55,471 nucleotides of DNA from a virus. Taxonomy: Duplodnaviria > Caudoviricetes. Both the position numbers and the translations under genes were made by a program. A model generated the notes under the pieces. It did not search any database. It was not told the DNA's origin and worked only from the letters and a program-made list of their open reading frames with translations. Positions 1-55,471 of this stretch are shown piece after piece. How positions within the stretch are numbered: the stretch's first letter is position 1; every line of letters starts with the position of its first letter. The DNA is taken from positions 1 to 55,471 of the IMG/VR virus record IMGVR_UViG_3300044614_001468; one strand, 5' to 3'.

Positions 1-127
1 TCGGCTGGTGCTTTGCTTCTGGAGTCAATCAAACTGCCATCGAAGCGAACGTGACGCAGCAGATCAACGACCAGATCAACCCGCCGATCATCGCTCCGCC
101 GCTGCCGTGGTTGCCTCCGGTTCCTCC
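1..127 (+). repeat. Exact 127-bp copy of 51225-51351 (circularisation / assembly overlap)
   Basis: Base-by-base identity for 127 nt, then divergence (t at 128 vs g at 51352); 127 is a common maximum assembler k-mer. Confidence 0.95.
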
Positions 128-245
128 TCTGGTGGAACAAAAGATCCCGGTTTTGCAACCTCATCAAATCGTCGATCCCCTCAACCTTCCTACCAGCGAC
201 GTTCCGCCGAGCGTCGATGGCATGTCTACTAACATCCTCGGCTAA
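1..245 (+). CDS. 3' part of small tail-fibre-associated protein (allele A of 51026-51445)
   Basis: Same frame and sequence as 51026-51445 up to PPVPP, then a different C-terminus. Confidence 0.8.
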   Translation, partial: GWCFASGVNQTAIEANVTQQINDQINPPIIAPPLPWLPPVPPLVEQKIPVLQPHQIVDPLNLPTSDVPPSVDGMSTNILG

Positions 246-265
246 ACAACAAAACACATCCCCAC

Positions 266-436
266 ATGATCAAACTCGAACTGACTCCTGAAGAAGCTAA
301 CGGTGTGCTGCAACTGATCGACATCGCCATTAAAGCTGGCGGTATCGCTAACGCTAAAGTCGGACTGCCTATCTTTGAAAAGATCTTGGCCGTCGCTCAA
401 GCGAGCCAGCCCACCGAAGCTCCACAGGGAGAATAA
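266..436 (+). CDS. Small hypothetical protein (56 aa, MIKLELTPEEANG...)
   Basis: Read by eye; clear homologue at 51447-51599 (MIKIELTPQQ...KAG...KVGLP). Confidence 0.8.
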   Translation: MIKLELTPEEANGVLQLIDIAIKAGGIANAKVGLPIFEKILAVAQASQPTEAPQGE

Positions 437-443
437 CGAAACT

Positions 444-485
444 AAAAGGGCTAGGTGTCTCTGGCATCTAGCCCTTTTCTCTTTT
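444..485 (+). terminator. Intrinsic terminator
   Basis: aaaagggctaggtgtc-tct-ggcatctagccctttt followed by T-rich tail. Confidence 0.7.
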
Positions 486-486
486 G

Positions 487-663
487 ATGAATAACGATAA
501 TACCACAGAAGCGTCGGTAGGCGCGACAATAGGAATACTTGGCGCCATCATTCATCACCTGAAGCTTCTCGGCGAGATAGCTTCACCGCTCGCTGCAATC
601 TTTGCAGCTCTTACATCTGGAATAATTCTATGGCGCGTAATCAGAAATGAAAAACGTCATTGA
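487..663 (+). CDS. Small membrane protein (58 aa), holin/antiholin-like
   Basis: Two hydrophobic stretches, basic C-terminus; positional counterpart of 51601-51777. Confidence 0.6.
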   Translation: MNNDNTTEASVGATIGILGAIIHHLKLLGEIASPLAAIFAALTSGIILWRVIRNEKRH

Positions 664-895
664 TTTTCTTGGACGTTTCTTCCAAAACAATGGGCATCTT
701 CGAGGTGCCCTTTATTTCTCGATCGCTGCATTGACTCCAATGGCGGCGTCTTTTACTGAATGGTCATCGGAGGATGGACCTAAAAATGTTTACGAAATTA
801 TAGCTGTAATGCTTGGAGCTTCTATAAGCGGGCTTACAGCTGTAAGAGCGTATCTTGATACGCATCTTAGTTCTGGAAAGGATAAAAATGAATAA
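647..895 (+). CDS. Holin-like membrane protein
   Basis: 82 aa, two predicted TM segments, charged C-tail, in lysis cluster. Confidence 0.55.
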   Translation: MKNVIDFLGRFFQNNGHLRGALYFSIAALTPMAASFTEWSSEDGPKNVYEIIAVMLGASISGLTAVRAYLDTHLSSGKDKNE

Positions 896-1064
896 CCGTA
901 AAACTACACTCGCTGGAATTGGAGCTATACTTGTCGCCGTCGGAGGCGCTTTGAAAGCTTTGTTTGACAACGATCCTTCTACCAATCTCGACATCACTTC
1001 GACCGTCACTGCGATTAGCGCGGGCATTGGATTGATCCTCGCGAAGGATGCAAAAAGTGAATGA
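888..1064 (+). CDS. Holin-like membrane protein (58 aa)
   Basis: MNNRKTTLAGIGAILVAVGG...AGIGLILAKD, two TM segments; close homologue at 51774-51956. Confidence 0.65.
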   Translation: MNNRKTTLAGIGAILVAVGGALKALFDNDPSTNLDITSTVTAISAGIGLILAKDAKSE

Positions 1065-1228
1065 TTGAACAAATCCTAACAGCTTTACTCAAATTTCTAT
1101 ATAGTTTGACTAAAGAAGATGACACAATTAAAAATGTACAAACGCCTCCAGATGTTCGTAAGCGTTGGAATGCTTGGGTTTCTGACAAGCTGCGCGACAA
1201 GGACGTTGGTGCTGGACCCCAGAATTGA
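1061..1228 (+). CDS. Putative i-spanin-like protein (55 aa)
   Basis: MIEQILTALLKFLYSL hydrophobic N-terminus; overlaps an out-of-frame lipoprotein gene; homologue at 51953-52096. Confidence 0.5.
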   Translation: MIEQILTALLKFLYSLTKEDDTIKNVQTPPDVRKRWNAWVSDKLRDKDVGAGPQN

Positions 1229-1352
1229 TGTCGTTAGAATTGGTCCAAATGTCGTCGGAAGGGTCTACATGTATTCCGACGGCAAATGGATTTTAACCGA
1301 TAAGATCAAACTTCCTGAAGGCTGGTACGCTGGCCCTGGACCTACTCCATGA
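1119..1352 (+). CDS. Putative o-spanin-like lipoprotein
   Basis: Signal peptide with lipobox LTSC, overlapping the upstream gene in Rz/Rz1 fashion; homologue at 52032-52259 (shared LPEGWY). Confidence 0.6.
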   Translation: MTQLKMYKRLQMFVSVGMLGFLTSCATRTLVLDPRIDVVRIGPNVVGRVYMYSDGKWILTDKIKLPEGWYAGPGPTP

Positions 1353-1705
1353 TTACACCCATTACTCGACAGTATCAATCTCGACGCGGCGATGCTTGGG
1401 AAGGTGAGACCTTTCGTTTGATCTCTGATCAAGGCGCTGCTTATTGGACAAATCCAGTTGTTCGCTCTCAGATGCGTATCAATCCAAATTCACCTCAAGT
1501 CATTCATCAGTTTGTTATTACGCCAGTAATTACGACAGAAGGAACGAATGGTGTTCTGACTTTTCAAATAAATCTTTCGGAAGCTGAAAGTCTTGGAATT
1601 AACCCATCTTTTTATGTCGGCGACATTGATGTAAGGTCTGACAACTTTCCGCGCTCGACAATCTGCACGTATACTTTTGAGCAACTCATTGATATTACCC
1701 GTTAA
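1349..1705 (+). CDS. Beta-rich tail/baseplate-associated protein (BppU N-terminal-like)
   Basis: RRGD motif near N-terminus, beta-strand pattern; counterpart 52256-52606. Confidence 0.5.
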   Translation: MITPITRQYQSRRGDAWEGETFRLISDQGAAYWTNPVVRSQMRINPNSPQVIHQFVITPVITTEGTNGVLTFQINLSEAESLGINPSFYVGDIDVRSDNFPRSTICTYTFEQLIDITR

Positions 1706-1708
1706 GTT

Positions 1709-1933
1709 ATGGCAGAAATAATTATTGAGGTTGTCCCAGCGCCTATCATTAATGTAACGCTGGAAACTTTTGCAGGAACACAAGGTCCAGTTGGACCTGC
1801 TGGCCCTGCTGGTCAGGGCGTACCTGTAGGTGGCACAACTGGTCAAGTTCTTGCAAAAATTGATAGCACAAACTACAACACTCAGTGGGTTACTCCGCCA
1901 TCATCTATTGTGGCGGCTTTAATTTTTGGCTAA
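1709..1933 (+). CDS. Short collagen-repeat tail-associated protein
   Basis: GTQGPVGPAGPAGQG and GGTTGQVLAK motifs typical of fibre proteins. Confidence 0.6.
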   Translation: MAEIIIEVVPAPIINVTLETFAGTQGPVGPAGPAGQGVPVGGTTGQVLAKIDSTNYNTQWVTPPSSIVAALIFG

Positions 1934-1935
1934 AT

Positions 1936-4900
1936 ATGAAACTATTCATTACACCATCTTATACTTTTACGCCCGGCGCTTCTGGTGTCGGTACTGTAAA
2001 TCTGTCAGGCATTTCTGGTTTTGACATTAAATATCTTGTCGCGATCATCAATCAGACTCGCGGCATTGTAATTTACGCGACGGGTGACACTGCAACTCGT
2101 TATACGAATGTCGCTGGAACCACAGTCACGCTAAATTATGATACGTCTGCGCAAAGCGGTGCAGATGTTTTGCAGGTTATTTACGAAGTCACGTCGGTTA
2201 ATCCTCTTACGGATGCTCAGCTTAGGGCGACGGCTGTTCCTGTCTCTGGTACTTTTTTCCAAGCTACACAGCCGGTTTCTGCTGCAAGCCTTCCGCTTCC
2301 TTCTGGCGCTGCTACTGCCACAAATCAAACGACTGGAAATACTTCGCTAAGCAACATCGACGGCAAACTTCCGGCGCTTGTTTCTAGCCGCGTGCCTGTT
2401 GATGGAAGTGGTGTAACTCAGCCAGTTTCTGGCACGTTTTGGCAAGCGACTCAACCTGTCAGCATCGCATCGTCTGTTCCTGTTACAGGTCCGTTGACCG
2501 ACGCTCAGCTTCGCGCGTCAACTGTTCCGATTTCTGGAACGGTAACAGCTAACACCGGGTTGAGCCAACCACTGACAGACGCTCAGCTTCGTGCTTCTGC
2601 TGTTCCGGTTAGTGGAACCGTTACCGCCAACACCGGGCTTACTCAGCCTCTTACCGACACGCAACTCCGTGCAGCGGCTGTTCCGGTCAGTGGCACGTTC
2701 TTTCAAGCAACGCAGCCGGTAAGCGGAACTGTGACGGCAAACACTGGGTTGAGTCAGCCTCTCACTGATGCTGAACTTCGCGCAAGCGCTGTCCCTGTTT
2801 CAGTCGGTTCCATTGCGCTTCCGACAGGTGCTTCTACGTCAGCACTTCAAACGACTGGAAATTCCTCGCTTTCAAGTATTGACGGCAAAATAAATTCGCT
2901 TGGCCAAAAGACAATGGCCAACTCAATGCCTGTCACTATTGCATCTGATCAATCAGCTATTCCAATTACGGGCTCAATCACGGCGAGTAATCCTTCGGTT
3001 TATACTAATGGTGCAAATGTACTTTCGCCTACTGGCAATGTTACGTTTGTCGGCGGTTGGGATGGCACAAATCTTCGAGGTTTATCTACTAATGGTAGCG
3101 GAGCCTTGAATGTTCTTGGGCCGATGTCTCTTGCGGATTTTCAGTCGACGTTTGTTTCTAGTCGTCTACCTGTCGATGGCTCTGGCGTTACTCAGCCGGT
3201 CAGTGGAACATTTTGGCAGGCCACCCAACCAGTCAGCATTGCATCATCAGTACCCGTTACCGGCACGTTCTTCCAAGCCACTCAACCCGTTTCTGCCGCC
3301 GCTCTACCGCTGCCTTCCGGCGCATCCACGGAAACCACTTTGGCAGCCGTCGAGGTGGATACGTCGGCCATTGCGTCATCTACCTCTGCCATTGACGGAA
3401 AGACTCCTGCGCTATCGACCCGCGTTCTGGACAATGAAGCATCTGGTTCACCAGTCCGCGCAATTGGTCAGGAAATTTGGAACGTTTCATTCTCTCAAGT
3501 CGGGGCATCGGTAATCTCTGACCAGTTTGTCACCCCGCAAACAGGAACAGGCGTCTCATACAGCCAAGCATCCGGTGCGCTGGCCATCGTTGCTGGAACT
3601 ACTGCCAACGCTGAGTTCTTCACACGTTCGACGACTACTTGGCGCGGAGCCATGCGGCTCAAGTTCTCGATTGTCTCATCGCAACGTATCGCCAACACCA
3701 ACTTGGCGGTCATGCTGGCCGACCTTGTTGGCGAAGGTCTGACTGTCACGATCAACAGCGCGACAAGCATCACCGTTGCTCAAGCGGGCCATGCTTTCAC
3801 TTCAACGAGCGTCGGTCAGTTCGTTCAAGTGGGCCGCATCGTTGGAGCCGCTGGTGTTCCGGGCCGTTACGCCATTGCGTCTGTTGTCGCTGGTACTTCC
3901 TACAACCTGACCGTTGCTGGATGGCCTGCATCTGGTAGCTGCACCGCTACAATCTTCGGGCATTCGTATGTCCGAAATCTCGTCACCGGAACGACAGCCA
4001 CAGCCATCAACGTCGATGCCCAACGTCGTGGATGGGCGCAAGGCGACACTGCGGCAACGATTAACACAACGGCTTCTCCCGGTACGATCATCACTTGCGA
4101 GCTGACTGGCCGTGAGGTGTTCTGGGCCGATCAAGTGCGAGCATCAACCACGACGCCGACCGTTGCGGTTAGGGCAAACCGTGTTGAAAACATCCCAGAC
4201 GATAATCTCAACCTTTACTTGTTTGTCTGGAGCTTCAACGGCACGACCGCGCCAGCCTCCTCGACGACGTGGACGATGTCGTTCTGTTCGATTGAGAAGT
4301 TTGCCAATATGCCCGTCTACATTCAGGGCAACCGGGCGCAGGGAGCGATGAACCCGCTGCCGGTGACACAATCAGGAACGGTAACTGTCAGCGGTACAGT
4401 CACCAGCAACATCGGCACTGGAACGCTTACTGCCGCAAACCTTAACTTCCCCGGCATCATTGCGGACGTGGCATCGGCTGCATTGACCACGACGACAACG
4501 ACGTCAGCATTCACTCCGACGTTCGGCATTTGCTACAGCGTCAACATAGTTGTCACGGCAGTCAGTGGAAGCTTTGCAACAATGGACGTTGCCATTGAAG
4601 AGTCCGACGATTCCGGCACCAACTGGTTTAAGGTCTACGACTTCCCGCGCATCACGTTAAACGGACAGTATCGTTCGCCAATCATGCGACTGACTGGAAA
4701 CCGTGTGCGATACGTCCAAACAGTTGGTGGCGGCTCACCTTCGTTCACCCGCTCAATCAACCGACTCCAGTCCAGCACTAACAACGAGGCGGTCCGCCAA
4801 TTGATTAATCGGACCATCAGTCTCACTACGCTTAACAGCACGACGCCAAGTCTTGACACCCGTGATTGTGGCAACCGCGCTCAGTTGGTTATCAACGTCG

Positions 4901-5115
4901 GCGCAATCACGACAACTGCACCGGCCATTCAATTGGAAGGCAGCGACGACAACGGTGCTTCATGGTACAGCATCGGTGCGCCCCTGACTGCTGTGGATAG
5001 CTCTACTGTTCAACAGACTGTTGTAGACATCAACGCTGCTTTGATGCGCGCTAGGGTCAGCACAGCCGGTGTGGGTGTCACGGCTGGCTATGTGATGATT
5101 AAGGCGCACGATTAA
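1936..5115 (+). CDS. Long tail fibre / receptor-binding protein (allele A)
   Basis: Thr/Ser/Gly/Val-rich with internal repeats; ATG at 1936 matches the start of the paralogue at 53368. Confidence 0.8.
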   Translation: MKLFITPSYTFTPGASGVGTVNLSGISGFDIKYLVAIINQTRGIVIYATGDTATRYTNVAGTTVTLNYDTSAQSGADVLQVIYEVTSVNPLTDAQLRATAVPVSGTFFQATQPVSAASLPLPSGAATATNQTTGNTSLSNIDGKLPALVSSRVPVDGSGVTQPVSGTFWQATQPVSIASSVPVTGPLTDAQLRASTVPISGTVTANTGLSQPLTDAQLRASAVPVSGTVTANTGLTQPLTDTQLRAAAVPVSGTFFQATQPVSGTVTANTGLSQPLTDAELRASAVPVSVGSIALPTGASTSALQTTGNSSLSSIDGKINSLGQKTMANSMPVTIASDQSAIPITGSITASNPSVYTNGANVLSPTGNVTFVGGWDGTNLRGLSTNGSGALNVLGPMSLADFQSTFVSSRLPVDGSGVTQPVSGTFWQATQPVSIASSVPVTGTFFQATQPVSAAALPLPSGASTETTLAAVEVDTSAIASSTSAIDGKTPALSTRVLDNEASGSPVRAIGQEIWNVSFSQVGASVISDQFVTPQTGTGVSYSQASGALAIVAGTTANAEFFTRSTTTWRGAMRLKFSIVSSQRIANTNLAVMLADLVGEGLTVTINSATSITVAQAGHAFTSTSVGQFVQVGRIVGAAGVPGRYAIASVVAGTSYNLTVAGWPASGSCTATIFGHSYVRNLVTGTTATAINVDAQRRGWAQGDTAATINTTASPGTIITCELTGREVFWADQVRASTTTPTVAVRANRVENIPDDNLNLYLFVWSFNGTTAPASSTTWTMSFCSIEKFANMPVYIQGNRAQGAMNPLPVTQSGTVTVSGTVTSNIGTGTLTAANLNFPGIIADVASAALTTTTTTSAFTPTFGICYSVNIVVTAVSGSFATMDVAIEESDDSGTNWFKVYDFPRITLNGQYRSPIMRLTGNRVRYVQTVGGGSPSFTRSINRLQSSTNNEAVRQLINRTISLTTLNSTTPSLDTRDCGNRAQLVINVGAITTTAPAIQLEGSDDNGASWYSIGAPLTAVDSSTVQQTVVDINAALMRARVSTAGVGVTAGYVMIKAHD
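2203..2800 (+). repeat. Coding tandem repeats in tail fibre (PLTDAQLRASAVPVSGTVTANTGLSQ, about 26 aa; GTFFQATQPVS)
   Basis: Five PLTD.[QE]LRA units in the translation. Confidence 0.85.
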
Positions 5116-5136
5116 GTTTAATTATACTGAATAATT

Positions 5137-5379
5137 ATGGAATATCGAGGTGAAAAATTCTCTGGCTATAATAGCCCAAAAAGCACGCCCGGCGGACCAA
5201 AGAAGTCTGCTGTGCTTGCAAAAGAAGGCAAGGTCGTAAAACTCGTTCGCTTCGGCGATCCTAACATGGCGATCAAGAAACATATCCCAGCTAATCGCAA
5301 AAGTTTCCGCGCGCGACATGGCTGTGATAATCCCGGATCAAAACTTAGTGCAAAATATTGGAGCTGTAAGGCTTGGTAA
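5137..5379 (+). CDS. Small basic hypothetical phage protein
   Basis: VRFGDPNM...RKSFRARHGC...SAKYWSCKAW, a motif recalled from other phages; function unknown. Confidence 0.75.
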   Translation: MEYRGEKFSGYNSPKSTPGGPKKSAVLAKEGKVVKLVRFGDPNMAIKKHIPANRKSFRARHGCDNPGSKLSAKYWSCKAW

Positions 5380-5382
5380 TTT

Positions 5383-7233
5383 ATGGCAAAAGCAAAAGAC
5401 TATGGAGCTATCGCTGATGGCTCTACAAACTGTGCCCGAGCGATCAACCTCTGTCTCCATGAGACCGGGGTTGTAGAGTTCGACGAAGGCACATACATCA
5501 TCGGCGGCACGGGCGTGACCACGCCAATCGAATCCATGATCTTCTGGGGTTTCAGCGCAAAGTATATGCGCGGAATGAAGATGATTGGAAAAGGTAAAGG
5601 TAAGACGATCATCAAGTTCGCAAACAATACGCGAACTGGTCTTGTTATACCTTATGGCTTTAATATCTATCTTGTCAACACTTACTCTAACATCGGCACC
5701 GATCAATCATTTGATGCTGGAGATTGTGTAATCTCAGGAATTACATTTGACGGAAACTATAATAATAACTATAGCCCGAGCGATCCGGCTTATCTGACCG
5801 TGTGTGGTGTTCGCTTGATTGGAACGAATAACCTGATCGAAGATTGTGAGTTCAAAGGCTTTGGCGTAGGACCTCTTAACGCTGAAGCTTTTGCTTTACA
5901 ATGTTATCTGCCTACGACTGCGGCCGACAATGCTAAAGGCGCGATCGTGCGTAATTGCTCCTTTAACACGCCAGGCGCAAATAGCCGTACGGTTGCGCCC
6001 GGTGGCTATATCGAAGCAAACACTTCCGTGGTTGTGGCCGGAAATGGTATTGCTGGAAAATACGCTACGGGTTGCATTGTCGAGGGTTGTGATTTTACCA
6101 ATAGCTTGTTTAATACTAATCAACGCTCTCCGTTGCATGGTATTACACCAGCGGCCACGCGTGGATGTATTATCCGCAATAACACATTCACGAACTATCA
6201 AGGCCAACATATCTATATCGACTCCTACAAGAGTTTTAATCTGAGGATTGAGAACAACACTGCGACACTTTGTCCGCAGTTCATTACGTTCACGGTGCAG
6301 AATTGGGTGCGTCTGACAGGGCTTCCGTCTTATGCACCGCTGATCGCGTCGATGGTAGATGTGACGATCGAAAATAACACAGTCGGTCTCGCGGGGCCAG
6401 CTAGTTGGTACTACAACTTCAACAATCCACCCTACGACGCATCGTTTTTTCTTTATCAATACGATCGCGACGTGACGGATCTTTACAACCCCACGCTGAT
6501 CCCGGGCTTTAAGAATATCAATCTGCAAAATAACACAATCACTAATAGCAACGGCAGTGATATTGTGTTTAACAACGGCGGATATTGGCCACCTGCTGGA
6601 GCTTTCCAAACAGGTCAACCTTCTGGCCCTGTGCCTCCGATTACAGACATTCGAGTCATCGAACTTCCTACACCTCCAGCCGCACCTCGCAGCTGGGACT
6701 TTAAACCCGTCACACTTGAACCCGCAAAGAGTGCAAAGCCTGTCATTTTGAACAGGCTCGTTTACAAAAGTCTTACAGTGGCTGGGTTTACGCAAGCGCT
6801 AGAAGATTGGGGCGGAGCATCACGCATCTTTGCGACGCAGAATATTCTGATTCCAAATCAAAACTTCTGTATTCGTCTCGGTCAAGATATTCAAGTCCCA
6901 ACTTACGTCATGACCGTGAAGTGGGTTGCTCAAGGCGTTGTAAAGAGGTATAAACTTTGGACAAATGGCTACGAAGTCTTGAGTTATCCGCTATACAATG
7001 GCGAAATCATCCCCGGCGAAGGCGCACAGTTTGAATACTGGACGACTTCTTTCTCGCCGAGGGCTTTCTCTGAGGCATTTGAGTTAGAAACTGATATTCT
7101 AGAAAAACCAAGTGACTGTTGTGACGAGGTTGGTACCGCGCTTGCGAACGGTATTTGTCAAATCGGAGAATTGCCGAGTCCTTATCCGACAGTTTATCCG
7201 ATAGAAAACTTTTACGTTTGCCCGGTGGATTAA
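5383..7233 (+). CDS. Right-handed beta-helix tailspike / polysaccharide depolymerase
   Basis: KDYGAIADG N-terminal pectate-lyase-3-like motif, ISGITFDGN, repeated I.NN/I..C.F beta-helix rungs. Confidence 0.75.
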   Translation: MAKAKDYGAIADGSTNCARAINLCLHETGVVEFDEGTYIIGGTGVTTPIESMIFWGFSAKYMRGMKMIGKGKGKTIIKFANNTRTGLVIPYGFNIYLVNTYSNIGTDQSFDAGDCVISGITFDGNYNNNYSPSDPAYLTVCGVRLIGTNNLIEDCEFKGFGVGPLNAEAFALQCYLPTTAADNAKGAIVRNCSFNTPGANSRTVAPGGYIEANTSVVVAGNGIAGKYATGCIVEGCDFTNSLFNTNQRSPLHGITPAATRGCIIRNNTFTNYQGQHIYIDSYKSFNLRIENNTATLCPQFITFTVQNWVRLTGLPSYAPLIASMVDVTIENNTVGLAGPASWYYNFNNPPYDASFFLYQYDRDVTDLYNPTLIPGFKNINLQNNTITNSNGSDIVFNNGGYWPPAGAFQTGQPSGPVPPITDIRVIELPTPPAAPRSWDFKPVTLEPAKSAKPVILNRLVYKSLTVAGFTQALEDWGGASRIFATQNILIPNQNFCIRLGQDIQVPTYVMTVKWVAQGVVKRYKLWTNGYEVLSYPLYNGEIIPGEGAQFEYWTTSFSPRAFSEAFELETDILEKPSDCCDEVGTALANGICQIGELPSPYPTVYPIENFYVCPVD

Positions 7234-7253
7234 GAAAATCCCCAATCAACCCT

Positions 7254-7289
7254 AAGGGTTATCTCTTTTCGAAGGGATAACCCTTTTTT
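7254..7289 (+). terminator. Intrinsic terminator
   Basis: agggttatctctt-ttcg-aagggataaccct plus T-run. Confidence 0.85.
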
Positions 7290-7294
7290 ACTTT

Positions 7295-8473
7295 ATGGCT
7301 CTAAACACTAATCCTTTTGTCGAAGGCATCGACCCATCGGCTACGTTTGGCGGATATGCCAGCGTGCTTCTGCAACTCATTCGTCAAGCCCAGCCGTCGT
7401 CGACGTATGGGATGATTTTGTTTGACACCACGGCGCCCGACGTGACCGGGGCAAATGCGTGGCGCAAGCGTTGTATTTGGATTGATCTAACTGTTCCCGG
7501 CACGCCGACCGTGAACGTGTATAAGGAAGGTGGCTCGCCGGGTTGGGATAACGTGCAGTCTGTTATTCCTAACGACACGATCACGACCACGATGATCAAG
7601 AGTTATAACCCTTCGATACCCAATACAGGCGTTACACTTCCTAAACTATCTCCGAGCGGCGGCACAGCTAATCAACTTATCCGCGTCAACGGCACTGGGA
7701 CCGCATTTGAGTTTGTTTCTCTTGCCTCTCTTGTCACGGCTGGATCTATTCCAGTTGGATCTCTTATCACGACAGGTATTCCAGCCGCACAACTTCGGTT
7801 TGCAGGCGTGGTTGGACCGGGCGTCGCAACGTGGTATGATGCACAACAGATCATTAATAATCTTGCAAATGCCTCTATCCCGACAGATTTGATAGGACCT
7901 GCTCCCGCAGCAACCTCGCGCAGTCAGTTTCTCACGACGCGCTTAGGCGATCCTTTTGCCGCATGGCGTTATTTTGATCCCACGAATGATCTACAGGCAA
8001 ATGCGTTGAATGGTAATCGTTTGACGAATAACACTGTCGCGCTGAGTAAGATTATTCCGGCGACAACAGATGCGATGTTAGTTACGCAGGGCGGTGTGGT
8101 TGATTGGATTCCTCTTCCGACTGCGAATTATGTCAATAAATATGAATCAACTGCGACAGCGTTGCCTGCTACAGGTGCTACAATTACGCCGCTTACGCAT
8201 GGTTTAGGTGGACAACCGATTAGTGTTTATGGTGTGTTAGTTTGCGTTACAGCTGAATATGGTTATGTTGCAAATGATGAGATTCCTTTGTGTCAGGTCG
8301 CTACATCAAGCACAAATAACGAATTTCCAGTATTCTATTATCATGCTACCACAACGCAAATTCATTGCGTACGTTCAAGTTCTGCAGGACTTCTTACGGC
8401 TAGAGCAAATAACGGTAATGGTATTGCACTAACAGACGGTAACTGGCGCATCAAGTTCTACGCTATCAAATAA
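7295..8473 (+). CDS. Tail fibre/structural protein
   Basis: Composition, VTLPKL/VALSKI fibre-type motifs and C-terminal HGLG..P motif; context. Confidence 0.55.
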   Translation: MALNTNPFVEGIDPSATFGGYASVLLQLIRQAQPSSTYGMILFDTTAPDVTGANAWRKRCIWIDLTVPGTPTVNVYKEGGSPGWDNVQSVIPNDTITTTMIKSYNPSIPNTGVTLPKLSPSGGTANQLIRVNGTGTAFEFVSLASLVTAGSIPVGSLITTGIPAAQLRFAGVVGPGVATWYDAQQIINNLANASIPTDLIGPAPAATSRSQFLTTRLGDPFAAWRYFDPTNDLQANALNGNRLTNNTVALSKIIPATTDAMLVTQGGVVDWIPLPTANYVNKYESTATALPATGATITPLTHGLGGQPISVYGVLVCVTAEYGYVANDEIPLCQVATSSTNNEFPVFYYHATTTQIHCVRSSSAGLLTARANNGNGIALTDGNWRIKFYAIK

Positions 8474-9462
8474 TGAACTCCCTCATCCAACAAGTTTCCG
8501 AGACAGTCGGAGTTCTTCCTGACTCACAGGATAAAGAAGCTCAAGTGCTCGCGTGGCTGAACCGCGCGGCCGTGATGATCTATGACCAGTATGATCTGCC
8601 CGGCTCTGTCTTTGAACAGTTTTTCTGCGTAGACAACAACAAACACGTTATCACATTTCCGTGGTACGTGGGCGCGATTAGAGGCGTTCGCTGGCACGAT
8701 TCATCGCGCCTCGTGACCATGCGAGACATGCGGCCACGCTATCACGGTGTGCCTTGGACGCAGCCTTATCTACAATGGCGCCAGATTGCGGCCACTCCGC
8801 TACATACCCCGCTGACTAACGCGGGGCCTTTGACTTTTCAGATCAATGCGATAGAGACAGAGCCATTTGACATCATCGTCAACGGCCAGACTTCTCTTGC
8901 AGCGAATACAACAGAGATCATAAGCTTTACGCCCGGCGATCTCGTTAAGACCTCTGTCAATCTGTTCGAGCCAGAAAGTCCTTTTGGCGTGACCTCGATC
9001 AAGAAATCGCGTGCGACTAACAGCGACGTGATCGTGCGCGTGACTGCGACTCAAGCCGAAGTCGGACGCATTGCAAATAATCAACTCTATGCGTCTAATC
9101 TGCGCGTTCAGATCTTGGATTGGAACGCAAGCACTCCGTTTATTCTCGGAGAAGATTGCGTAGAGGTTCTCTATAAACAACGCTTCTCGCCCTTCGTCAA
9201 CCTTAACTCGATCTGGACTGACGAGCGTCTCGTACAGGCTCTTGTTTATGGCGTCAAGTATATCTGCGCTTTTGAGAAAGAAAAGATGGATATCGCTGAC
9301 GCAAGCAAACAAGTGATGGCTGAGATCTGTAAGGGCGTGTGTGAGAATCTCGAAAGCGGCACTGAGCTTATGGTGCAGACTGAGCGTCATGCCGCGCAAG
9401 ATGCTGCGATTATGTTCCCAGTTTGGCCGCTTGTTCAAGGAGGAGTTCGAAACCTATGGTAG
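8473..9462 (+). CDS. Putative head-tail adaptor (podovirus gp11/gp4 position)
   Basis: Position before nozzle-like gene; helical N-terminus (VLAWLNRA). Confidence 0.45.
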   Translation: MNSLIQQVSETVGVLPDSQDKEAQVLAWLNRAAVMIYDQYDLPGSVFEQFFCVDNNKHVITFPWYVGAIRGVRWHDSSRLVTMRDMRPRYHGVPWTQPYLQWRQIAATPLHTPLTNAGPLTFQINAIETEPFDIIVNGQTSLAANTTEIISFTPGDLVKTSVNLFEPESPFGVTSIKKSRATNSDVIVRVTATQAEVGRIANNQLYASNLRVQILDWNASTPFILGEDCVEVLYKQRFSPFVNLNSIWTDERLVQALVYGVKYICAFEKEKMDIADASKQVMAEICKGVCENLESGTELMVQTERHAAQDAAIMFPVWPLVQGGVRNLW

Positions 9463-11987
9463 TCACAAAAACTAATTGGCTTGGCGGAATCAATCAGCTC
9501 TCGGATATTACGAAGCTGAGTGATAACGAGTATTGGATTCTGATCAATGCGCGCGTTCGAAAGAATGTCGTTGAGGCAGTACAGCTGCCCTTGAACGTCA
9601 CGAACAATCTGTCAGAGGTTGGAAACATCCAAGATATCTCGGCCGCAGGAAGTCTTCTTGTAGCGTTTGCTGGTGGCCAAGCGTTCTATAAAACAACAGA
9701 CGGAACGTGGCTTTTGATCGAAAGCTTCACGATGGGTTCTACTCAAAGCAGGGTTTATACTGCGCTTATTCCCGCTTCGACTGTAAACTTTACGCGTGCA
9801 GTTACTTCATCGACTGGAACTCTTACGCTCGGCGGGGCTGTCGGTGCTTCTCCCAGCGCGCTGATTGTGATGGATGGCGTGTTGCAACCGTGGGTTATCT
9901 TTCCCGATGGCACTTCGCGCGTGACAGATACTTATGGCGCTTGGACTCTTGCGCATCCTGAATATGTTCCCATCGCCAATTATCCGATGTTCTATAACGG
10001 CGTTCTTTACGCGGTTATGGCAGAGGGCGCAAATCCGGCAAGCAGGAAGAATCAGATCGTGCGCTCAGTTACTGGATCGCCTTTGAACTTTCTTATCGCT
10101 GTCACGCCGACCGGAGATAAAACCTCTACAAGCGAATTAGAAGGCGGCGCGTTGGCGTTGGCCACGAATGTCGATTACAACGACGTGACTTGCCTTGCGC
10201 CTCTAAATGCCAATGACGGAGGTTTCTTCGTCGGCACTCAGCACTCATCTTTCATAGTCTATCCTGACTATAACAATCTGATCTATGCGGAACCTACTTT
10301 CCGCAATCAGAGCATTACTTCGATTGGGCCGCTAAATCCTGATTCCGTTGTGGACGTGCTCGGGGATGTGGCATTTGTTCATGACACCGGAATTAGGAGT
10401 TTCAACGGGATCACGCAATTCCGATTTGAGGGTCGGAATGCGCCCTTTAGCGGTCCAATCAATTCTCTCATAGACGGCATAACGCAGACATCTGCGGCGA
10501 CGGGCACTCACGACAACTATGCGTTGTTCGCCGTCACGACCATCTATGGCAACGGTATTCTGTGGTTTGACACACTGCTACAGAAATTCGTCTCGCTTGA
10601 TATTTATCCCGGCGTCGGAACCATACAGAAGTTCGCGTCTACGTTAGACAACGGTACGCGATATACTTACTTCATGACGACGACCGGGGTTTATCGCTTA
10701 TTCGGATCGTCTGAGCGGGCCACAGTCTCACTTTATGGCGCCGAGGTTGTTCCGGCTGATGATTATAAGAGCGTAAAAATGCAGACTTTACGTCTTAGCT
10801 TTAACAACGTGATCGAGGGTGGAACTCTAGAGGCTTCATTGTATGTTAATGGACAGTTCTGTAATCGTAAAGTCGTAGGAATTAACTCATTGCCGGTTAA
10901 TTCTAGTGCTGTCGAAAGCATTCCTTATAATGGCGGCTTAACTGATGGCGTGTTTGCGACCGCTGAGATTAATTTTATGGACGTGGCGCCGGAGGGTGAT
11001 CGCGTTGGCGTGTTGATTAGGTTTGACACAGATGGCGGATTGATTTCTGCGACCGCTGAAGTACAGCAAAATAGTGTGTGGCCGAAGGTTAATGCTCTCG
11101 GTGTCATTGGATCTCTACCTTATGAGACCTTTGCCGTGATTGGGAATGATGGCATTCCTGATATTGTAGGTGGCGGCGTTGCGCCCACATTTACATATGA
11201 TGAAGTATCAAGGCGCAAGGCAATTAATGCGCGCATAAAGAACATTACGGGACTAACAAAGATTATCGGCACGGGCAATCACAACTATGGTTTGCCTTTT
11301 GGTGGATATGGTCCCGGAACGGCTTTGGCAATTCCTCAAACCATCGTACCTTTCTGGGACGCAATTAAGGATAAACTTCTTTTTGTGCCCGGTCAGGTTG
11401 ATAATGACTCTGCGGCCGCAAGTCCGTTGTTTAACTATCAACAGCATCTGCGTTACTTCCAATACACCAGCGAATATGTTGATATTTTCCTGATCAATAC
11501 AGGATATGACTCGACAATGTTCCAGACTGAAGTAGACAATATTGTCCCGCTAGGAGCTAACATATCCGTCAGCGTTCAGTTTCAATGGCTGCGTAATGCG
11601 TTGGCAAACAGCACGAAGAAACATAAATGGGTTGTCGTCCATCAACCTCCTTTTACAAGCGGCAATGATTTCTATAGCGCTACGAATTCTAATCTTAATC
11701 TGCAGTTTATTCAAGCTGTGCCCTTTAAGAACTGGGGTGCGACTGTATTGTTGGCTGGATGTTCTGCTCTGGTTGAGAGGCTTGACTGGAATGGGTTACC
11801 CGTTATTATCAGCGGCGCTGGCGGCAAGGCTCTTACTACCGTACATAATCCGCCAATTGCTCAATCAAGCTTTGCCTCGGCCACACAAGGAGCCTATTGG
11901 GAAGCAGTTGTTAGTAAGCTGTCTGTAGAGTTTCTCTGTAAAACCGCAACTGGCTCAATTCTGGATAGGTATTTTCAACCAGTATGA
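9456..11987 (+). CDS. Putative tail nozzle/stabilisation protein with C-terminal degenerate calcineurin-like metallophosphoesterase domain
   Basis: N-terminal NWLGGIN...LINAR typical of P22 gp10/T7 gp12-like proteins; C-terminal QFQWLRNALA...KWVVVHQPPFTS...IISGAGG resembles purple acid phosphatases. Confidence 0.6.
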   Translation: MVVTKTNWLGGINQLSDITKLSDNEYWILINARVRKNVVEAVQLPLNVTNNLSEVGNIQDISAAGSLLVAFAGGQAFYKTTDGTWLLIESFTMGSTQSRVYTALIPASTVNFTRAVTSSTGTLTLGGAVGASPSALIVMDGVLQPWVIFPDGTSRVTDTYGAWTLAHPEYVPIANYPMFYNGVLYAVMAEGANPASRKNQIVRSVTGSPLNFLIAVTPTGDKTSTSELEGGALALATNVDYNDVTCLAPLNANDGGFFVGTQHSSFIVYPDYNNLIYAEPTFRNQSITSIGPLNPDSVVDVLGDVAFVHDTGIRSFNGITQFRFEGRNAPFSGPINSLIDGITQTSAATGTHDNYALFAVTTIYGNGILWFDTLLQKFVSLDIYPGVGTIQKFASTLDNGTRYTYFMTTTGVYRLFGSSERATVSLYGAEVVPADDYKSVKMQTLRLSFNNVIEGGTLEASLYVNGQFCNRKVVGINSLPVNSSAVESIPYNGGLTDGVFATAEINFMDVAPEGDRVGVLIRFDTDGGLISATAEVQQNSVWPKVNALGVIGSLPYETFAVIGNDGIPDIVGGGVAPTFTYDEVSRRKAINARIKNITGLTKIIGTGNHNYGLPFGGYGPGTALAIPQTIVPFWDAIKDKLLFVPGQVDNDSAAASPLFNYQQHLRYFQYTSEYVDIFLINTGYDSTMFQTEVDNIVPLGANISVSVQFQWLRNALANSTKKHKWVVVHQPPFTSGNDFYSATNSNLNLQFIQAVPFKNWGATVLLAGCSALVERLDWNGLPVIISGAGGKALTTVHNPPIAQSSFASATQGAYWEAVVSKLSVEFLCKTATGSILDRYFQPV

Positions 11988-12349
11988 GTTTCTGCATCAA
12001 TGCAGTTAAGCTATTCGAATGGGTCTTGCGGCATCCCGGCCGCGAAGCCTGTTTTGGAGTGGCATCTGATATTGATATCGTTATGCATTGTGATCGTATT
12101 CTCAAAGGAGAGAATACAGAGCTATTCGTTCTTGAAAAAGATAACGAGACTCCTTTGATTGCACTATGGTGCGAGCTAGATCATGAGCGCAAGAACATAC
12201 ACATCTTAAATATTCTAGGCGACCGAGGCTCCTTAAAGGGTGCGATTGGCGCTTGGGATTCACTTTATCCTGAATGGTCTGTGAGTGGAGCGCGGCGCAA
12301 GAGTAAGCAAAACGTACAGTACAAACTTTCCGAATTTACCAAACAATGA
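11984..12349 (+). CDS. Hypothetical virion-assembly protein (possibly GNAT-like)
   Basis: Position between nozzle and ejection genes. Confidence 0.45.
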   Translation: MSFCINAVKLFEWVLRHPGREACFGVASDIDIVMHCDRILKGENTELFVLEKDNETPLIALWCELDHERKNIHILNILGDRGSLKGAIGAWDSLYPEWSVSGARRKSKQNVQYKLSEFTKQ

Positions 12350-13668
12350 ACACATTTGAGATTAATCTCTCTAAAGTTCTCAGCCATTCAATGGTCTGGG
12401 AATCTTCTCGTCTTGAAGTCGACAATGGTATTCCTCTGGGATATTATCGCAATGGCGGCTCGCCAGCTCCCGGTACGCAGGAGTCGATGGCTGAGGTCAT
12501 GAAGGCTTATCGGGAAAACATTATCCCGATGATTCAACAGCAAGTCACTGCTGCTCGACAATATGAGCCTGAGATGCAGAAGCTGCGCGAAGAAATTTCG
12601 CCAAAAGAACAAGCTCTAAACAAGAGGCTCTATGAAGAGTTTGGGCCTGAGTTTGCGCGCATTGGATCGCAGATTGCCCGACAGAATGCACAGGCTCAGG
12701 CTGAGACTGATCTTGGTATCGTGAGCGGGACTGGTCGAGAGCTTGTGCGTGAGGCAATGCGCACGCAGAAGGAAGCTGATCCTGAAGCTTATCGTGCGCG
12801 TGAGTTGGCTTTGGCGAATCTTGAACAGCTTCAAGGATCTTTGACTGATCCCAATGCCGGTCTTAGCGGCGCCGAGCGCGCTGAGATTGATAGGTCAATG
12901 GCGCGTGAGAACTTTGCGCGTGGCACTGGAGCGACTCCCACGGCGACTTCGACTGTTTCTAATGCGATGGCCTTTGGTCAAGCGGGTGAGGCTCGTAAGG
13001 CTCAACGACAGAGTGCGATTGCTAATGCTGCTCAGTTGGCTGCTGGCTCAGTGCAGCCTTTGTCGTCGCGCATTGACACCTTCCAGCTCACAACTGGTCG
13101 TCCCTCAGTCAATCAGGGCGAGGCTCGCACGGGCGCTGCGCGTGAGGTTGGACAGGAATCAAATGCGATGGGCATGAACTTGTTTGGCAACGCGAGTCAG
13201 ATGCGCCAACAGGAGAATCAAATCAATGCGTCCCGTAAGGATGCACTCGATGCGCTTACGCAGGGCGTTAGTGCAGCTGGCGGCATCTCTAAGATGGCTT
13301 GCTGCTGGACCTTTGCTGAGGCTTATTACGGCTGGGAGAATATTCCTAACGAGGTTCGCGTGCTGCGTGATCTTGAATACTCGCTACAGAAGCGCGAAGG
13401 CTATCGCCGCATGAGCCGTTTCCTTGTGCCGCTGATGAAGAAATCTTCGATCGTGCGCGGTTTGGTTAACGCCTTCCTTATCAAGCCCGTCACTAGCTAC
13501 GCAAATTATTATGTGCATGGTCAAGGAATGGGCTGGGTGTTTGCGCCCGTGACCAATCTTTACTTTGCAGTCTGGGAAGACATGGGCGCTCGCGCCGGTG
13601 TTCCTAACGACGTAATGAATCTGCGGCTCGCTGCAGGTGTCTGGAACTCTGGACTCTATCCTCTCTGA
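12346..13668 (+). CDS. Internal virion/ejection protein with C-terminal CFI-box-like domain
   Basis: Ala/Gln-rich helical body; C-terminal CCWTFAEAYYG...EVRVLRD...GY motif. Confidence 0.6.
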   Translation: MNTFEINLSKVLSHSMVWESSRLEVDNGIPLGYYRNGGSPAPGTQESMAEVMKAYRENIIPMIQQQVTAARQYEPEMQKLREEISPKEQALNKRLYEEFGPEFARIGSQIARQNAQAQAETDLGIVSGTGRELVREAMRTQKEADPEAYRARELALANLEQLQGSLTDPNAGLSGAERAEIDRSMARENFARGTGATPTATSTVSNAMAFGQAGEARKAQRQSAIANAAQLAAGSVQPLSSRIDTFQLTTGRPSVNQGEARTGAAREVGQESNAMGMNLFGNASQMRQQENQINASRKDALDALTQGVSAAGGISKMACCWTFAEAYYGWENIPNEVRVLRDLEYSLQKREGYRRMSRFLVPLMKKSSIVRGLVNAFLIKPVTSYANYYVHGQGMGWVFAPVTNLYFAVWEDMGARAGVPNDVMNLRLAAGVWNSGLYPL

Positions 13669-13671
13669 TTT

Positions 13672-15021
13672 ATGGCTATTAAAGAATATCGTGTAGCGCA
13701 GGCTGATACTCGACCAATTCGTCGTCGACCTTTGTCTTATTATCGTGATCTCGTACCTTCTCAGAAGGACTCGAAGGACGGTGACAATGCTCCGTTGCGC
13801 ACGAAGGATCAGCCTGCTATCACGGCGCAGGGACGTTCGCCTCGTTATGATGCAGGTTCGATCATGGGCATGATTAGTTCTATGCGCTCGCCGGGTGAGG
13901 CTAATACGGCTTATGATCCCTCGAAACCAGTTGGTGGCGAGAACGTGCCTTATAAGCCCACGACGGGAATTGGCGGTGCGCTCAGTCGTTTCTTTGGCAA
14001 TCAGGCCAATGAGATGAATGTTGCTGCACAGGAACAACAGGCGGCTGAGAAGATGGCTGCGGATAAAGCTGAGAAGGAAAGGCAAGCGAAGAAAGAAGAC
14101 CTCGCTGAAGAGATTCGTTTGCGCGAGGAAGGACCTGCTGCACGCTTTAAGATTAGTCAAACGGCCGCTGACACAGCCGAGGCTAATCGTTTGGCTGCTG
14201 AGAATAAGCGACTTGAGCTTGAAGGTAAACGCATTGGCTTGACAGAGCGTCAAATCGAAGAGGCTAGGCTGGATCGCGTTGCGCGTTTGCAAGCTGAAAA
14301 AGAAGATCGTGATATTCGGATTGAGAATATGCGTACTCAGAATGCGATTAATGATGCAGAGTTTGGACTGCGGAGTCGCGTAGCTAATCAGCCGCGTTTT
14401 GGCGTTCACACCACTGACAAAGGTGGTATGACTATTTACAATCAAACTACCGGCGAACCTGTTCGTACTTATACGCCGGGAGGTATGGGGATGATTAAGG
14501 ATGCTAAAGGTAATATGGTTCCCGGTATGACTCAGGGCGGCTGGGAAGATTATGTTACGCCCGTGACTGTTCCTAAAGATCTTCCTGATTCGCCGCAGGT
14601 TGATCGCACAACTGGTGCTGCGCCAGGTGGTCCGCGTAAAGATACAATGGGCGGCAAGGTGCCTCCGCCTGAAGTGACTCCTATGCGTGCTGCCGCGCCT
14701 TCGCCTGAGGCTGACGCTAGTTTGCTCGGGCGCTTTAAGACTGCTATGCCTAGCTTGAGCTTTGCGCAACCTTCCGGTCGCGGTTATCAAGTTGCGCCAC
14801 TTACTGAAGGAGATGTTGCTCAACAAGCTATGGGACAAATTGCTTATCCGCTTCGTGCGGCTGTTGGTCAGCAAGTTAAAGGTCAGTATACAAATCCAGA
14901 AGAAGTTGCTATGTCTATGGAATACCCAATGCCAGCTAGTAGATTCAGGAGACCTTCAGCAAAAGAACAGGCTGAAGCTCTTGCTGCAGGTGATTTGATT
15001 CGTAAAATGTACGCTGAATAA
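13672..15021 (+). CDS. Internal virion/ejection protein
   Basis: Coiled-coil, charged, low complexity; position. Confidence 0.55.
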   Translation: MAIKEYRVAQADTRPIRRRPLSYYRDLVPSQKDSKDGDNAPLRTKDQPAITAQGRSPRYDAGSIMGMISSMRSPGEANTAYDPSKPVGGENVPYKPTTGIGGALSRFFGNQANEMNVAAQEQQAAEKMAADKAEKERQAKKEDLAEEIRLREEGPAARFKISQTAADTAEANRLAAENKRLELEGKRIGLTERQIEEARLDRVARLQAEKEDRDIRIENMRTQNAINDAEFGLRSRVANQPRFGVHTTDKGGMTIYNQTTGEPVRTYTPGGMGMIKDAKGNMVPGMTQGGWEDYVTPVTVPKDLPDSPQVDRTTGAAPGGPRKDTMGGKVPPPEVTPMRAAAPSPEADASLLGRFKTAMPSLSFAQPSGRGYQVAPLTEGDVAQQAMGQIAYPLRAAVGQQVKGQYTNPEEVAMSMEYPMPASRFRRPSAKEQAEALAAGDLIRKMYAE

Positions 15022-15022
15022 T

Positions 15023-18000
15023 ATGACACAAGCACAATATCAATGGCTTCAAGATAACGGCTACGATCCTACGGTCTATGACGTAGATCCTCGTGGTCGT
15101 GTTGTTAAGAGTCCTGTAGCGCCTGAGCCTGTTCAACAAAAGATGTCTCCTCTGCGTGCAGCGGGGACTTCTTTCTTGGGTAATTTGTTGCCGAGTGCGG
15201 CTGGTCTTGGCGGAGCTAAGCTGGGTATGATGGCTGGCGCACCATTCGGTCCTATTGGCGTTGGAATTGGTGCAATCGGCGGCGGCCTTGGCGCAGGTTA
15301 TCTCGCAGGCAGAGGTCAAGAGGCTGCTCTTGAGCAGATTGCTCCTTCTGCGCTTGAGGAGATGCGCCGTGCAGAACAAGATCAGCCTATCTATTCGTAT
15401 CTAGGCGGCTTTGCTCCGAATGCTTTGGCGTTCAGGCCGTCTGTGCAAGGCATGAAGGGCTTGCTGCGGCCCACTGTGCGAGGCACTGAGACTCTCACCG
15501 AGGCTTTGGCTAAGCCTGAGTTTATTGCACCGGCGGCTAACATTGCTGCGAATGTGGCTGGCTCGACGGCGGGTCAGCTTGTGAATATGTCACAAGGCGG
15601 TGAGTTCTCTGGGCCACGTTTTGCTGCTGATGTCACACTGGGGACACTATTTAATCGGCCCACTGCTCTTGGAAGACGGATGGGTTTTCAGGATATTCCT
15701 GAGCCTCGTCGTGAAGCTCCGGGTGATCTTGCGGCTGCGCGTGAACAAGCTGCATTCATGGAATATCCGCCGCAGGATTTTATCACGCCCCGAGAAGAGC
15801 GCGGTGCGCAGGACATCAAGACTCCTGGTGTTAACATTACGCCTGAAGGACCTGAACAGTTCTTTACTGCTGAAGGCAAACGCATGACCGAAAAGGCTAT
15901 GGCTAAAGACTACACCAACTGGTGGAAGTCTGAGACTGAGCCGACTACGGATCTGATCAAAGGCGCGGCTGAGGAGATTAAGATGAAGGTTCCTAAAGAA
16001 CGCCTCGCTGAGCTGGCCCAAGATCCTGAGGTTGGTGCGGCTTTGCGCGATCCGTCGCGTATGCCAGCGTTCATCGCTAAACAGGCTGAGCAGTCTCTTG
16101 AAGACGTGTATCAGATGATGGCGCGTCGTGAAGTTGAGCAGCGCTTTGCGTCGCCTGAAGAAGCTGCGAATCAGCGTGCTTTGCAAGAGCTGCGTGCTGA
16201 ACGCGGACTTCCGTCTGAGACTGCACTTAGCGATGTTGAGGAGGCTTATGCTGCTCGTCAACGCACTCCTACTAAACAAGCTCAGGAACTTTATGGGACT
16301 GAATTAGCCGGAGGTTCTGGCCGACCTCCATCGCTTAGCCAAGTTGCAGGCGCTGATAAGAGCGCTTATGAAGCTTACAGTGGAGGAGCACCTAAACAAC
16401 GTGTGTCAACGGGAGCTAGATTTCTTACAGCAGCAGATGCTGAAAATCAAAGAGCTCTACAAAAACTACGTGCTGAACGCGGATTACCTAATGAGTCTCC
16501 ATTAAGCGATATCAATGCGGCCTATGAAGCCGCTGCTAGATCCAAGGCTGCAAGTCAACGCACTGCTGATGTTCGGGCTAGGGAACTTTATAGTCCTGAA
16601 CTCACAGGAATCTCTGGCCGTCCGCCTTCTGTCAGTAAGGCTTCAGAGGGCTATCAGCTTATTCCTCCGACTGAATCGCCTAGGAGTGCTATTGAAGCTG
16701 GCCGAGAAGTTTATAGTCAAGAACTTGAAGGCCCTTCTGGAAGACCGCCTTCTGTCGGTCAAGTTGCCAAGGCAGACAAGACCGCTTACGAAGCTTATAG
16801 CGGAGTTCGACCTGCACCTGAAGTTAAGAATGCGACCGAAGCTGCGCGTGAGATCTATACTCGCTTGCAGCGTCCTGCTGAAGAATACACCGGCAAGATC
16901 ACCCAAGAAGACATCAACCTTGCGACCGAGATTGCTAATCGCCGCGGCCTGAAGATCGAGCTTGATCGAGCCTATGCTGGCGACCAGCAAGTGCGTGGTC
17001 TGTATATGGTTGACGCTGATGGTAATCGCATCATTCGTGTTAATCCTCTTATGGCCACGGCTGACACAGCCATTCACGAGATCGGTCACGATATCTTTAA
17101 GGGCGTGACTAACAAAGGAATGCGCCGGTCGCTGATGGACACCGCGATGGATAGCCCAGCGTACAAGGCTGAACTTGCGGCGCGTGCGGAGGAAGTTAAA
17201 CAAGGAAAGATCACGCAAGAACAAGCTAATGACATCGCGCTCGAAGAAGGCTTGATTCAGGCCTTTGGCGAACAGATGCCTCAGGTTAAGCGGGGAGAAT
17301 TGCGTGCGTGGTATCAAGCGTTCAAGGCTTCGATGAAGCAGCTTGTCACAGGCAAGATGTCACCTGAAGACGCACTCGCTTGGATGCACTATGCTACGAC
17401 TGAGGCTGTGCCTTGGAAGGGTGTTGCTGTGGCGAAGGTTGATGTTGGAGGTGAGAGGATGCAGCGTGGCTCTGAATTATTTAGTTTAACAAACGAGGAC
17501 TTTGCACCTTCCAGTGATCCCAAGTTTCTACATGCAACACACTTAGAACAAAACAATCCAACAGGGCTAAGAGTAGCTGCGCGGGAACCATCTGGCAAAG
17601 TAACAATCGGTAAGCTTGGAGATCTACATATGGATCTTCCAGCTGTTGCTGAAAACAGCGAGTTTGGTTTTGTAGATAAAACTGGAAATTTCTTAACTCG
17701 TGAGCAAGCATCTGCACAAAGAGCTAATCCAGACATCCGTTATCAACGCTCTATCCTCTCCGAAGCCAAGACCCCAGCAGAACTCGATTATCTCGCGTCC
17801 AAGGGCGGACCGTTCGCTGACGTAGCTACGAACGTAAAGGCTGCTTACAACACCCGCGACTTCAAACAAGGTCAATGGTCAAGTAAGTTCTCTCTCACGA
17901 GCGCGCTTCCTGAAGAAGCTCGCGTGCGTTTGTTTAATCATCTCGCCGGAGAGTTTGATTCAGGCGTGCGTTCTACTCCTGCGAGTGACATCCGCGCAGC

Positions 18001-20119
18001 TTATGATCAACTCCGTAATGAGTATCTTCCGGCAATCGTAAACGACTATAACGCACAAGGCTTTACTGTGCGCGATACCGCCGGTCAACGAGCGCGTGGC
18101 TCTAATCCGACATATTTTCCGCTGCATTCCGTAGCGGATGATGTTGAGCGGATCTTAACTACGATGCAGGGATCGCCTGAATGGGATAAGCTCAAGGCTG
18201 ATTTCATTAACTGGAACACTCAGCTGCGGCAGGCCGACGGGGCTTCTCTACAAGAGGCGCAAAGATATGCAGATGAGAAGTTCCAAGAGCGCGTTGGGAT
18301 TACTTCGAAGCCGCCGGGCATCGAGAGCGGCATTCCGTTCTCCGGTGCGCGTAAGCCTGAAGGTTATCCGCTGCCGCCTAGCTGGCGCAGTAATGATATC
18401 ATCGACATTCTGAATAACTATACGCGGCGTTCGGCCACGGACTTTGCGTATCAGCAGCATGTTGAGAGTTCGCCTGTAGCGATGGCTGCTTTGGGTGCAA
18501 AGACGATGTTGAACAATCAGCCTATTCCTGCAAATGTTCTTCAAAGCACGCCGCTGATTATCAACGAGCCGAGCGTGCAGTCTGTTCTGCGCGAGTATCG
18601 TGGAACACCGGCACAGCGCACAGACGGCGCATTGCAGAGCTTCGGGCGTTTTGTTAGTGCGTCTACGATTGGACCTGTCTCGAAGGTCGGCGACATCGGC
18701 ACGTCGATGTTTAAGGGTTTGGCTTATCTGCAAGGCAGTGAATACGCGAGCGGACTTGCTGATTTTACTAAGCGCATTGGAGATTGGGCCGCGTTGAAAG
18801 AGCGTTCTTATGCGTCGGGCTTGAATAAGCGTGATGCTGCCGAGAACATGCGTCAGGTGTTGGGCATCGCTGAAGACTCTACGGCTTTCATGGATAAAGC
18901 TGCAAGAGTGTTATCAAAAGCAACATTCGTCAACGATCTTGAATCTGCTGCGCGTGTGATTGCGCAGGGCTGGGGCGAGACTATCGTTGGGATTAATAAA
19001 AAGCTTGCGCTGAGTGGCGATAAGAATGCCACGCAGATGTTGGATACGCTTACGAAAGACTGGCGCACGCGGTCGGATGCTGATCTCGCGGCGCAGGTTG
19101 GACGTTTGCTGCAGGGTTCTTATGACATGCGACAACTTCCTGCCTCTGTGCTCGAAGGGGCCGCTGCGCCTTATCTGACGTGGAGCAAGTGGAGCATTGG
19201 ACAGTATGATTCGTTCGTTAAGTATGCTCTACAGCCTGCGATGCAAGGTAACATGAAGCCTCTGATCGGACAGATGTTGATTGGTGTGCTGGGCGGTGGT
19301 TCTATTGCAGCCGTGCAGGAATGGTTGAATAACCGCGAGGGCAAAGACATATCATGGAAAGAACTCGAAAGCTGGATGCAGCAGAATCAAGGTGAGCTTG
19401 GCGCTGATGGCGGACAGCTTCTTGGGCAGAAACTTCTGTCGATGGCTCAGAAGATGGGCACGTTTGGATTCGCTGGAGATTTGGTTAAGATGACTCTTGA
19501 TGCGTATGCTGGTGGCGCATCACAAGGCATTGCGACCATGCCTGCGATTGATGCGATCTATGATGTGAGTAAGCGTGCTGCGGCTGCGGGCAAAGCGCTT
19601 GATGATGGCGAAGACTTCGGCTTGGTGCTGAAGGCTTTGCTACAGGATTCACTGACAGGTCATGTGCAGGCTTTGCGCGTGGCAAGGAATTGGTTGGATG
19701 AGGATGAGAACCTGCGATATGATGATCGGCGTAAGCGTCGGTTGTTTGATGAGTTGTCGGGCTTGCCTAATAAGGGCGGCACGTTTGCTGTGAATTATAG
19801 CAATCTAAGTGAGAGGGAATTCGAGCGGGGCGAGATTACCCCACAGACCGGCGAAGAGGCATTCTCTTTGGTGTCGAGGGCGCGCGAAGAAGCAACGACG
19901 CCAGAAGATTATGCGAGCCGGATTAGGAAGTATAAGACAAGTCAGAATCAAATCATGCCTTCGTTGGAAAGGCAGCCGATGAAAGCGGCGAGATATCTAA
20001 GCTTTGTCGAAGGCGCAGAGGAAGGCGCTGGGGCTGAGACACTGAAGCGATATCTAACGAGAGAACAAGAGAACAAATATCGGAAGAGTTTGATAGAAGG
20101 AATGAGTGGTCTGAGATAA
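15023..20119 (+). CDS. Large ejection / polyvalent protein (1698 aa) with zincin HExxH motif
   Basis: Glycine-zipper N-terminus, internal SGRPPS repeats, TAIHEIGH...EE motif; last gene of the structural arm. Confidence 0.7.
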   Translation: MTQAQYQWLQDNGYDPTVYDVDPRGRVVKSPVAPEPVQQKMSPLRAAGTSFLGNLLPSAAGLGGAKLGMMAGAPFGPIGVGIGAIGGGLGAGYLAGRGQEAALEQIAPSALEEMRRAEQDQPIYSYLGGFAPNALAFRPSVQGMKGLLRPTVRGTETLTEALAKPEFIAPAANIAANVAGSTAGQLVNMSQGGEFSGPRFAADVTLGTLFNRPTALGRRMGFQDIPEPRREAPGDLAAAREQAAFMEYPPQDFITPREERGAQDIKTPGVNITPEGPEQFFTAEGKRMTEKAMAKDYTNWWKSETEPTTDLIKGAAEEIKMKVPKERLAELAQDPEVGAALRDPSRMPAFIAKQAEQSLEDVYQMMARREVEQRFASPEEAANQRALQELRAERGLPSETALSDVEEAYAARQRTPTKQAQELYGTELAGGSGRPPSLSQVAGADKSAYEAYSGGAPKQRVSTGARFLTAADAENQRALQKLRAERGLPNESPLSDINAAYEAAARSKAASQRTADVRARELYSPELTGISGRPPSVSKASEGYQLIPPTESPRSAIEAGREVYSQELEGPSGRPPSVGQVAKADKTAYEAYSGVRPAPEVKNATEAAREIYTRLQRPAEEYTGKITQEDINLATEIANRRGLKIELDRAYAGDQQVRGLYMVDADGNRIIRVNPLMATADTAIHEIGHDIFKGVTNKGMRRSLMDTAMDSPAYKAELAARAEEVKQGKITQEQANDIALEEGLIQAFGEQMPQVKRGELRAWYQAFKASMKQLVTGKMSPEDALAWMHYATTEAVPWKGVAVAKVDVGGERMQRGSELFSLTNEDFAPSSDPKFLHATHLEQNNPTGLRVAAREPSGKVTIGKLGDLHMDLPAVAENSEFGFVDKTGNFLTREQASAQRANPDIRYQRSILSEAKTPAELDYLASKGGPFADVATNVKAAYNTRDFKQGQWSSKFSLTSALPEEARVRLFNHLAGEFDSGVRSTPASDIRAAYDQLRNEYLPAIVNDYNAQGFTVRDTAGQRARGSNPTYFPLHSVADDVERILTTMQGSPEWDKLKADFINWNTQLRQADGASLQEAQRYADEKFQERVGITSKPPGIESGIPFSGARKPEGYPLPPSWRSNDIIDILNNYTRRSATDFAYQQHVESSPVAMAALGAKTMLNNQPIPANVLQSTPLIINEPSVQSVLREYRGTPAQRTDGALQSFGRFVSASTIGPVSKVGDIGTSMFKGLAYLQGSEYASGLADFTKRIGDWAALKERSYASGLNKRDAAENMRQVLGIAEDSTAFMDKAARVLSKATFVNDLESAARVIAQGWGETIVGINKKLALSGDKNATQMLDTLTKDWRTRSDADLAAQVGRLLQGSYDMRQLPASVLEGAAAPYLTWSKWSIGQYDSFVKYALQPAMQGNMKPLIGQMLIGVLGGGSIAAVQEWLNNREGKDISWKELESWMQQNQGELGADGGQLLGQKLLSMAQKMGTFGFAGDLVKMTLDAYAGGASQGIATMPAIDAIYDVSKRAAAAGKALDDGEDFGLVLKALLQDSLTGHVQALRVARNWLDEDENLRYDDRRKRRLFDELSGLPNKGGTFAVNYSNLSEREFERGEITPQTGEEAFSLVSRAREEATTPEDYASRIRKYKTSQNQIMPSLERQPMKAARYLSFVEGAEEGAGAETLKRYLTREQENKYRKSLIEGMSGLR

Positions 20120-20131
20120 AATTAGATAAAT

Positions 20132-20172
20132 AAAAAACCCGCCCTGTGATAAGCAGAGCGGGTTTTCTTTTT
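20132..20172. terminator. Bidirectional terminator between convergent arms
   Basis: aaaaaacccgccctg-tgataag-cagagcgggttttcttttt. Confidence 0.85.
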
Positions 20173-20180
20173 GTTAAAAT

Positions 20181-20477
20181 TTATTGCTCAAAAGGCTCGC
20201 CGGGTTTTGCTTGAGCGTGCTCGGCAAAGCGTGCATAGGCGGCAAGATCGACGTAGTTATCAGGATGATAGACTCGCGTGGATCGTTGAACTTTGAACGC
20301 AACCATCATTAGCTCGACGATGTGCGGCGGGATTGCTGTTGGAAGTGTGATACCGTAGTGCTGTTGGAGAATGCCAGTCCAACTTAGGCCGATGTTGCGA
20401 TGGCTGTGGTGTGGCTCGCCATAGATCTGGCCGCGCTGTTGGATGGTTTCTGAGACTGTATCTTTATTTTGCTGCAT
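20181..20477 (-). CDS. DUF6378-like (nucleotide-metabolism-associated) protein
   Basis: RGQIYG.P...NI...W...M...K..R...DNYVDLAAY pattern. Confidence 0.7.
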   Translation of the reverse strand: MQQNKDTVSETIQQRGQIYGEPHHSHRNIGLSWTGILQQHYGITLPTAIPPHIVELMMVAFKVQRSTRVYHPDNYVDLAAYARFAEHAQAKPGEPFEQ

Positions 20478-21723
20478 AGTATTCAATGTTGTTTTCTTTG
20501 ACACGGCAGATTCTATCCATTGTGGTGAGGTCATCGAGGACTCTAGTGAGTTCATCGGGTGTTTTGAGTGATTGATAGAAACGAACGAAGATAGATTTCT
20601 TTGTAGATCTATGTGAGGTTTTTATAAAGCGCCAGATGTCTTCTGTGATCTTTGCGCTTTCGTTGCGGCCCATGCCGACGAATGGGATGTGCATATCCTT
20701 TTCAAGATTAGCGAGATGCGCTGTGGCTTTCTCTGCATCCTCTCTTGTCACGGTCATATCCAATGTCCGCGCGAAGTGTACGGCGAAGAGGATCTTCTGA
20801 TGATGAAGATTCTTGCGGCCGTAGTATTCGTCCAGCATTGGATGTTTGTTCGTGTGGACGAGATTAGGATGAAGTTCGAAGTGATGGTGGATGTATTCTT
20901 TGGCTTCGTCGTTCAGAATGACAGGTCCATAGAGCTTGTTAAGTTCACGAATGTAAGACTGCAGGCGAGCTTTCGCAGCCTTCTGTTCCTCCGAAAGCGG
21001 AGGAATGGAATATAAATGAAAACGCTTTTCGATCCCATATACGATGATCGTTCGAGCCATAAAACCGTCCGAGAGAATATCTTGATTCTGAAGACTTTGA
21101 AACTTTCCAAGCGTTGTGTTGCCCAAGAGACTGATGCACATATTTGTACAGAAGTCCGTGTCGCTGTGCTTAAGTTTTCGTACGTACTTTCTTCCACCGT
21201 TATAAGCTTCGAGAAGAAAGTCTGAAAGTTGTTCGGCATTTTTCTTAAAGATTGAGGTTAGTTCGTCGAGGATGAATACGAGAGAGCTGTGATGATAGGC
21301 TTTGCGGCGATTCTCGGAATCGACGTAGCGGTGCAAATACGCAACGCGCGAAGTCTCTTGCGTGAATTGCTCGAACGTCGTGCTGTTTGGGGCGATATAG
21401 ATAAGAGGCTGTCGGGCGCCTTTGCGGTTGTCTGAGGCATCTTCGCCGAGGAGTTCAGCGGCGAGATCATTCTCTGGAGTTTTGATCTCGGCGGGGATTT
21501 CTAGGAGTTCTTTCATCGGACTCGTAATGAGAGATTTACCCGCCGAAGCGGGTCCGATGAAAGCGATGTATTGATTCGGAAATACTGCGTGGAAGTCAAG
21601 GTCACCGAACCAGACGCGCCTTTGAAGGGCGGCGCCGATCATGAAATAGAAAGCAGCATCGACAAACGGCTGCGGGCTTTGTACGTCTTTTGTGTACAAA
21701 CACCAGTCTTCATATAGGCTCAT
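20464..21723 (-). CDS. P-loop helicase (DUF3987/YfjI-like), probable replicative helicase
   Basis: Walker A GPASAGKS, Walker B FILDE, GFMAR motif. Confidence 0.7.
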   Translation of the reverse strand: MSLYEDWCLYTKDVQSPQPFVDAAFYFMIGAALQRRVWFGDLDFHAVFPNQYIAFIGPASAGKSLITSPMKELLEIPAEIKTPENDLAAELLGEDASDNRKGARQPLIYIAPNSTTFEQFTQETSRVAYLHRYVDSENRRKAYHHSSLVFILDELTSIFKKNAEQLSDFLLEAYNGGRKYVRKLKHSDTDFCTNMCISLLGNTTLGKFQSLQNQDILSDGFMARTIIVYGIEKRFHLYSIPPLSEEQKAAKARLQSYIRELNKLYGPVILNDEAKEYIHHHFELHPNLVHTNKHPMLDEYYGRKNLHHQKILFAVHFARTLDMTVTREDAEKATAHLANLEKDMHIPFVGMGRNESAKITEDIWRFIKTSHRSTKKSIFVRFYQSLKTPDELTRVLDDLTTMDRICRVKENNIEYYAAK

Positions 21724-21937
21724 GCAAGTATGCGAGTCTTACAGAGTTCTTGCGGATTTGTAGTGTGGTTATTACGTCGAAACCTTCTAGCTTCTCAAAG
21801 CTCGGATCGAACTCGCTGGGAAGATGGGTCTCATGTACAATAACGACCGAGGGCGGCGGCAGGTTGGGCGGCCACTCTTTTACTTTTTCCCTGATCGCGT
21901 TTGTGATCTGGGTTATTCGGTCGTTCGTCTGTCTCAT
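21710..21937 (-). CDS. Hypothetical protein
   Basis: Fits operon spacing. Confidence 0.55.
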   Translation of the reverse strand: MRQTNDRITQITNAIREKVKEWPPNLPPPSVVIVHETHLPSEFDPSFEKLEGFDVITTLQIRKNSVRLAYLHEPI

Positions 21938-21974
21938 ACTGGGTAAAGCGGAGGGAGCTTTTCTTGGGCCACTG

Positions 21975-22967
21975 TTAGGCTAAGTCTCTCATGCCGTTAG
22001 GATTATCTTTTGAATACTTGCCCCAGTTCTTTCCGACTTGGGCCTCCGATTTCATCGTGAAGTTTATTCCGTCTCGGCCTGTGAGAGAAATGGCGAGGCA
22101 TTCTTGCATGAGCTTCGCCGTGTCAGTGACAATCCCATCTGGAACCAGCGCCAGAAAAGAGTCATGTTTATTGTTAATAGCTGGGAGTGTATTCTTAGGC
22201 CGCTCAGTGTTATAGCGGTTGACCGCGATATGTGTGATGCATCCCACGGTGGACTGAGGAACCCATGAGATGCCTTCCCTGATATAAGAGTCAGTAATAG
22301 TTCTCTCGAACCTGCGTGGATATCCAAACAGATTCCGGAGCTGACGGTTAGTTCTAATTTGAAATTCAATTTCATCTTGCCATTCTATGATTTCGGGGAA
22401 TAGGGACGCGAAGAAGCCGAGGAATGTTTTACATTCTTGAAGAGATAAAGTCAAAGTACCGTGACTTTGCTTGAGAGTCTGAAGCTGGAAGGTCCGCTCA
22501 CGCATTCTATAGGAGGAAGCGTGGCAGACCATCTTGCCGATCTTGTATTCTTTATCTGAGGATTTGATTGCTTTGTCGAGAGGTTTCCAATCTTTGTCTT
22601 GCTTGAGTTCTGTTGGGCTGAGAGATTTCCAATAGCTTGGACTTTTACCGGCGAGAGGCCATTCGTTCTGCATCTGCTCGCAGAAGATGTGAAGCGCGAT
22701 GAAGGTATGAGGTTTGATGCCGACGTTGAAGAGTTCTCTATAACGGCCCGGTCGTGTAAGGTTGGCGACGATAAGAGCTTCGGCGCCGCTTTGGTCGCAT
22801 TGGACGAATGTGTGGTTTGGAGGAGCTATGTAAATATCGAGAGCTTCCTTGTCGGGATTCTGGAGATTCGCTCCGTAGTCGCCTAGGAATTGACCGCTTG
22901 CTAGGCGAAAGCTTCCTGTGCCAGCGACCTTAAGTGAGGTCAGGCAATGGATGTGTGGAGTGGGCAT
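21975..22967 (-). CDS. polA: DNA polymerase family A, C-terminal (palm/fingers) subunit
   Basis: AGTGSFRLAS, NLQNP, motif A DQSGAE, motif B KMVCHASSY, PQST, motif C KHDS. Confidence 0.9.
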   Translation of the reverse strand: MPTPHIHCLTSLKVAGTGSFRLASGQFLGDYGANLQNPDKEALDIYIAPPNHTFVQCDQSGAEALIVANLTRPGRYRELFNVGIKPHTFIALHIFCEQMQNEWPLAGKSPSYWKSLSPTELKQDKDWKPLDKAIKSSDKEYKIGKMVCHASSYRMRERTFQLQTLKQSHGTLTLSLQECKTFLGFFASLFPEIIEWQDEIEFQIRTNRQLRNLFGYPRRFERTITDSYIREGISWVPQSTVGCITHIAVNRYNTERPKNTLPAINNKHDSFLALVPDGIVTDTAKLMQECLAISLTGRDGINFTMKSEAQVGKNWGKYSKDNPNGMRDLA

Positions 22968-22969
22968 AG

Positions 22970-23512
22970 TTATTCGCAGGAATAAATCTCTTTAGATACT
23001 TTCAAACCCGTCGGCCAGTCAGTATTCTTATGAAAGCTATCGTCGAGGATCATGACTTTGTTCGTGGGCTGGGCCGTGATGCGACCGTTGTCGAGCTTGA
23101 TAAAGAGGAACTCTTTGTTCTGCTCGGGATCGTTGCTGAAGCCATCGTCAAAGGGCGCGGCTGTGAAGAGATAGTCGCCGTAGTGTATAAAGCCGTCGCA
23201 ATCTGCCATACAACGCTGACCTCGCAGATAAGTGTACTGGATGGTTTCGAAATTCCAACCGTAGCAATCCCAGCGTTGAGATTGTTCAAGAGGCCATTCG
23301 CTGGGGAGTATATCAGAGCCGAAGTATAGCGCATGAAGCGGAAGATTACGATAGATCGCTCCGTTCTCCAGCAAGACATGACAGCCCCATGCGCGGCCGG
23401 GCGTTGACGTTATGGCGAACCATATCGCGGGCATGTAGCCTTGCGGATGTTTGTGCGTGAAAGCTGTGTCTACGTTTGTGTAGAGATGCTTGGGTAGGTT
23501 TTTTGTGAACAT
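22970..23512 (-). CDS. Hypothetical phage protein
   Basis: Tightly packed ORF; GAIYRNLPLHAL, WDC and YLFT motifs; function unknown. Confidence 0.7.
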   Translation of the reverse strand: MFTKNLPKHLYTNVDTAFTHKHPQGYMPAIWFAITSTPGRAWGCHVLLENGAIYRNLPLHALYFGSDILPSEWPLEQSQRWDCYGWNFETIQYTYLRGQRCMADCDGFIHYGDYLFTAAPFDDGFSNDPEQNKEFLFIKLDNGRITAQPTNKVMILDDSFHKNTDWPTGLKVSKEIYSCE

Positions 23513-23523
23513 ATTTTTAAAGA

Positions 23524-24372
23524 TTAAACGTCATCCCTCCACCCAACAAACGACGCATTGAACGGGCGACCGTCGTCGGTGAGGTTGAGATACTTGATCG
23601 TTGCTTTCTTTTGGAAGTGATAATTTGGGGTAATGAATTCCTCACGCTCTTCGTCGGTGAAGCCTGTGCCGACCTCAAAGCTTACGCCTCTGTTGGTGAT
23701 GAACTTAAGCGCACCTAGTTTGCCTTTGCATTTGCCTTCATCAGAGACGACGCGCCCAATGCACTGGAACTCGTCGTCGAGAAATGCTTTGCGCTTTTGG
23801 AGATTCATCGTCGAGCGTTCCTTTGTGCCCTGTGGCATATACGATCCGAAGACGCTCTTGATCATTTGGCCTTCGAATTGTTGCTTGAGATATTCTTCGT
23901 AACAAGCGTCAAGTTCAATACGAGTCTTGCAAATAGACCACGGGATCATTTCTACGCCAACGCCAGTAGATTCCTTAATGATCTTTTCAAGCAAGAGCAT
24001 CCGAGTGAGTGCGTTGTATTTAGGTTCTACAAGATCGAACGCATAGAAACTGATATGCTTGGCGTCTTCACCGGGCAGAATGCGATTCACGCCCACGGCG
24101 GCGTTGATCTTCTGGAGACTCATGCCGTGGCAGTATAGCTCGCCGTCGATAATGTAATCGTTAAGCGGCGGCGGAAATATACTTTGCAAAACGGCATCAT
24201 TCCACCGCTTGCCATCTCGCGAGAAGAAACCCCGACCGGGAATGTACATGCACCTTAGCCCATTCAGCTTGGGCATCGAGACGACGTGACCGAATTTTGA
24301 GGGGTCATAAATCCCAGCGCGCATAAAGGATGCGGCGATTTGTGGGTCTTTTTCTTTTGTATCTTTTTTCAT
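23524..24372 (-). CDS. lig: ATP-dependent DNA ligase
   Basis: KLNGLR (KxDGxR variant), DGELY, FDL, EGQMIK, C-terminal OB domain with VGTGFTD. Confidence 0.9.
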   Translation of the reverse strand: MKKDTKEKDPQIAASFMRAGIYDPSKFGHVVSMPKLNGLRCMYIPGRGFFSRDGKRWNDAVLQSIFPPPLNDYIIDGELYCHGMSLQKINAAVGVNRILPGEDAKHISFYAFDLVEPKYNALTRMLLLEKIIKESTGVGVEMIPWSICKTRIELDACYEEYLKQQFEGQMIKSVFGSYMPQGTKERSTMNLQKRKAFLDDEFQCIGRVVSDEGKCKGKLGALKFITNRGVSFEVGTGFTDEEREEFITPNYHFQKKATIKYLNLTDDGRPFNASFVGWRDDV

Positions 24373-24374
24373 AT

Positions 24375-25805
24375 TTAATATTCCCAAATCCATTGTTGAA
24401 ATCCTAGCATACCTTTCAGCTTAACCATACGACGCATCTCGAAGATCACATCAATAGCGACGTTCTTAGGATGCTTGAGTTTGATCTTATAGAGAGCATC
24501 CCCAGCGACACTCGGAGCGCCTTTGTCTGTTGTCTTTTCTGGTTTGTATTTTAGTTGTTCGTGTAGATAACGAACGACTTGATCCGGGCTGCCGGGATTA
24601 AGGTCGAAGCCGACGAGGATTTTTAGGATTCTATTTAACTGCTTATATCTTTCTTCACAGCGTCGGACGATGTATTGCCGCTTGACGGGATCAAAGTGCA
24701 TTCCGTGCAGTGACATGAAGGCGTAGTCTGCGAGAGATCGGCTGGCTTGATCGACAGAGTCTTGAAGTCCAGCGTCGTTTCGGCAGACTTCAATCTGACC
24801 ATAGTAAATTTCTCTGAGGACAATAACGTCTTTAACATTGTAAGCGCGGAGCTGCTCAAATTGTGCTCGATTGCGAGGATCAAAGTTCCCTGCTTCATCT
24901 TTATGGAAGGGTCTGTTGCTGTAAAGAGTGGCTTGATGTGCCAGAGATTTCTCGGCCTCAGGGAATATGCGATGCCCAGCGACCATGGTGTCATAGATGT
25001 CATGGCCGAATGGGATCTTATAGAAGGCGGCGAGGAAGCATAGGTCAAAGAGGGCGTTATGTATGACGACTCTTCTTTTCTTTAGCTCTCTTATGAAGCG
25101 CGCAAAGAAAACCACACCCACATTAAGATTGCCGCCCCAATCGTACACAGGGATAGAGTAAACAGGACTCTCTCCACAGGCGATGGCGAGACACGTAAGG
25201 GTGTTCGTCTTGGGGTGAGTCTCAATGTCGAAGAATATAGGACCGTCGTAGTCGAAGACACTTGTGCATTCGGCTGCTCTTTGACAGATGACGGTTTGTG
25301 GTTCAGGTTGAACTTTTTGGGGGTCATATGTTAGGAGTTTCTTGATGTCTTGTGCGAACCAAAAGCTGTAGTTACTGCGCTTCGTTGGGGATGTACTCTT
25401 GCCGTCGTCTTTATCTAGAATGTCTTCGCCGTCATTGTCTCCCTCCAAAGCGTCTTCCATGCCCCATGCGTCGACACAATCTTGAGGCCAGTAAGTAACG
25501 ATGTATTGGGTTTTATTTGGCGAGAGATAGACGACGCCGCGAAAGGCGTCTAGGGTTTTTCCTTTAGCTGCTGGTAGATAATCTAGGGCTTTGGCTCCGG
25601 CAAAGATGATCTTTGTGATGCCGCTTGGTTTGTTTGCGCCTTTGAAGAAGTCGTCGGCGAAAGTAATGAAAACGTTAGATGCGTCATCAAGATCAATACC
25701 ATGACGTACCAAAGTATCACGCACGAAGTCACCAGCGGGTCCGAGTAAGATCCCATTATTTTCTTTATCAAAGCGCGAAGGTCCATGGAGAACGAGGGCT
25801 ATCAT
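24375..25805 (-). CDS. polA: DNA polymerase family A, N-terminal subunit: degenerate UDG-like + 3'-5' exonuclease + thumb
   Basis: GILLGPAG and TYWP UDG-family-4-like remnants; Exo I DIET, Exo II HNALFD, Exo III YNVKD; thumb GMHFD, NPGSPDQV, R..KL. Confidence 0.85.
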   Translation of the reverse strand: MIALVLHGPSRFDKENNGILLGPAGDFVRDTLVRHGIDLDDASNVFITFADDFFKGANKPSGITKIIFAGAKALDYLPAAKGKTLDAFRGVVYLSPNKTQYIVTYWPQDCVDAWGMEDALEGDNDGEDILDKDDGKSTSPTKRSNYSFWFAQDIKKLLTYDPQKVQPEPQTVICQRAAECTSVFDYDGPIFFDIETHPKTNTLTCLAIACGESPVYSIPVYDWGGNLNVGVVFFARFIRELKKRRVVIHNALFDLCFLAAFYKIPFGHDIYDTMVAGHRIFPEAEKSLAHQATLYSNRPFHKDEAGNFDPRNRAQFEQLRAYNVKDVIVLREIYYGQIEVCRNDAGLQDSVDQASRSLADYAFMSLHGMHFDPVKRQYIVRRCEERYKQLNRILKILVGFDLNPGSPDQVVRYLHEQLKYKPEKTTDKGAPSVAGDALYKIKLKHPKNVAIDVIFEMRRMVKLKGMLGFQQWIWEY

Positions 25806-25824
25806 TAGGTGGTTAATTTAAGAG

Positions 25825-25855
25825 AAAAGAAAAGGCAGACTATTTCCGGTCTGCC
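25825..25855 (-). terminator. Terminator-like hairpin
   Basis: Minus strand ggcagac-cggaaata-gtctgcc-ttttctttt. Confidence 0.65.
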
Positions 25856-25963
25856 AGCGGGCGAGTTGGGATGTATGTCTTGAGGAAAGAAACCTCTTAG
25901 AAAGTCTCGCTTCTCTCTAAGAGGCGCGTGTCTCTGTGATAGCAACCACTCTATCTCTGAGAC

Positions 25964-26482
25964 TTAGAAGTTATCGGCAAGCGGCGAGGCAGCGCCTTTG
26001 ACTTGAGAGAAGTCAAACTGGGTGTTGTAGCGTTTGATGATGGCCTCGCCATTCTCGTCGCGCTTGGCGAACTTGAGATCGCGGGAGTTGGAAGGATCGT
26101 CGCTGACATACTCAGGCTGCGACTGAACGAGCATGTTGAAGGCTTGGCCTTCGAGACTTTTCAGTGCATCAGAAACGTCAATGTCGTTGTAGTCTTCGGG
26201 CAGACCATCATACAGACCAGTCACTTGCAGCGGCGTGGCGAGAAGTTCCAGCGCAGAGTCAACGCCGTTCTTGTTCTCAAGCATGATGTACATGTTGCCC
26301 TTTGCGCCGAGGGTCTTATAGGTCGTACCGGCGGCGGTGGCGGTCTCGGGCGCAACGATCTCGCACTCACAGACAACCATCTTGAAACCCTTCGCGCTCT
26401 GGCGAGTCTCGGTCTTGTGGACGAGAACCTTATAGACGTTGGCGGGGATGAATCCGAGCTTGACTTCAGTACCTTTTTTCAT
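25964..26482 (-). CDS. Putative single-stranded DNA-binding protein
   Basis: IPANVY.V.V...E...SAKG..M pattern of phage OB-fold SSBs; follows exonuclease and Sak4-like genes; C-terminal F. Confidence 0.55.
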   Translation of the reverse strand: MKKGTEVKLGFIPANVYKVLVHKTETRQSAKGFKMVVCECEIVAPETATAAGTTYKTLGAKGNMYIMLENKNGVDSALELLATPLQVTGLYDGLPEDYNDIDVSDALKSLEGQAFNMLVQSQPEYVSDDPSNSRDLKFAKRDENGEAIIKRYNTQFDFSQVKGAASPLADNF

Positions 26483-26529
26483 TTTATGTTTTATGTTTTA
26501 TTGTTTAACTAACACCGACAAATGGGAGG

Positions 26530-26547
26530 GAGCTTTCTGTGGGCCAT
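26530..26547 (-). promoter_or_regulatory. Putative sigma-54 -24/-12 promoter
   Basis: aTGGCccacagaaaGCtc (GG-N10-GC), intergenic, upstream of the SSB-like gene. Confidence 0.5.
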
Positions 26548-26550
26548 TTT

Positions 26551-27264
26551 TTAAGGCTTAGCAAGTTCAACTGCAATTTTGTTTAATGCCTTCACAACAC
26601 AATTCTCCATGGGATTAGGCAAGCCCCAGAAGATAGGAGTCTTCGCGGTCGTGACGCCGTCGGTCTGCGTGGCGAAGAAGTATTGGATCGTGTCGCTGCC
26701 CTTTTCTTTCTTTGCATAGACAGACCACACAGCGAGACACTCAGACTCGATGCCTTTGTTTGCCCACTCTTTACCTTGGACATAGAGGCGGCGGCGAGTG
26801 GTCATACTGCCGTCGAGACCTTGAATGGGGACGATCTCTTCGAGGCCGGTGATGATAACGGTTTTATCCAGCGACTTGAGGTTAGTGCACAAAGTCTGGA
26901 TGCCATCGTTGTAGTTCTTCCAGATGTCGAAGCCTTTGTAGATTTGCTCGCATTTAACTTGCAACTGGTCAATCGCCGCGGTGATTGAGTCGATGACGAC
27001 TAAGTCTTTCGTGGTGTCTTTCTTGATCTTGTTGAGTTCAAGAGTGAGTTTGTCGTAGCTGTCGATTGGCACAACGAGCTTCTCATCACGCACACGGAAA
27101 GGCATACCCTTTCGTTCGGCGTCGAGGATGATTGTTCGGGCAGGATCTACGTTGCGGAATGATGTAGACTTACCTGCGCCGCTCGGACCGACGAGAGCGA
27201 TCAGGGTTTTGGGCCATTGAGGTTTTGCTTGAGGCATTTGAGGCTGTAGTATTTCTATTGCCAT
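26551..27264 (-). CDS. AAA_24 / Sak4-like ssDNA-annealing ATPase
   Basis: GPSGAGKST, ILDAERKG, VVIDSIT. Confidence 0.75.
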   Translation of the reverse strand: MAIEILQPQMPQAKPQWPKTLIALVGPSGAGKSTSFRNVDPARTIILDAERKGMPFRVRDEKLVVPIDSYDKLTLELNKIKKDTTKDLVVIDSITAAIDQLQVKCEQIYKGFDIWKNYNDGIQTLCTNLKSLDKTVIITGLEEIVPIQGLDGSMTTRRRLYVQGKEWANKGIESECLAVWSVYAKKEKGSDTIQYFFATQTDGVTTAKTPIFWGLPNPMENCVVKALNKIAVELAKP

Positions 27265-27288
27265 ATGTTTTATTTAAGCTTGGTTACA

Positions 27289-28215
27289 TTACCAAGAAAG
27301 TGGTTCATACTTTACGATGTCGCACTCAGAGAGGAAGAGTTCGACCTGCGTGGAGTTGTCTGCAAAGCAGAGACGTTTGAATGGGCAAGAAGGGCAAGAG
27401 TTAGTGAGCTTGCCTGTGGGTGGCGGAAGCTTATCATATGTGAGGGCATTGTGAATGAGGCGCGAAAAGAGTTCGATTCTTTGTTTTAACTCGACACCGA
27501 ACTCTTCAAGTTGCTCGGCGGAGAAACTCCAATCGGGGCCGGTGCGCCATGCTGGGGCTGGCAGAGAGATCTGGACGACGAGCGTGCGTATCACCATGCG
27601 GCGATACCATGCAGCGTTGGCGTAGTTGATGTCGTCTTTAAATATCTCATACGCAAAACGCTGGAAGATATAGTAGTAGAAAGAGAACTGTGTGTCGCCT
27701 TCGTAGCCCGCGACCGCGTCTTTGAATGCGTACTTGCGCGTCGTCTTATAGTCTGTGATCTGAAGGATTCCCGCTGGGGTTATGCTAAGTAGGTCAACCG
27801 TTCCGACATAGGCAAACGCGGGATGCTCTACGATAGGAAAGTTGAAGTGGAACTCAGCCCCGCGATTGTCACCAAACTTTAAGGGAATAGGAAGCGACGT
27901 AAGAGGCGCGGCCGTCAGAGCTTTCTTGATCTGATCTTGATCTTTGTTCGGCAGGTTCTTTTCCTTCGCCGCTTTGAACGCTTCGAGACAGGCATCTTGC
28001 CACTTCTCTCCGCTCCGGTCAAAGGCAATGTTCTCTGCGAACTTGTGAATGATCTTGCCGACGGTCAAGGCGGTGATGTCTTCTTTAGGCTTAAGGCCAA
28101 GGAAGACTGTGAGAAACCAGCGACGCGGACAAGCTGAGATCTTTAAGCCAGATGCGTTGATTGGGATTGTTGCGGGAATGCCTTCGTGAGGAAGATCTTT
28201 ATAGGTTAAGTTCAT
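27289..28215 (-). CDS. Cas4-like PD-(D/E)XK exonuclease
   Basis: CPRR, GKIIH, GTVDL, TDYKT, Q...Y, C..CPF...C. Confidence 0.8.
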   Translation of the reverse strand: MNLTYKDLPHEGIPATIPINASGLKISACPRRWFLTVFLGLKPKEDITALTVGKIIHKFAENIAFDRSGEKWQDACLEAFKAAKEKNLPNKDQDQIKKALTAAPLTSLPIPLKFGDNRGAEFHFNFPIVEHPAFAYVGTVDLLSITPAGILQITDYKTTRKYAFKDAVAGYEGDTQFSFYYYIFQRFAYEIFKDDINYANAAWYRRMVIRTLVVQISLPAPAWRTGPDWSFSAEQLEEFGVELKQRIELFSRLIHNALTYDKLPPPTGKLTNSCPSCPFKRLCFADNSTQVELFLSECDIVKYEPLSW

Positions 28216-28234
28216 ATTTTTTGAGGGAAATGAA

Positions 28235-28313
28235 AAGCTACTCGGCGCGCCGTCCACAGGAAAAAAACCTAAACCTGCTGCAAGAACAGCTTGCATAACG
28301 CACCGAGTAGCTT
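28235..28313 (-). ncRNA. Candidate three-way-junction structured element
   Basis: 15-bp closing stem (one G.U on minus strand) enclosing two hairpins, followed by TTTT. Confidence 0.4.
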
Positions 28314-28317
28314 AAAG

Positions 28318-28506
28318 TTATTTCTTATATTGAAAAGTAAAGCCACGGCATTTCTGGCCGCGATACATTTGATGACAGACGGCGGCTGGATTTACCTTGA
28401 GAGCTTTGGCCGCGGCTTTTGCAGAAGGATATTCTTCTCCGGTCTCAAGACATATGACTGGCTTACATGCATTATTACCGGGGCGTTTTTTCTTTAGAAC
28501 TTTCAC
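28318..28506 (-). CDS. Stand-alone NUMOD1-like DNA-binding protein
   Basis: KPVICLETGEEYPSAKAAAKAL...GFTFQY. Confidence 0.7.
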   Translation of the reverse strand: MKVLKKKRPGNNACKPVICLETGEEYPSAKAAAKALKVNPAAVCHQMYRGQKCRGFTFQYKK

Positions 28507-28724
28507 TTCTTGAATTTGAAGTTCTGAGTTTGATTGATGATAGCTTGAACGTCTATGCCTTTGAGGAGAGGATCGTTTAGGAGGGAAGCGAGATCGGTGC
28601 CGGTTGGGCGCGTGTGAGGAAAGTGTTTGAGCAGAAACTTCTCAAGCTCTTTGTCTGTCATCTCTTCGACGGGTTTAGGAAGGCCCAATAAGAGATCGAG
28701 TTCGTTGAGATTTGAATTACTCAT
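28503..28724 (-). CDS. Hypothetical protein
   Basis: Operon packing. Confidence 0.6.
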   Translation of the reverse strand: MSNSNLNELDLLLGLPKPVEEMTDKELEKFLLKHFPHTRPTGTDLASLLNDPLLKGIDVQAIINQTQNFKFKK

Positions 28725-28725
28725 A

Positions 28726-28938
28726 TCATAGAACAATACAGCAGAGTTTCTTGCGGGCAGGATTCTTGTCAATCAAAGAGGCCTCGGCTTCTTGAGGCGT
28801 GGGATATAGTATGGTCGTAAACCATAGGCCGTTGAGCTTATGCTTATAGGCGTAGAAGTAATGCTCTTTTGGCGGCGGCATTTCGGAGTCCGTTGCGGTG
28901 GCGTATGTGATTCCTTCGTTGTTTGATGTGGCACTCAT
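28726..28938 (-). CDS. Hypothetical protein (70 aa)
   Basis: ATG at 28938 directly after the stop of the upstream gene. Confidence 0.55.
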   Translation of the reverse strand: MSATSNNEGITYATATDSEMPPPKEHYFYAYKHKLNGLWFTTILYPTPQEAEASLIDKNPARKKLCCIVL

Positions 28939-28939
28939 A

Positions 28940-29386
28940 TCATTGGTTGTTTCTATACTCTTCATATAAGTTATTAAATCTTTCCGATCTTTTTCTGATG
29001 TTAGCGGGGAGTCTATCAAAGTCATAATCTCGCCGGGAGAAAGCTTCAAGTCCGATATTCCATGCGGCGTAAACATCCCTTGGTTGTGGATTTTTGACGC
29101 GCTGGGCAAGACAGAGCCTGAGTTCAAGCCAGCATAGATGCGCTTTAGCACAGCGCCTTGCTTCGGTTGGAATATGTCTCTGATCTTTTTCAGAAGGGAA
29201 GTGTTGCTTCCAGACGCTGCGTTTGATTTGATATCGGGAGAGTTCACCGTGTTTGCCTTTTGCTTTGTCGTTGTCATTGGACTCTATTTGACTAATGGCC
29301 CTAAGCTTCGCGTCGAAGTCTTGTTGCAGGGCTATGATTGTTGTTTCTGTCGCGAGTAGTGTTAGACCTAGCATAAAAGGTTTCAT
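28940..29386 (-). CDS. Lysozyme-superfamily / lytic transglycosylase-like protein, candidate endolysin
   Basis: AISQIES (catalytic E), G..GE...YQI, YAAWNIG motifs; hydrophobic N-terminus. Confidence 0.7.
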   Translation of the reverse strand: MKPFMLGLTLLATETTIIALQQDFDAKLRAISQIESNDNDKAKGKHGELSRYQIKRSVWKQHFPSEKDQRHIPTEARRCAKAHLCWLELRLCLAQRVKNPQPRDVYAAWNIGLEAFSRRDYDFDRLPANIRKRSERFNNLYEEYRNNQ

Positions 29387-29796
29387 AGCGGTGGCCAGAA
29401 GTATGGTAGGTTATCGGGAATGTTTGGAAACTTTGGACCATAGAACTCAGGTTTCTTCCGTATGAGATTACTCTGATGTGTCTTATGTAGATAAGAGCCG
29501 AGCCAATGTGGCTGTATGATGTAAGGGTAAGTGAGAATCTCTTTCTCAAAGTGAGGAAGAAGGTTGTCAACGTAGCCCCGGCGGCGTGCTTCTTGGCAGA
29601 TCTTGATGCTGTACAAACAAAGCCACGCAGGATAGTCTTTGATCATGCGCACGGCGGGATGACTGCGCCAGCCGGTTGACTTACCTTGGATTGTGTTGAG
29701 GATTTGAAGAGATTCAACGCGCTGTTTCATGAGGCGCTGGGTATCGAGGACGCGGGCAGACTGTTCGATGTCTGCGTAGGGTAGGAAGATTTGCAT
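29383..29796 (-). CDS. Pyrimidine-dimer DNA glycosylase-like protein (MSMEG_6728 type)
   Basis: MQIFLPY...LD..RL.KQRVE..QIL...GW..HPAV.M...HQSNL.RK. Confidence 0.8.
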   Translation of the reverse strand: MQIFLPYADIEQSARVLDTQRLMKQRVESLQILNTIQGKSTGWRSHPAVRMIKDYPAWLCLYSIKICQEARRRGYVDNLLPHFEKEILTYPYIIQPHWLGSYLHKTHQSNLIRKKPEFYGPKFPNIPDNLPYFWPPL

Positions 29797-29817
29797 TTTG
29801 TGGTTGTGTTTTATTTA

Positions 29818-30471
29818 TCACTCTAACCCTTTCAACATCTCTTCACTCATCTTCATCGCGATGAGTTCGTTGGGAGTTGTCTCGATGATGATTGTGTTGT
29901 CTTGCATTGCGAGCTGCCGGGCGAACTTCTCCGCACTTGAAGTATAGTTCTGCCAGCTTGCTTGACTTCCCACCTCGCCGCTGTTGACGAATGAGATGAT
30001 CTCTTCGCGGAAGATCTCTTCGTTGAATGTGAAAGGATCTTCGTCGCTGCCGCCGAGGAGAGGTGTCATGGCGTCTAGGATATTATCAATGGGCTCGACG
30101 AGTTCGATGATGAGGTTGACTTTGCGCACGGAGATCTGCACCTTTTCTTTCAGCTCGTCGACGATGGGGATATCATCAGGGTCGATAGCGCCTTGAAGAA
30201 CACCGACGCCCTTGTCGTTGATGAATGCTTTGCCTTGTGATAGGCGAGCGCGTATGGTTTGAGGTTGCTGCCTGAGGGTTAGGGAATTGATGGTGGCTTT
30301 CTTAGAGGGGATCTTAGAGAGCTTAATCACTAACTGTGCAAACTGCACAGCATGCTTGATGTCGTAGTAAGGCCAGCCTTGCTTGCGCTCTGTCTTGTTA
30401 AGAATGCTGTCTGCTTGTTTGAGCAAGGCGGCTGGGTCGTGTTGTTGTTTTGTTGGGTTGAATATGTTCAT
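29818..30471 (-). CDS. Hypothetical protein
   Basis: 217-aa ORF with A-rich leader. Confidence 0.7.
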   Translation of the reverse strand: MNIFNPTKQQHDPAALLKQADSILNKTERKQGWPYYDIKHAVQFAQLVIKLSKIPSKKATINSLTLRQQPQTIRARLSQGKAFINDKGVGVLQGAIDPDDIPIVDELKEKVQISVRKVNLIIELVEPIDNILDAMTPLLGGSDEDPFTFNEEIFREEIISFVNSGEVGSQASWQNYTSSAEKFARQLAMQDNTIIIETTPNELIAMKMSEEMLKGLE

Positions 30472-30490
30472 TTTGTTTTGTTGTTATGGT

Positions 30491-30715
30491 TCACGGCTTG
30501 GCCTCCTTGGCTTTGTTTCTATTTTGATTGATGAAGCTAATTGGATTTGCTGAAAGCGTCTGCTTACCGCAATGGATGCATTTCCATTTTCTTTTAACAT
30601 TGAATGCAACGTCCCAGTGAGAATGTGAGCCATGGAAACTGTCGTTTAGCGGTTGCCAATAATGAGAACACGCAATTCCAAGAAACCGTTTGAGTATCTT
30701 TCCAATACAATTCAT
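30491..30715 (-). CDS. Small Cys/His-containing hypothetical protein
   Basis: CSH...CIHC; ends AKEAKP. Confidence 0.5.
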   Translation of the reverse strand: MNCIGKILKRFLGIACSHYWQPLNDSFHGSHSHWDVAFNVKRKWKCIHCGKQTLSANPISFINQNRNKAKEAKP

Positions 30716-30720
30716 TGCGC

Positions 30721-31089
30721 TCACAGCTTGGCCTCCTTGGCTTCGAGTGCTTCTGACGCTGTGTCGATTGCGTACCAGCAAGCGTCTATCAATGCTCGCT
30801 CGTTGTTGTCTCCGTTCCAGTATTCTCGAATGGACTCAAGAGACTCCTCCAGCCGCTTGATGCGGTCCTCTTGCTCGCGGATCTTGGTAGCCTGTGCATC
30901 GGCCATCCATTGCTCGCGCATGATCTTCAACACTTCGGCCGCTGTCTCTGTGGGTTTGAGATCTTCGGACACAGTGATACGACCGTCGGCGTGAATCGTT
31001 AGGAGTGCTTTGCCTAGCTTTTTCAATTGGATCATATTAGGTTCAATGCCGTCGAGGCTGAACTTATCTGGGATTAGTATGTCGTTCAT
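30721..31089 (-). CDS. Hypothetical protein
   Basis: Coiled-coil DRIKRLEE; ends AKEAKL. Confidence 0.6.
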   Translation of the reverse strand: MNDILIPDKFSLDGIEPNMIQLKKLGKALLTIHADGRITVSEDLKPTETAAEVLKIMREQWMADAQATKIREQEDRIKRLEESLESIREYWNGDNNERALIDACWYAIDTASEALEAKEAKL

Positions 31090-31093
31090 ATCT

Positions 31094-31933
31094 TTATTCT
31101 CCTTTATCATACTCCGGCAATTCAATCTCTCCAAGTTCTCTCTTAAGTAATAGATTACGCAACGCACGGACATTCCCAAAGGAGAATGTCTCGTCGCCGA
31201 AGTGTTCGCGCTCGCCAATAGGTGTCCAGTTTTCTTCTTCGATTATCGCCGAGGCCACACATCGGATTTCCTGCACGCCTCGTTGTTGTAATGAGAGAGT
31301 CTTCAGACCGAGTTCGTTAATGCGGAAGTATAGATCCTCACGGAAGCTTCCCTCTTTAACCATCTTGAGGAGATCTCTATTTGTAGCGAACACAAACCTA
31401 CATTGAATTGGCACAGGATCAACAGCTCCGACGGGCAAGACTGTCTTATCCTGCAAGACTCTCAATAACTTAGCTTGATGCGACAGGGGCAATTCGCCTA
31501 TCTCATCGAGGAAAGCAGTACCCTTGCCGACTGCTCTTAGGAAACCAACGTCGCCTCTTGATTTAGCACCAGTAAAAGCGCCGGGCATGTAGCCAAATAG
31601 TTCTGATTGGAATAGTGTGTCTGTCAAACCAGCCATGTTCATAGCCTTGAGAGGCTTTCGTTTGTGGGCAAGGATCCTTGCGATCAACTCCTTGCCTGTG
31701 CCCGATGGGCCTTCGATCAGGACGTTGTATCTCTGCAAGCTTTCTTCCGCATATGTCATCGCGGAGTTGAGCATCTTCTTCGTGGCAGGATCTTGCGTGG
31801 CATAGGACGAAGCGACATTGTGGATACTGTTCTCCTTCAATGCGTCGCCTGTGATCTTGAGGACATCCTTGCGGATGTTATCAAGGAAGCTGTCGGCGGC
31901 TGTGGTATTGAGGACGTTTGCGTGGATGTTCAT
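31094..31933 (-). CDS. Sigma-54-dependent transcriptional activator (bEBP AAA+ domain only)
   Basis: GPSGTGKE, SELFG, GAFTGA, FLDEIGEL, QAKLLRVLQ, ATNRDL, FREDLYFRI, GNVRAL; no receiver domain and no C-terminal HTH. Confidence 0.95.
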   Translation of the reverse strand: MNIHANVLNTTAADSFLDNIRKDVLKITGDALKENSIHNVASSYATQDPATKKMLNSAMTYAEESLQRYNVLIEGPSGTGKELIARILAHKRKPLKAMNMAGLTDTLFQSELFGYMPGAFTGAKSRGDVGFLRAVGKGTAFLDEIGELPLSHQAKLLRVLQDKTVLPVGAVDPVPIQCRFVFATNRDLLKMVKEGSFREDLYFRINELGLKTLSLQQRGVQEIRCVASAIIEEENWTPIGEREHFGDETFSFGNVRALRNLLLKRELGEIELPEYDKGE

Positions 31934-32112
31934 TTTTTCTTGGGTTTATTTTTTCTCTTACTATATAAAGACGGACCGGGATCTCTTAGCTTATAAGACA
32001 TGATCGCCTTGTGCGCGGCGGCGAGTTCATCTCTATCAAGATACTCCTCGTCGACTGATCCTGCCTTATGTTTAGGCTTAAACTGTTCACCTTGTTGATG
32101 AAAGCGACTCAT
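31930..32112 (-). CDS. Small hypothetical protein
   Basis: Overlapping start/stop with both neighbours. Confidence 0.6.
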   Translation of the reverse strand: MSRFHQQGEQFKPKHKAGSVDEEYLDRDELAAAHKAIMSYKLRDPGPSLYSKRKNKPKKK

Positions 32113-32396
32113 TTTTTTAGCGTTAGTTTTCTTAGCTCACACTCTAGCTGGAAGATTCTATTGTGTTGTTTGTTGACGAGGTTAGTTAGCTCACTGATCT
32201 TGCGCTCATAGTATTCATACTTTGACGGCGTGCGCTGGATGTTTGAGATCAGGCCGCGCGAGACTCCAAAGTGCTCTGCGATTTTAGATTGTGATAGCTC
32301 TGGATGCTTTTGTATAAAGCTTTTGATCTTCTTCTTCTCTTCGATCGAGAGATAATAATTTTTTCTCTTTAGGTCTTGTATTTTTCTTTCGTACAT
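32109..32396 (-). CDS. HTH DNA-binding protein with C-terminal coiled coil
   Basis: LSQSKIAEHFGVSRGLISNI. Confidence 0.8.
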   Translation of the reverse strand: MYERKIQDLKRKNYYLSIEEKKKIKSFIQKHPELSQSKIAEHFGVSRGLISNIQRTPSKYEYYERKISELTNLVNKQHNRIFQLECELRKLTLKK

Positions 32397-32438
32397 GATA
32401 GTATAGGGTTAATGAATAAAGAATCAAGTAGTGAAGAA

Positions 32439-34613
32439 TCATGCCGCCTGTGCCTGAGGTTCGTCGTCCTCATCGTCATCATCCTCGTCCGTCTCGATCA
32501 CGCCCGTGGACTCAGCGGCGGCGAGATCTTCTTCTGTTAGTTTGACGGCGGTCGCTCGATCACGAAGAGCTTTCTCTAGTTCGCCAGCGAGATCGACGTT
32601 TGAGGAGCCAATGGCGTCGACAGACTTAAGCTTTCGTGCAAGCTTCGGCGCCATGTGATCGCTGAGGATTGTGCCTTCTGGGACATAGATGTCTTGCGTC
32701 GTGTCGGTTAGAGTAGTGATACGCACGCAGCGACCAAGAGCCTGTGCAAATTCCTCTGCCCAATAGGTCATCGTGCTCATGACACTACGCGGCCGAGTGT
32801 GGTTATAGCGATGGTCGAGACTGATACCTGTACCTCCTGAGGAGAGAGTATAGATACAGAACTCAGTCTCTCCGTTGAGGAAAGCTTGCACGTTCTCGTG
32901 TCGTTCCTTCTGGTTCTGATTGTGAAGCTTCATCTCTCGAAGCTTCTCATTCCTCTGGGCGAATGCATCCTTTGTCATCTCTCGGAAGATACGTTCGGAG
33001 GTGTACTTGATGCCCTTGTGGAAGGCGCGGAATTCTTCCTTCGTGATCCCGATGTCATCCGCTTTAGGCTTGCGGGCTTCGTCTGGATTATCGAGAATCC
33101 ACATGCCCATCTTGGCTGCGATCTCTGCCGCGCGTGTTTCTGGTAAGAGATCCTCGGGCTTGATCTCTCGATTGCCGCCCCAGATTAGAGAGATCTTTTG
33201 TTTAGTAAGACCTTTGCTCTTGAAATAGTCAGACTCACAGAGCTTCATCACTAGTTCCTTGAGAGTCTCTGTGAAGCGAATAGCAATGACAGGCGCATAG
33301 CCGTTTTGATGGGCATGAATTGCGTCGGCGACCCATGTGTCTACGGTTGCAAGCTCGGCCGCTCGGGCCATGACCATGAAGGCAACCATGACTTGACCTT
33401 GTGGATCTATTGAGCGACCTGTGCGTTCGAGAGCTTCAAGATAATTCTTCATCGCGTTCTTGAGCATCGCTTTGTTCGCGGGGTCAGTGATCTCGAAGAG
33501 CTTGACTTTGTTAAGAGCCTTGACTTTCTGAGGATCGCCGGGCGGCTTGACGAAGCGGTCGCCGATCGCAGCGCCCCAGCGTTCGAGAGCGGCGGCGTTA
33601 GCTTGTCGAGGATCTGCGCCGAGTGTGAGAGTGCGTGCGAATTCAGGAAAGGTTTCTCTCGTCAAGGGTCGAGCGCCATATTGTAAACGCATCGCGATAG
33701 ACATGAACATCGTGTCCCATACTGTCACGGCGGGCGTCGCGGAAGTAAAGACCCAAGTGATTTCTGGGAACTGAAGGAAGGCTTCGAGATATTTTGTACG
33801 CTTAGACTTCTCCTTCTTGATCTCCTGACACTCGTCTAGGATGATTAGCTTGGGCGCAGCAGACGCTGGCAGGTTAAAGCGTATGACGCTTGTAGCTTGG
33901 CCGAAGACTTCTACTGTTTCGGTCTTGAAGAAGTTTCTGTTTTTCGCAGAGAAGACTTCGTTATAAGACCACACGTCCACAGCGAGTCCGACAGATTCGA
34001 GACCTAGTTTCTTTAGGGTATCGCGGAAGTCAAGCACGACGGACTTTTTGGTGATGATTAAGATAGGCGGAAAGAGTCCGAGAAAGTTACAGAACTTCTG
34101 AGGGTCATGCTTTTGTAGCCACAGCGCGAGACCCGCTGCGATCCAGCTCTTACCTTTGCCTGTGCCGAGTGGAACAAGAGAGCCATTGAGGTTCTTGTTA
34201 TACAATACATCAAGCAGGGCGGCGATAGCTTTCTTCTGCTGAGGCTTGAACTCTAGCCCGTTGGGAAGCTTGATGTCGATTGTGCTGTATGTGCGCTTCT
34301 CTCTCAAGGCAAGTTCTTCCGCGAGACGAAGAGCTTCCTTTTGCTGGCGCGCTGGGGCTTGATTAACCCAGCCCTGAAGGAAGCCGAGCAATGTAGCATA
34401 GTCGAGCTTGACTGTTGGGATTACGGCGAGAGATAGTTCCTTCTGCAGAAAGTCCCAATCAAATGGCTCTCTGCGATACAGATCAGTAAGCTTTTTAGCT
34501 TGCGCCCGGGCGGTCGTGAGGGCGGTCTGTTGAAGCCTGTCTTCTTTGCTTGTGTATTGAGGTTCCGTTTGGACAGGTTTCTTTATCCCCGAAGGAGTAG
34601 CGAATATGTTCAT
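32439..34613 (-). CDS. Superfamily 2 helicase
   Basis: GTGKGKS, DECQ, SAT, SGGTGISL, QALGRCVR; acidic tail. Confidence 0.85.
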   Translation of the reverse strand: MNIFATPSGIKKPVQTEPQYTSKEDRLQQTALTTARAQAKKLTDLYRREPFDWDFLQKELSLAVIPTVKLDYATLLGFLQGWVNQAPARQQKEALRLAEELALREKRTYSTIDIKLPNGLEFKPQQKKAIAALLDVLYNKNLNGSLVPLGTGKGKSWIAAGLALWLQKHDPQKFCNFLGLFPPILIITKKSVVLDFRDTLKKLGLESVGLAVDVWSYNEVFSAKNRNFFKTETVEVFGQATSVIRFNLPASAAPKLIILDECQEIKKEKSKRTKYLEAFLQFPEITWVFTSATPAVTVWDTMFMSIAMRLQYGARPLTRETFPEFARTLTLGADPRQANAAALERWGAAIGDRFVKPPGDPQKVKALNKVKLFEITDPANKAMLKNAMKNYLEALERTGRSIDPQGQVMVAFMVMARAAELATVDTWVADAIHAHQNGYAPVIAIRFTETLKELVMKLCESDYFKSKGLTKQKISLIWGGNREIKPEDLLPETRAAEIAAKMGMWILDNPDEARKPKADDIGITKEEFRAFHKGIKYTSERIFREMTKDAFAQRNEKLREMKLHNQNQKERHENVQAFLNGETEFCIYTLSSGGTGISLDHRYNHTRPRSVMSTMTYWAEEFAQALGRCVRITTLTDTTQDIYVPEGTILSDHMAPKLARKLKSVDAIGSSNVDLAGELEKALRDRATAVKLTEEDLAAAESTGVIETDEDDDDEDDEPQAQAA

Positions 34614-34614
34614 G

Positions 34615-34914
34615 TTATAGTAGTTTTGAGATCACTTCTTCAGCGTTCTTGAATCCGTATGCGGTTGGCGTTTTGCTTATAAGACTTACGTATTCGCCGA
34701 ATACGATACTCTCGGCCGTGGGTTTGTCAAGTTGCACATAGGCTTTGTTGATGTTGTCGCGTTGATTAAGCAAGGGCGTTAGCTTTTTCTGCAGAGCAAG
34801 CATCTTATCCTCCAGCTGTTGGCGTATCAAGACGTTCTTCTTGGTGGCTTTGTCCATTGCTTTCTTCAGGCGCAGGGATTCTTTGATTGTCTTCTGTTGC
34901 AGGGCTTTGTTCAT
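34615..34914 (-). CDS. Hypothetical coiled-coil protein
   Basis: Operon packing. Confidence 0.6.
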   Translation of the reverse strand: MNKALQQKTIKESLRLKKAMDKATKKNVLIRQQLEDKMLALQKKLTPLLNQRDNINKAYVQLDKPTAESIVFGEYVSLISKTPTAYGFKNAEEVISKLL

Positions 34915-35485
34915 AGTTTAGGATGTTTCTTGTGTCTACGATTTTTAGTACTTCTTCGAGAGGGAAATAGCAGTTGATGTTGTTGAATGCGCCTTTGAGG
35001 GCGTCGTTGAGCTGTCGAGATTTGTTAAGATAGATCTCTTCGCCTTGTGAAGTGATCGCGATGGCGACCTCTGTTGCCTTCTGTCTGTTGAAGAGCTTAG
35101 CTTTAGCGAGTGCATCACTGATCATCTCTACACGGAGATCTTCTGCTTTCTTCCGGATGTAGGATATGTCAGAGGCAAGGTGGTTTGCACGAAGGATTCT
35201 TCTGCGCTCGTCGCTGAGGTTCCAATCGGTGGCATCCCAGATGACAGAGTAAGAGAATCCGTCTTCGTTGATTCTCTGAATATGGAGATGCTCACTTGCG
35301 CAGTGAGCCTTAACCCAGTCGGCTGTTTCATTTGTAGCAACAATCGCATGGGCAAGATTATTCCCGCCAGTTCGGCGGATGAAATGCCCTCGCTCTGCAT
35401 CGACATGACAAGAGCACGATGGGAAGAGCAATCCCCAGAGTTCTTGTGGAGTGATTTCTTGGACGTCTTCATTTTGAGGAGGCAT
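34805..35485 (-). CDS. Hypothetical protein
   Basis: Start overlaps the end of rpoN. Confidence 0.6.
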   Translation of the reverse strand: MPPQNEDVQEITPQELWGLLFPSCSCHVDAERGHFIRRTGGNNLAHAIVATNETADWVKAHCASEHLHIQRINEDGFSYSVIWDATDWNLSDERRRILRANHLASDISYIRKKAEDLRVEMISDALAKAKLFNRQKATEVAIAITSQGEEIYLNKSRQLNDALKGAFNNINCYFPLEEVLKIVDTRNILNYEQSPATEDNQRIPAPEESNGQSHQEERLDTPTAGG

Positions 35486-36764
35486 AGACTTTACGGAGAT
35501 GTGATGGTTGAATACCTAGTTCTGCTCTGTATTTAGCGATTGTGCGCCGGGCGATTGTGTTCTTGAGGAGTGTTACAATGTCCTCATCGCTTAGTGGGCG
35601 AGACTTGTCTTCGCATGAGATGATCTCTGCGATTTGATTTTTTATTGAGAGGTTACTTTGCATGGTGTTTTGTTCATGGTTTACGATAGCACTGGTGAAG
35701 AAAAATCTTAGTTCATATGTACCGCGCGGAGTAGAGATGTATTTGTTACACACGGCTCTGCTCACGGTGGTCTCGTGGATCTCACAGACCGTCGCGATCT
35801 GAGCCATCGTGAGCGGCTTGAGATCTTTGATCTGGCCGCTGCGGAAGAAGTCTTGTTGATAGTCTACGATCGCATTAGACACGCGGCCGAGAGTAGACTG
35901 GCGCTGCATGATAGATCGAATGAGAAACTTTCCCATCTTTACTTTCTCACGCACGAACTCCCGCTCGGCGGGCTTGAGCTTGTGGAGATAGCTTAGAACG
36001 TGATCGTTGATCTTGTAGACAGGAAGTTTCTCGTTCGGGATATCTATTGTGCCGTCGTCGCGCAGAAAGATCTCTGCGTCTTTCGGCGTGTGCGTTGAAG
36101 ATGCGAACTCTGAAGCGGGATTATAGTTTAGTTTAGAGAGTTGCTTGTACAATAATTCGATCGTGGTAAAGGTCTCGTTGTATTTCTTCGCGAGAATGGG
36201 GATTTGGCGTCGAGTGAAGAGATCTTCGTCTTGTTGAAGGATTTGATAAGCTAATGAAGAAGAATTTAATTGAAGACATAAGCAATCTGCAAGACTCAAA
36301 GCGCCGAGGCCGCGTGGTTCGAGCGTGCGGATAAATCGCAGAGCTTTTCTCTGTTCTGTCGTGAGAATGTCTGGATCATGTAGGAAATATCCTCGCTCGT
36401 TAAGAAGAGATATGACAGAGAGATCATGACCGGCGAGAGATAATTCTTTCTCTAAGTATTCTTCTAGTGTCTCATCTCGGCCGGGATTATTCTCTAGCGG
36501 ATATTGCTCTTTGTATGATGGAACACTATCCGAGAGAGAAGTCCACTGCATATCCGCCGGGAGTTCAGCTTTGTCGTTCTCGTAGGATATGTCTTCTTCT
36601 GCTTGATTATTGTCAAGCATCTCGACGCATGGATTGTCGTTGATGAACGACTCCATGATAGATCGCAGGTCACAAAGTGGAGCTTGAAGAAGCGCGAGAG
36701 ACTGTTGCAGTTGTGGACTCAGTATCAAAGATTGAGTCTGCTGCGTGGAGATAGAAATTTTCAT
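35469..36764 (-). CDS. rpoN: RNA polymerase sigma-54 factor
   Basis: Region I QQTQSLILSPQLQQSLALLQAP, EPRGLGA.SL..CL.LQL, LKPLTM, HETTVSRA..NKY, ELRFFF, PLSDEDI, RpoN box ARRTIAKYR. Confidence 0.97.
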   Translation of the reverse strand: MKISISTQQTQSLILSPQLQQSLALLQAPLCDLRSIMESFINDNPCVEMLDNNQAEEDISYENDKAELPADMQWTSLSDSVPSYKEQYPLENNPGRDETLEEYLEKELSLAGHDLSVISLLNERGYFLHDPDILTTEQRKALRFIRTLEPRGLGALSLADCLCLQLNSSSLAYQILQQDEDLFTRRQIPILAKKYNETFTTIELLYKQLSKLNYNPASEFASSTHTPKDAEIFLRDDGTIDIPNEKLPVYKINDHVLSYLHKLKPAEREFVREKVKMGKFLIRSIMQRQSTLGRVSNAIVDYQQDFFRSGQIKDLKPLTMAQIATVCEIHETTVSRAVCNKYISTPRGTYELRFFFTSAIVNHEQNTMQSNLSIKNQIAEIISCEDKSRPLSDEDIVTLLKNTIARRTIAKYRAELGIQPSHLRKVYASSK

Positions 36765-36796
36765 TTGTCTGGTGGTTGATGCAGACTATTGCAATA

Positions 36797-36814
36797 GAGC
36801 CTAAAGTGTGCCAA
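36797..36814 (-). promoter_or_regulatory. Putative sigma-54 promoter of rpoN
   Basis: tTGGCACactttagGCtc, 35 nt upstream of the rpoN ATG and downstream of a terminator. Confidence 0.55.
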
Positions 36815-36853
36815 GTTTTGGCATATGTTGGATGCCAATACTTGGAACACCTC

Positions 36854-36894
36854 AAAGAAAAAGCCTCTGTCGGATGTTACTCCAACAGAGGCTT
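36854..36894 (-). terminator. Intrinsic terminator
   Basis: aagcctctgt...acagaggctt stem with T-run on minus strand. Confidence 0.8.
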
Positions 36895-36955
36895 CGTGAT
36901 TTAGACTTGATTACTTCTTCTCGATCACGGGATCGAGTAGATTGTTGTCTTAGAC

Positions 36956-37600
36956 TTAGACAGTTTTCTTCTTGGCTTCGCGCTTGGCCTTCGCGCTGGC
37001 GAGTTCGTTGGCCTTCGCGAGGAGCTGCGCCAGAGAGGCGATAAGGTTAGCCTGCTTGGCCACGGCGGCATCCTTGTCGGACACGCCCAAAGAGCGAGCA
37101 GTGTCGTCGTTCCACTCGCCAGCGAGAGCGAACACAATCGAGCCGATCTCAGAGCGAATGCCTTCGATCTTCTTGAGGACAGACTTTTCGGTCTCACGGT
37201 CGGCGCTGACGCCGTAGATGAAGGCGGCGAAGTAGTCGGGAGTGTTGCCCTTGCTGAGATAGGCTTCAGAAGCGTCTTCGGCGATGTCGAGGAGTTCAGC
37301 CTGTACGAGATCACTCAGAGCATTAGAGATGCGCTTCGTTTCAGTGACAGAGCCGTCTTCGTTCTTGACCTTGGTCACGTGCTCGGTCAGGATCTCAGCG
37401 AGAGCTTCGCCGCGCTTGATGTAGTACTGGAGATCGCTAACGGCCAGAATCGGAGACTGAAAAGAGACAACACGCTCCGGAGACTTAGCAGTCTTGCGGA
37501 CATGACGCTCGTTGGTGGCGAACTGAGGGTTGCCGTTGCTGTCGCTCTGGAAGACAGATCCAGCGAAGGAGGCAACGAGTTCGAGGTTCTTAGTGCTCAT
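36956..37600 (-). CDS. Hypothetical protein (214 aa), probably highly expressed
   Basis: C-ending codon bias like the capsid gene; own promoter and terminator; basic C-tail. Confidence 0.75.
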   Translation of the reverse strand: MSTKNLELVASFAGSVFQSDSNGNPQFATNERHVRKTAKSPERVVSFQSPILAVSDLQYYIKRGEALAEILTEHVTKVKNEDGSVTETKRISNALSDLVQAELLDIAEDASEAYLSKGNTPDYFAAFIYGVSADRETEKSVLKKIEGIRSEIGSIVFALAGEWNDDTARSLGVSDKDAAVAKQANLIASLAQLLAKANELASAKAKREAKKKTV

Positions 37601-37707
37601 TTTACTTGTGTTTCTTTTTGTTGGTTTGTTTTATTGGGATGTTTTCGGTTTTACGTTGAACCGCTAACATTATCGCACAGTCACCAACAGGACCGGCAAA
37701 TCGGATA

Positions 37708-37725
37708 AAGCTTTTGAAATGCCAA
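37708..37725 (-). promoter_or_regulatory. Putative sigma-54 promoter
   Basis: tTGGCAtttcaaaaGCtt directly after terminator 37741-37791; nearly identical to the terS site. Confidence 0.65.
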
Positions 37726-37740
37726 GTTATTTTTGACAAT

Positions 37741-37791
37741 AAAAAAGCTCCATAAAGAGAAGCCCTCCTTGAAGGGCTTTGCTTTGTGGAG
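37741..37791 (-). terminator. Terminator ending the early operon
   Basis: ctccataaag..aagccct/agggctt..ctttgtggag stem; A6 on + gives the U-tail on -. Confidence 0.7.
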
Positions 37792-37960
37792 AGTTAATTA
37801 CCGCCGAGAATCTGGCCTATCTCATAAGGCTCAAGGTGAAAGTCAAGACACATAATGTGAGTATGTTTGACGTGGTTTATGTAGTCGTGTATGTTGTTTG
37901 ATTTACATACAGGAACGAGACAATAGTGGAATGTATTGTCAAGAGAACGAATTATTACTA

Positions 37961-38239
37961 TCATCTTGGAGGTAGGTTTTTAATCTTGTTTAAAACTTCT
38001 GCAACTTCAAAGAAATCGAGAAAACCCATCACATCGTCTGTGATAGGAGTATCATACACAATGCGATCGTCATGCATTACAGCAATCTCAAACAGTCCAT
38101 CGTGTCCGCCTTTTGTCCAACGGCAATCACCATTTACTACCAACGTGCCTGCACCATTACCGCAAATGATTGAGGCTGTGTATCCGTTTTCGAACTTAAT
38201 CTTTTTTCCGTAGTTTATTACTTCTTTCATATTATGCAT
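37961..38239 (-). CDS. Early hypothetical protein
   Basis: FENGY.ASI...GLFEIAV...DDV.G.L. Confidence 0.7.
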   Translation of the reverse strand: MHNMKEVINYGKKIKFENGYTASIICGNGAGTLVVNGDCRWTKGGHDGLFEIAVMHDDRIVYDTPITDDVMGFLDFFEVAEVLNKIKNLPPR

Positions 38240-38492
38240 CTTTGATTGTTATGTTTGTTGTACCGGTTTGAAAAGCTTTTCCGTTCGTACCCTTTGCAGA
38301 GCGATGCGTCACACGCTTATGCACCTTAAACACGTCAGGATGCATAGGCTGAATCGCGCCGCCTGTCTTGTGGCCAAAGTTGAGAGCGCCTTTGTATTGC
38401 CATTGTGGCTGACAAGAGATGCAACGCGAGAAGCCGAGAGCTTTTCTATCGGCGTCAATAACTTGAAGACAACGTAAGCAACGATTTGTCAT
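38232..38492 (-). CDS. Early zinc-finger protein (CxxC...CxxC)
   Basis: CLRC...R..LG...CISC, DksA/TraR C4-like spacing. Confidence 0.6.
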   Translation of the reverse strand: MTNRCLRCLQVIDADRKALGFSRCISCQPQWQYKGALNFGHKTGGAIQPMHPDVFKVHKRVTHRSAKGTNGKAFQTGTTNITIKDA

Positions 38493-38623
38493 AAGCTTTC
38501 ATCTCGTCCAATATCCCATCCCGGACCATCATCAAGAGGCTCATCGTCATAGATGCTCAATTCGCGACGCAAGTCTTCGAGTGTGGGATTTTCTTCTATT
38601 TCTTCAACTGGTTCTTTCATAGA

Positions 38624-38938
38624 TTAAAAAGTTTTGTGACTCTCAATAAAGTTCTTAGCATTTAGAAGATTGCAAGGATAACCTGTTAGCTTGAGATGCA
38701 AGCCCATAAAGAATTTCATCATGCGAATCTTAACGGGTCCGAGTCTTTCATCTTTGTCAGATGGTTGCATAAGGTCAGACCATAGCTCTTGCACCATAAG
38801 GCTCGTGTAGGTCACGGCGTGAACCTCACGAATAGGCTCCATGTCGGAGATTGCAACTTCGACATCTTCATCAAGCCTTTGATAAAAGTAATGAGCTAAT
38901 AGTCTTTCGGCCTCTTGTTTGTTTACTGTTATTTTCAT
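38624..38938 (-). CDS. Early hypothetical protein
   Basis: ORF with A-rich leader. Confidence 0.6.
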   Translation of the reverse strand: MKITVNKQEAERLLAHYFYQRLDEDVEVAISDMEPIREVHAVTYTSLMVQELWSDLMQPSDKDERLGPVKIRMMKFFMGLHLKLTGYPCNLLNAKNFIESHKTF

Positions 38939-39051
38939 TTTATTTAGTTAGTACATTATTCCTTTGACAAAGTAATACAAAGTGACCAGTAAGATCACAG
39001 AACCTACAATCAAAACAATGAGTTCGTCTTTCTTGTGTTGTTTCATAAATA

Positions 39052-39276
39052 TCAAATCCAATCAATTTTACTTTTCTCAGTCGCTCTCACAATACGAGAG
39101 ACACTTGGTTTATGACAGAGCCAAGCCTTTGCCTTATGGACAGATTGCTTGTCTTTCTTAGCATTGCGCTTTGAAAGAGGCACAAGTTGCTTGTGCATTT
39201 TGGATTGCTTCGAGGCAAAGTATTTGCCTAGATTGACAGAGTTAAATCTGTCAAATTGTTTTTGCTTTCTGGTCAT
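39052..39276 (-). CDS. Early basic hypothetical protein
   Basis: Lys-rich 74-aa ORF. Confidence 0.5.
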   Translation of the reverse strand: MTRKQKQFDRFNSVNLGKYFASKQSKMHKQLVPLSKRNAKKDKQSVHKAKAWLCHKPSVSRIVRATEKSKIDWI

Positions 39277-39342
39277 AAAAAAGAGCTTTTAGTTATTCAC
39301 TAAAAGCTCGATCAAGGCACAACGCTTCGCGTTGTGTGTTGT

Positions 39343-39432
39343 TTATTCCTGCTCTGCTTCGAGTTCGAAGCGGCAGTCGATGCACAAGCAATCATTGGCT
39401 TGTGCTTTCTGGTCACAATATTTGCATTCCAT
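39343..39432 (-). CDS. 29-aa Cys-rich peptide MECKYCDQKAQANDCLCIDCRFELEAEQE
   Basis: Translated by eye; CxxC...CxxC. Confidence 0.55.
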   Translation of the reverse strand: MECKYCDQKAQANDCLCIDCRFELEAEQE

Positions 39433-40335
39433 AATAACCTAGACTTTGCATCTAGTCTTTACCTTGTAGTGTGTGGATAGTTTGAAGAAAGAGAAGGTTT
39501 GAATAAAACCATTTAGTGCGTGGATATTGCGTTGTGGATAATGCGCAACACTACAAAGCAAAGACTAAATGCAAAAGCCTTGCGAGTCACCTATTGTTTC
39601 CCTTGCAAAAGGCAAGGCAATAGCGCAAGGCTTTTGATTTAGTTTTTGAGGTTATTTAATTGGGCAAGCTACCAAAGATAACCTACAAAGAGTCTTTTGT
39701 TTAAGTGTTTCTGTCTTCTGACATCCGATGGACAGTTTCTTAAGCAATCGGAAAGCTAACACTTAGGGCCGTCGTTAGGCGTTGCACCTAACACGTTTTT
39801 CTTTTGGTTCCGGTCAAAGCCTAGCCAACCAAAAGAGTCCCAAAGACTTTGGGCTTTTGTTTTCGTTTCTTTGTCTACTTGTCCCGCATTTAATCGGTTC
39901 ACTCTTTCGAAGAGTCTAGACAAGCTTTCAAAGTCTACTAGCAAGAGCCTTTCCCATTCATCGCAGGGAACACACAAGGGTAAATCCCCTATGTTGTACG
40001 TTTCACGTCTCACGTTTCTTTGTTAAATGCGTTTGAGTTTTAAATCTTAACATTAAACAAAGAAAACCGGTTTTTTATTCCTACTTTAACAAAAGGGGAT
40101 TTAATGTCTGCATAGCTACTTTGTCCGATTCTTTAGTGTTTCTCTTAACACTTTAGCTTTTCCCGCTACTAGGTTAAATGCGTTTCTTCCGATTTACCTA
40201 GACTCTTAAGGCAATTTACACTTTGCCTTAATAGCTTCACGCTACTTCTAAAGAATTATTTCCGCTCCTTTTGATAGTATCAAAAAGGCACGCTATGCGT
40301 TTATTAAATCCGGTTTTTTGTATTATTCAAACCGG
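39433..40335 (-). ncRNA. Candidate large structured non-coding RNA
   Basis: Many nested complementary segments; mismatches in the longest helices resolve as G.U on the minus strand. Confidence 0.55.
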
Positions 40336-40337
40336 GC

Positions 40338-40856
40338 TTTGTGTGTGCTAGGTTCACTCTCCCGCTTTAACACGGGAGAGTGTGAAGTGTTACCGTCAAT
40401 TAGGCTTTTGTTGGCGTCTGGGAAGCTCCCTGAGAGGCTTTGAGAGCCGGGAGGGTGCTATCCCCGGTCTCAACTTCACAAGCTCTCAGGAGAGCATTTA
40501 AACGCATTCCAAGAGCATTGGAGATCCCGCTCAAGGCTTCCCATCGAGCAGTCTCGTTTTCAAGAATGCTCTTGTGCGTTCCCTTGGCAAAAGAACCTTT
40601 GACGATAGGACCGATTGCAGAGCCTTTGCTCATACCAACAGCCTTGGCGGTATCTTTGAGGCTCTCAGCCTTTCCGATCTCTCTAACGAAATCGGCGGGA
40701 TGGATTGCACACAAAGAAACGAGATCCTTGACAAAAGGAATGACAGTTTGATTGACGGTATTGTTGTTTTTGTTTTGCATTTTAGTATTAGGTTTTAGTT
40801 TTAGTTTTTAACTTCACACTTTGTTTTATTCAAAGAGTGAACCTAACACACACAAA
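40338..40856. repeat. Long-range inverted repeats flanking the 126-aa ORF
   Basis: 40338-40360 vs 40834-40856 (22/23) and 40379-40388 vs 40811-40820 (10/10). Confidence 0.9.
40400..40780 (-). CDS. First early protein (126 aa), unknown function
   Basis: ATG with A-rich leader; only sizeable plausible ORF in the region. Confidence 0.7.
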   Translation of the reverse strand: MQNKNNNTVNQTVIPFVKDLVSLCAIHPADFVREIGKAESLKDTAKAVGMSKGSAIGPIVKGSFAKGTHKSILENETARWEALSGISNALGMRLNALLRACEVETGDSTLPALKASQGASQTPTKA

Positions 40857-41236
40857 TAAATATGTTTTGTCCCTTTGGCTCAAAGGAGAGCCAACAAAAG
40901 GGATTCTATAAAACCGCCACAAAGCAAAGCCTTGCGCGAGAAAACCCACGCAAAGCCTTTAATGCGATTCCGGAAAAGAACAAAAACTGACAATCTGCAA
41001 AGTCTTCTATACGCCAAAAACCGTCAAGCCTTTTCAAAAAACGTAACGCAAACGTAACTTAACAGTAGCCTAACCTTAACTTGACAAGCTATTTTAGGTA
41101 ACAAAAAACGCTATTTTAAGTAAAAAACGGGTATTCTAGGGAAAACCACAAAAGACGCAACAAAAAACGAAAACTATTAGAAAAACTAATCTAACCTCAA
41201 AAACACTAAAGGCTTTCTAATGCCCTACAAGCCAAC

Positions 41237-41277
41237 AAAACACTTGTAAATCTCAAAAAACACTTGTAAATCTCAAA
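41237..41277. repeat. 20-bp tandem duplication (aaaacacttgtaaatctcaa)
   Basis: Two exact adjacent copies. Confidence 0.9.
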
Positions 41278-41332
41278 TAAAACAAGCTTTTTCTTTAGGT
41301 AATTGGATTAGTTAAAAGTTAGGAAAGGTAGG

Positions 41333-41559
41333 AAATACGCTTATTGGGGTCTGGTCAATTTGGGCTTATAGTTAAATTAGGTCTAATACAATATTATGTT
41401 TTATTATAATACTTTAATATGCTATTTATAATATTTTATTACCTTAGTTCTAATTTATTATTATAAATACAATATTAGACTCTTAAGACTCCCATTTATA
41501 CGATATTCAAGTTAAAACAAACACAAGCGCAATTTCGGTATTTATCAATAAGCGTATTT
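41333..41559. repeat. 14-bp perfect inverted repeat enclosing an extremely AT-rich core
   Basis: aaatacgcttattg (41333-41346) / caataagcgtattt (41546-41559); inner gtctaata/tattagac. Confidence 0.8.
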
Positions 41560-41622
41560 TCTTGTTTATAAATAGCCTTTAACACTCTCAAAACACAACA
41601 AAACGCTATTTACAAAGAGCTT

Positions 41623-41757
41623 CAATGCATAGAACTGCTATGCATCACAGCGCAATCCCTTGCACTTCTATCCCTAAGACTTCTATCCCTAAGACTCCAA
41701 TGCATCACTCTACTATGCATCTCTCTGCTATGCATCACAGTCCAATGCATCCCCGAC
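41623..41757 (+). repeat. Array of nine 15-bp imperfect repeats (C[AT]ATGCATC.. / C[AT]ATCCCT..)
   Basis: Exact 15-nt period, units aligned by eye. Confidence 0.9.
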
Positions 41758-41856
41758 AAGCCGGTGTACGGAAAGACCCGAAAAATTGTGCCTTTGTTCG
41801 AACACGTCTCCTCACAGATTTTATAGATTTTTTAGCCCTTTTTTGCATATTCTTTT

Positions 41857-41874
41857 ATGGCATTCTAAAAGCTT
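41857..41874 (+). promoter_or_regulatory. Putative sigma-54 late promoter of the terminase operon
   Basis: aTGGCAttctaaaaGCtt; the -12 C lies 15 nt before the terS ATG. Confidence 0.65.
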
Positions 41875-41886
41875 TGATCGTTTTAT

Positions 41887-42429
41887 ATGAGTGACTTAAT
41901 GATGAGAAATCAGATATTAGGACTAAGGCGCGCAGGGATGAGTTGTGAAGAGATATCTGCCGCGCTTGAGGTTGACCCTGTAGTGGTAAAGTTGGCCTTA
42001 GAAGCGACAGGTGGGTCTGTAGCCTTAAGAAAAGAAGCCCTCAAAGAGGAAGACATAACCGACGATGTCTCTGAACAAGAGGCCAAAGAGATGATGGGCA
42101 TCATCAAGAACATAGCCCGTGACGAAGACTCTGGCGTCTATGCCCGACTAAACGCGGCTAAGTATGCCCATGGCGCCAAGCGCGGTTATCACAAACGCCA
42201 TCTCGATCTTAACGTGGGCTCGGGCGAATTGCTTCTCAAGATCAACGAAGCCTACGCCTCAGCATCTATGCGCGCCCGCGCGGCTCTTAGCGGCCAATCT
42301 CTCACCGCTAAAGAAATCACCATCGAGGCCCCAATAACCGTAGAGGCGCCCTTAGCCGCAGAACTCCCTTCTGATCACACTACTCAATCAGAGCCTGCGG
42401 CGCCGAAACCCCGGCCCTTTAAGATATGA
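41887..42429 (+). CDS. terS: Putative terminase small subunit
   Basis: N-terminal HTH (GMSCEEISAAL), RLNAAKY; overlaps the terL start. Confidence 0.6.
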   Translation: MSDLMMRNQILGLRRAGMSCEEISAALEVDPVVVKLALEATGGSVALRKEALKEEDITDDVSEQEAKEMMGIIKNIARDEDSGVYARLNAAKYAHGAKRGYHKRHLDLNVGSGELLLKINEAYASASMRARAALSGQSLTAKEITIEAPITVEAPLAAELPSDHTTQSEPAAPKPRPFKI

Positions 42430-44195
42430 CAAAGACTCCAATCTCCGCTGATACACTCAAACTTGTTCAAGCCCGTCGCGCACTTGAGGCAGAGAAAGCT
42501 GCAGAAAAAGAACGTGCAAAAGCAGCCAAAAAGAAAGCTGTAGAAGTTCCGCCTAAAGCGCCTGACGCTGTCGTAGTAGAGCCGCCTGCAAAAAACAAAC
42601 GCTACATTGCGCATCAGATCGACACCCCGGCGGATTTACTCCTCGCCCATCGACCTGATCTGAAGCTCTATAAATGGCAAGCAGAAACTCTATTTCAACT
42701 TGCAGGATATACCGACATCAATGATCTCGATCTGCCTAAAACTCGACCAACCGACAAGACGCCGTTATACTACAATCTTGTCGCGGCCAACGGAAGCGGA
42801 AAAGATCAGGTCGTTATTAGCTCCTTCGCTGTCTGGTTTTGCCTTTCCAAAGTCCGTTCTCGATGCGTCATTACGTCATCTTCGTACGAGCAGCTTAAGG
42901 ATCAGACGTATAAGTACATAAAGAACATCTGTGAAGAGATCAATGTCTCGTATGGCCGTAAGGTATTTGAGATCGTTGAGTTCTTGATTACCTGTAATGA
43001 CACCGGCAGCGAGATCAAATGCTTCGTGACAGATGACCCCGGCAAAGCCGAAGGGCGTCACCCGTTCGACGAACCCGGCGCCGAGATGGCCGTGATCATT
43101 AATGAAGCTAAATCTATCACCGATGAAATGTTCCAAGCCTTCTCACGCTTTACAGGTTATAACTACTGGCTTGAAATCTCTTCGCCCGGCAAGAATAGCG
43201 GCCATTTTTTCAAGCGTTGTACGCGTGCAAAGCGCACATTCCCAGATCCTCTCGAAATAGGCGAATTCTACTGGCGTCGTGTCACGGCATTCGACTGCCC
43301 TCATCTTCTTGGCAAACACATCGAGCATCTTAAGGACGAACACGGTGAACAATCCCTCATCTATCGAAGTCAAGTATTGGCTGAGTTTACCTCACTCGAC
43401 GAAGCCGCATTTATACCTTCAACACTATTCGAAAACTACCCAGCAAATCCACCGCGTACATTTGGATTGCCCAATCGAGCGGGCATCGACTTATCACTCG
43501 GCGGCGATGAAACTGTGGCGTACTTCTTTATCCATGGAAAACTCCACCTACGAACAACAAAGATTCGTAACGAGGCAATTCTCCACAATCAGATCATCAG
43601 TTGGATTAAAGAATTTAACGTCACGCCCTCTGAGGTACGCATTGACGATGGCGGTCTGGGACGACCTATCGTGCAGCGAGTGCAAAATGCAGGTTATGAC
43701 GTCGTGCCGATACGAAACGAAGCCCGATCAACCAACCCAAATTTCTACAAAAACAGAGGCGTTGAAAACTGGAATCGTATTAAGCGTGCTCTTGAAGACC
43801 GTGCGTTTCCTGCACTTAATGACGACCTTACTCGCCAACAGTTATGTACGCGTGGCTTCTCTGTTAAAGGGATCGTCACGCTCTTAGAGCCTAAAGCAGA
43901 AATGCGCTCGCGTGGTTTGTCGTCGCCTGATCGCGCAGACGCTCTTGCGCTTTGTTTTGACAGTGTTCCTCTTGGAGCTTTCAAAGAAGAAACATTACAC
44001 ACAACTGAACCAGAAAGTCGTTTCTTAGAACTCATAGATCTTAACAAAAAAGGCCTCTTAACGCAGAACGAAGCTCAAGAACTCACACTTCTTTGGGGTC
44101 AGATGACACACAGACCGGCACAGGAAACGCTAAATTCGCCTGAGCCGCGTGAAGAATTACGTGGTCAATATCATCAATTCGTAACCGCTAAATAA
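42426..44195 (+). CDS. terL: Terminase large subunit
   Basis: AANGSGKD Walker A, IINEAK Walker B, ISSP, GIDLSLGGD, IDDGGLG, SPDRADAL. Confidence 0.9.
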   Translation: MTKTPISADTLKLVQARRALEAEKAAEKERAKAAKKKAVEVPPKAPDAVVVEPPAKNKRYIAHQIDTPADLLLAHRPDLKLYKWQAETLFQLAGYTDINDLDLPKTRPTDKTPLYYNLVAANGSGKDQVVISSFAVWFCLSKVRSRCVITSSSYEQLKDQTYKYIKNICEEINVSYGRKVFEIVEFLITCNDTGSEIKCFVTDDPGKAEGRHPFDEPGAEMAVIINEAKSITDEMFQAFSRFTGYNYWLEISSPGKNSGHFFKRCTRAKRTFPDPLEIGEFYWRRVTAFDCPHLLGKHIEHLKDEHGEQSLIYRSQVLAEFTSLDEAAFIPSTLFENYPANPPRTFGLPNRAGIDLSLGGDETVAYFFIHGKLHLRTTKIRNEAILHNQIISWIKEFNVTPSEVRIDDGGLGRPIVQRVQNAGYDVVPIRNEARSTNPNFYKNRGVENWNRIKRALEDRAFPALNDDLTRQQLCTRGFSVKGIVTLLEPKAEMRSRGLSSPDRADALALCFDSVPLGAFKEETLHTTEPESRFLELIDLNKKGLLTQNEAQELTLLWGQMTHRPAQETLNSPEPREELRGQYHQFVTAK

Positions 44196-44197
44196 CT

Positions 44198-44500
44198 ATG
44201 GATGGATCAATGGATTACATCGACGAGTTTTTCTCGTCCCTTAGCCCTGAAGAGGTTAAGTATGCACAATCGTGCATGCAACGTATGGGTTCAGAGAAGT
44301 CCGGCACGCCGATGTCAGAAGGCCAAGAAGAGCCTAACGATTCTGACTCCGACGAATACACCAACGGCAAAGGCCCAAACAACGAAGCCAAAGGCGGCGA
44401 CAGTAATGCGACCGTGCCTAAGGCCCTTGCCGACAGCGTGAAGAAAAAGAAAGACAGCATCCCGCTCAAAGAAGCTGAGATGTTTGACGAAGAGGAATAA
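44198..44500 (+). CDS. Acidic hypothetical protein
   Basis: Between terL and portal. Confidence 0.6.
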   Translation: MDGSMDYIDEFFSSLSPEEVKYAQSCMQRMGSEKSGTPMSEGQEEPNDSDSDEYTNGKGPNNEAKGGDSNATVPKALADSVKKKKDSIPLKEAEMFDEEE

Positions 44501-44503
44501 CAT

Positions 44504-46300
44504 ATGAACGAACCCGCAACGAATCCAGAGACTTCCGCTATTCTAGCCAAAGCTGGCCAGAAAAACCTGTTGGACCTCAATACCGCCAATGGGCTTTTCA
44601 GTCAGTATATTTCATCGCACGGCGCTGTAGAGGCGACTATCGTCACCAATCGGCGCTTGCGGTCAAATAAAGCTGATGTCGAACAGATGCGTTCGGCGGG
44701 GCTTCTTCAAGAGAATCAGACCTTTATTGGTGTTCGTCTGATTCATCAAAATATCAATCAAGCGTTGCCTCCGTTGCTTTCTTATCTAAAGCAATCCCCA
44801 CGGATGGCGACGTTTGTGCCCGGCGACAACGCTTATCTCGATCAAGAGTTCACACGCGTGTTGCAATATCCCGGCTGGGAAGTTCCTTACATAGAGCTTC
44901 TCGACGGCGCTGAGCTAAACGGTCTCGGTTATATGCGCGTAAAGCATGATGCAACAAAGCTTGGCGCGGTCGCAATGGATACAGTTCCGATGAACGAGAT
45001 CATTTATGATCGTCGTCTTAAATCCTTGCAAGATAGCCCAGCCGTTCTTATCAAACATGTGATCACGTCCGTGACGTTTTATCACTGGGATTCTTTCGAA
45101 AATTTTGACAAAGAAAGCGATGGCTATAAAGCGATCGCAAACAAGCTTCTCTCTAACGAAGTCAACTCAGTGGGCGATGATCTTGTGATCTATGAGACTT
45201 TTGTAAAAGTCAACGGTTTTGTTTATCGCGGCTGGTATTACAAAGACAGCAAGCAATGGCTTAAGCAACCTTTGCCGTTTAGCAATGGCATTGAGGAGAC
45301 CGTGCCTGAGATCAACATTGATCCGATGGCAATGACGTCAGAGCCTACCTATGTCAGCAAGCCCGTTCATCTCACCTATTATCCTATCGCAGTCAAACGC
45401 ATTGCGATTATTGAAAATCGTAAGCACGATGAAGTAGAAGGTCGAGCGGTCGATGATTATCACAAGCAAGAAGCCGCAACGACGCTGATGACCGCGGCGG
45501 TCAATGGATCTACTCAGGCCGCCAATACGATGTGGGCGCCAGACGGTGCAAATCTCGATGGCGTTGCTCCAGCGCAGCTTCAATTCAAGATCAAGAACAA
45601 CGCGATCTGGAAGACTCCGATGAGAGCCTTCACGTCGCCGTGGCCCGACCCGATGATCTTTAAGGGTATCGAGTCTGTGATTCAGCAGAACGCAATGGAG
45701 ACCAATCAGGTTGCGTGGGCCGTCAACAATCGCAAAGATTCTCGTAAGACTGCGACCGAGATCGAAGCTGCTCAGCAGCAGCAAGGCATGCTCACTGGCA
45801 CGTCTGCTTTAGTATTCAGCATTTTCCTACGCGACGTCCTTACGATGACATGGCCGATCGTGCAAAGCGCTGCAAAGAAAGGCACAATCAAGTTCCTGAT
45901 CGAAGTCTCTGATCCGGTCGAAAAGGAAGCAATCCTTAGCAAACAATACGAAGTCAAGCCCGCAGGCGATATTGATTTCGTAGAAAAACAACAGCGCATT
46001 GCTAATATCCAACAAGACTTGCCTCTCTTTCAAGGTCAGCCTATTGGCCAAGAAATGCTCAAAGAATACATTCGTCTTCGTTATCCTGAAAAATATGATG
46101 CGTGGTCTAAAGTTCTCACCCAAGGCAACGACGCGCAACTCATCCAAGGCTTGGCCCAAGCACTACAAGCGACAGTCACCGACGAGGCCACAGGCCAACT
46201 TAAGCCTGAGTTTCAGCCCGAAGCACAATCGCTCCAGCAACTTCAGCAAGCCGTCGAGCAGCGCCTAGCTCAATCACCTAATGCCACCCAGCAAGGCTAA
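44504..46300 (+). CDS. Portal protein
   Basis: 598 aa after terL; KTATEI motif; Gln-rich C-terminus. Confidence 0.8.
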   Translation: MNEPATNPETSAILAKAGQKNLLDLNTANGLFSQYISSHGAVEATIVTNRRLRSNKADVEQMRSAGLLQENQTFIGVRLIHQNINQALPPLLSYLKQSPRMATFVPGDNAYLDQEFTRVLQYPGWEVPYIELLDGAELNGLGYMRVKHDATKLGAVAMDTVPMNEIIYDRRLKSLQDSPAVLIKHVITSVTFYHWDSFENFDKESDGYKAIANKLLSNEVNSVGDDLVIYETFVKVNGFVYRGWYYKDSKQWLKQPLPFSNGIEETVPEINIDPMAMTSEPTYVSKPVHLTYYPIAVKRIAIIENRKHDEVEGRAVDDYHKQEAATTLMTAAVNGSTQAANTMWAPDGANLDGVAPAQLQFKIKNNAIWKTPMRAFTSPWPDPMIFKGIESVIQQNAMETNQVAWAVNNRKDSRKTATEIEAAQQQQGMLTGTSALVFSIFLRDVLTMTWPIVQSAAKKGTIKFLIEVSDPVEKEAILSKQYEVKPAGDIDFVEKQQRIANIQQDLPLFQGQPIGQEMLKEYIRLRYPEKYDAWSKVLTQGNDAQLIQGLAQALQATVTDEATGQLKPEFQPEAQSLQQLQQAVEQRLAQSPNATQQG

Positions 46301-46484
46301 TTGGATTATGTGGGCTAACAGCGCGGAAACTCTACATTTCCTCGCTTGGCTCTCTGAAGAACAAAACAAAAGGCTTAAAGCAGCAATGCATAAAGCCTGT
46401 TCTTCCACATCCACACAAGAAGATCTCCTTCGAGCTAAAGCGTTCGAAGACATTAAACAACACATCACAGACCTGCAGCAATAA
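46281..46484 (+). CDS. Small hypothetical head protein
   Basis: Position between portal and scaffold. Confidence 0.55.
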   Translation: MPPSKANWIMWANSAETLHFLAWLSEEQNKRLKAAMHKACSSTSTQEDLLRAKAFEDIKQHITDLQQ

Positions 46485-46489
46485 CTCCT

Positions 46490-47626
46490 ATGGACATCAC
46501 ATCCCCAGTCAGCACTCCGTCAGCAACGCCCGCAGCGACAACGCCCATTAACATCAACAGTGGGCCGTCAAGCGCGCCATTGCCTCCTAAACCCTCTACG
46601 ACGCTTCCCGATCAAAACATCTCTCTTGATTTTGATGGCGAAGACTCAACGTCATTTGACACCAACAAAGCTACTCAACCGACAGAAACTCCCGTAGCCG
46701 AAACGACTAATGAAACTACCACAGAAGAACAAGATCCATTCGATCTTCCTAAGGATGTTTCAGAGGCCATTAAGTCTACCAAGCCTAAAGAGCCTACCCA
46801 ACCAGAGGCGCAGAAATCTGAGACGTCGCCTCAAGCGACAACTCAACAAGGTCGCGACTATAGCAATCTGCCCGATGAAGTCGTCTCGGTTCTAAAGAAA
46901 CTTCCTAATCAGACCTATAACGCCGTACGCGAACAGCTTCCAAAATGGTACGATGCGTTTAAGAAACAAGCAGACATTCCTAAATACTTCACGCAACATC
47001 CTGAAGCTTACAAGCTCGACACTGGCTATAACCAAATCCAGAACGAGCTAGAGACCGATCGCTTTGAAGTAGGTGCGCTTAAAGATGCACTGATCAGCAT
47101 CAAGCAAAACAAGCCTTTTGAGCTTCTTACTGGCTACGACGCAGAAGGCAATCCTGTCTTTAAGACAGTCAATCCTGATCGCAATGGACACAATCCATCG
47201 GTCGAGTTAGAACTTACGGAAGCTTATCGTCGCGCCCAAGCCAATTATGATAAGTCTTTTCAAGGCTTTAAGAACTATCCTGATCGCTTCAAGGCTAAGA
47301 TCGCAGAAGAGCGTGAGTTTATCAACGGCAGCTTTAAGAAAATCTTTAAGGACATTGATCCTGATAAACTGTCGCCCGAAGAAAAGAACTATGCGCCGTT
47401 GCTTGAAAAGATCATTCCCGATAGCGTGACCGCAGAGGATGCTCGAAAGATTGCGCACTATGCAATGATCGGCAACTTGCGTATGGCTAAGGCGTTTCAG
47501 AGTTACATTGCACAGCAGAAGACAAAGCCCGTCGTGATCCCGCCGCCAAGCTCTGGTCCAATGGGCAAATCCGTAGGCGGCGACGACATCCCGCTGTCCG
47601 ATGGCGGAATGTTCGGTGAAGACTAA
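46490..47626 (+). CDS. Capsid scaffolding protein
   Basis: P/T/E-rich disordered N-terminus, helical body, upstream of the capsid gene. Confidence 0.65.
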   Translation: MDITSPVSTPSATPAATTPININSGPSSAPLPPKPSTTLPDQNISLDFDGEDSTSFDTNKATQPTETPVAETTNETTTEEQDPFDLPKDVSEAIKSTKPKEPTQPEAQKSETSPQATTQQGRDYSNLPDEVVSVLKKLPNQTYNAVREQLPKWYDAFKKQADIPKYFTQHPEAYKLDTGYNQIQNELETDRFEVGALKDALISIKQNKPFELLTGYDAEGNPVFKTVNPDRNGHNPSVELELTEAYRRAQANYDKSFQGFKNYPDRFKAKIAEEREFINGSFKKIFKDIDPDKLSPEEKNYAPLLEKIIPDSVTAEDARKIAHYAMIGNLRMAKAFQSYIAQQKTKPVVIPPPSSGPMGKSVGGDDIPLSDGGMFGED

Positions 47627-47646
47627 ATACGACTAAATAAAAACAT

Positions 47647-47664
47647 CTGGCATATCGTTAGCAA
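47647..47664 (+). promoter_or_regulatory. Putative sigma-54 promoter of the major capsid gene
   Basis: cTGGCAtatcgttaGCaa in the intergenic region. Confidence 0.7.
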
Positions 47665-47682
47665 TGCAACGATTGTCAGACC

Positions 47683-47800
47683 GAAGCCTTTAACAGGCTT
47701 CCGCTAGAAGCTCTGCTATCTAAGCGGTTACGGCTAGGACAGACCTAACCATTAACCGTTTGTGATGTCAGGGCTTTTTTATTGCCTTGACTAATCAAAC
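47683..47800 (+). promoter_or_regulatory. Structured 5' leader of capsid mRNA (four tandem hairpins)
   Basis: gaagcct/aggcttc; ccgctaga/tctaagcgg; ggtta.ggctagg/cctaacc..taacc; gtttg..gtcagggc/gccttgac..caaac. Confidence 0.55.
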
Positions 47801-47818
47801 AAAAACGAAAGTATAACA

Positions 47819-49117
47819 ATGCCAGCAACATGGGACTTGCCGCGTTCAAGCGGCCTTTGGAATCAACAGGACATCGCTAACTACAACCGCCTTCCGATCT
47901 GGATGGCTATGCAGCAGACCAAGAAGATGCAGATGTGGTCGCGCTGGAAGGACATGTTTCCCAAGATCAAGTGGAAACAGAACATGGGTGACATCCTGCA
48001 GGGTGTGATCGCGGAGAACTCCCCGATCGTCAATCAGGTGCATCGCCCGAAGAACATCACCGAGTTGCCGCTCAAGACCGTGGCGAGCACTTGGGAGCGT
48101 ACGAACCAGAGCCGCGTCAAGCGTCACAACTTCGAATCTCCTCAGTTCAACTTCCTCCCCAGCTTCCGCGATTTCCGCACGAAGCAGCTGAAGTTCGCCG
48201 CTGAAGATCTCTCGAAGCAGATCGCTGTCGGCTATGATTTGTTCACGCGTGACAACGTGTTTCAGAACTCGCCGTTCGTGTACGTTGTGGGTAACACCAC
48301 CTCTGGCGAATTGCCCTTGATCAACGCCCCGGCCGCTTTGCCGACCGATACCAGCGCGATCAAAGACACCGCTTGGGTTGCCGCCACGTCTGCCAAGATT
48401 GGCTCTGACGACAACGGTTTCCTCTCCTATCGACAGATTCAGGCCGTCGCTTCCTACGCGAAGAACTACCTGATGATTCCTCCGATGGAAGGAATGCAGA
48501 GCGGCGCTCCTGCTGACAATGAAATGTCGAAGGGCAAGTATATCCTCGTCGGTGGTTCTGAGATCTATGAAGGTCTCGCCTTTGATGAGCACGTGCTGAA
48601 CACCAAGCCGCTCGCGATGAACCTCCTGAATAGCTCCTTCCAAGGCGCTATCGGGCCGAACATCATCTTCCGCGAAGAGTTCTATCCTCTGCGTTTTGCT
48701 GAGGATGGCACTATGCCCGCGCCCGAGATCGAGCTGTTGCTGCCTGACAGCGGCTACTCGACCCCGAACGCTACTCGTCAGACTGTCGTCAATCCTGCCT
48801 ACGCGAGCGCCGCTATCGGCGTGGCGTTCTTGATTGGCTATAATCCCTACGAGCAGATCGACGTGGGTCCGCCTCCCAGCGAGTTCACTGGCGCTTCCAT
48901 CAATGGCAAGCGTTTTAATCAGCTCACTTGGAACGGTGAAGTTCGCCTGACCGACAACGTGCTGGTCAACTACGGATCGAACAATCTCGATACCAACAAG
49001 TACGGTGAGTTCCTGCAGCTGATCGCCGACACCGTGCTCGGCATCATCGGCAATACTCCTCGTAACGTCATCCCCATCATCTATCGTCGTCAGATCGCTC
49101 CGTCGCTGTTTGTGTAA
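47819..49117 (+). CDS. Major capsid protein
   Basis: 432 aa, strong codon bias, position after scaffold. Confidence 0.75.
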   Translation: MPATWDLPRSSGLWNQQDIANYNRLPIWMAMQQTKKMQMWSRWKDMFPKIKWKQNMGDILQGVIAENSPIVNQVHRPKNITELPLKTVASTWERTNQSRVKRHNFESPQFNFLPSFRDFRTKQLKFAAEDLSKQIAVGYDLFTRDNVFQNSPFVYVVGNTTSGELPLINAPAALPTDTSAIKDTAWVAATSAKIGSDDNGFLSYRQIQAVASYAKNYLMIPPMEGMQSGAPADNEMSKGKYILVGGSEIYEGLAFDEHVLNTKPLAMNLLNSSFQGAIGPNIIFREEFYPLRFAEDGTMPAPEIELLLPDSGYSTPNATRQTVVNPAYASAAIGVAFLIGYNPYEQIDVGPPPSEFTGASINGKRFNQLTWNGEVRLTDNVLVNYGSNNLDTNKYGEFLQLIADTVLGIIGNTPRNVIPIIYRRQIAPSLFV

Positions 49118-49149
49118 TCTAAACGGCAACAATTAACTAACATAAGAAC

Positions 49150-49641
49150 ATGAAGAACTTGTTTAAATACTTCGTTACGTTCGCTGCGATGGCTGGTTTG
49201 CTCGTGGCGGAAGTTGTGTCCGGTACGTTTACTTCGGCTATTTCCGTTCTAAACTCCACTGGCGTCTCGATCCGCAACTTCCAGGTTACTGATACCAGCG
49301 GCTCTGCGAACACTGTCATTCTCTATGATAATGACTCTGCCAGCAGCACCAATCGTGTTTATGCCGCGTACACTGGAGTTACTCAGTATACCACCAATGT
49401 CGTGATGTCTTTCACGAACTTCACTGGTGTGGTGCAGAGCTATACTAATACCGTGTTGGCTACTGTCAACACCACCGTTCCGGCCGCCACCAATCAGGCT
49501 CGTCGAGTGTTCACGTTCACGCTGCCTGCTAACGGCACCGTGACCTTTACGCCGAACTCTCCTCAAGGCACGACCTTTGGTCTGCAGCTGAAAGCTGTAG
49601 GCAACGGCGTTTATAACGCCGACATTCAGCCTTTGCCGTAA
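49150..49641 (+). CDS. Beta-rich protein co-transcribed with the capsid gene, with signal-peptide-like N-terminus (decoration protein?)
   Basis: MKNLFKYFVTFAAMAGLLVA; Thr/Asn/Val-rich. Confidence 0.6.
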   Translation: MKNLFKYFVTFAAMAGLLVAEVVSGTFTSAISVLNSTGVSIRNFQVTDTSGSANTVILYDNDSASSTNRVYAAYTGVTQYTTNVVMSFTNFTGVVQSYTNTVLATVNTTVPAATNQARRVFTFTLPANGTVTFTPNSPQGTTFGLQLKAVGNGVYNADIQPLP

Positions 49642-49647
49642 GACAAC

Positions 49648-49677
49648 CAGCCCACTCGAAAGAGTGGGTTGCTTTTT
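49648..49677 (+). terminator. Intrinsic terminator
   Basis: cagcccactc-gaaa-gagtgggttg-cttttt. Confidence 0.85.
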
Positions 49678-49717
49678 GGAGTTATAAATTAACCCTAAAA
49701 AGCAGCCCAATCTATGA

Positions 49718-49735
49718 TTGGCAACTAGGCAGCTA
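49718..49735 (+). promoter_or_regulatory. Putative sigma-54 promoter of tail fibre operon
   Basis: tTGGCAactaggcaGCta right after a terminator; the -12 C lies 14 nt before the ATG. Confidence 0.55.
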
Positions 49736-49746
49736 AACTTTAACGT

Positions 49747-51021
49747 ATGTCTTCTTTATCTACACTACCAAAAGGCGACTCTGCGTGGCTTCTAAGGAAG
49801 TCCATTCAGCGCGTCATGCAGCAAGTCTCCGTTCTGGAGACTAACATCGGCTCGTCTACGACGGGCAATAGTGCAAATACTCAAATCATTTTTAATGATA
49901 ACGGTACTTTGCGGGGCGACGCTCAGTTTACCTGGAACAAAACTCTTAATCGGCTGACCGTTGATGGAGATGAAACTATCAGCGGCGATCTGACGGTGGC
50001 GGCGAATACGCTGAAGGTTGATTCGACGAATGATCGGGTGGGTATTGGTACGGCGACACCTTATGCTTTGCTTCACGCAAACGGCACGATTGCAGCCGCC
50101 AATTTTGATTGGACCCCAAGTTTTATTGCACCGACTGTCGGATTACTTGCAGCCAGCAACAGCAGTTCCGCATCTATTCGAATTGCGACATTGGATTCAA
50201 ATCCAACACACGATCCTTTTGTCAATTTCCTAACTTCTGGCGGTCAGAACTGGAGCATTGGAATTGATAACTCCGACAGCGACAAGTTCAAGATTGCGTT
50301 TACGAATGGATTTACTGGCAGCAATGAAGTTTTTGCTGTTGATACTTCTGCTGTGTTCTCTTGGTACGACGGCGCAGGCGGCACTCGAATGACCCTGAAC
50401 TCCACGGGGCTGGGCGTGGGGGGAAGTCCTGCGGGAACGTTCCCGGTCATTTTGGTCGAAGGAGGCGCTGGAACTTACGCTAAATTCAACTCCAAGGTCG
50501 GAGCAAAAACATGGTCCACTGGCTATCGCTCTGGAACGACTCAGTTTGAAATTCAGGAGGATGGAACTGAGCGATTCGTAATTGCCAACGGCGGCAACGT
50601 CGGCGTGGGGGTTACGCCGAGTGCGTGGGGTGGTGGTGGTAGAGCGTTTGAAATTGGATTCATTGGAACCGGAATCCAAAGCAGGAATAACCAGTATTCC
50701 GCATTAACGCAAAACAGTTGGTTCAACTCATCTGCACAATGGATTTACGGAGCTACTGGTCTTGCTTCACGCTACGATCAGGACGCTGGAACTCATAAGT
50801 GGTTTATCGCCCCCAGCGGCACCGCTGGAAACGCCATCACCTTCACCCAAGCAATGACGCTCGATGCGAGCGGGAATCTGATTCTGCAATCTTCCGCAAC
50901 TCCCGCCACGTTGACTGTCAACGGCCAGCTAACCGTCAACGCCACCAGCAACACCAACCTCCGCTTTAGCTATCGCGGATCTGATGGCACAACCCGAGTC
51001 GCCAACATCACTCTCGCCTAA
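49747..51021 (+). CDS. Tail fibre protein
   Basis: NTQIIFND.G, RVGIGTATP, GNVGVGVTPSAW, FTQAMTLDASGNL fibre motifs. Confidence 0.8.
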   Translation: MSSLSTLPKGDSAWLLRKSIQRVMQQVSVLETNIGSSTTGNSANTQIIFNDNGTLRGDAQFTWNKTLNRLTVDGDETISGDLTVAANTLKVDSTNDRVGIGTATPYALLHANGTIAAANFDWTPSFIAPTVGLLAASNSSSASIRIATLDSNPTHDPFVNFLTSGGQNWSIGIDNSDSDKFKIAFTNGFTGSNEVFAVDTSAVFSWYDGAGGTRMTLNSTGLGVGGSPAGTFPVILVEGGAGTYAKFNSKVGAKTWSTGYRSGTTQFEIQEDGTERFVIANGGNVGVGVTPSAWGGGGRAFEIGFIGTGIQSRNNQYSALTQNSWFNSSAQWIYGATGLASRYDQDAGTHKWFIAPSGTAGNAITFTQAMTLDASGNLILQSSATPATLTVNGQLTVNATSNTNLRFSYRGSDGTTRVANITLA

Positions 51022-51025
51022 TCCC

Positions 51026-51445
51026 ATGATTACCCTCTCTTGGATCATTGAACGCCTGTTGGTCAAACCGACCGAAGGCACTCTCACGGACGTTGTGATT
51101 ACCGCCGACTGGCGATGCAACGGCTCGCAGGATCAGTACAGCGGCACTTGCTACGGATCGACCTCATTCTTTCCGCCGACTGAGAACTTCACTCCGTACG
51201 ATCAGCTCACGCAGGATCAAGTCCTCGGCTGGTGCTTTGCTTCTGGAGTCAATCAAACTGCCATCGAAGCGAACGTGACGCAGCAGATCAACGACCAGAT
51301 CAACCCGCCGATCATCGCTCCGCCGCTGCCGTGGTTGCCTCCGGTTCCTCCGCCCCAGCCCGAGATGATCGTGCCTCCGATGTTGCCGCAGGTGGAGCCG
51401 GTTTTGGTTGCGGAGCAGCCCGTCGTTTCCGACACTGCCGCCTGA
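51026..51445 (+). CDS. Small tail-fibre-associated protein (allele B C-terminus)
   Basis: WII..L...TDVV..ADW...FTPYDQLTQDQVLGW...PLPW. Confidence 0.75.
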   Translation: MITLSWIIERLLVKPTEGTLTDVVITADWRCNGSQDQYSGTCYGSTSFFPPTENFTPYDQLTQDQVLGWCFASGVNQTAIEANVTQQINDQINPPIIAPPLPWLPPVPPPQPEMIVPPMLPQVEPVLVAEQPVVSDTAA

Positions 51446-51446
51446 T

Positions 51447-51599
51447 ATGATCAAGATCGAACTGACTCCCCAGCAATTCAACCAGCTCTATGAACTGCTG
51501 GTCATTGGTATGAAGGCCGGCAACGTCCAAAACATGAAGGTCGGACTGCCGCTCGTTGAAATCCTCGAAACCGCAGCCGCGCAACACAAACCCGAGTAA
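51447..51599 (+). CDS. Small hypothetical protein, homologue of 266-436
   Basis: Protein similarity. Confidence 0.75.
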   Translation: MIKIELTPQQFNQLYELLVIGMKAGNVQNMKVGLPLVEILETAAAQHKPE

Positions 51600-51600
51600 C

Positions 51601-51777
51601 ATGGACGCAACCAACCACGGCGGTGGAACGAATGGACTAGCCTTGTCTCTTGGCACGGCAGCAGCAGCAACGTCTGCATCTATGCTGCCCCAGCTCACCG
51701 ACGAGATCCGTTTTGTCTCCGCCGTGGTTGGCCTCCTTGCGGCCTGTGTTGCCCTCTACAAAGCCATCAAGAAATGA
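51601..51777 (+). CDS. Small membrane protein
   Basis: C-terminal TM segment; counterpart of 487-663. Confidence 0.55.
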   Translation: MDATNHGGGTNGLALSLGTAAAATSASMLPQLTDEIRFVSAVVGLLAACVALYKAIKK

Positions 51778-51956
51778 AAAACACCAAGACAACTCTCGCC
51801 GGTATCGGAGCCATCCTCGTCGCAGTCGGTGGGGCCTTGAGGGCTCTGTTCGACGGTGATCCCAGCAGTAACGTCGATCTCGCTGCAACCATTGCCGCGG
51901 TGACCGCCGGTGTGGGCCTCATCGCCGCCAAGGACGCCGAGAAGAAACCGGAATGA
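51774..51956 (+). CDS. Holin-like protein, homologue of 888-1064
   Basis: KTTLAGIGAILVAVGGAL shared. Confidence 0.7.
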   Translation: MKNTKTTLAGIGAILVAVGGALRALFDGDPSSNVDLAATIAAVTAGVGLIAAKDAEKKPE

Positions 51957-52096
51957 ACGTGATCGAGCAGATCGTGACAGCCATTCTAAAATGGCTGACC
52001 GGCCTGGCTAAAACTCAACCAACAGCCGAAGATGCCAAACCAGACCCCGAGCTTAAACAAAAGCTGCTGGATCGCATTGATCGCTCTGGCATCTAG
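51953..52096 (+). CDS. i-spanin-like protein, homologue of 1061-1228
   Basis: IEQIVTAILKWL. Confidence 0.5.
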   Translation: MNVIEQIVTAILKWLTGLAKTQPTAEDAKPDPELKQKLLDRIDRSGI

Positions 52097-52259
52097 CTGT
52101 GGCTGTCAGACCCGAGTGGTCTATGTGCCCCACGGCGAGCCTGTGCGCCTTGCTGAGAGCGTTAAAGCTCGTGTCTGGGTCAAAGGTGCGGACGGGGCTC
52201 CTGTGCGCTCCAGCAACCGAATCACACTGCCGGAAGGCTGGTACTCTCTCCCCAAATGA
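52032..52259 (+). CDS. o-spanin-like lipoprotein
   Basis: LASSCGC lipobox region, LPEGWY. Confidence 0.55.
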   Translation: MPNQTPSLNKSCWIALIALASSCGCQTRVVYVPHGEPVRLAESVKARVWVKGADGAPVRSSNRITLPEGWYSLPK

Positions 52260-52606
52260 CCAACGTAACCCAAGAGATTCCCCGCGGCGACCGGTGGATC
52301 GTGCCGGTGACTGTGACCATACCGGACGATGCAACCTTCTCCTGGTCGGGGATCCTGGCGAAGTGCGAGGTCCGGAACGCTGACGATCTTTCGCTGTTTG
52401 TCACGCTGACCCCCACCGCGGATCTCTCGGTGGCCGGAGCCGCCACGTTTACCTTGGAGCTGACCGGCGCCCAGACCATCACTAAGAACATCGGCGACAA
52501 GCTGGTGGCCGACCTGGTGATCTACCGGACAAGCCCGACGTTCGGACCGCACACTCTTGTTGTTTTCCAACTGAACATCGTCCGCCGGATCACGACCACC
52601 ACATGA
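52256..52606 (+). CDS. Beta-rich tail-associated protein, counterpart of 1349-1705
   Basis: PRGD motif, similar length and position. Confidence 0.55.
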   Translation: MTNVTQEIPRGDRWIVPVTVTIPDDATFSWSGILAKCEVRNADDLSLFVTLTPTADLSVAGAATFTLELTGAQTITKNIGDKLVADLVIYRTSPTFGPHTLVVFQLNIVRRITTTT

Positions 52607-53364
52607 GCGACCTGGCCATCACGTTTCAGGAACAGAGTTTTCTGGTTCAATTCCCGCGCTATGTCGCCGGAACCACTGGAGCCGGTGGTTCTGTGGCGTG
52701 GAACGATGTCACCGGCAAGCCGGCCACCTTTCCGCCTTCTGCCCATACCCATCCAATTTCTGAGGTGGTCGAGCTCCAGACGCTCCTGGACGACGCCAAC
52801 GGCACAAAGCTCAATCAAGCCACGGTCAAGATAGTGCGCAAGGCTAGCGCCGGCACGATCACCAAGGGGCAGGTTGTCTACATTGTTGGATCCCAGGGCA
52901 CCCATCTCACTGTCGAGCTTGCCGATGCAGATTCCGAGGCCACGGCAGCAACGACCATCGGTGTTGCAATGGGCAACATCACAAACACGGTCGATGGCTA
53001 CATCATTGTCCAGGGCTTCCTCGACGGCCTGAGCAACCTGCCGACCGCCACCTTTACCGACGGCCAGGCGCTCTGGCTCTCGTCCACGGCCGGAGGATGG
53101 ACCAACACCCGCCCGACCCAGCCGGCGCACGGCGTTTTCCTTGGCTGGGTGGTATCGGCCAGCAACGGTTCTGCTGGTCGCGCCTATATCAAAGTCATTA
53201 ACGGCCAAGAGCTGAATGAACTGCACGACGTGCTCATCACCAGCCCGGCCAACGATCAGGTTTTGACTTACGAGACATCCAGCGGGCTCTGGAAGAACAA
53301 GACGGCATCATCTGGCGGAATCACCAACGGCCAATCCATCGTCAACGCTCTCATTTTCGGCTGA
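52603..53364 (+). CDS. Tail-fibre-like structural protein
   Basis: WNDVTGKPATFPPSAHTH, ITKGQVVYI, ELNELHDV motifs; ends ALIFG like 1709-1933. Confidence 0.65.
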   Translation: MSDLAITFQEQSFLVQFPRYVAGTTGAGGSVAWNDVTGKPATFPPSAHTHPISEVVELQTLLDDANGTKLNQATVKIVRKASAGTITKGQVVYIVGSQGTHLTVELADADSEATAATTIGVAMGNITNTVDGYIIVQGFLDGLSNLPTATFTDGQALWLSSTAGGWTNTRPTQPAHGVFLGWVVSASNGSAGRAYIKVINGQELNELHDVLITSPANDQVLTYETSSGLWKNKTASSGGITNGQSIVNALIFG

Positions 53365-53367
53365 CCC

Positions 53368-55374
53368 ATGAAGCAATTCACCATTCCATCCTACACGTTC
53401 ACGCCTGGAGCCTCGGGCGTCGGCACCGTCAACCTGTCCGGCATTTCAGGCTTCAACGTCAAATATCTGGTCGCCGTTATCAACCAGACCCGCGGCGTTG
53501 TGATTTACAGCACCGGAGACACCGCTACCCGATACACGAATCTGGCCGGAACCACGTTGACGTTGAACGTCGACACCTCGACCCACAACAGCGGTGACGT
53601 GCTGCAGGTCATTTACGAGGTCACGTCAGCCGATCCTCTGACTGATACGCAACTGAGAGCCACGGCGGTCTCGGTGAGCGGCACAGTGACAGCCAACACT
53701 GGATTGAGCCAGCCGCTTACCGACACTCAACTCAGGGCGAGTGCTGTTCCAGTTTCTGGAACTGTGACAGCAAACACTGGTTTGAGTCAGCCGCTTACTG
53801 ACAGCCAATTGCGAGCGACTGCTGTCCCGGTCAGCGGCACGTTCTTCCAAGCCACTCAACCCGTTTCTGCTGCCGCTCTCCCGCTGCCTTCCGGCGCATC
53901 CACCGAAACCACTTTGGCAGCCGTCGAGGTCGATACGTCGGCCATCGCGTCATCGGCCTCTGCCATCAACGGCAAACTTGCTGCGCTATCGACCCGCGTT
54001 CTGGACAATGAATCATCCGGTTCACCTGTCCGCGCAATCGGTCAGGAAATCTGGAACGTGTCGTTTTCTCAAGTCGGGGCATCGGTAATCTCTGACCAGT
54101 TTGTTACCCCGCAAACAGGCACTGGCGTCTCGTATTCTCAAGCATCCGGTGCGCTGGCCATCGTTGCTGGAACTACTGCCAACGCTGAGTTCTTCACACG
54201 TTCGACGACTACTTGGCGCGGAGCCATGCGGCTCAAGTTCTCGATTGTCTCATCGCAACGTATCGCCAACACCAACTTGGCGGTCATGCTGGCCGACCTT
54301 GTTGGCGAAGGTCTGACTGTCACGATCAACAGCGCGACAAGCATCACCGTTGCTCAAGCGGGCCATGCTTTCACTTCAACGAGCGTCGGTCAGTTCGTTC
54401 AAGTGGGCCGCATCGTTGGCGCGAATGGTGTTCCGGGTCGTTACGCCATCGCTTCGGTTGTGGCGGGTGTTTCCTACAACCTCACCGTTGCTGGCTGGCC
54501 TGCGTCTGGTAGCTGCACGGCGACAGTCTTCGGGCATTCGTATGTCCGAAACCTTGTCACCGGAACGACAGCCACAAACATCAACGTCGATGCTCAACGC
54601 CGTGGATGGGCGCAGGGCGACACTACCGCAACGATTAACACAACGGCTTCTCCCGGTACAATCATCACTTGCGAGCTGACTGGTCGTGAGGTGTTTTGGG
54701 CGGATCAACTTCGGGCCACAACGACAACTCCGACCGTTGCGGTTAGGGCAAACCGCGTCGAAAACATCCCAGACGACAATCTCAACCTTTACCTGTTTGT
54801 CTGGTCGTTCAACGGCACAACCGCGCCAGCCTCATCGACGACGTGGACAATCTCTTTTTGCGCTATCGAGAAGTTCGCCAACATGCCCGTCTACATTCAG
54901 GGCAATCGGGCGCAGGGCGCGATGAATCCGATACCTGTCCAGACCCAAGGAACCGTCGCGACCAGTTTTACCCAACCCGCTTTGGTCGCTGGTAGTGCTC
55001 TAATCGGCGACGTGGGCCAGCAATATCGCGCAAACGCCACAGGTGCCGCTTCTGGTGCTCATTTAGTCAGTGCCGCAACCACCAACGCCACCATTGTCAA
55101 AGGATCTGCTGGGCGTGTACTAGGTTGGGCATTAGCAAACACCAACGCAGCGTTTCGATACGTTAAGCTGCACAACCAAACCACAACACCAACCGCTGGC
55201 TCTGGCGTTGTCAGAACCATCGCCATTCCTCCAAACAGTTTGGCCCAAATGAAACTTGAAGGCGGAATTGCTTTTGCCACGGGTATCGGCCTCACGACCG
55301 TCACAGGCTCAACCGACGCCGACACAACGGCGGTCGGGGCGGGCGACATCGTTGGCGAACTCTTCTTTGCGTAA
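53368..55374 (+). CDS. Tail fibre / receptor-binding protein (allele B)
   Basis: N-terminus and middle homologous to 1936-5115; different C-terminal domain. Confidence 0.8.
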   Translation: MKQFTIPSYTFTPGASGVGTVNLSGISGFNVKYLVAVINQTRGVVIYSTGDTATRYTNLAGTTLTLNVDTSTHNSGDVLQVIYEVTSADPLTDTQLRATAVSVSGTVTANTGLSQPLTDTQLRASAVPVSGTVTANTGLSQPLTDSQLRATAVPVSGTFFQATQPVSAAALPLPSGASTETTLAAVEVDTSAIASSASAINGKLAALSTRVLDNESSGSPVRAIGQEIWNVSFSQVGASVISDQFVTPQTGTGVSYSQASGALAIVAGTTANAEFFTRSTTTWRGAMRLKFSIVSSQRIANTNLAVMLADLVGEGLTVTINSATSITVAQAGHAFTSTSVGQFVQVGRIVGANGVPGRYAIASVVAGVSYNLTVAGWPASGSCTATVFGHSYVRNLVTGTTATNINVDAQRRGWAQGDTTATINTTASPGTIITCELTGREVFWADQLRATTTTPTVAVRANRVENIPDDNLNLYLFVWSFNGTTAPASSTTWTISFCAIEKFANMPVYIQGNRAQGAMNPIPVQTQGTVATSFTQPALVAGSALIGDVGQQYRANATGAASGAHLVSAATTNATIVKGSAGRVLGWALANTNAAFRYVKLHNQTTTPTAGSGVVRTIAIPPNSLAQMKLEGGIAFATGIGLTTVTGSTDADTTAVGAGDIVGELFFA

Positions 55375-55471
55375 GATGAAAATCTTAAGGTTCCTTCGAG
55401 ACTGCTGGGTGGGTGGCGTGTTCTACGCAACCAACCAGCCCGTTGCGTTTGGAAACCTTGCGTCGGACATT

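What the first reader, a model, noticed from the sequence alone, without database searches (positions are those of the whole stretch)
31094..36764. Phage-encoded complete sigma-54 transcription system (RpoN plus its own AAA+ activator)
Seen in sequence: a full RpoN with intact Region I, HTH and RpoN box, and 3.5 kb away in the same arm a bEBP with all hallmark motifs including GAFTGA. Established: sigma-54 holoenzyme needs a bEBP ATPase to open promoters; characterised phages usually use sigma-70-family factors, antiterminators or their own RNAP. Inference: this small phage runs its middle/late programme with a private sigma-54 plus activator pair. I know of no characterised example but cannot check the literature here.
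Basis: partly seen in the sequence, partly recalled or inferred. Interest (0 to 1): 0.93.

Follow-up and report, generated by a model that had tools for sequence, protein, structure and literature searches.

The report
Lake phage with own sigma-54 system
An uncultured 55-kb lake phage carries a complete sigma-54 gene and a stripped-down activator ATPase, with matching promoters in front of its own replication and virion genes, so it appears to run a bacterial transcription system that has not been described as virus-encoded.

Summary
ORF 35469-36764(-) is a full three-domain RpoN, and ORF 31094-31933(-) is a 279-aa AAA+-only enhancer-binding protein (bEBP) with GAFTGA. The window is a whole IMG/VR virus record with phage replication, capsid and terminase-like genes.

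- **Linkage:** in all 20 related viral loci with RpoN, the bEBP lies in the same operon. In 20 of 20 loci that reach the position, RpoN is present.
- **Selection:** both genes are under purifying selection.
- **Promoters:** six GG-N10-GC sites (TGGCMY-N5-WRGCW) lie in intergenic gaps before rpoN, replication, packaging and capsid genes. They are conserved in relatives while their spacers vary.

- The bEBP marks a much larger group of ~50-kb phages, and 0 of 50 more distant members have RpoN. Many of them carry sites close to the canonical sigma-54 consensus.
- rpoN was inserted behind a pre-existing promoter.
- A second lineage also has RpoN plus bEBP.

No expression or biochemical data exist, and the host is unknown. 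Nine literature searches found no description. The scan found the same phage clade before on other DNA (e1-6260071, e1-6290985, e1-6323653).

The parts
35469..36764 (-). rpoN: complete sigma-54 (431 aa) with Region I, core-binding domain, HTH and RpoN box
   Evidence: Pfam AID/CBD/DBD; full-length alignment to solved E. coli sigma-54; alignment A2; dN/dS 0.10-0.14
31094..31933 (-). Minimal bEBP: AAA+ core only (279 aa) with GAFTGA, no regulatory domain and no DNA-binding domain
   Evidence: Pfam Sigma54_activat 7.7e-50 and no HTH_8; PDB matches to NtrC1/ZraR/PspF AAA+ domains; motifs invariant in alignment A1; dN/dS 0.06-0.08
36798..36813 (-). P_rpoN: -24/-12-type promoter TGGCAC-N5-AGGCT, ending 33 nt before the rpoN start codon; heads the rpoN...bEBP operon
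   Evidence: conserved in 17 of 17 relatives aligned while the spacer varies
36809..36838 (.). Three TTGGCA half-sites (TTGGCAT-N7-ATGCCAA-N3-TTGGCAC) overlapping the -24 element of P_rpoN; possible operator
   Evidence: read; the TGCCAA-N3-TTGGCA block is invariant in the alignment; function not tested
36860..36895 (-). Intrinsic terminator-like hairpin (15-bp stem, T-run) after u214, just upstream of P_rpoN
   Evidence: conserved
37709..37724 (-). P_u214: TGGCAT-N5-AAGCT promoter before the 214-aa gene 36956..37600
   Evidence: conserved across clade A
32439..35485 (-). Operon genes between rpoN and the bEBP: u226 (34805..35485), u99 (34615..34914) and the SNF2/ResIII helicase (32439..34613)
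   Evidence: synteny kept in all relatives and, without rpoN, in the sister clade
31930..32396 (-). HTH95 (32109..32396) and u60 (31930..32112): clade-specific small genes directly upstream of the bEBP, with overlapping start and stop codons
   Evidence: absent from sister clade L055/L056 and from clade B; role unknown
26531..26546 (-). Promoter TGGCCC-N5-AAGCT, 4 nt after the Sak4-like gene and 48 nt before the start codon of ORF 25964..26482, which precedes the DNA polymerase genes
   Evidence: conserved in relatives
21956..21971 (-). Promoter TGGCCC-N5-AAGCT, 3 nt after the polA C-part and upstream of the primase-like gene 20464..21723
28585..28601 (-). Weaker candidate promoter (cGGCAC-N5-TCGCT) in the gap upstream of the exonuclease gene
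   Evidence: relatives have a TGGCTT-N5-TAGC site at this position; not further tested
41858..41873 (+). Late promoter TGGCAT-N5-AAGCT directly before ORF 41887 and the terminase-like gene 42426..44195
   Evidence: the GG..GCTTT core is conserved in 8 of 8 sequences aligned, with a variable -14 base; terminase lead
47648..47663 (+). Late promoter TGGCAT-N5-TAGCA, 21 nt after the preceding gene and upstream of the capsid-like gene 47819..49117
   Evidence: the same site is in L005; capsid lead Phage_capsid_3

Best explanation
The phage encodes its own sigma-54 and a constitutively active, enhancer-independent AAA+ activator. Phage RpoN binds the host core RNA polymerase and docks it as a closed complex on GG-N10-GC promoters. 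These lie in front of rpoN itself, u214, the recombination/replication genes, the packaging operon and the capsid gene. The 279-aa bEBP has neither a sensor nor a DNA-binding domain. It would assemble into a ring, contact Region I of sigma-54 from solution through its GAFTGA loops, and use ATP hydrolysis to open these promoters. rpoN and the bEBP both sit in one operon behind such a promoter, so the pair would form a self-amplifying switch that turns on middle and then late genes once a first trace of both proteins is made. That trace could come from read-through of early transcripts, or from host sigma-54 at the start. Shown here: the genes, their motifs, their linkage, their selection, and the conserved promoter-like sites. 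Inferred: binding to host core polymerase, activation from solution, the feedback loop and the timing.
For: Domains and motifs are intact. 20 of 20 RpoN-bearing relatives keep the bEBP in the same operon, and 20 of 20 clade loci that reach the position have RpoN. dN/dS is 0.10-0.14 for RpoN and 0.06-0.08 for the bEBP. The pattern TGGCMY-N5-WRGCW gives 6 matches against 0.84 expected, and 0 of 100 shuffles reach 6. All 6 are intergenic and point at the next gene. The sites are conserved at the same positions in relatives with 73-99% identical RpoN, while the N5 spacers differ. Three of the six sites start 3, 4 and 21 nt after the upstream gene. That leaves no intergenic room for an enhancer, as expected for an activator without a DNA-binding domain. 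An isolated AAA+ domain (DctD) activates nearly all sigma-54 promoters of Salmonella (abstract of PMC3844500). No sigma-70 region 2 and no T7-type polymerase were found in the window. A wider set of phages with the same SNF2-bEBP module carries -24/-12-type sites, many close to the canonical consensus, so sigma-54-dependent transcription looks like the habit of the whole group.
Against: There is no RNA, transcription-start or biochemical evidence, and no RNA run was listed. The host is unknown, so binding of phage RpoN to its core polymerase is untested. The RpoN-less sister clade has the same promoter type at the same places, so the phage RpoN may be dispensable or only supplementary. rpoN and the bEBP both lie behind a promoter that needs both of them, after a strong terminator, and how the loop is primed is unexplained. 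The promoter pattern was defined after looking at the sites, so the shuffle test is biased in its favour. The textbook pattern TGGCAC-N5-TTGC is not enriched (48 matches against 56 expected). The -14 base is mostly A or G rather than the usual T. The PF00940 search had no positive control, and the 1698-aa virion-arm protein has no family match, so a divergent virion polymerase is not excluded.
Confidence: 0.75

Rival explanations
1. Back-up or booster copy. The phage promoters are read mainly by the host's own sigma-54, activated by the phage bEBP, as in the many RpoN-less relatives. The phage rpoN only raises the supply of sigma-54, or allows infection of hosts with little, no or incompatible sigma-54.
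For: 0 of 50 more distant bEBP phages have a Sigma54_DBD, 25 of them at least 90% complete, yet they carry -24/-12-type sites. The sister clade L055/L056 has the same promoter type (WAGCT at -12) at the same position without rpoN. rpoN evolves faster than the bEBP (75-99% against 93-100% identity).
Against: rpoN is kept in 20 of 20 clade members that cover the site and is under purifying selection. A second lineage also keeps an rpoN. This reading differs from the main one only in degree.
Confidence: 0.3
2. Host manipulation. RpoN plus the always-on bEBP serve chiefly to switch on the host sigma-54 regulon, or to pull core polymerase away from sigma-70 (host shut-off), rather than to transcribe phage genes.
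For: A DNA-binding-less AAA+ domain activates sigma-54 promoters indiscriminately (PMC3844500 abstract), so host sigma-54 genes would be switched on as a side effect.
Against: It does not explain the conserved promoter sites ahead of the phage's own genes.
Confidence: 0.08
3. Artefact or passenger. The locus is host DNA misassembled or recently captured and has no role in the phage.
For: A 4358-bp contig with 99% identical RpoN sits in a Phycisphaerales MAG.
Against: That contig is short, and the MAG's own RpoN is only 26% identical. The same synteny appears in 20 independent viral contigs. The nearest cellular RpoNs are 33-44% identical. No other close copy was found in 185,579 genomes. dN/dS is well below 1. 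GC content at the locus equals its surroundings.
Confidence: 0.02

Closest known systems
Bacterial sigma-54 / bEBP transcription (E. coli or Klebsiella sigma-54 with PspF; Aquifex NtrC1)
   Same: The same three sigma-54 domains with HTH and RpoN box, the same AAA+ core with GAFTGA, and the same GG-N10-GC promoter geometry.
   Different: It is encoded by a virus. RpoN is short (431 aa, small Region II, and 5 residues fewer than cellular RpoNs just before the RpoN box) and at most about 44% identical to any cellular RpoN. The activator has no sensor and no DNA-binding domain. The -14 base is not the usual T.
FleT of Rhodobacter (Cereibacter) sphaeroides, and engineered AAA+-only activators (DctD AAA+ domain)
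   Same: A bEBP reduced to the AAA+ core. FleT is called the only known bEBP lacking both other domains (passages of PMC7175178 and PMC3162934). The isolated DctD AAA+ domain works from solution (abstract of PMC3844500).
   Different: FleT acts in a hetero-oligomer with the DNA-binding FleQ (passage of PMC7277832). No such partner is known here. The phage form is a family of 272-303-aa proteins found in at least 178 viral contigs.
Pseudomonas phage YuA
   Same: A phage that uses sigma-54-type promoters. YuA is reported to depend on sigma-70 and sigma-54 (passage of PMC10914365 citing Ceyssens et al. 2008).
   Different: As far as that passage says, YuA relies on the host factor. Nothing there mentions a phage rpoN or bEBP.
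Phage-encoded sigma-70-family factors (T4 gp55, SPO1 gp28 and gp33/34); recalled, not from a call
   Same: A phage supplies its own sigma to redirect host core polymerase to middle and late promoters.
   Different: Those belong to the unrelated sigma-70 family and need no ATPase. The window holds no Sigma70_r2.
RpoN-less ~50-kb phages with the same SNF2-bEBP module (IMG/VR loci L054-L105)
   Same: The same minimal bEBP (36-61% identical) next to an SNF2 helicase, and -24/-12-type sites before their genes.
   Different: They lack rpoN: 0 of 50 records examined have it. Most use -12 elements closer to canonical (TTGCT, ATGCT).

Membership tests
Sigma-54 (RpoN) family | N-terminal Region I (activator-interacting domain, Leu/Gln-rich) | tested here: met
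   PF00309 at 2.2e-11, residues 5-49; LSPQLQQSLALLQAP aligns with cellular RpoNs
Sigma-54 (RpoN) family | Core-polymerase-binding domain | tested here: met
   PF04963 at 4.5e-18, residues 92-248
Sigma-54 (RpoN) family | DNA-binding domain with HTH and RpoN box (ARRTVAKYR) | tested here: met
   PF04552 at 5.3e-50; HETTVSRAV and ARRTIAKYR present, with the A-R-R-T and A-K-Y-R residues invariant in alignment A2
Sigma-54 (RpoN) family | Binds core RNA polymerase and forms a closed complex that needs an ATPase to open | not testable with these tools
   Needs biochemistry; the host core enzyme is unknown
Sigma-54 (RpoN) family | Cognate -24 GG / -12 GC promoters in front of genes | tested here: met
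   6 intergenic, co-oriented sites against 0.84 expected; conserved in relatives; the -14 base deviates from the consensus TTGC (consensus as quoted in PMC12316311)
Bacterial enhancer-binding proteins (bEBP) | AAA+ sigma-54 interaction domain with Walker A/B, arginine fingers and sensor II | tested here: met
   PF00158 at 7.7e-50; invariant G75, G78-E82, D143-E144, R198, R204, N254 and R256 in alignment A1. Assigning these residues to named motifs is from recall.
Bacterial enhancer-binding proteins (bEBP) | GAFTGA loop (L1) that contacts sigma-54 | tested here: met
   GAFTGA at residues 118-123; G118, F120, T121 and G122 invariant in 22 sequences
Bacterial enhancer-binding proteins (bEBP) | C-terminal HTH that binds an upstream enhancer (typical but not universal) | tested here: not met
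   No HTH_8 or any other domain; the protein ends 17 residues after the aligned AAA+ lid. It therefore works like FleT or PspF(1-275), not like a classical enhancer-bound activator.
Bacterial enhancer-binding proteins (bEBP) | N-terminal regulatory (sensor or receiver) domain (typical but not universal) | tested here: not met
   Only about 46 residues precede the AAA+ domain, with no family match
Tailed phage (Caudoviricetes-like) | Virion and replication hallmark genes on one complete genome | tested here: met
   IMG/VR record, CheckV 100%; split DNA polymerase, primase, ligase, Sak4 and exonuclease PHROGs; tail-fibre and beta-helix hits; capsid and terminase leads from the Atlas only; relatives with direct terminal repeats

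The most novel reading that the evidence does not exclude
A whole, so far undescribed group of ~50-kb lake and environmental phages runs its middle and late programme on sigma-54. The ancestral state is a minimal, enhancer-free phage activator that hijacks host sigma-54. At least two lineages then went on to capture their own rpoN, creating the first fully virus-encoded sigma-54 switch: sigma, ATPase and 16-bp promoters. It would be self-amplifying and possibly portable between hosts. It may also tolerate a relaxed -12 element, which could partly insulate it from the host regulon.
Probability: 0.4. Interest if true: 0.9.

Novelty: new variant of a known kind. Interest (0 to 1): 0.8.

Why it matters
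Sigma-54 with its ATPase activators is regarded as a purely cellular way of gene control. Phages are known to bring sigma-70-type factors, polymerases or small modifiers. A virus that brings sigma-54 and its activator would add a new class of phage transcription strategy.

It would also show that AAA+-only activators, of which FleT was called the only example, are common in viruses. It would give a compact three-part module (sigma, ATPase, 16-bp promoter) that could be tested as an orthogonal, tightly off/on expression switch.

RpoN-less and RpoN-bearing sister phages have otherwise the same gene order. They offer a natural experiment on why a virus internalises a host factor.

Tried and rejected
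- **Canonical promoter pattern:** TGGCAC-N5-TTGC with up to 2 mismatches gave 48 matches against 56 expected, so it is not enriched.
- **Mis-spaced patterns:** two patterns of mine carried one extra N by mistake and gave nothing useful.
- **INPHARED phages:** there was no nucleotide match. By tblastn, all hits were under 60% identity (those listed: bEBP 28-49%, RpoN 24-34%), in records that look like host contamination or whole bacterial assemblies. So there is no cultured relative.
- **Host:**
  - The only close match in genomes is a 4.4-kb contig binned with a Phycisphaerales MAG.
  - That MAG's own RpoN is 26% identical. I take this as mis-binning, not as a host.
  - The nearest cellular RpoNs include Verrucomicrobiota (Limisphaera, Rubritalea). 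This is a weak lead only.
- **RNA evidence:** no RNA holder was listed.
- **Laying Logan contigs of four lake runs**: it showed cover in 27-30 of 30 bins. The pieces listed are at most 1265 nt, so they cannot bridge gene junctions and taught nothing about assembly.
- **Sigma-70-like promoter before HTH95**: it occurs in the window and its two nearest relatives but not in the other 12 relatives inspected. It was rejected as a conserved way to prime the bEBP.
- **u226 model:** pLDDT 59, not searched.
- **u214 model:** pLDDT 80, with no match at E <= 0.001 in PDB or BFVD. There were only SSB-like rows near E = 1.
- **The 1698-aa ORF:** no Pfam, PHROG or PDB relative.
- **RpoN tree** (FastTree):
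  - 162 rows: 139 of the 149 representatives P0121-P0269, those of 400-560 aa, plus 23 locus rows.
  - Left out: the fragment L121, L116, L021, L023, L025, L026, and P0003.
  - The tree joins clade A+P0121 with clade B at support 91, which is not decisive, so one or two captures of rpoN remains open.
- **Supplements:** they are closed. The class-specific promoter matrices of PMC12316311 (S tables) could bear on whether A/G at -14 is normal for some phyla.


Full report
**What is there**

The window is one whole IMG/VR virus record of 55,471 bp. CheckV rates it 100% complete, and no terminal repeats were found.

- **The minus-strand arm (about 41.2 kb down to 20.2 kb)** holds:
  - small early-looking genes;
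  - the locus in question;
  - a phage replication module: exonuclease, Sak4-like annealing protein, a family A DNA polymerase in two parts, ATP-dependent ligase and a primase-like protein (PHROGs);
  - a pyrimidine-dimer glycosylase.
- **The plus-strand arm (41.9 kb to the end, then 1 to 20.1 kb)** holds virion genes:
  - ORF 47819-49117 resembles viral clusters that include Phage_capsid_3 (score 0.97);
  - ORF 42426-44195 resembles viral clusters, some of whose members carry Terminase_6N or Terminase_6C (score 0.98);
  - there are also tail-fibre and beta-helix hits.
  - The two Atlas results are leads, not proofs.
- GC content across 30-38 kb (0.47-0.50) does not differ from its surroundings.

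**The two genes**

*RpoN.* ORF 35469..36764(-) gives a 431-aa protein with all three Pfam sigma-54 domains:
- AID, 2.2e-11;
- CBD, 4.5e-18;
- DBD, 5.3e-50.

It aligns from residue 2 to 425 with the E. coli sigma-54 of solved holoenzyme structures (E 5.9e-44). In an alignment with 12 relatives, three features are kept: the Region I Leu/Gln motif, the HTH (HETTVSRAV) and the RpoN box (ARRTIAKYR). Region II is short, and the phage clade has 5 residues fewer just before the RpoN box.

*bEBP.* ORF 31094..31933(-) gives a 279-aa protein. Its only family is the sigma-54 interaction AAA+ domain (7.7e-50, residues 47-210). Its motifs are:
- Walker A, GPSGTGKE;
- GAFTGA at 118-123;
- Walker B, DE at 143-144;
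- sensor II, GNVRAL.

It matches solved AAA+ domains of NtrC1, ZraR, FleQ, FlrC and PspF (E down to 1.4e-35). The alignment to the NtrC1 AAA+ construct runs to residue 262. There is therefore no room for a DNA-binding HTH, and only about 46 residues precede the AAA+ core.

**Is it phage DNA, and is the pair linked?**

- A scan of IMG/VR with the RpoN found 12 loci at 75-99% identity. A second scan with an RpoN alignment raised this to 20.
- In 20 of 20 the order is u214 - rpoN - u226 - u99 - SNF2 helicase - HTH95 - u60 - bEBP. One locus (L109) gave no u60 match, and contigs that begin inside or just before rpoN lack u214.
- Conversely, among 28 loci whose bEBP is at least 92.8% identical, 20 carry rpoN. 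The other 8 end at a contig end inside or before the helicase gene.
- The large protein search lists over a hundred close RpoN clusters on contigs up to about 50-74 kb.
- The region is held in lake-water metagenomes of 24 listed runs and studies.
- In one genome of each of 185,579 species, the only close copy is a 4.4-kb contig binned with a Phycisphaerales MAG. That MAG's own RpoN is 26% identical. I read this as mis-binning.
- In the exhaustive search of 50%-identity representatives, the phage RpoN forms one cluster of its own. The next hit is 42% identical (P0121, context unknown). Cellular RpoNs follow at 31-44%.
- Pairwise dN/dS against three relatives is 0.10-0.14 for rpoN. Against two relatives it is 0.06-0.08 for the bEBP. 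dS is above 1, so these values are rough.

Misassembly and a recent passenger gene are therefore very unlikely.

**Promoters**

The textbook pattern is not enriched. But TGGCMY-N5-WRGCW occurs 6 times against 0.84 expected, and 0 of 100 shuffles reach 6. I defined that pattern after seeing the sites, so the stronger arguments are position and conservation.

*Position.* All six sites lie in intergenic gaps and point at the next gene. They stand before:
- rpoN: the motif ends 33 nt before the ATG;
- u214;
- ORF 25964-26482, which precedes the polymerase genes;
- the primase-like gene;
- ORF 41887 and the terminase-like gene;
- the capsid-like gene.

A looser pattern adds a seventh candidate before the exonuclease gene.

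*Conservation.*
- In relatives the sites recur at the same places, while the five spacer bases change.
- In the alignment upstream of rpoN, the block TGCCAA-N3-TTGGCAY...GCTC is the only long conserved stretch between a terminator and the start codon.
- The u214 and ORF 41887 sites behave alike.
- The -14 base, T in the consensus TTGCT (as quoted in PMC12316311), is mostly A or G here. At the ORF 41887 site it is A in four of the eight sequences aligned and T in the other four. The constant core is thus GG-N10-GCT.

*No room for enhancers.* Three sites begin 3, 4 and 21 nt after the upstream gene. This leaves no intergenic space for an enhancer and fits an activator without a DNA-binding domain. 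The isolated AAA+ domain of DctD activates nearly all sigma-54 promoters of Salmonella (abstract of PMC3844500).

- **A large bEBP family.** The short bEBP belongs to a family of 272-303-aa AAA+-only proteins. A scan of IMG/VR with their alignment confirmed 178 viral contigs. The best 80 were kept, and many are 45-62 kb long.
- **Most lack rpoN.**
  - Of the 52 kept loci with bEBP identity of 36-61%, I searched the whole records of 50 for Sigma54_DBD. 0 of 50 have it, although 25 are at least 90% complete. The same search finds the window's gene.
  - Many of these loci carry sites close to the canonical consensus (TGGCAYG-N4-TTGCT or ATGCT). In a good share of them such a site lies just downstream of the bEBP gene.
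  - The same SNF2-bEBP neighbourhood with exonuclease and polymerase recurs in nine such loci inspected.
- **The sister clade shows an insertion.**
  - In the nearest RpoN-less clade (L055 of a complete 49.8-kb record with terminal repeats, and L056; bEBP 59-61% identical), u214 and u226 are separated by 167 bp in L055.
  - A TGGCAC-N5-AAGCT site lies in that gap.
  - In the window's clade, rpoN sits exactly between that promoter and u226.
  - So rpoN looks like an insertion behind a pre-existing sigma-54-type promoter. HTH95 and u60 are also specific to this clade.
- **A second lineage.**
  - Three viral loci have a 487-488-aa RpoN, 34-35% identical, between the exonuclease-like and polymerase genes.
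  - Their complete 52-kb record with terminal repeats also encodes a 282-aa bEBP (GSFTGA) right after its SNF2 gene.
- **Other viral RpoN matches.** Of five records searched for the activator domain (one from the second lineage, four others), only the second-lineage record has it. Two of the others are flagged as proviruses, so their RpoN may be host flank.
- **Phylogeny.**
  - A FastTree of 162 RpoNs puts the window's clade with P0121 (support 100). It puts these next to the second lineage (support 91, not decisive).
  - All lie inside a group supported at 98. That group holds a representative whose 90% cluster includes Rubritalea, a Verrucomicrobiota.
  - One of the best local matches is from Limisphaera, also Verrucomicrobiota.
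  - Whether rpoN was captured once or twice stays open, as does the host.

**How it most likely works**

Shown:
- a complete sigma-54 and a minimal activator, co-inherited in one operon;
- conserved -24/-12-type sites before that operon and before the replication, packaging and capsid genes;
- no sigma-70-type factor in the genome.

Inferred:
- Phage RpoN loads host core polymerase onto these sites as closed complexes.
- The bEBP ring opens them from solution by ATP hydrolysis.
- Because rpoN and the bEBP lie behind such a site, after a 15-bp-stem terminator, they amplify their own synthesis.

Not explained: how the first molecules are made. Candidates are read-through from the early arm, or host sigma-54 in the first round. 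A sigma-70-like promoter before HTH95 exists only in the window and its two closest relatives.

RpoN-less sister phages use the same promoter type. The phage sigma is therefore probably not strictly private. It may raise supply, free the phage from host regulation, or widen host range.

**Comparison with what is known**

- The parts are ordinary members of the sigma-54 and bEBP families by every sequence criterion tested. The activator fails the two optional criteria (sensor and HTH), like FleT.
- Use of host sigma-54 by a phage has a precedent in YuA (passage of PMC10914365).
- Phage-encoded sigma factors of the sigma-70 family are textbook knowledge (recalled).
- I found no paper describing a virus-encoded sigma-54 or a virus-encoded bEBP in nine full-text searches.
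- The RpoN matches none of the 38,880 PHROG families. The bEBP matches one family annotated 'unknown function'.
- INPHARED holds no bona fide relative.

**Earlier notes of this scan**

The same phage clade was noted on three other genomes. One of them was followed up with the same conclusion. RpoN-less phages with the minimal activator were also reported. My own tests on this window agree with them. They add the count of RpoN-less relatives, the insertion site, the second lineage and the variable -14 base.

**Verdict**

- Observation: confirmed.
- Interpretation: supported in silico, with the caveat that 'private' is unproven.
- Confidence in the mechanism: 0.75.
- Novelty: a new variant of a known kind.
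- Interest: 0.8.

Noticed in passing
window 36809-36838: Three TTGGCA half-sites (TTGGCAT-N7-ATGCCAA-N3-TTGGCAC) overlap the -24 element of the rpoN promoter. The inner palindrome is invariant in 17 relatives and absent from the same promoter of the RpoN-less sister clade. It may be an operator for a dimeric regulator, with the clade-specific HTH95 as a candidate, or a sigma-54 docking array.
   Followed up: partly
window 41620-41750: At least six copies of a YWATGCATC-like motif lie in the 0.6-kb non-coding region between the two arms, 110-240 nt upstream of the late promoter at 41858. They could be iterons of an origin or binding sites of a regulator.
   Followed up: no
window 36956-37600 (-): u214 is a highly conserved 214-aa gene with its own sigma-54-type promoter, a conserved ~110-nt leader and its own strong terminator. 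The model has pLDDT 80, with a beta-rich N-half and a long helical C-half. There is no fold match at E <= 0.001, only weak SSB-like rows.
   Followed up: partly
window 21975-25805 (-): The family A DNA polymerase is split into two genes (24375..25805 and 21975..22967), with an ATP-dependent ligase and a ferredoxin-like PHROG gene between them. An earlier first-reader note (e1-6310083) says the same.
   Followed up: no
window 30512-30844: Contigs of all four independent lake runs skip about 320-330 nt here, with unlike loose ends on both sides. This looks like a variable cassette just downstream of the bEBP gene.
   Followed up: no
L114 / L123 (IMG/VR record of 52,003 bp with terminal repeats): A second phage lineage has its own RpoN (488 aa, between the exonuclease-like and polymerase genes) and a 282-aa bEBP with GSFTGA directly after an SNF2 helicase.
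   Followed up: partly
window 15023-20119 (+): A 1698-aa virion-arm protein has no Pfam, PHROG or PDB sequence relative. A divergent ejected enzyme cannot be excluded.
   Followed up: partly

What the first reader, a model, noticed from the sequence alone, without database searches (positions are those of the whole stretch)
39660..40335. Candidate large multi-domain structured ncRNA in the earliest-transcribed region
Seen in sequence: properly nested helices 40097-40105/40303-40311, 40110-40116/40292-40298 and 40128-40136/40248-40256, enclosing hairpins at 40169-40201, 40206-40231 and 40232-40244, plus 40267-40288. Also 40015-40029/40051-40065 (14/15) and further stems in 39760-39990 (minus strand agactttg/caaagtct enclosing gcttgtct/ggacaagt and actct/agagt; cttttggtt/aaccaaaag; gttaggtg/cgcctaac). 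Unpaired linkers are A/purine-rich on the minus strand. No convincing protein gene is present. Inference: a several-hundred-nt structured RNA in the size class of phage-associated GOLLD/ROOL RNAs, but I cannot match it to a known family.
Basis: partly seen in the sequence, partly recalled or inferred. Interest (0 to 1): 0.8.

Follow-up and report, generated by a model that had tools for sequence, protein, structure and literature searches.

The report
Conserved folded non-coding leader in lake phage
A lake-water phage carries about a kilobase of non-coding DNA, just after its first leftward gene, whose single-stranded fold is kept by evolution and matches no known RNA family, so it is probably a new structured RNA of unknown job.

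Summary
The 269-nt Domain I (40067-40335, minus strand) folds far better than shuffles (z -5.69, 0 of 200). Neighbouring controls do not (z +0.74 and -1.49). In four other distinct copies from related phage contigs, 0.64-0.65 of changed stem cells stay paired. The figures are 0.26 in flanking non-coding DNA and 0.34 in coding DNA. The 85-aa ORF is lost in 4 of 4 homologues. Rfam gives nothing.

The folded stretch is larger than reported, about 40860 to 39445. It includes a 23-bp stem bracketing the upstream 126-aa gene, a terminator-like hairpin, and a long stem whose loop carries three TATCCAC repeats. The minus strand is favoured. Related phages carry two other, non-homologous modules with the same layout: a small gene followed by a folded non-coding stretch.

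No expression data exist. My best guess (0.4) is a cis-acting early-operon leader RNA that controls read-through or processing. A stand-alone ncRNA (0.3) and a DNA-level origin signal (0.12) remain open.

The parts
40834..40856 (-). 5' arm of a 23-bp long-range stem, in the 5' leader of the 126-aa gene
   Evidence: Inverted repeat I5, 96% complementary. Across 5 sequences, 99.1% of cells are paired. Six pairs changed on both sides, all in L014, against 1.2 in shuffles and 0-1 with slid partners.
40400..40780 (-). 126-aa ORF, the first gene of the leftward arm and part of the same cassette; function unknown
   Evidence: ORF list. 129 relatives with E<=0.001 among 139 candidates, all unnamed or 'hypothetical' (one 'AcuC-like' label aside). 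No hit below E 0.1 in Pfam, PHROGs or NCBIfam.
40338..40360 (-). 3' arm of the 23-bp long-range stem; overlaps the 3' half of hairpin H0
40355..40382 (-). Hairpin H0 (10 bp), directly after the ORF stop; an alternative partner for part of the long-range stem
   Evidence: Helix 2. It is rebuilt with a different stem sequence in L014 (alignment).
40067..40335 (-). Domain I: a rod of four helices (P1-P4), a side hairpin P5, and helix P6 closing a junction of five hairpins (P7-P11)
   Evidence: MFE of the single sequence gives z -5.69. Helices 5-15 are 90-100% paired, with changes on both sides in P2, P3, P4, P5, P8 and P11. Window-only MFE test: 30 of 47 changed cells stay paired. CM R1 finds it once per genome.
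40120..40261 (-). Core of Domain I (the P6-closed junction), nearly invariant in sequence
   Evidence: 96.5-97.2% identical in L007, L014 and L022 and 83% in L008, where two stems are swapped. The adjacent ORF DNA is 69-75% identical.
40015..40065 (-). Domain II: a 15-pair bipartite hairpin carrying the second copy of a 13-base word also found in hairpin P9
   Evidence: Helix 17: 97.3% paired, 3 pairs changed on both sides. The word occurs twice in the window, which is not above chance on its own.
39951..40008 (-). Three short hairpins
   Evidence: Helices 19-21: 98-100% paired, with 1, 4 and 1 pairs changed on both sides.
39852..39949 (-).
   Evidence: Helices 22-27. The inner helices are 51-54% identical in L008 and L022 yet largely refold, with 10 pairs changed on both sides.
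39800..39836 (-).
   Evidence: Helix 30: 15 pairs, 100% paired, 4 changed on both sides.
39770..39795 (-).
   Evidence: Helix 31. It is replaced by a different, fully paired stem in L014 (alignment).
39702..39765 (-). Domain V: a closing helix with two inner hairpins
   Evidence: Helices 32-34: 90-100% paired, 8 pairs changed on both sides.
39665..39685 (-). Hairpin
   Evidence: Helix 35: 90.9% paired, one-sided changes only.
39573..39635 (-). Three-segment hairpin with a G+C-rich base, an A run before it and a U run after it: terminator-like in both directions (t1)
   Evidence: Helices 1-3: 100% paired, 2 pairs changed on both sides. Sequence read. The consensus scanner did not call it, perhaps because of the internal loops; its rules name only stem and loop sizes.
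39448..39572 (-). Long stem (25 pairs) with a 75-nt pyrimidine-rich loop that holds three TATCCAC repeats and a small covarying hairpin
   Evidence: Inverted repeat I3. Helices 4 and 6: 99-100% paired, with 3 and 3 pairs changed on both sides. TATCCAC is kept three times in 5 of 5 sequences.

Best explanation
The interval is the middle of a stretch of about 1.4 kb (roughly 40860 to 39445) that includes the 126-aa gene; its roughly 1 kb of non-coding sequence is heavily base-paired. The stretch brackets and follows the first small gene of the leftward arm of a 55-kb lake-water phage.

Shown:
- It is non-coding.
- Its single-stranded fold is conserved through compensatory substitutions.
- The minus strand, which is the sense strand of the flanking genes, fits better than the plus strand.
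- It matches no Rfam family.
- Related phages carry two other, non-homologous cassettes with the same layout: a small gene, 500-600 nt of folded non-coding sequence, and a long stem whose loop holds three direct repeats.

Inferred:
- It is transcribed with the first gene as a long untranslated leader or 3' UTR.
- It acts in cis on the early transcription unit.
- The nearly invariant Domain I junction and the repeat-bearing loop bind RNA polymerase, a host factor or the cassette's own small protein.
- This binding decides whether transcription and translation pass the terminator-like hairpin at 39573-39635 into the downstream replication and sigma-54 genes, by processive antitermination or by controlled processing and stabilisation.
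- The 23-bp stem around the first gene is a likely double-strand RNase site. Cleavage there would separate the gene's mRNA from the downstream folded RNA.
For: Fold and conservation:
- z -5.69 for Domain I, against +0.74 and -1.49 for controls.
- With a structure taken from the window sequence alone, changed stem cells in the four other sequences stay paired in 30 of 47 (Domain I), 97 of 150 (downstream half) and 28 of 48 (t1 plus long stem). The controls give 59 of 231 (upstream non-coding) and 66 of 193 (coding).

Non-coding.

Strand:
- The same test on the plus strand gives 21 of 51 and 70 of 167.
- With helices defined without G-U, 28 pairs show G-U only and 13 show A-C only (p 0.028).
- Unpaired positions are 52% A.

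Sequence constraint: the Domain I core is 96.5-97% identical where the neighbouring ORF DNA is 69-75% identical.

Layout:
- The element starts right after the first ORF of a 20-kb same-strand arm.
- A terminator-like hairpin closes it.
- Further terminator-like sites lie on the same strand at 39309-39283, 36895-36860, 25925-25892 and 20168-20132.

Interchangeable modules with the same layout.

Precedent: the conAn system is a small protein gene followed by a 260-600-bp antiterminating RNA region at the head of a long operon (PMC8191782, abstract and passages read).
Against: - There is no evidence of transcription, of RNA ends or of any activity.
- No promoter could be placed. The sigma-70 scan is not above chance, and a Bacteroidota-type pattern found none in the region.
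- The small protein has no recognisable RNA-binding or antiterminator domain.
- Known RNA antiterminators are much shorter, or poorly conserved in sequence. A nearly invariant 142-nt junction is more typical of RNAs with tertiary structure and a trans function.
- The downstream genes may have promoters of their own.
- Only five distinct sequences from one phage clade were available, and much of the covariation comes from one or two of them.
Confidence: 0.4

Rival explanations
1. It is a stand-alone, trans-acting large non-coding RNA: a new family of the kind that GOLLD and ROOL represent. It would be cut out of the early transcript, with its 5' end near 40337 (cleavage in the 23-bp stem) and its 3' end at the U run near 39573, giving about 770 nt. 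It would act on host machinery, or assemble into a higher-order particle, during infection.
For: - It has many helices and a six-way junction whose loops and joints are nearly invariant while the stems covary.
- Unpaired positions are A-rich.
- The size is in the GOLLD/ROOL range: 659 nt and above 800 nt (PMC12286853, passages).
- It is encoded by a phage from lake water.
- The long-range stem ends 2 nt before Domain I begins.
Against: - No Rfam match, even at E<=10.
- No tRNA genes nearby: 0 in the window. GOLLD and ROOL often lie near tRNA islands.
- Apart from Domain I, the RNA is a chain of simple local hairpins.
- No promoter of its own was seen between the ORF stop and Domain I (sequence read).
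- Non-homologous substitutes at the same locus in relatives point to a locus-bound role.
Confidence: 0.3
2. It is a DNA-level element: a replication origin or single-strand priming signal. The hairpins would form in single-stranded DNA, and the TATCCAC repeats would bind DnaA or the cassette's small protein as initiator.
For: - The only perfect match in the window to the 9-base DnaA-box consensus (recalled) lies at 39533-39541, with two near matches within 70 nt.
- Three direct repeats sit inside an inverted repeat, next to a module-specific small gene.
- Folding z-scores are equally good on both strands.
- t1 and the long stem score the same on both strands.
- Cumulative GC skew peaks near 37-39 kb.
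Against: - 700 nt of covarying hairpins with strand-specific G-U tolerance and A-rich loops is not what duplex-DNA protein sites need.
- The repeat word differs between modules (TATCCAC, TATCCTC, GTCTTCTC) and its spacing is irregular. Box counts over the window are not above chance: 14 found against 9.3 expected.
- The AT-rich, repeat-bearing DNA that looks most like an origin lies elsewhere, at 41077-41500.
Confidence: 0.12
3. It is a collection of unrelated small elements with no joint function: terminators, RNase sites and mRNA-stabilising hairpins that happen to lie side by side.
For: - Downstream of Domain I the fold is a row of independent local hairpins.
- Terminator-like sites are enriched in the region: 12 found against 2.9 +/- 1.7 expected.
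- The downstream half gives only z -2.47.
Against: - Domain I is a 269-nt nested structure whose long-range helices are supported by changes on both sides.
- Its unpaired joints are nearly invariant, which simple hairpin signals do not require.
Confidence: 0.15
4. It encodes protein: the 85-aa ORF 39756..40013 or a smaller peptide.
For: An 85-aa GTG ORF is open in the window.
Against: - The start codon is changed in 4 of 4 homologues. There are 3 to 5 indel events per homologue, which shift the frame, and stops in all four.
- 0 of 22 ORFs of 12 codons or more is intact in all homologues.
- No PHROG or Pfam hit.
Confidence: 0.01

Closest known systems
GOLLD and ROOL large 'ornate' RNAs of phages and prophages
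   Same: Phage-encoded, several hundred nucleotides long, many helices backed by covariation, function unknown, found in lake or other environmental sequence (PMC12286853, abstract and passages).
   Different: - No match to their Rfam models or to any other.
- No tRNA genes nearby.
- Only one complex junction; the rest is simple hairpins.
- It is tied to a small upstream gene and a fixed place in the early operon.
- Oligomer formation is untested.
conAn bipartite antitermination system of Gram-positive conjugative plasmids (ConAn1 protein plus conAn2 RNA region)
   Same: A small protein gene at the head of a long operon is followed directly by a long non-coding region (260-600 bp) that works as RNA. 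Terminators lie inside the operon. Sequence is poorly conserved between versions. An inverted repeat sits at the ends of the RNA region (PMC8191782, abstract and passages).
   Different: - The carrier is a phage, not a plasmid.
- The RNA is about twice as long.
- The long-range stem brackets the protein gene, not the RNA.
- Homology of the 126-aa protein to ConAn1 was not tested, and no family hit was found.
- No activity data exist.
HK022 put RNA and lambda-type nut sites (early-operon antitermination signals)
   Same: Cis-acting RNA signals just downstream of early phage promoters. They differ between otherwise related phages as exchangeable modules (put: PMC9378689, search listing and abstract only. 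The rest is recalled).
   Different: Those signals are tens of nucleotides long, one or two stem-loops. This element is about a kilobase with a 269-nt junction domain. A CM search found a single copy per genome, whereas put and nut occur in both early operons (recalled).
Processed leader RNAs that set immunity in P4 (CI RNA) and P1/P7 (c4 RNA)
   Same: Structured RNAs cut from the untranslated leader of an early operon. They are module-specific between relatives (recalled; no paper read).
   Different: Those RNAs are under 100 nt and act by pairing with repeated complementary target sites downstream. I found no such repeated complementary sites here beyond the 23-bp stem.
ColE1-type primer RNA II with a downstream DnaA box (recalled)
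   Same: A long, multi-hairpin untranslated transcript that ends next to DnaA-box-like words. The phage encodes a family A DNA polymerase.
   Different: There is no evidence of an RNA-DNA hybrid site or of an antisense RNA. The repeat word varies between modules.

Membership tests
GOLLD RNA (Rfam) | Match to the family covariance model | tested here: not met
   cmscan of the whole window at gathering scores gave 0 matches. 38900-41900 at E<=10 gave only seven unrelated chance-level rows. That Rfam holds this model is stated in PMC12286853.
ROOL RNA (Rfam) | Match to the family covariance model | tested here: not met
   Same searches.
GOLLD/ROOL | Usual context next to tRNA islands (frequent, not obligatory) | tested here: not met
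   ARAGORN found 0 tRNA genes in the 55,471-base window.
GOLLD/ROOL | RNA-only homo-oligomeric cage | not testable with these tools
   Needs native gels or cryo-EM.
conAn-type bipartite antitermination | Small protein gene at the head of a long operon, directly followed by a several-hundred-nt non-coding region | tested here: met
   ORF 40400..40780, then no conserved ORF down to 39276. Same-strand ORFs continue to 20181.
conAn-type bipartite antitermination | Terminators inside the operon that must be read through | tested here: inconclusive
   The consensus scan finds same-strand hairpin plus T-run sites at 39309-39283, 36895-36860 and 25925-25892, and there is the t1 hairpin. Their function, and whether promoters lie downstream of them, is unknown.
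conAn-type bipartite antitermination | Protein homologous to ConAn1 | not tested
   No ConAn1 sequence was fetched. Pfam, PHROGs, NCBIfam and the PDB profile search give nothing for the 126-aa protein.
conAn-type bipartite antitermination | Antitermination activity of the RNA region in cis | not testable with these tools
   Needs reporter assays.
Intrinsic terminator (element at 39573-39635) | G+C-rich hairpin followed by a U run | tested here: met
   24 pairs, 100% paired in 5 sequences, followed by UUUU. The U run also pairs with an upstream A run, and it is also the start of the next long stem, so termination efficiency is open.
DnaA-box cluster / origin | Several matches to the 9-base DnaA-box consensus (recalled), close together | tested here: inconclusive
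   One perfect match and one with a single mismatch, 61 nt apart, plus a third with two mismatches. In L014 and L022 the perfect box is altered by a 3-nt deletion, though TATCCAC is kept. Other modules carry different repeat words.
Protein-coding gene (85-aa ORF) | Open frame and start codon conserved in relatives | tested here: not met
   0 of 4 homologues keep it.

The most novel reading that the evidence does not exclude
Lake-water phages of this clade start their leftward arm with interchangeable two-part control cassettes, of which at least three unrelated versions exist. Each pairs a small orphan protein with its own 0.5-1 kb elaborately folded RNA. The version here contains a new ornate RNA domain: a six-way junction with a nearly invariant sequence that binds RNA polymerase or another central host machine. 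This would be a phage counterpart of plasmid conAn systems, or a new class of large functional RNA, in hosts that seem to initiate translation without Shine-Dalgarno sites and in a phage that brings its own sigma-54.
Probability: 0.25. Interest if true: 0.85.

Novelty: new variant of a known kind. Interest (0 to 1): 0.6.

Why it matters
Large structured non-coding RNAs are rare in bacteria and phages, and the few known classes have repeatedly turned out to be remarkable. This element has a clear fold supported by covariation, and a core more conserved than the gene beside it. It has a defined genomic setting and natural 'swap' partners in related phages, which makes its function experimentally approachable. 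If it controls read-through of the early operon, it would extend RNA-based processive antitermination to a new phage group and a new, much larger RNA architecture. If it acts in trans, it would be a new family of ornate phage RNA. Either way, the protein next to it has at least 129 close relatives in public metagenome protein sets, so the cassette is probably common in public metagenomes, most clearly in lake water (only the lake and freshwater runs were laid), and unstudied.

Tried and rejected
RNA family, gene and database searches:
- Rfam at gathering scores (whole window) and at E<=10 (38900-41900): no meaningful match.
- tRNA/tmRNA scan: none.
- blastn of 38900-41900 against deposited phage genomes: no match.

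Expression:
- No RNA holder was listed for 38500-42500.
- Contigs of four DNA runs laid on 39400-40900 showed only strain variants and gave no usable extra rows, because the table was cut.

More homologues:
- Three exact-word scans of viral contigs and one of metagenome contigs gave five distinct sequences in all.
- Loci L018-L021 matched only the probe word inside unrelated coding DNA and were dropped.
- Protein-profile scans found the same four viral contigs and nothing in prokaryote genomes.
- Covariance model R1 found no diverged copy in relatives that lack the cassette; the best other hit was 11.6 bits, E 0.28.
So the DNA behind the 129 protein relatives could not be fetched.

The 126-aa protein:
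- AlphaFold model of low confidence, pLDDT 59.6.
- No Foldseek match at E<=0.001.
- No PDB profile match.
- Atlas leads to HTH regulators score below 0.9 and are leads only.

Promoters and shared words:
- Sigma-70 consensus scan not above chance.
- Sigma-54 pattern not enriched: 48 found against 56 expected.
- Bacteroidota-type pattern absent from the region.
- A word apparently shared by cassettes A and B did not hold up.
- Stems bracketing the first gene in cassettes B and C: none convincing.

A caution on my own counts: pair counts on structures derived by RNAalifold are inflated. The weakly folding upstream control also beat all shuffles (25 pairs changed on both sides against 11.5). I therefore rest the case on the window-only MFE test with controls.

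Literature: four full-text searches found no description of this element or of sigma-54 in such phages. One search failed on a term format. Supplementary files were not consulted.

Full report
**Setting.** The window is one complete virus record of 55,471 bases. Long ORFs run on the plus strand from 1885 to 20119, on the minus strand from 40780 down to 20181, and on the plus strand again from 41887.

The minus arm encodes:
- a sigma-54 factor with all three Pfam domains (35469..36764);
- a sigma-54 activator AAA+ domain (31094..31933);
- a split family A DNA polymerase, an ATP-dependent ligase, a helicase and a PD-(D/E)XK nuclease.

The plus arm starts with a terminase-like protein. Its nearest deposited relatives are Akkermansia phage terminases at 27-30% identity. 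The finding lies just downstream of the first minus-strand ORF (126 aa, 40400..40780), in a low-G+C stretch.

- The 676-nt interval folds better than shuffles on both strands: z -4.33 and -6.95, 0 of 20 each.
- The 273 nt from 40065 to 40337 give z -5.69 (minus) and -5.73 (plus), 0 of 200 each.
- Equal-length controls do not fold unusually. Upstream non-coding 40960-41232 gives z +0.74. Coding 38640-38912 gives z -1.49.
- The lower half, 39660-39950, is weaker at z -2.47, 4 of 200.

**Homologues.**
- Of eight related contigs with enough upstream flank, fetched through the terminase, three carry this DNA and five do not.
- Exact-word scans added one viral contig and four metagenome contigs. Four further loci matched only the probe and were dropped.
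- After removing identical copies, five distinct sequences remain, 74-88% identical pairwise.

**Coding or not?**
- The 85-aa ORF is open only in the window.
- In all four other sequences the start codon is changed, there are 3 to 5 indel events per homologue that shift the frame, and stops appear.
- None of 22 ORFs of 12 codons or more, on either strand, is intact in all homologues.

**Conserved structure.**
- RNAalifold on the five sequences predicts 215 pairs, 45 of them kept through changes on both sides.
- Counting on an alifold-derived structure gives 95.3% of cells paired and 48 pairs changed on both sides. Shuffles give 21.7 +/- 3.1, and slid partners give 2-9.
- Such counts are inflated by construction. 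The poorly folding upstream region, treated the same way, also beat all shuffles.

I therefore used a structure taken from the window sequence alone and asked how often a changed cell in the other four sequences still pairs:

| Region | Changed cells still paired | Fraction |
|---|---|---|
| Domain I | 30 of 47 | 0.64 |
| Downstream half | 97 of 150 | 0.65 |
| Terminator-like hairpin plus long stem | 28 of 48 | 0.58 |
| Control: upstream non-coding DNA | 59 of 231 | 0.26 |
| Control: the 126-aa ORF | 66 of 193 | 0.34 |

The fold is under selection.

**Anatomy, minus strand, 5' to 3'.**
1. A 23-bp stem pairs 40856-40834 in the leader of the 126-aa gene with 40338-40360 behind it. In L014, six pairs changed on both sides and 22 of 23 pairs are kept. 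Its 3' arm overlaps a local hairpin at 40355-40382, so two folds compete.
2. Domain I (40335-40067) is a rod of four helices with a side hairpin, ending in a helix that closes a junction of five hairpins. The 142-nt core is 96.5-97% identical in three homologues whose neighbouring ORF DNA is only 69-75% identical. In the fourth homologue two stems are swapped for different, still complementary sequences.
3. A chain of hairpin domains follows, down to 39665.
4. A three-segment hairpin at 39635-39573 has an A run before it and a U run after it, so it is terminator-like. After it comes a 25-pair stem (39572-39548 with 39472-39448). Its 75-nt pyrimidine-rich loop holds three TATCCAC repeats and a small covarying hairpin.

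The conserved fold therefore spans about 40860 to 39445, roughly twice the reported interval.

**Which strand?** Thermodynamic scores do not tell.
- With helices defined without G-U pairs, G-U-only pairs outnumber A-C-only pairs 28 to 13 in minus-strand letters (p 0.028).
- The consensus energy is 30 kcal/mol better on the minus strand.
- Unpaired positions are 52% A and 13% C.
- The window-only test drops from 0.64 and 0.65 on the minus strand to 0.41 and 0.42 on the plus strand. The terminator-like hairpin and long stem score the same on both strands.
- The minus strand is also the sense strand of the genes on both sides.

This fits an RNA made with those genes. Single-stranded DNA of that strand cannot be excluded.

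**Context in relatives.**
- The relatives without this DNA carry one of two other first genes at the same place, about 113 aa or about 105-150 aa. Neither resembles the 126-aa protein or the other by BLASTP.
- Both are followed by 500-600 nt without credible ORFs that also fold with compensatory changes: 34 of 169 pairs in three sequences, and 16 of 142 in two.
- Both end in a 22-23-bp stem whose loop carries three direct repeats of a different word.
- So this phage group has at least three interchangeable cassettes of one design. The TATCCAC words, which include the window's only perfect DnaA-box match, may be cassette-specific repeats rather than DnaA boxes.

**What is it?**
- It is in no Rfam family and is not next to tRNA genes. 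I therefore do not file it under GOLLD or ROOL, although it shares their size class and phage origin.
- The nearest functional parallel I could read about is the conAn system. There, a small protein gene at the head of a long operon is followed by a 260-600-bp RNA region that makes RNA polymerase read through terminators.
- The layout here is the same, and terminator-like sites lie on the same strand further down the arm.
- I therefore favour a cis-acting early-operon leader RNA that governs read-through or processing (0.4). A processed stand-alone RNA comes second (0.3).
- The 126-aa protein gives no help. It has 129 close relatives, all unnamed or 'hypothetical' apart from one 'AcuC-like' label, no family hit, a low-confidence helical model and no fold or PDB match.

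**Limits.**
- No RNA data were available.
- Only five sequences from one clade were available.
- The host is unknown.
- Promoters could not be placed.
- Four literature searches found no earlier description. Supplements were not seen.

Noticed in passing
35469-36764 (-) and 31094-31933 (-): The phage encodes a full-length sigma-54 factor (activator-interacting, core-binding and DNA-binding domains). It also encodes a 279-aa sigma-54 activator consisting of little more than the AAA+ domain. A canonical -24/-12 pattern is not enriched in the genome. A literature search found no paper on such phages.
   Followed up: partly
L003 5693-6619, L004, L006 (cassette B); L005 5514-6555, L013 (cassette C): Related phages carry two other, unrelated first genes at the same locus. 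Each is followed by 500-600 nt of folded non-coding sequence with compensatory changes. Each ends in a 22-23-bp stem whose loop holds three direct repeats: GTCTTCTC in L003 and TATCCTC in L005.
   Followed up: partly
39472-39541 (-): There are three TATCCAC words in a 75-nt loop. One of them is the window's only perfect match to the DnaA-box consensus. In L008 the 3' arm of the enclosing stem ends 3 nt before the start codon of the next ORF.
   Followed up: partly
40860-41887: A gene-free divergent region between the two arms holds an exact 20-mer tandem duplicate (41237-41276), 22-nt repeats (41077-41120), GTTACG-type repeats near 41040-41075, an AT-rich palindromic stretch (41380-41500) and 15-nt repeats (41620-41751) just upstream of the first rightward gene. 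It looks like the promoter/operator region, or an origin or packaging region. It does not fold unusually (z +0.74).
   Followed up: partly
39278-39438: A 160-nt insertion is present only in the window. It carries two G+C-rich hairpins and a strong terminator-like site (39309-39283) whose T run abuts the start codon of ORF 39276..39052.
   Followed up: no
whole window: Only 3 of 43 long ORFs have a Shine-Dalgarno-like tetramer upstream, and the leaders are A-rich. This hints at a host that initiates translation without Shine-Dalgarno pairing. The host itself was not identified.
   Followed up: partly
21975-25805 (-): The family A DNA polymerase is split into an exonuclease/N-terminal part (24375..25805) and a C-terminal part (21975..22967). 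A ligase gene and a 180-aa ORF lie between them.
   Followed up: no
window 38500-42500 in public runs: The stretch or parts of it are held by 24 listed DNA runs from 20 studies. Twelve runs have a share of 0.2 or more, all labelled lake water or freshwater metagenomes. Contigs of four of them laid on 39400-40900 show many strain variants.
   Followed up: partly

Follow-up and report, generated by a model that had tools for sequence, protein, structure and literature searches.

The window analysed here, on which all positions below are counted, is a complete virus record of 55,471 bp. Its plus strand carries the structural genes, including that of the large terminase (42426-44195), and its minus strand carries, from ~40780 down to 20181, a block of replication and regulation genes, among them those for a DNA helicase, a family-A DNA polymerase, a primase, an exonuclease and a ligase. 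The polymerase is apparently split, into the ORFs 24375-25805 and 21975-22967. The two diverging blocks are separated by a stretch of ~3 kb (~38940-41890) that is nearly free of long ORFs, the main exception being a minus-strand ORF for a protein of 126 aa (40400-40780). The DNA sequencing runs that contain this sequence are lake-water metagenomes. A blastn search of the segment 39800-41400 against 50,697 phage records returned zero matches, and a tRNA scan found none. The closest terminases from cultured phages are those of Akkermansia phages, which at ~30% identity are too distant for naming a host.

The phage also encodes, on the minus strand, a full-length sigma-54 factor of 431 aa (35469-36764), with the activator-interacting (E = 2e-11), core-binding (4.5e-18) and DNA-binding (5e-50) domains, and a sigma-54 activator protein of the AAA+ type (31094-31933, minus strand; 279 aa, E = 8e-50). 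The canonical -24/-12 promoter pattern of sigma-54 is not enriched across the window (25 matches vs 30.8 expected). In a tblastn search of the phage records all matches to the phage sigma-54 were below 35% identity, with no close homologue from a cultured phage, and most of them look like bacterial fragments misfiled as phage.

The 126-aa ORF is enclosed by two arms of an inverted repeat, 40338-40360 and 40834-40856, each 23 nt long and lying 473 nt apart, which are complementary at 22 Watson-Crick positions and carry one mismatch that is C/A on the plus strand and G.U on the minus strand, i.e. the coding strand. In the sense of the minus strand, to which all the elements described here belong, the arm 40834-40856 lies in the 5'UTR, 54-76 nt before the ATG, and its partner 40338-40360, which holds the G of the sole G.U wobble, lies in the 3'UTR, 40 nt past the stop codon; their helix is termed P1. 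Nested within it is a second pair, P3, a perfect 10-mer in the window, formed by 40811-40820 (ACTTCACACT) on the 5' side and 40379-40388 (AGTGTGAAGT) on the 3' side. Between the two helices stand a 5' junction hairpin, P2 (40821-40833, ttg-ttttatt-caa), whose stem of 3-5 bp is weak in the window, and a 3' junction hairpin, P4 (40359-40378), which includes cccg-ctttaaca-cggg at 40361-40376. The arms, the 10-bp pair, both hairpins and the enclosed ORF had been pointed out in an initial annotation of this DNA; all of them are found in the sequence, as is the restriction of the G.U mismatch to the coding strand. An 18-nt arm pattern searched with up to three mismatches has two matches in the 55-kb window, both at the arms, for 0.01 expected, and none of 100 shuffles reached two matches; a chance origin of the arm pair is excluded. 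No other long-range inverted repeat that reaches 20 nt and exceeds 90% complementarity, with its arms no more than 2.5 kb apart, was found across the window.

The minimum-energy fold of the 536-nt sense RNA contains P1, P3 and P4, with z = -9.8, compared to z = -6.8 for the antisense of the same RNA. Between P3 and the ATG lies an A-rich translation-initiation leader (40781-40810), and these ~30 nt together with the AUG are unpaired in both the minimum-energy and the centroid fold; the portion of the leader that was included in the flank cofolds of relatives is unpaired as well. No Shine-Dalgarno motif was found ahead of the 126-aa ORF. Nor was the motif recognized ahead of any of the 39 phage ORFs that were inspected, the leaders of which are mostly A-rich. 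The folds are further suggestive of a third long-range helix, candidate P5, in which 40751-40760 (nt +21 to +30 of the ORF, codons 7-10) would pair with 40391-40400, comprising the last base of the stop codon and the 9 nt that follow it. Helices resembling P5, with differing sequences, recur in relatives, in a comparison made without a shuffle control and with the start codon of one locus (L034) mis-assigned.

The product of the enclosed ORF is a helical protein from a narrow, phage-restricted family. Homologues in metagenomes number 129 at E<=0.01, the 120 listed being 70-90% identical, and the family is regarded as narrow because just three clusters at 50% identity turned up when 1.84 billion representatives were searched with a profile. 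Neither Pfam nor PHROGs gave a significant match for this ORF or for four neighbouring small ORFs, and a PDB profile search with 101 sequences had a best E of 0.5. An AlphaFold2 model based on 101 sequences comprises five helices (pLDDT 77.5, pTM 0.71); with 21 sequences the model was poor (pLDDT 56). Searched against the PDB with Foldseek, the model had a best E of 4, and in a wide structure search with VIA-align a best Z of 5.1, which is under the meaningful level for helical models. A language-model search of the ESM Atlas produced only sub-threshold leads, to XRE and CII helix-turn-helix regulators (0.89, below 0.9). Judged by its position only, the ORF would be the first early gene of the phage.

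Relatives of the locus were fetched from viral contigs (the window and two others) and from metagenomes (26 loci), giving 29 loci with 24 distinct flank pairs. A flanking inverted repeat of 22-26 nt is found in the same place in 29 of 30 sequence sets, and in the sole set that lacks it (L035) the contig ends 80 nt into the gene. The relatives have ~10 different arm sequences: the outer half of the arm is rewritten between subfamilies with the complementarity of the arms kept, and in one locus (L011) the arms differ by a single clean exchange of A-U for G-C. In IMG/VR viral contigs the arm pattern was found only in the same context, apart from one chance match in a coding region (L008). A conserved downstream motif matched only the same four viral contigs, and no relative without the cassette or with other cargo was found. 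The initial annotation had raised the possibility that related phages keep the arms with different cargo ORFs, which is not what the relatives present: the same ORF family lies between the arms in every one of them. For a distant homologue of the protein (P0121, ~42% identical), no loci were found in viral or genome contigs.

Cofolding of the 5' and 3' flanks in their 24 distinct versions gave P1, P3 and P4 in all 24 and P2 in 23, the exception being the window itself. The structure prediction that had been advised in the initial annotation has in this way confirmed, at the level of computed folds, that the two flanks form a shared four-way junction across 24 distinct relatives. P1 is 22 bp long in 17 of these sequences, 23 bp in four, 24 bp in two and 20 bp in one, and has no bulge in any. 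P3 measures 6-11 bp in all 24 and 10 bp in 13 of them; its sequence varies by subfamily, with AGTGTGAAGT vs TGAGTGTTTT or TGGGTGTTTT types. The two junction hairpins are more variable. P2 is a 5-bp hairpin in the type to which the window belongs and a compound hairpin of 25-45 nt in the other subfamilies, its stem sequences also varying by subfamily, and P4 occurs with at least seven different stem sequences. The P2 loop of the window (7 nt, 40824-40830) is, with one mismatch, the reverse complement of the loop found in the closest relatives, and variant loops at this position are present also in contigs of two other lake runs; from the sequences, the change looks like a hairpin-loop inversion, a mutational event at the DNA level.

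Covariation was counted in an alignment of 25 distinct rows with 30 well-aligned pairs (22 of P1, four of P3 and four of P4). Paired cells make up 98.8% of the total, vs 85.3% in shuffles, and the covariation score is 0.398 vs 0.144. Changes on both sides were observed in 15 of the 30 pairs and in 97 cells, a number that far exceeds that of independent events, as the subfamilies are few. None of 500 shuffles matched the observed values for pairing, both-side changes or covariation, and sliding the partner by 1-3 columns lowered pairing to 32-54%. Both-side changes affect 11 of the 22 columns of P1 and three of the four tested pairs of P4, for which 100% of cells are paired. The most invariant parts of the junction are the inner 13 bp of P1 and a core, CACTC(T) or its complement, which is present on all four junction strands; the spacing of the core copies within one flank ranges from ~13 to ~45 bp across the relatives.

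The junction is surrounded by further conserved structure on the same strand. Just upstream of P1 lies a co-varying leader hairpin, P0 (40871-40902), followed by the conserved motif GAC(C)AAGYCAT; several of its pairs (alignment columns 492-495/523-526 and 502-508/515-521) change on both sides. Upstream of P0 is a long co-varying leader hairpin (40905-40985) with sense G.U pairs that are invariant, GU at columns 424/485 and UG at columns 434/475, each in 12 of 12 sequences. Because these leader hairpins co-vary and include invariant sense G.U pairs, the alignment suggests a transcript start that precedes the 5' arm of P1. On the other side, 2-3 nt past the 3' arm, there is a conserved hairpin (40310-40335) with a weak U-tract, a possible terminator or 3'-end hairpin. 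In the sense of the minus strand, the cassette is immediately followed by a non-coding, hairpin-rich stretch of ~900-1000 nt (~39440-40335), kept in 9 of 9 aligned relatives. An ORF of 85 aa with a GTG start that lies inside this stretch (39756-40013) is not coding-like.

Several features of the junction bear on the strand and on the kind of nucleic acid in which it acts. The cells within P1 that depart from Watson-Crick pairing, 16 at four columns, are all wobbles of the G.U kind on the sense strand, with zero A.C or C.A; over the whole junction, G.U accounts for 52 of 1100 pairs in the sense fold and for 14 of 1015 in the antisense fold, and in each of the 24 sequences the sense strand gives the more stable fold. 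The orientation relative to the conserved flanks is identical in all 29 loci. No strand-change joint was found in the contigs of four lake-water DNA runs, which can miss rare variants, and two contigs span both arms, in the reference orientation. As the G.U pairs are confined to the sense strand, the junction hairpins vary in size, which fits a folded strand and is unfit for sites of proteins on duplex DNA, the leader hairpins co-vary and the orientation is fixed, comparison of the sequences points to a junction that acts as RNA of the coding strand rather than as a DNA switch. Single-stranded DNA of the sense strand would, however, tolerate a G.T wobble equally, and the co-evolution of inverted-repeat arms could be maintained at the DNA level as well. 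The initial annotation had favoured an RNA-level function and had considered DNA inversion less likely, and both judgements are borne out, the former by arms that are conserved as pairing and not as sequence, with wobbles only of the sense-strand G.U kind, and the latter by the single orientation of the 29 loci and the lack of a strand-change joint in the contigs of the four runs.

Group I and group II introns and HEARO elements likewise carry ORFs in helix-closed loops of a folded RNA, and the initial annotation had considered an intron or HEARO-like family. A search of 37500-42500 on both strands with the covariance models of Rfam 15 gave zero matches at E<=1, and the ORF belongs to no known family; membership in these groups is not supported. 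The locus has no ribozyme core, reverse transcriptase, homing endonuclease or TnpB-like protein.

We infer that the two arms are the 5'UTR and the 3'UTR of one mRNA, co-transcribed with the message for the 126-aa early phage protein. The junction of this mRNA would consist of P1, with its ~22 bp or two helical turns, the hairpins P2 and P4, P3 with ~10 bp and probably P5. Each flank taken alone folds as an extended local hairpin in which the outer ~15-20 nt of the arm remain free, as was found in 9 of 9 sequences, a selection from the 24 meant to cover the subfamilies. The flanks can form such hairpins because the four junction strands share the CACTC/GAGTG core, and the junction is 20-30 kcal/mol more stable than the two local hairpins. 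From the free outer arms and this gain in energy we infer an ordered folding path: local hairpins would form on each flank during transcription, the free outer arms would zip together once the 3'UTR has been synthesized, and a short branch migration would complete the junction.

Nearly all bacteria have RNase III, an enzyme that needs some two helical turns of RNA duplex (~20 bp or more) with no interruption and leaves 2-nt 3' overhangs at its paired cuts. P1 is an uninterrupted duplex of this length in 24 of 24 sequences. We propose that P1 is a processing site for a double-strand-specific nuclease of the RNase III type, the cutting of which would separate the message from the structured leader upstream and from the ~1-kb non-coding RNA downstream. 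The cut mRNA would keep its two ends base-paired and might thereby be shielded from end-dependent nucleases. We argue for an RNase III-type enzyme because the duplex is perfect, of a fixed length of two turns, closed round a whole gene and placed beside structured RNA. A point against this reading is the near-invariance of the inner 13 bp of P1, which is not needed for pairing and hints at a sequence-specific protein that reads the duplex, rather than at RNase III by itself. Since the start region is single-stranded and placed in the loop, the predicted structure would not block translation and is no lock on initiation like those of hok and icaR (see below). Taken as a whole, the reading of the duplex between 5'UTR and 3'UTR as an RNase III-type processing and end-protecting structure is the one that we prefer, and we put the chance that it is correct at about one half.

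Long-range duplexes of a comparable kind are the processing stems by which the 16S and 23S rRNAs are looped out of their precursors. Between the early genes of phage T7 there are RNase III sites, local hairpins the cleavage of which yields stable single-gene mRNAs with structured ends; the locus described here would resemble T7 in the proposed processing of an early phage transcript and differs from it in having a long-range stem round the gene. For mRNAs of B. subtilis, cleavage by RNase III has been reported within duplexes formed by distant parts of the same molecule; these measure 10-36 bp, and the cuts lie as much as 505 nt apart (PMC11780869). As in the sites described in that report, distant segments of one RNA would pair here and enclose hundreds of nucleotides (22 bp and 473 nt in the phage); unlike the sites as they are described there, the phage duplex belongs to a conserved four-way junction with a core shared by four strands and encloses exactly one complete ORF, and its cleavage is putative. 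In the icaR mRNA of S. aureus, pairing between the 5'UTR and the 3'UTR is described as yielding an RNase III substrate and as covering the Shine-Dalgarno region, by which initiation is blocked (PMC3868564). Unlike in icaR as it is presented in that work, the start region of the phage message is unpaired in the predicted folds and the pairing is perfect and far longer; a 3'UTR motif would have no Shine-Dalgarno sequence to pair with, and the 5' arm is located 54-76 nt before the AUG. The full-length hok mRNA of plasmid R1 is closed by a long-distance stem between its 5' and 3' ends (tac/fbi), its folding order being governed by local structures and a later rearrangement (PMC9841398). According to the same source, the ribosome-binding site is hidden in the closed form, which remains inert before trimming of the 3' end; the product of the mRNA is a small toxin, and there is an antisense partner. 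The phage mRNA is likewise predicted to be closed by long-range 5'-3' pairing, but, in contrast to hok as characterized there, its leader and AUG are unpaired, so that the ribosome-binding region is not sequestered, and the locus shows no toxin, antisense partner or inert closed form.

Other explanations of the junction have to be weighed against RNase III-type processing. The ORF might lie in the loop of a larger structured phage RNA, in which P1 would be an architectural helix of an RNA or ribonucleoprotein, possibly bound by the 126-aa protein, and would not be cleaved. The co-varying hairpins directly upstream and the conserved, hairpin-rich stretch of ~900-1000 nt directly downstream, retained by 9 of 9 relatives, would then be parts of the same molecule, the invariance of the four CACTC/GAGTG cores and of the 13 bp of P1 next to the junction would be that of a protein-binding platform, and it would be understandable that the protein family is found only with this structure. 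However, in an unsystematic search the leader and the downstream stretch showed no long-range pairing with each other, and a conserved hairpin and a sigma-70-like promoter match, situated between the cassette and the downstream stretch, suggest separate transcription units. A helix with a purely architectural role would seldom be a perfect duplex of 22 bp, and there is no match to an Rfam family; we regard a larger RNA of this kind as rather unlikely, with perhaps one chance in five. A second possibility is that the nested helices, by bringing the stop codon beside the start region, form a closed-loop device for re-initiation of translation without a Shine-Dalgarno sequence. P3 and candidate P5 do bracket the unpaired start, with the stop codon a few nucleotides away in the fold, and the lack of Shine-Dalgarno motifs upstream of the 39 inspected ORFs is in line with such a device. 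It depends on P5, however, for which the comparison had no shuffle control, it leaves the perfect 22-bp P1 and the retention of the junction hairpins unexplained, and we know of no bacterial precedent; we consider it improbable.

Two further explanations place the function in DNA. The invariant cores of the flanks could be operators that bind a phage regulator, perhaps the product of the ORF itself, with the DNA looped around the gene. Such an arrangement would account for the four copies of CACTC(T) and the invariant 13-bp inner arm, and the weak language-model leads to XRE and CII helix-turn-helix regulators (0.89, below 0.9) would agree with it. Operators have no need of outer arms and hairpin stems that co-vary, though, or of wobbles confined to one strand; moreover, a spacing of the cores that ranges from ~13 to ~45 bp in one flank is incompatible with a rigid dimer site, and Pfam gives no helix-turn-helix match, which leaves the operator hypothesis slightly less probable still than re-initiation. 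Perfect inverted repeats of 22-26 bp around a single gene, with copies that co-evolve, would finally suit a DNA cassette that inverts, or a small mobile element bounded by terminal inverted repeats. Yet the 29 loci, which come from many samples, have one orientation, the contigs of the four runs include no strand-change joint and two that bridge the arms in the reference orientation, and the arm pattern occurs in viral contigs only in the same context, barring the chance match already mentioned. No recombinase or transposase was recognized among those 35 of the window's ORFs that were scanned with Pfam and/or PHROGs, although a host enzyme could act in trans; no target-site duplication or flanking direct repeat is visible, and P2-P4 would have no explanation. 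We deem a DNA cassette very improbable. A MITE or IS-like element, also considered, was rejected, as there is one arm pair in the window, no other insertion context in IMG/VR and no visible target-site duplication.

The junction would extend a known kind of structure, namely long-range 5'-3' pairing in mRNA, by its conserved four-way form with a common core, a perfect stem fixed at 22 bp and an open start region. Few bacterial mRNAs are known in which the 5' end pairs with the 3' end of the same molecule (hok, icaR), and long-range RNase III sites have been mapped only recently, in one model bacterium. A literature search aimed at general precedents, in which a junction around a phage ORF was not itself the query, returned only cases of long-range mRNA pairing or processing. 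The present junction adds a phylogenetically supported example from uncultured phages, with a perfect two-turn duplex, a four-strand core and an open start, and provides a testable model for the folding order of a long-range helix, for the excision or protection of a first message and for the reader of a duplex of fixed length. A more far-reaching and distinctly doubtful idea is that the leader, the junction, the ~1-kb downstream RNA and the 126-aa protein make up one RNA-protein machine, a new class of large structured phage RNA, in which the CACTC/GAGTG cores would serve as a strand-exchange switch that ties processing or activation, as infection begins, to the completion of transcription. 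If this were true, the machine would act in a phage that brings its own sigma-54 and activator. The locus in any case marks a group of phages with ~3 kb of conserved structured non-coding sequence and a sigma-54 system of their own.

The remainder of the ORF-poor stretch contains several other features. Next to the downstream non-coding RNA, the window has an insertion of ~160 nt (39277-39440) with several terminator-like hairpins, which is missing from all eight aligned relatives, and beyond it a minus-strand ORF for a small basic protein of 74 aa (39052-39276), which is conserved in 8 of 8 aligned relatives and changes in a coding-like pattern. No convincing promoter for the 126-aa ORF could be recognized from the sequence. 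Upstream of the leader hairpins, in the sense of the minus strand, 3-4 direct repeats of a GTTACG-type unit at 11-nt spacing (~41035-41090) are conserved in 12 of 12 relatives and flanked by an invariant CTTGTCAAG palindrome and an invariant TTGAC; by its sequence this is likely a regulatory or promoter region of the leftward genes. Farther upstream, tandem repeats in a 15-nt phase built around ATGCAT (41620-41750) adjoin AT-rich nested palindromes (41394-41603), which are bordered by a 17-nt inverted repeat (41330-41346 and 41546-41562), and both are candidate origin or regulatory sequences.
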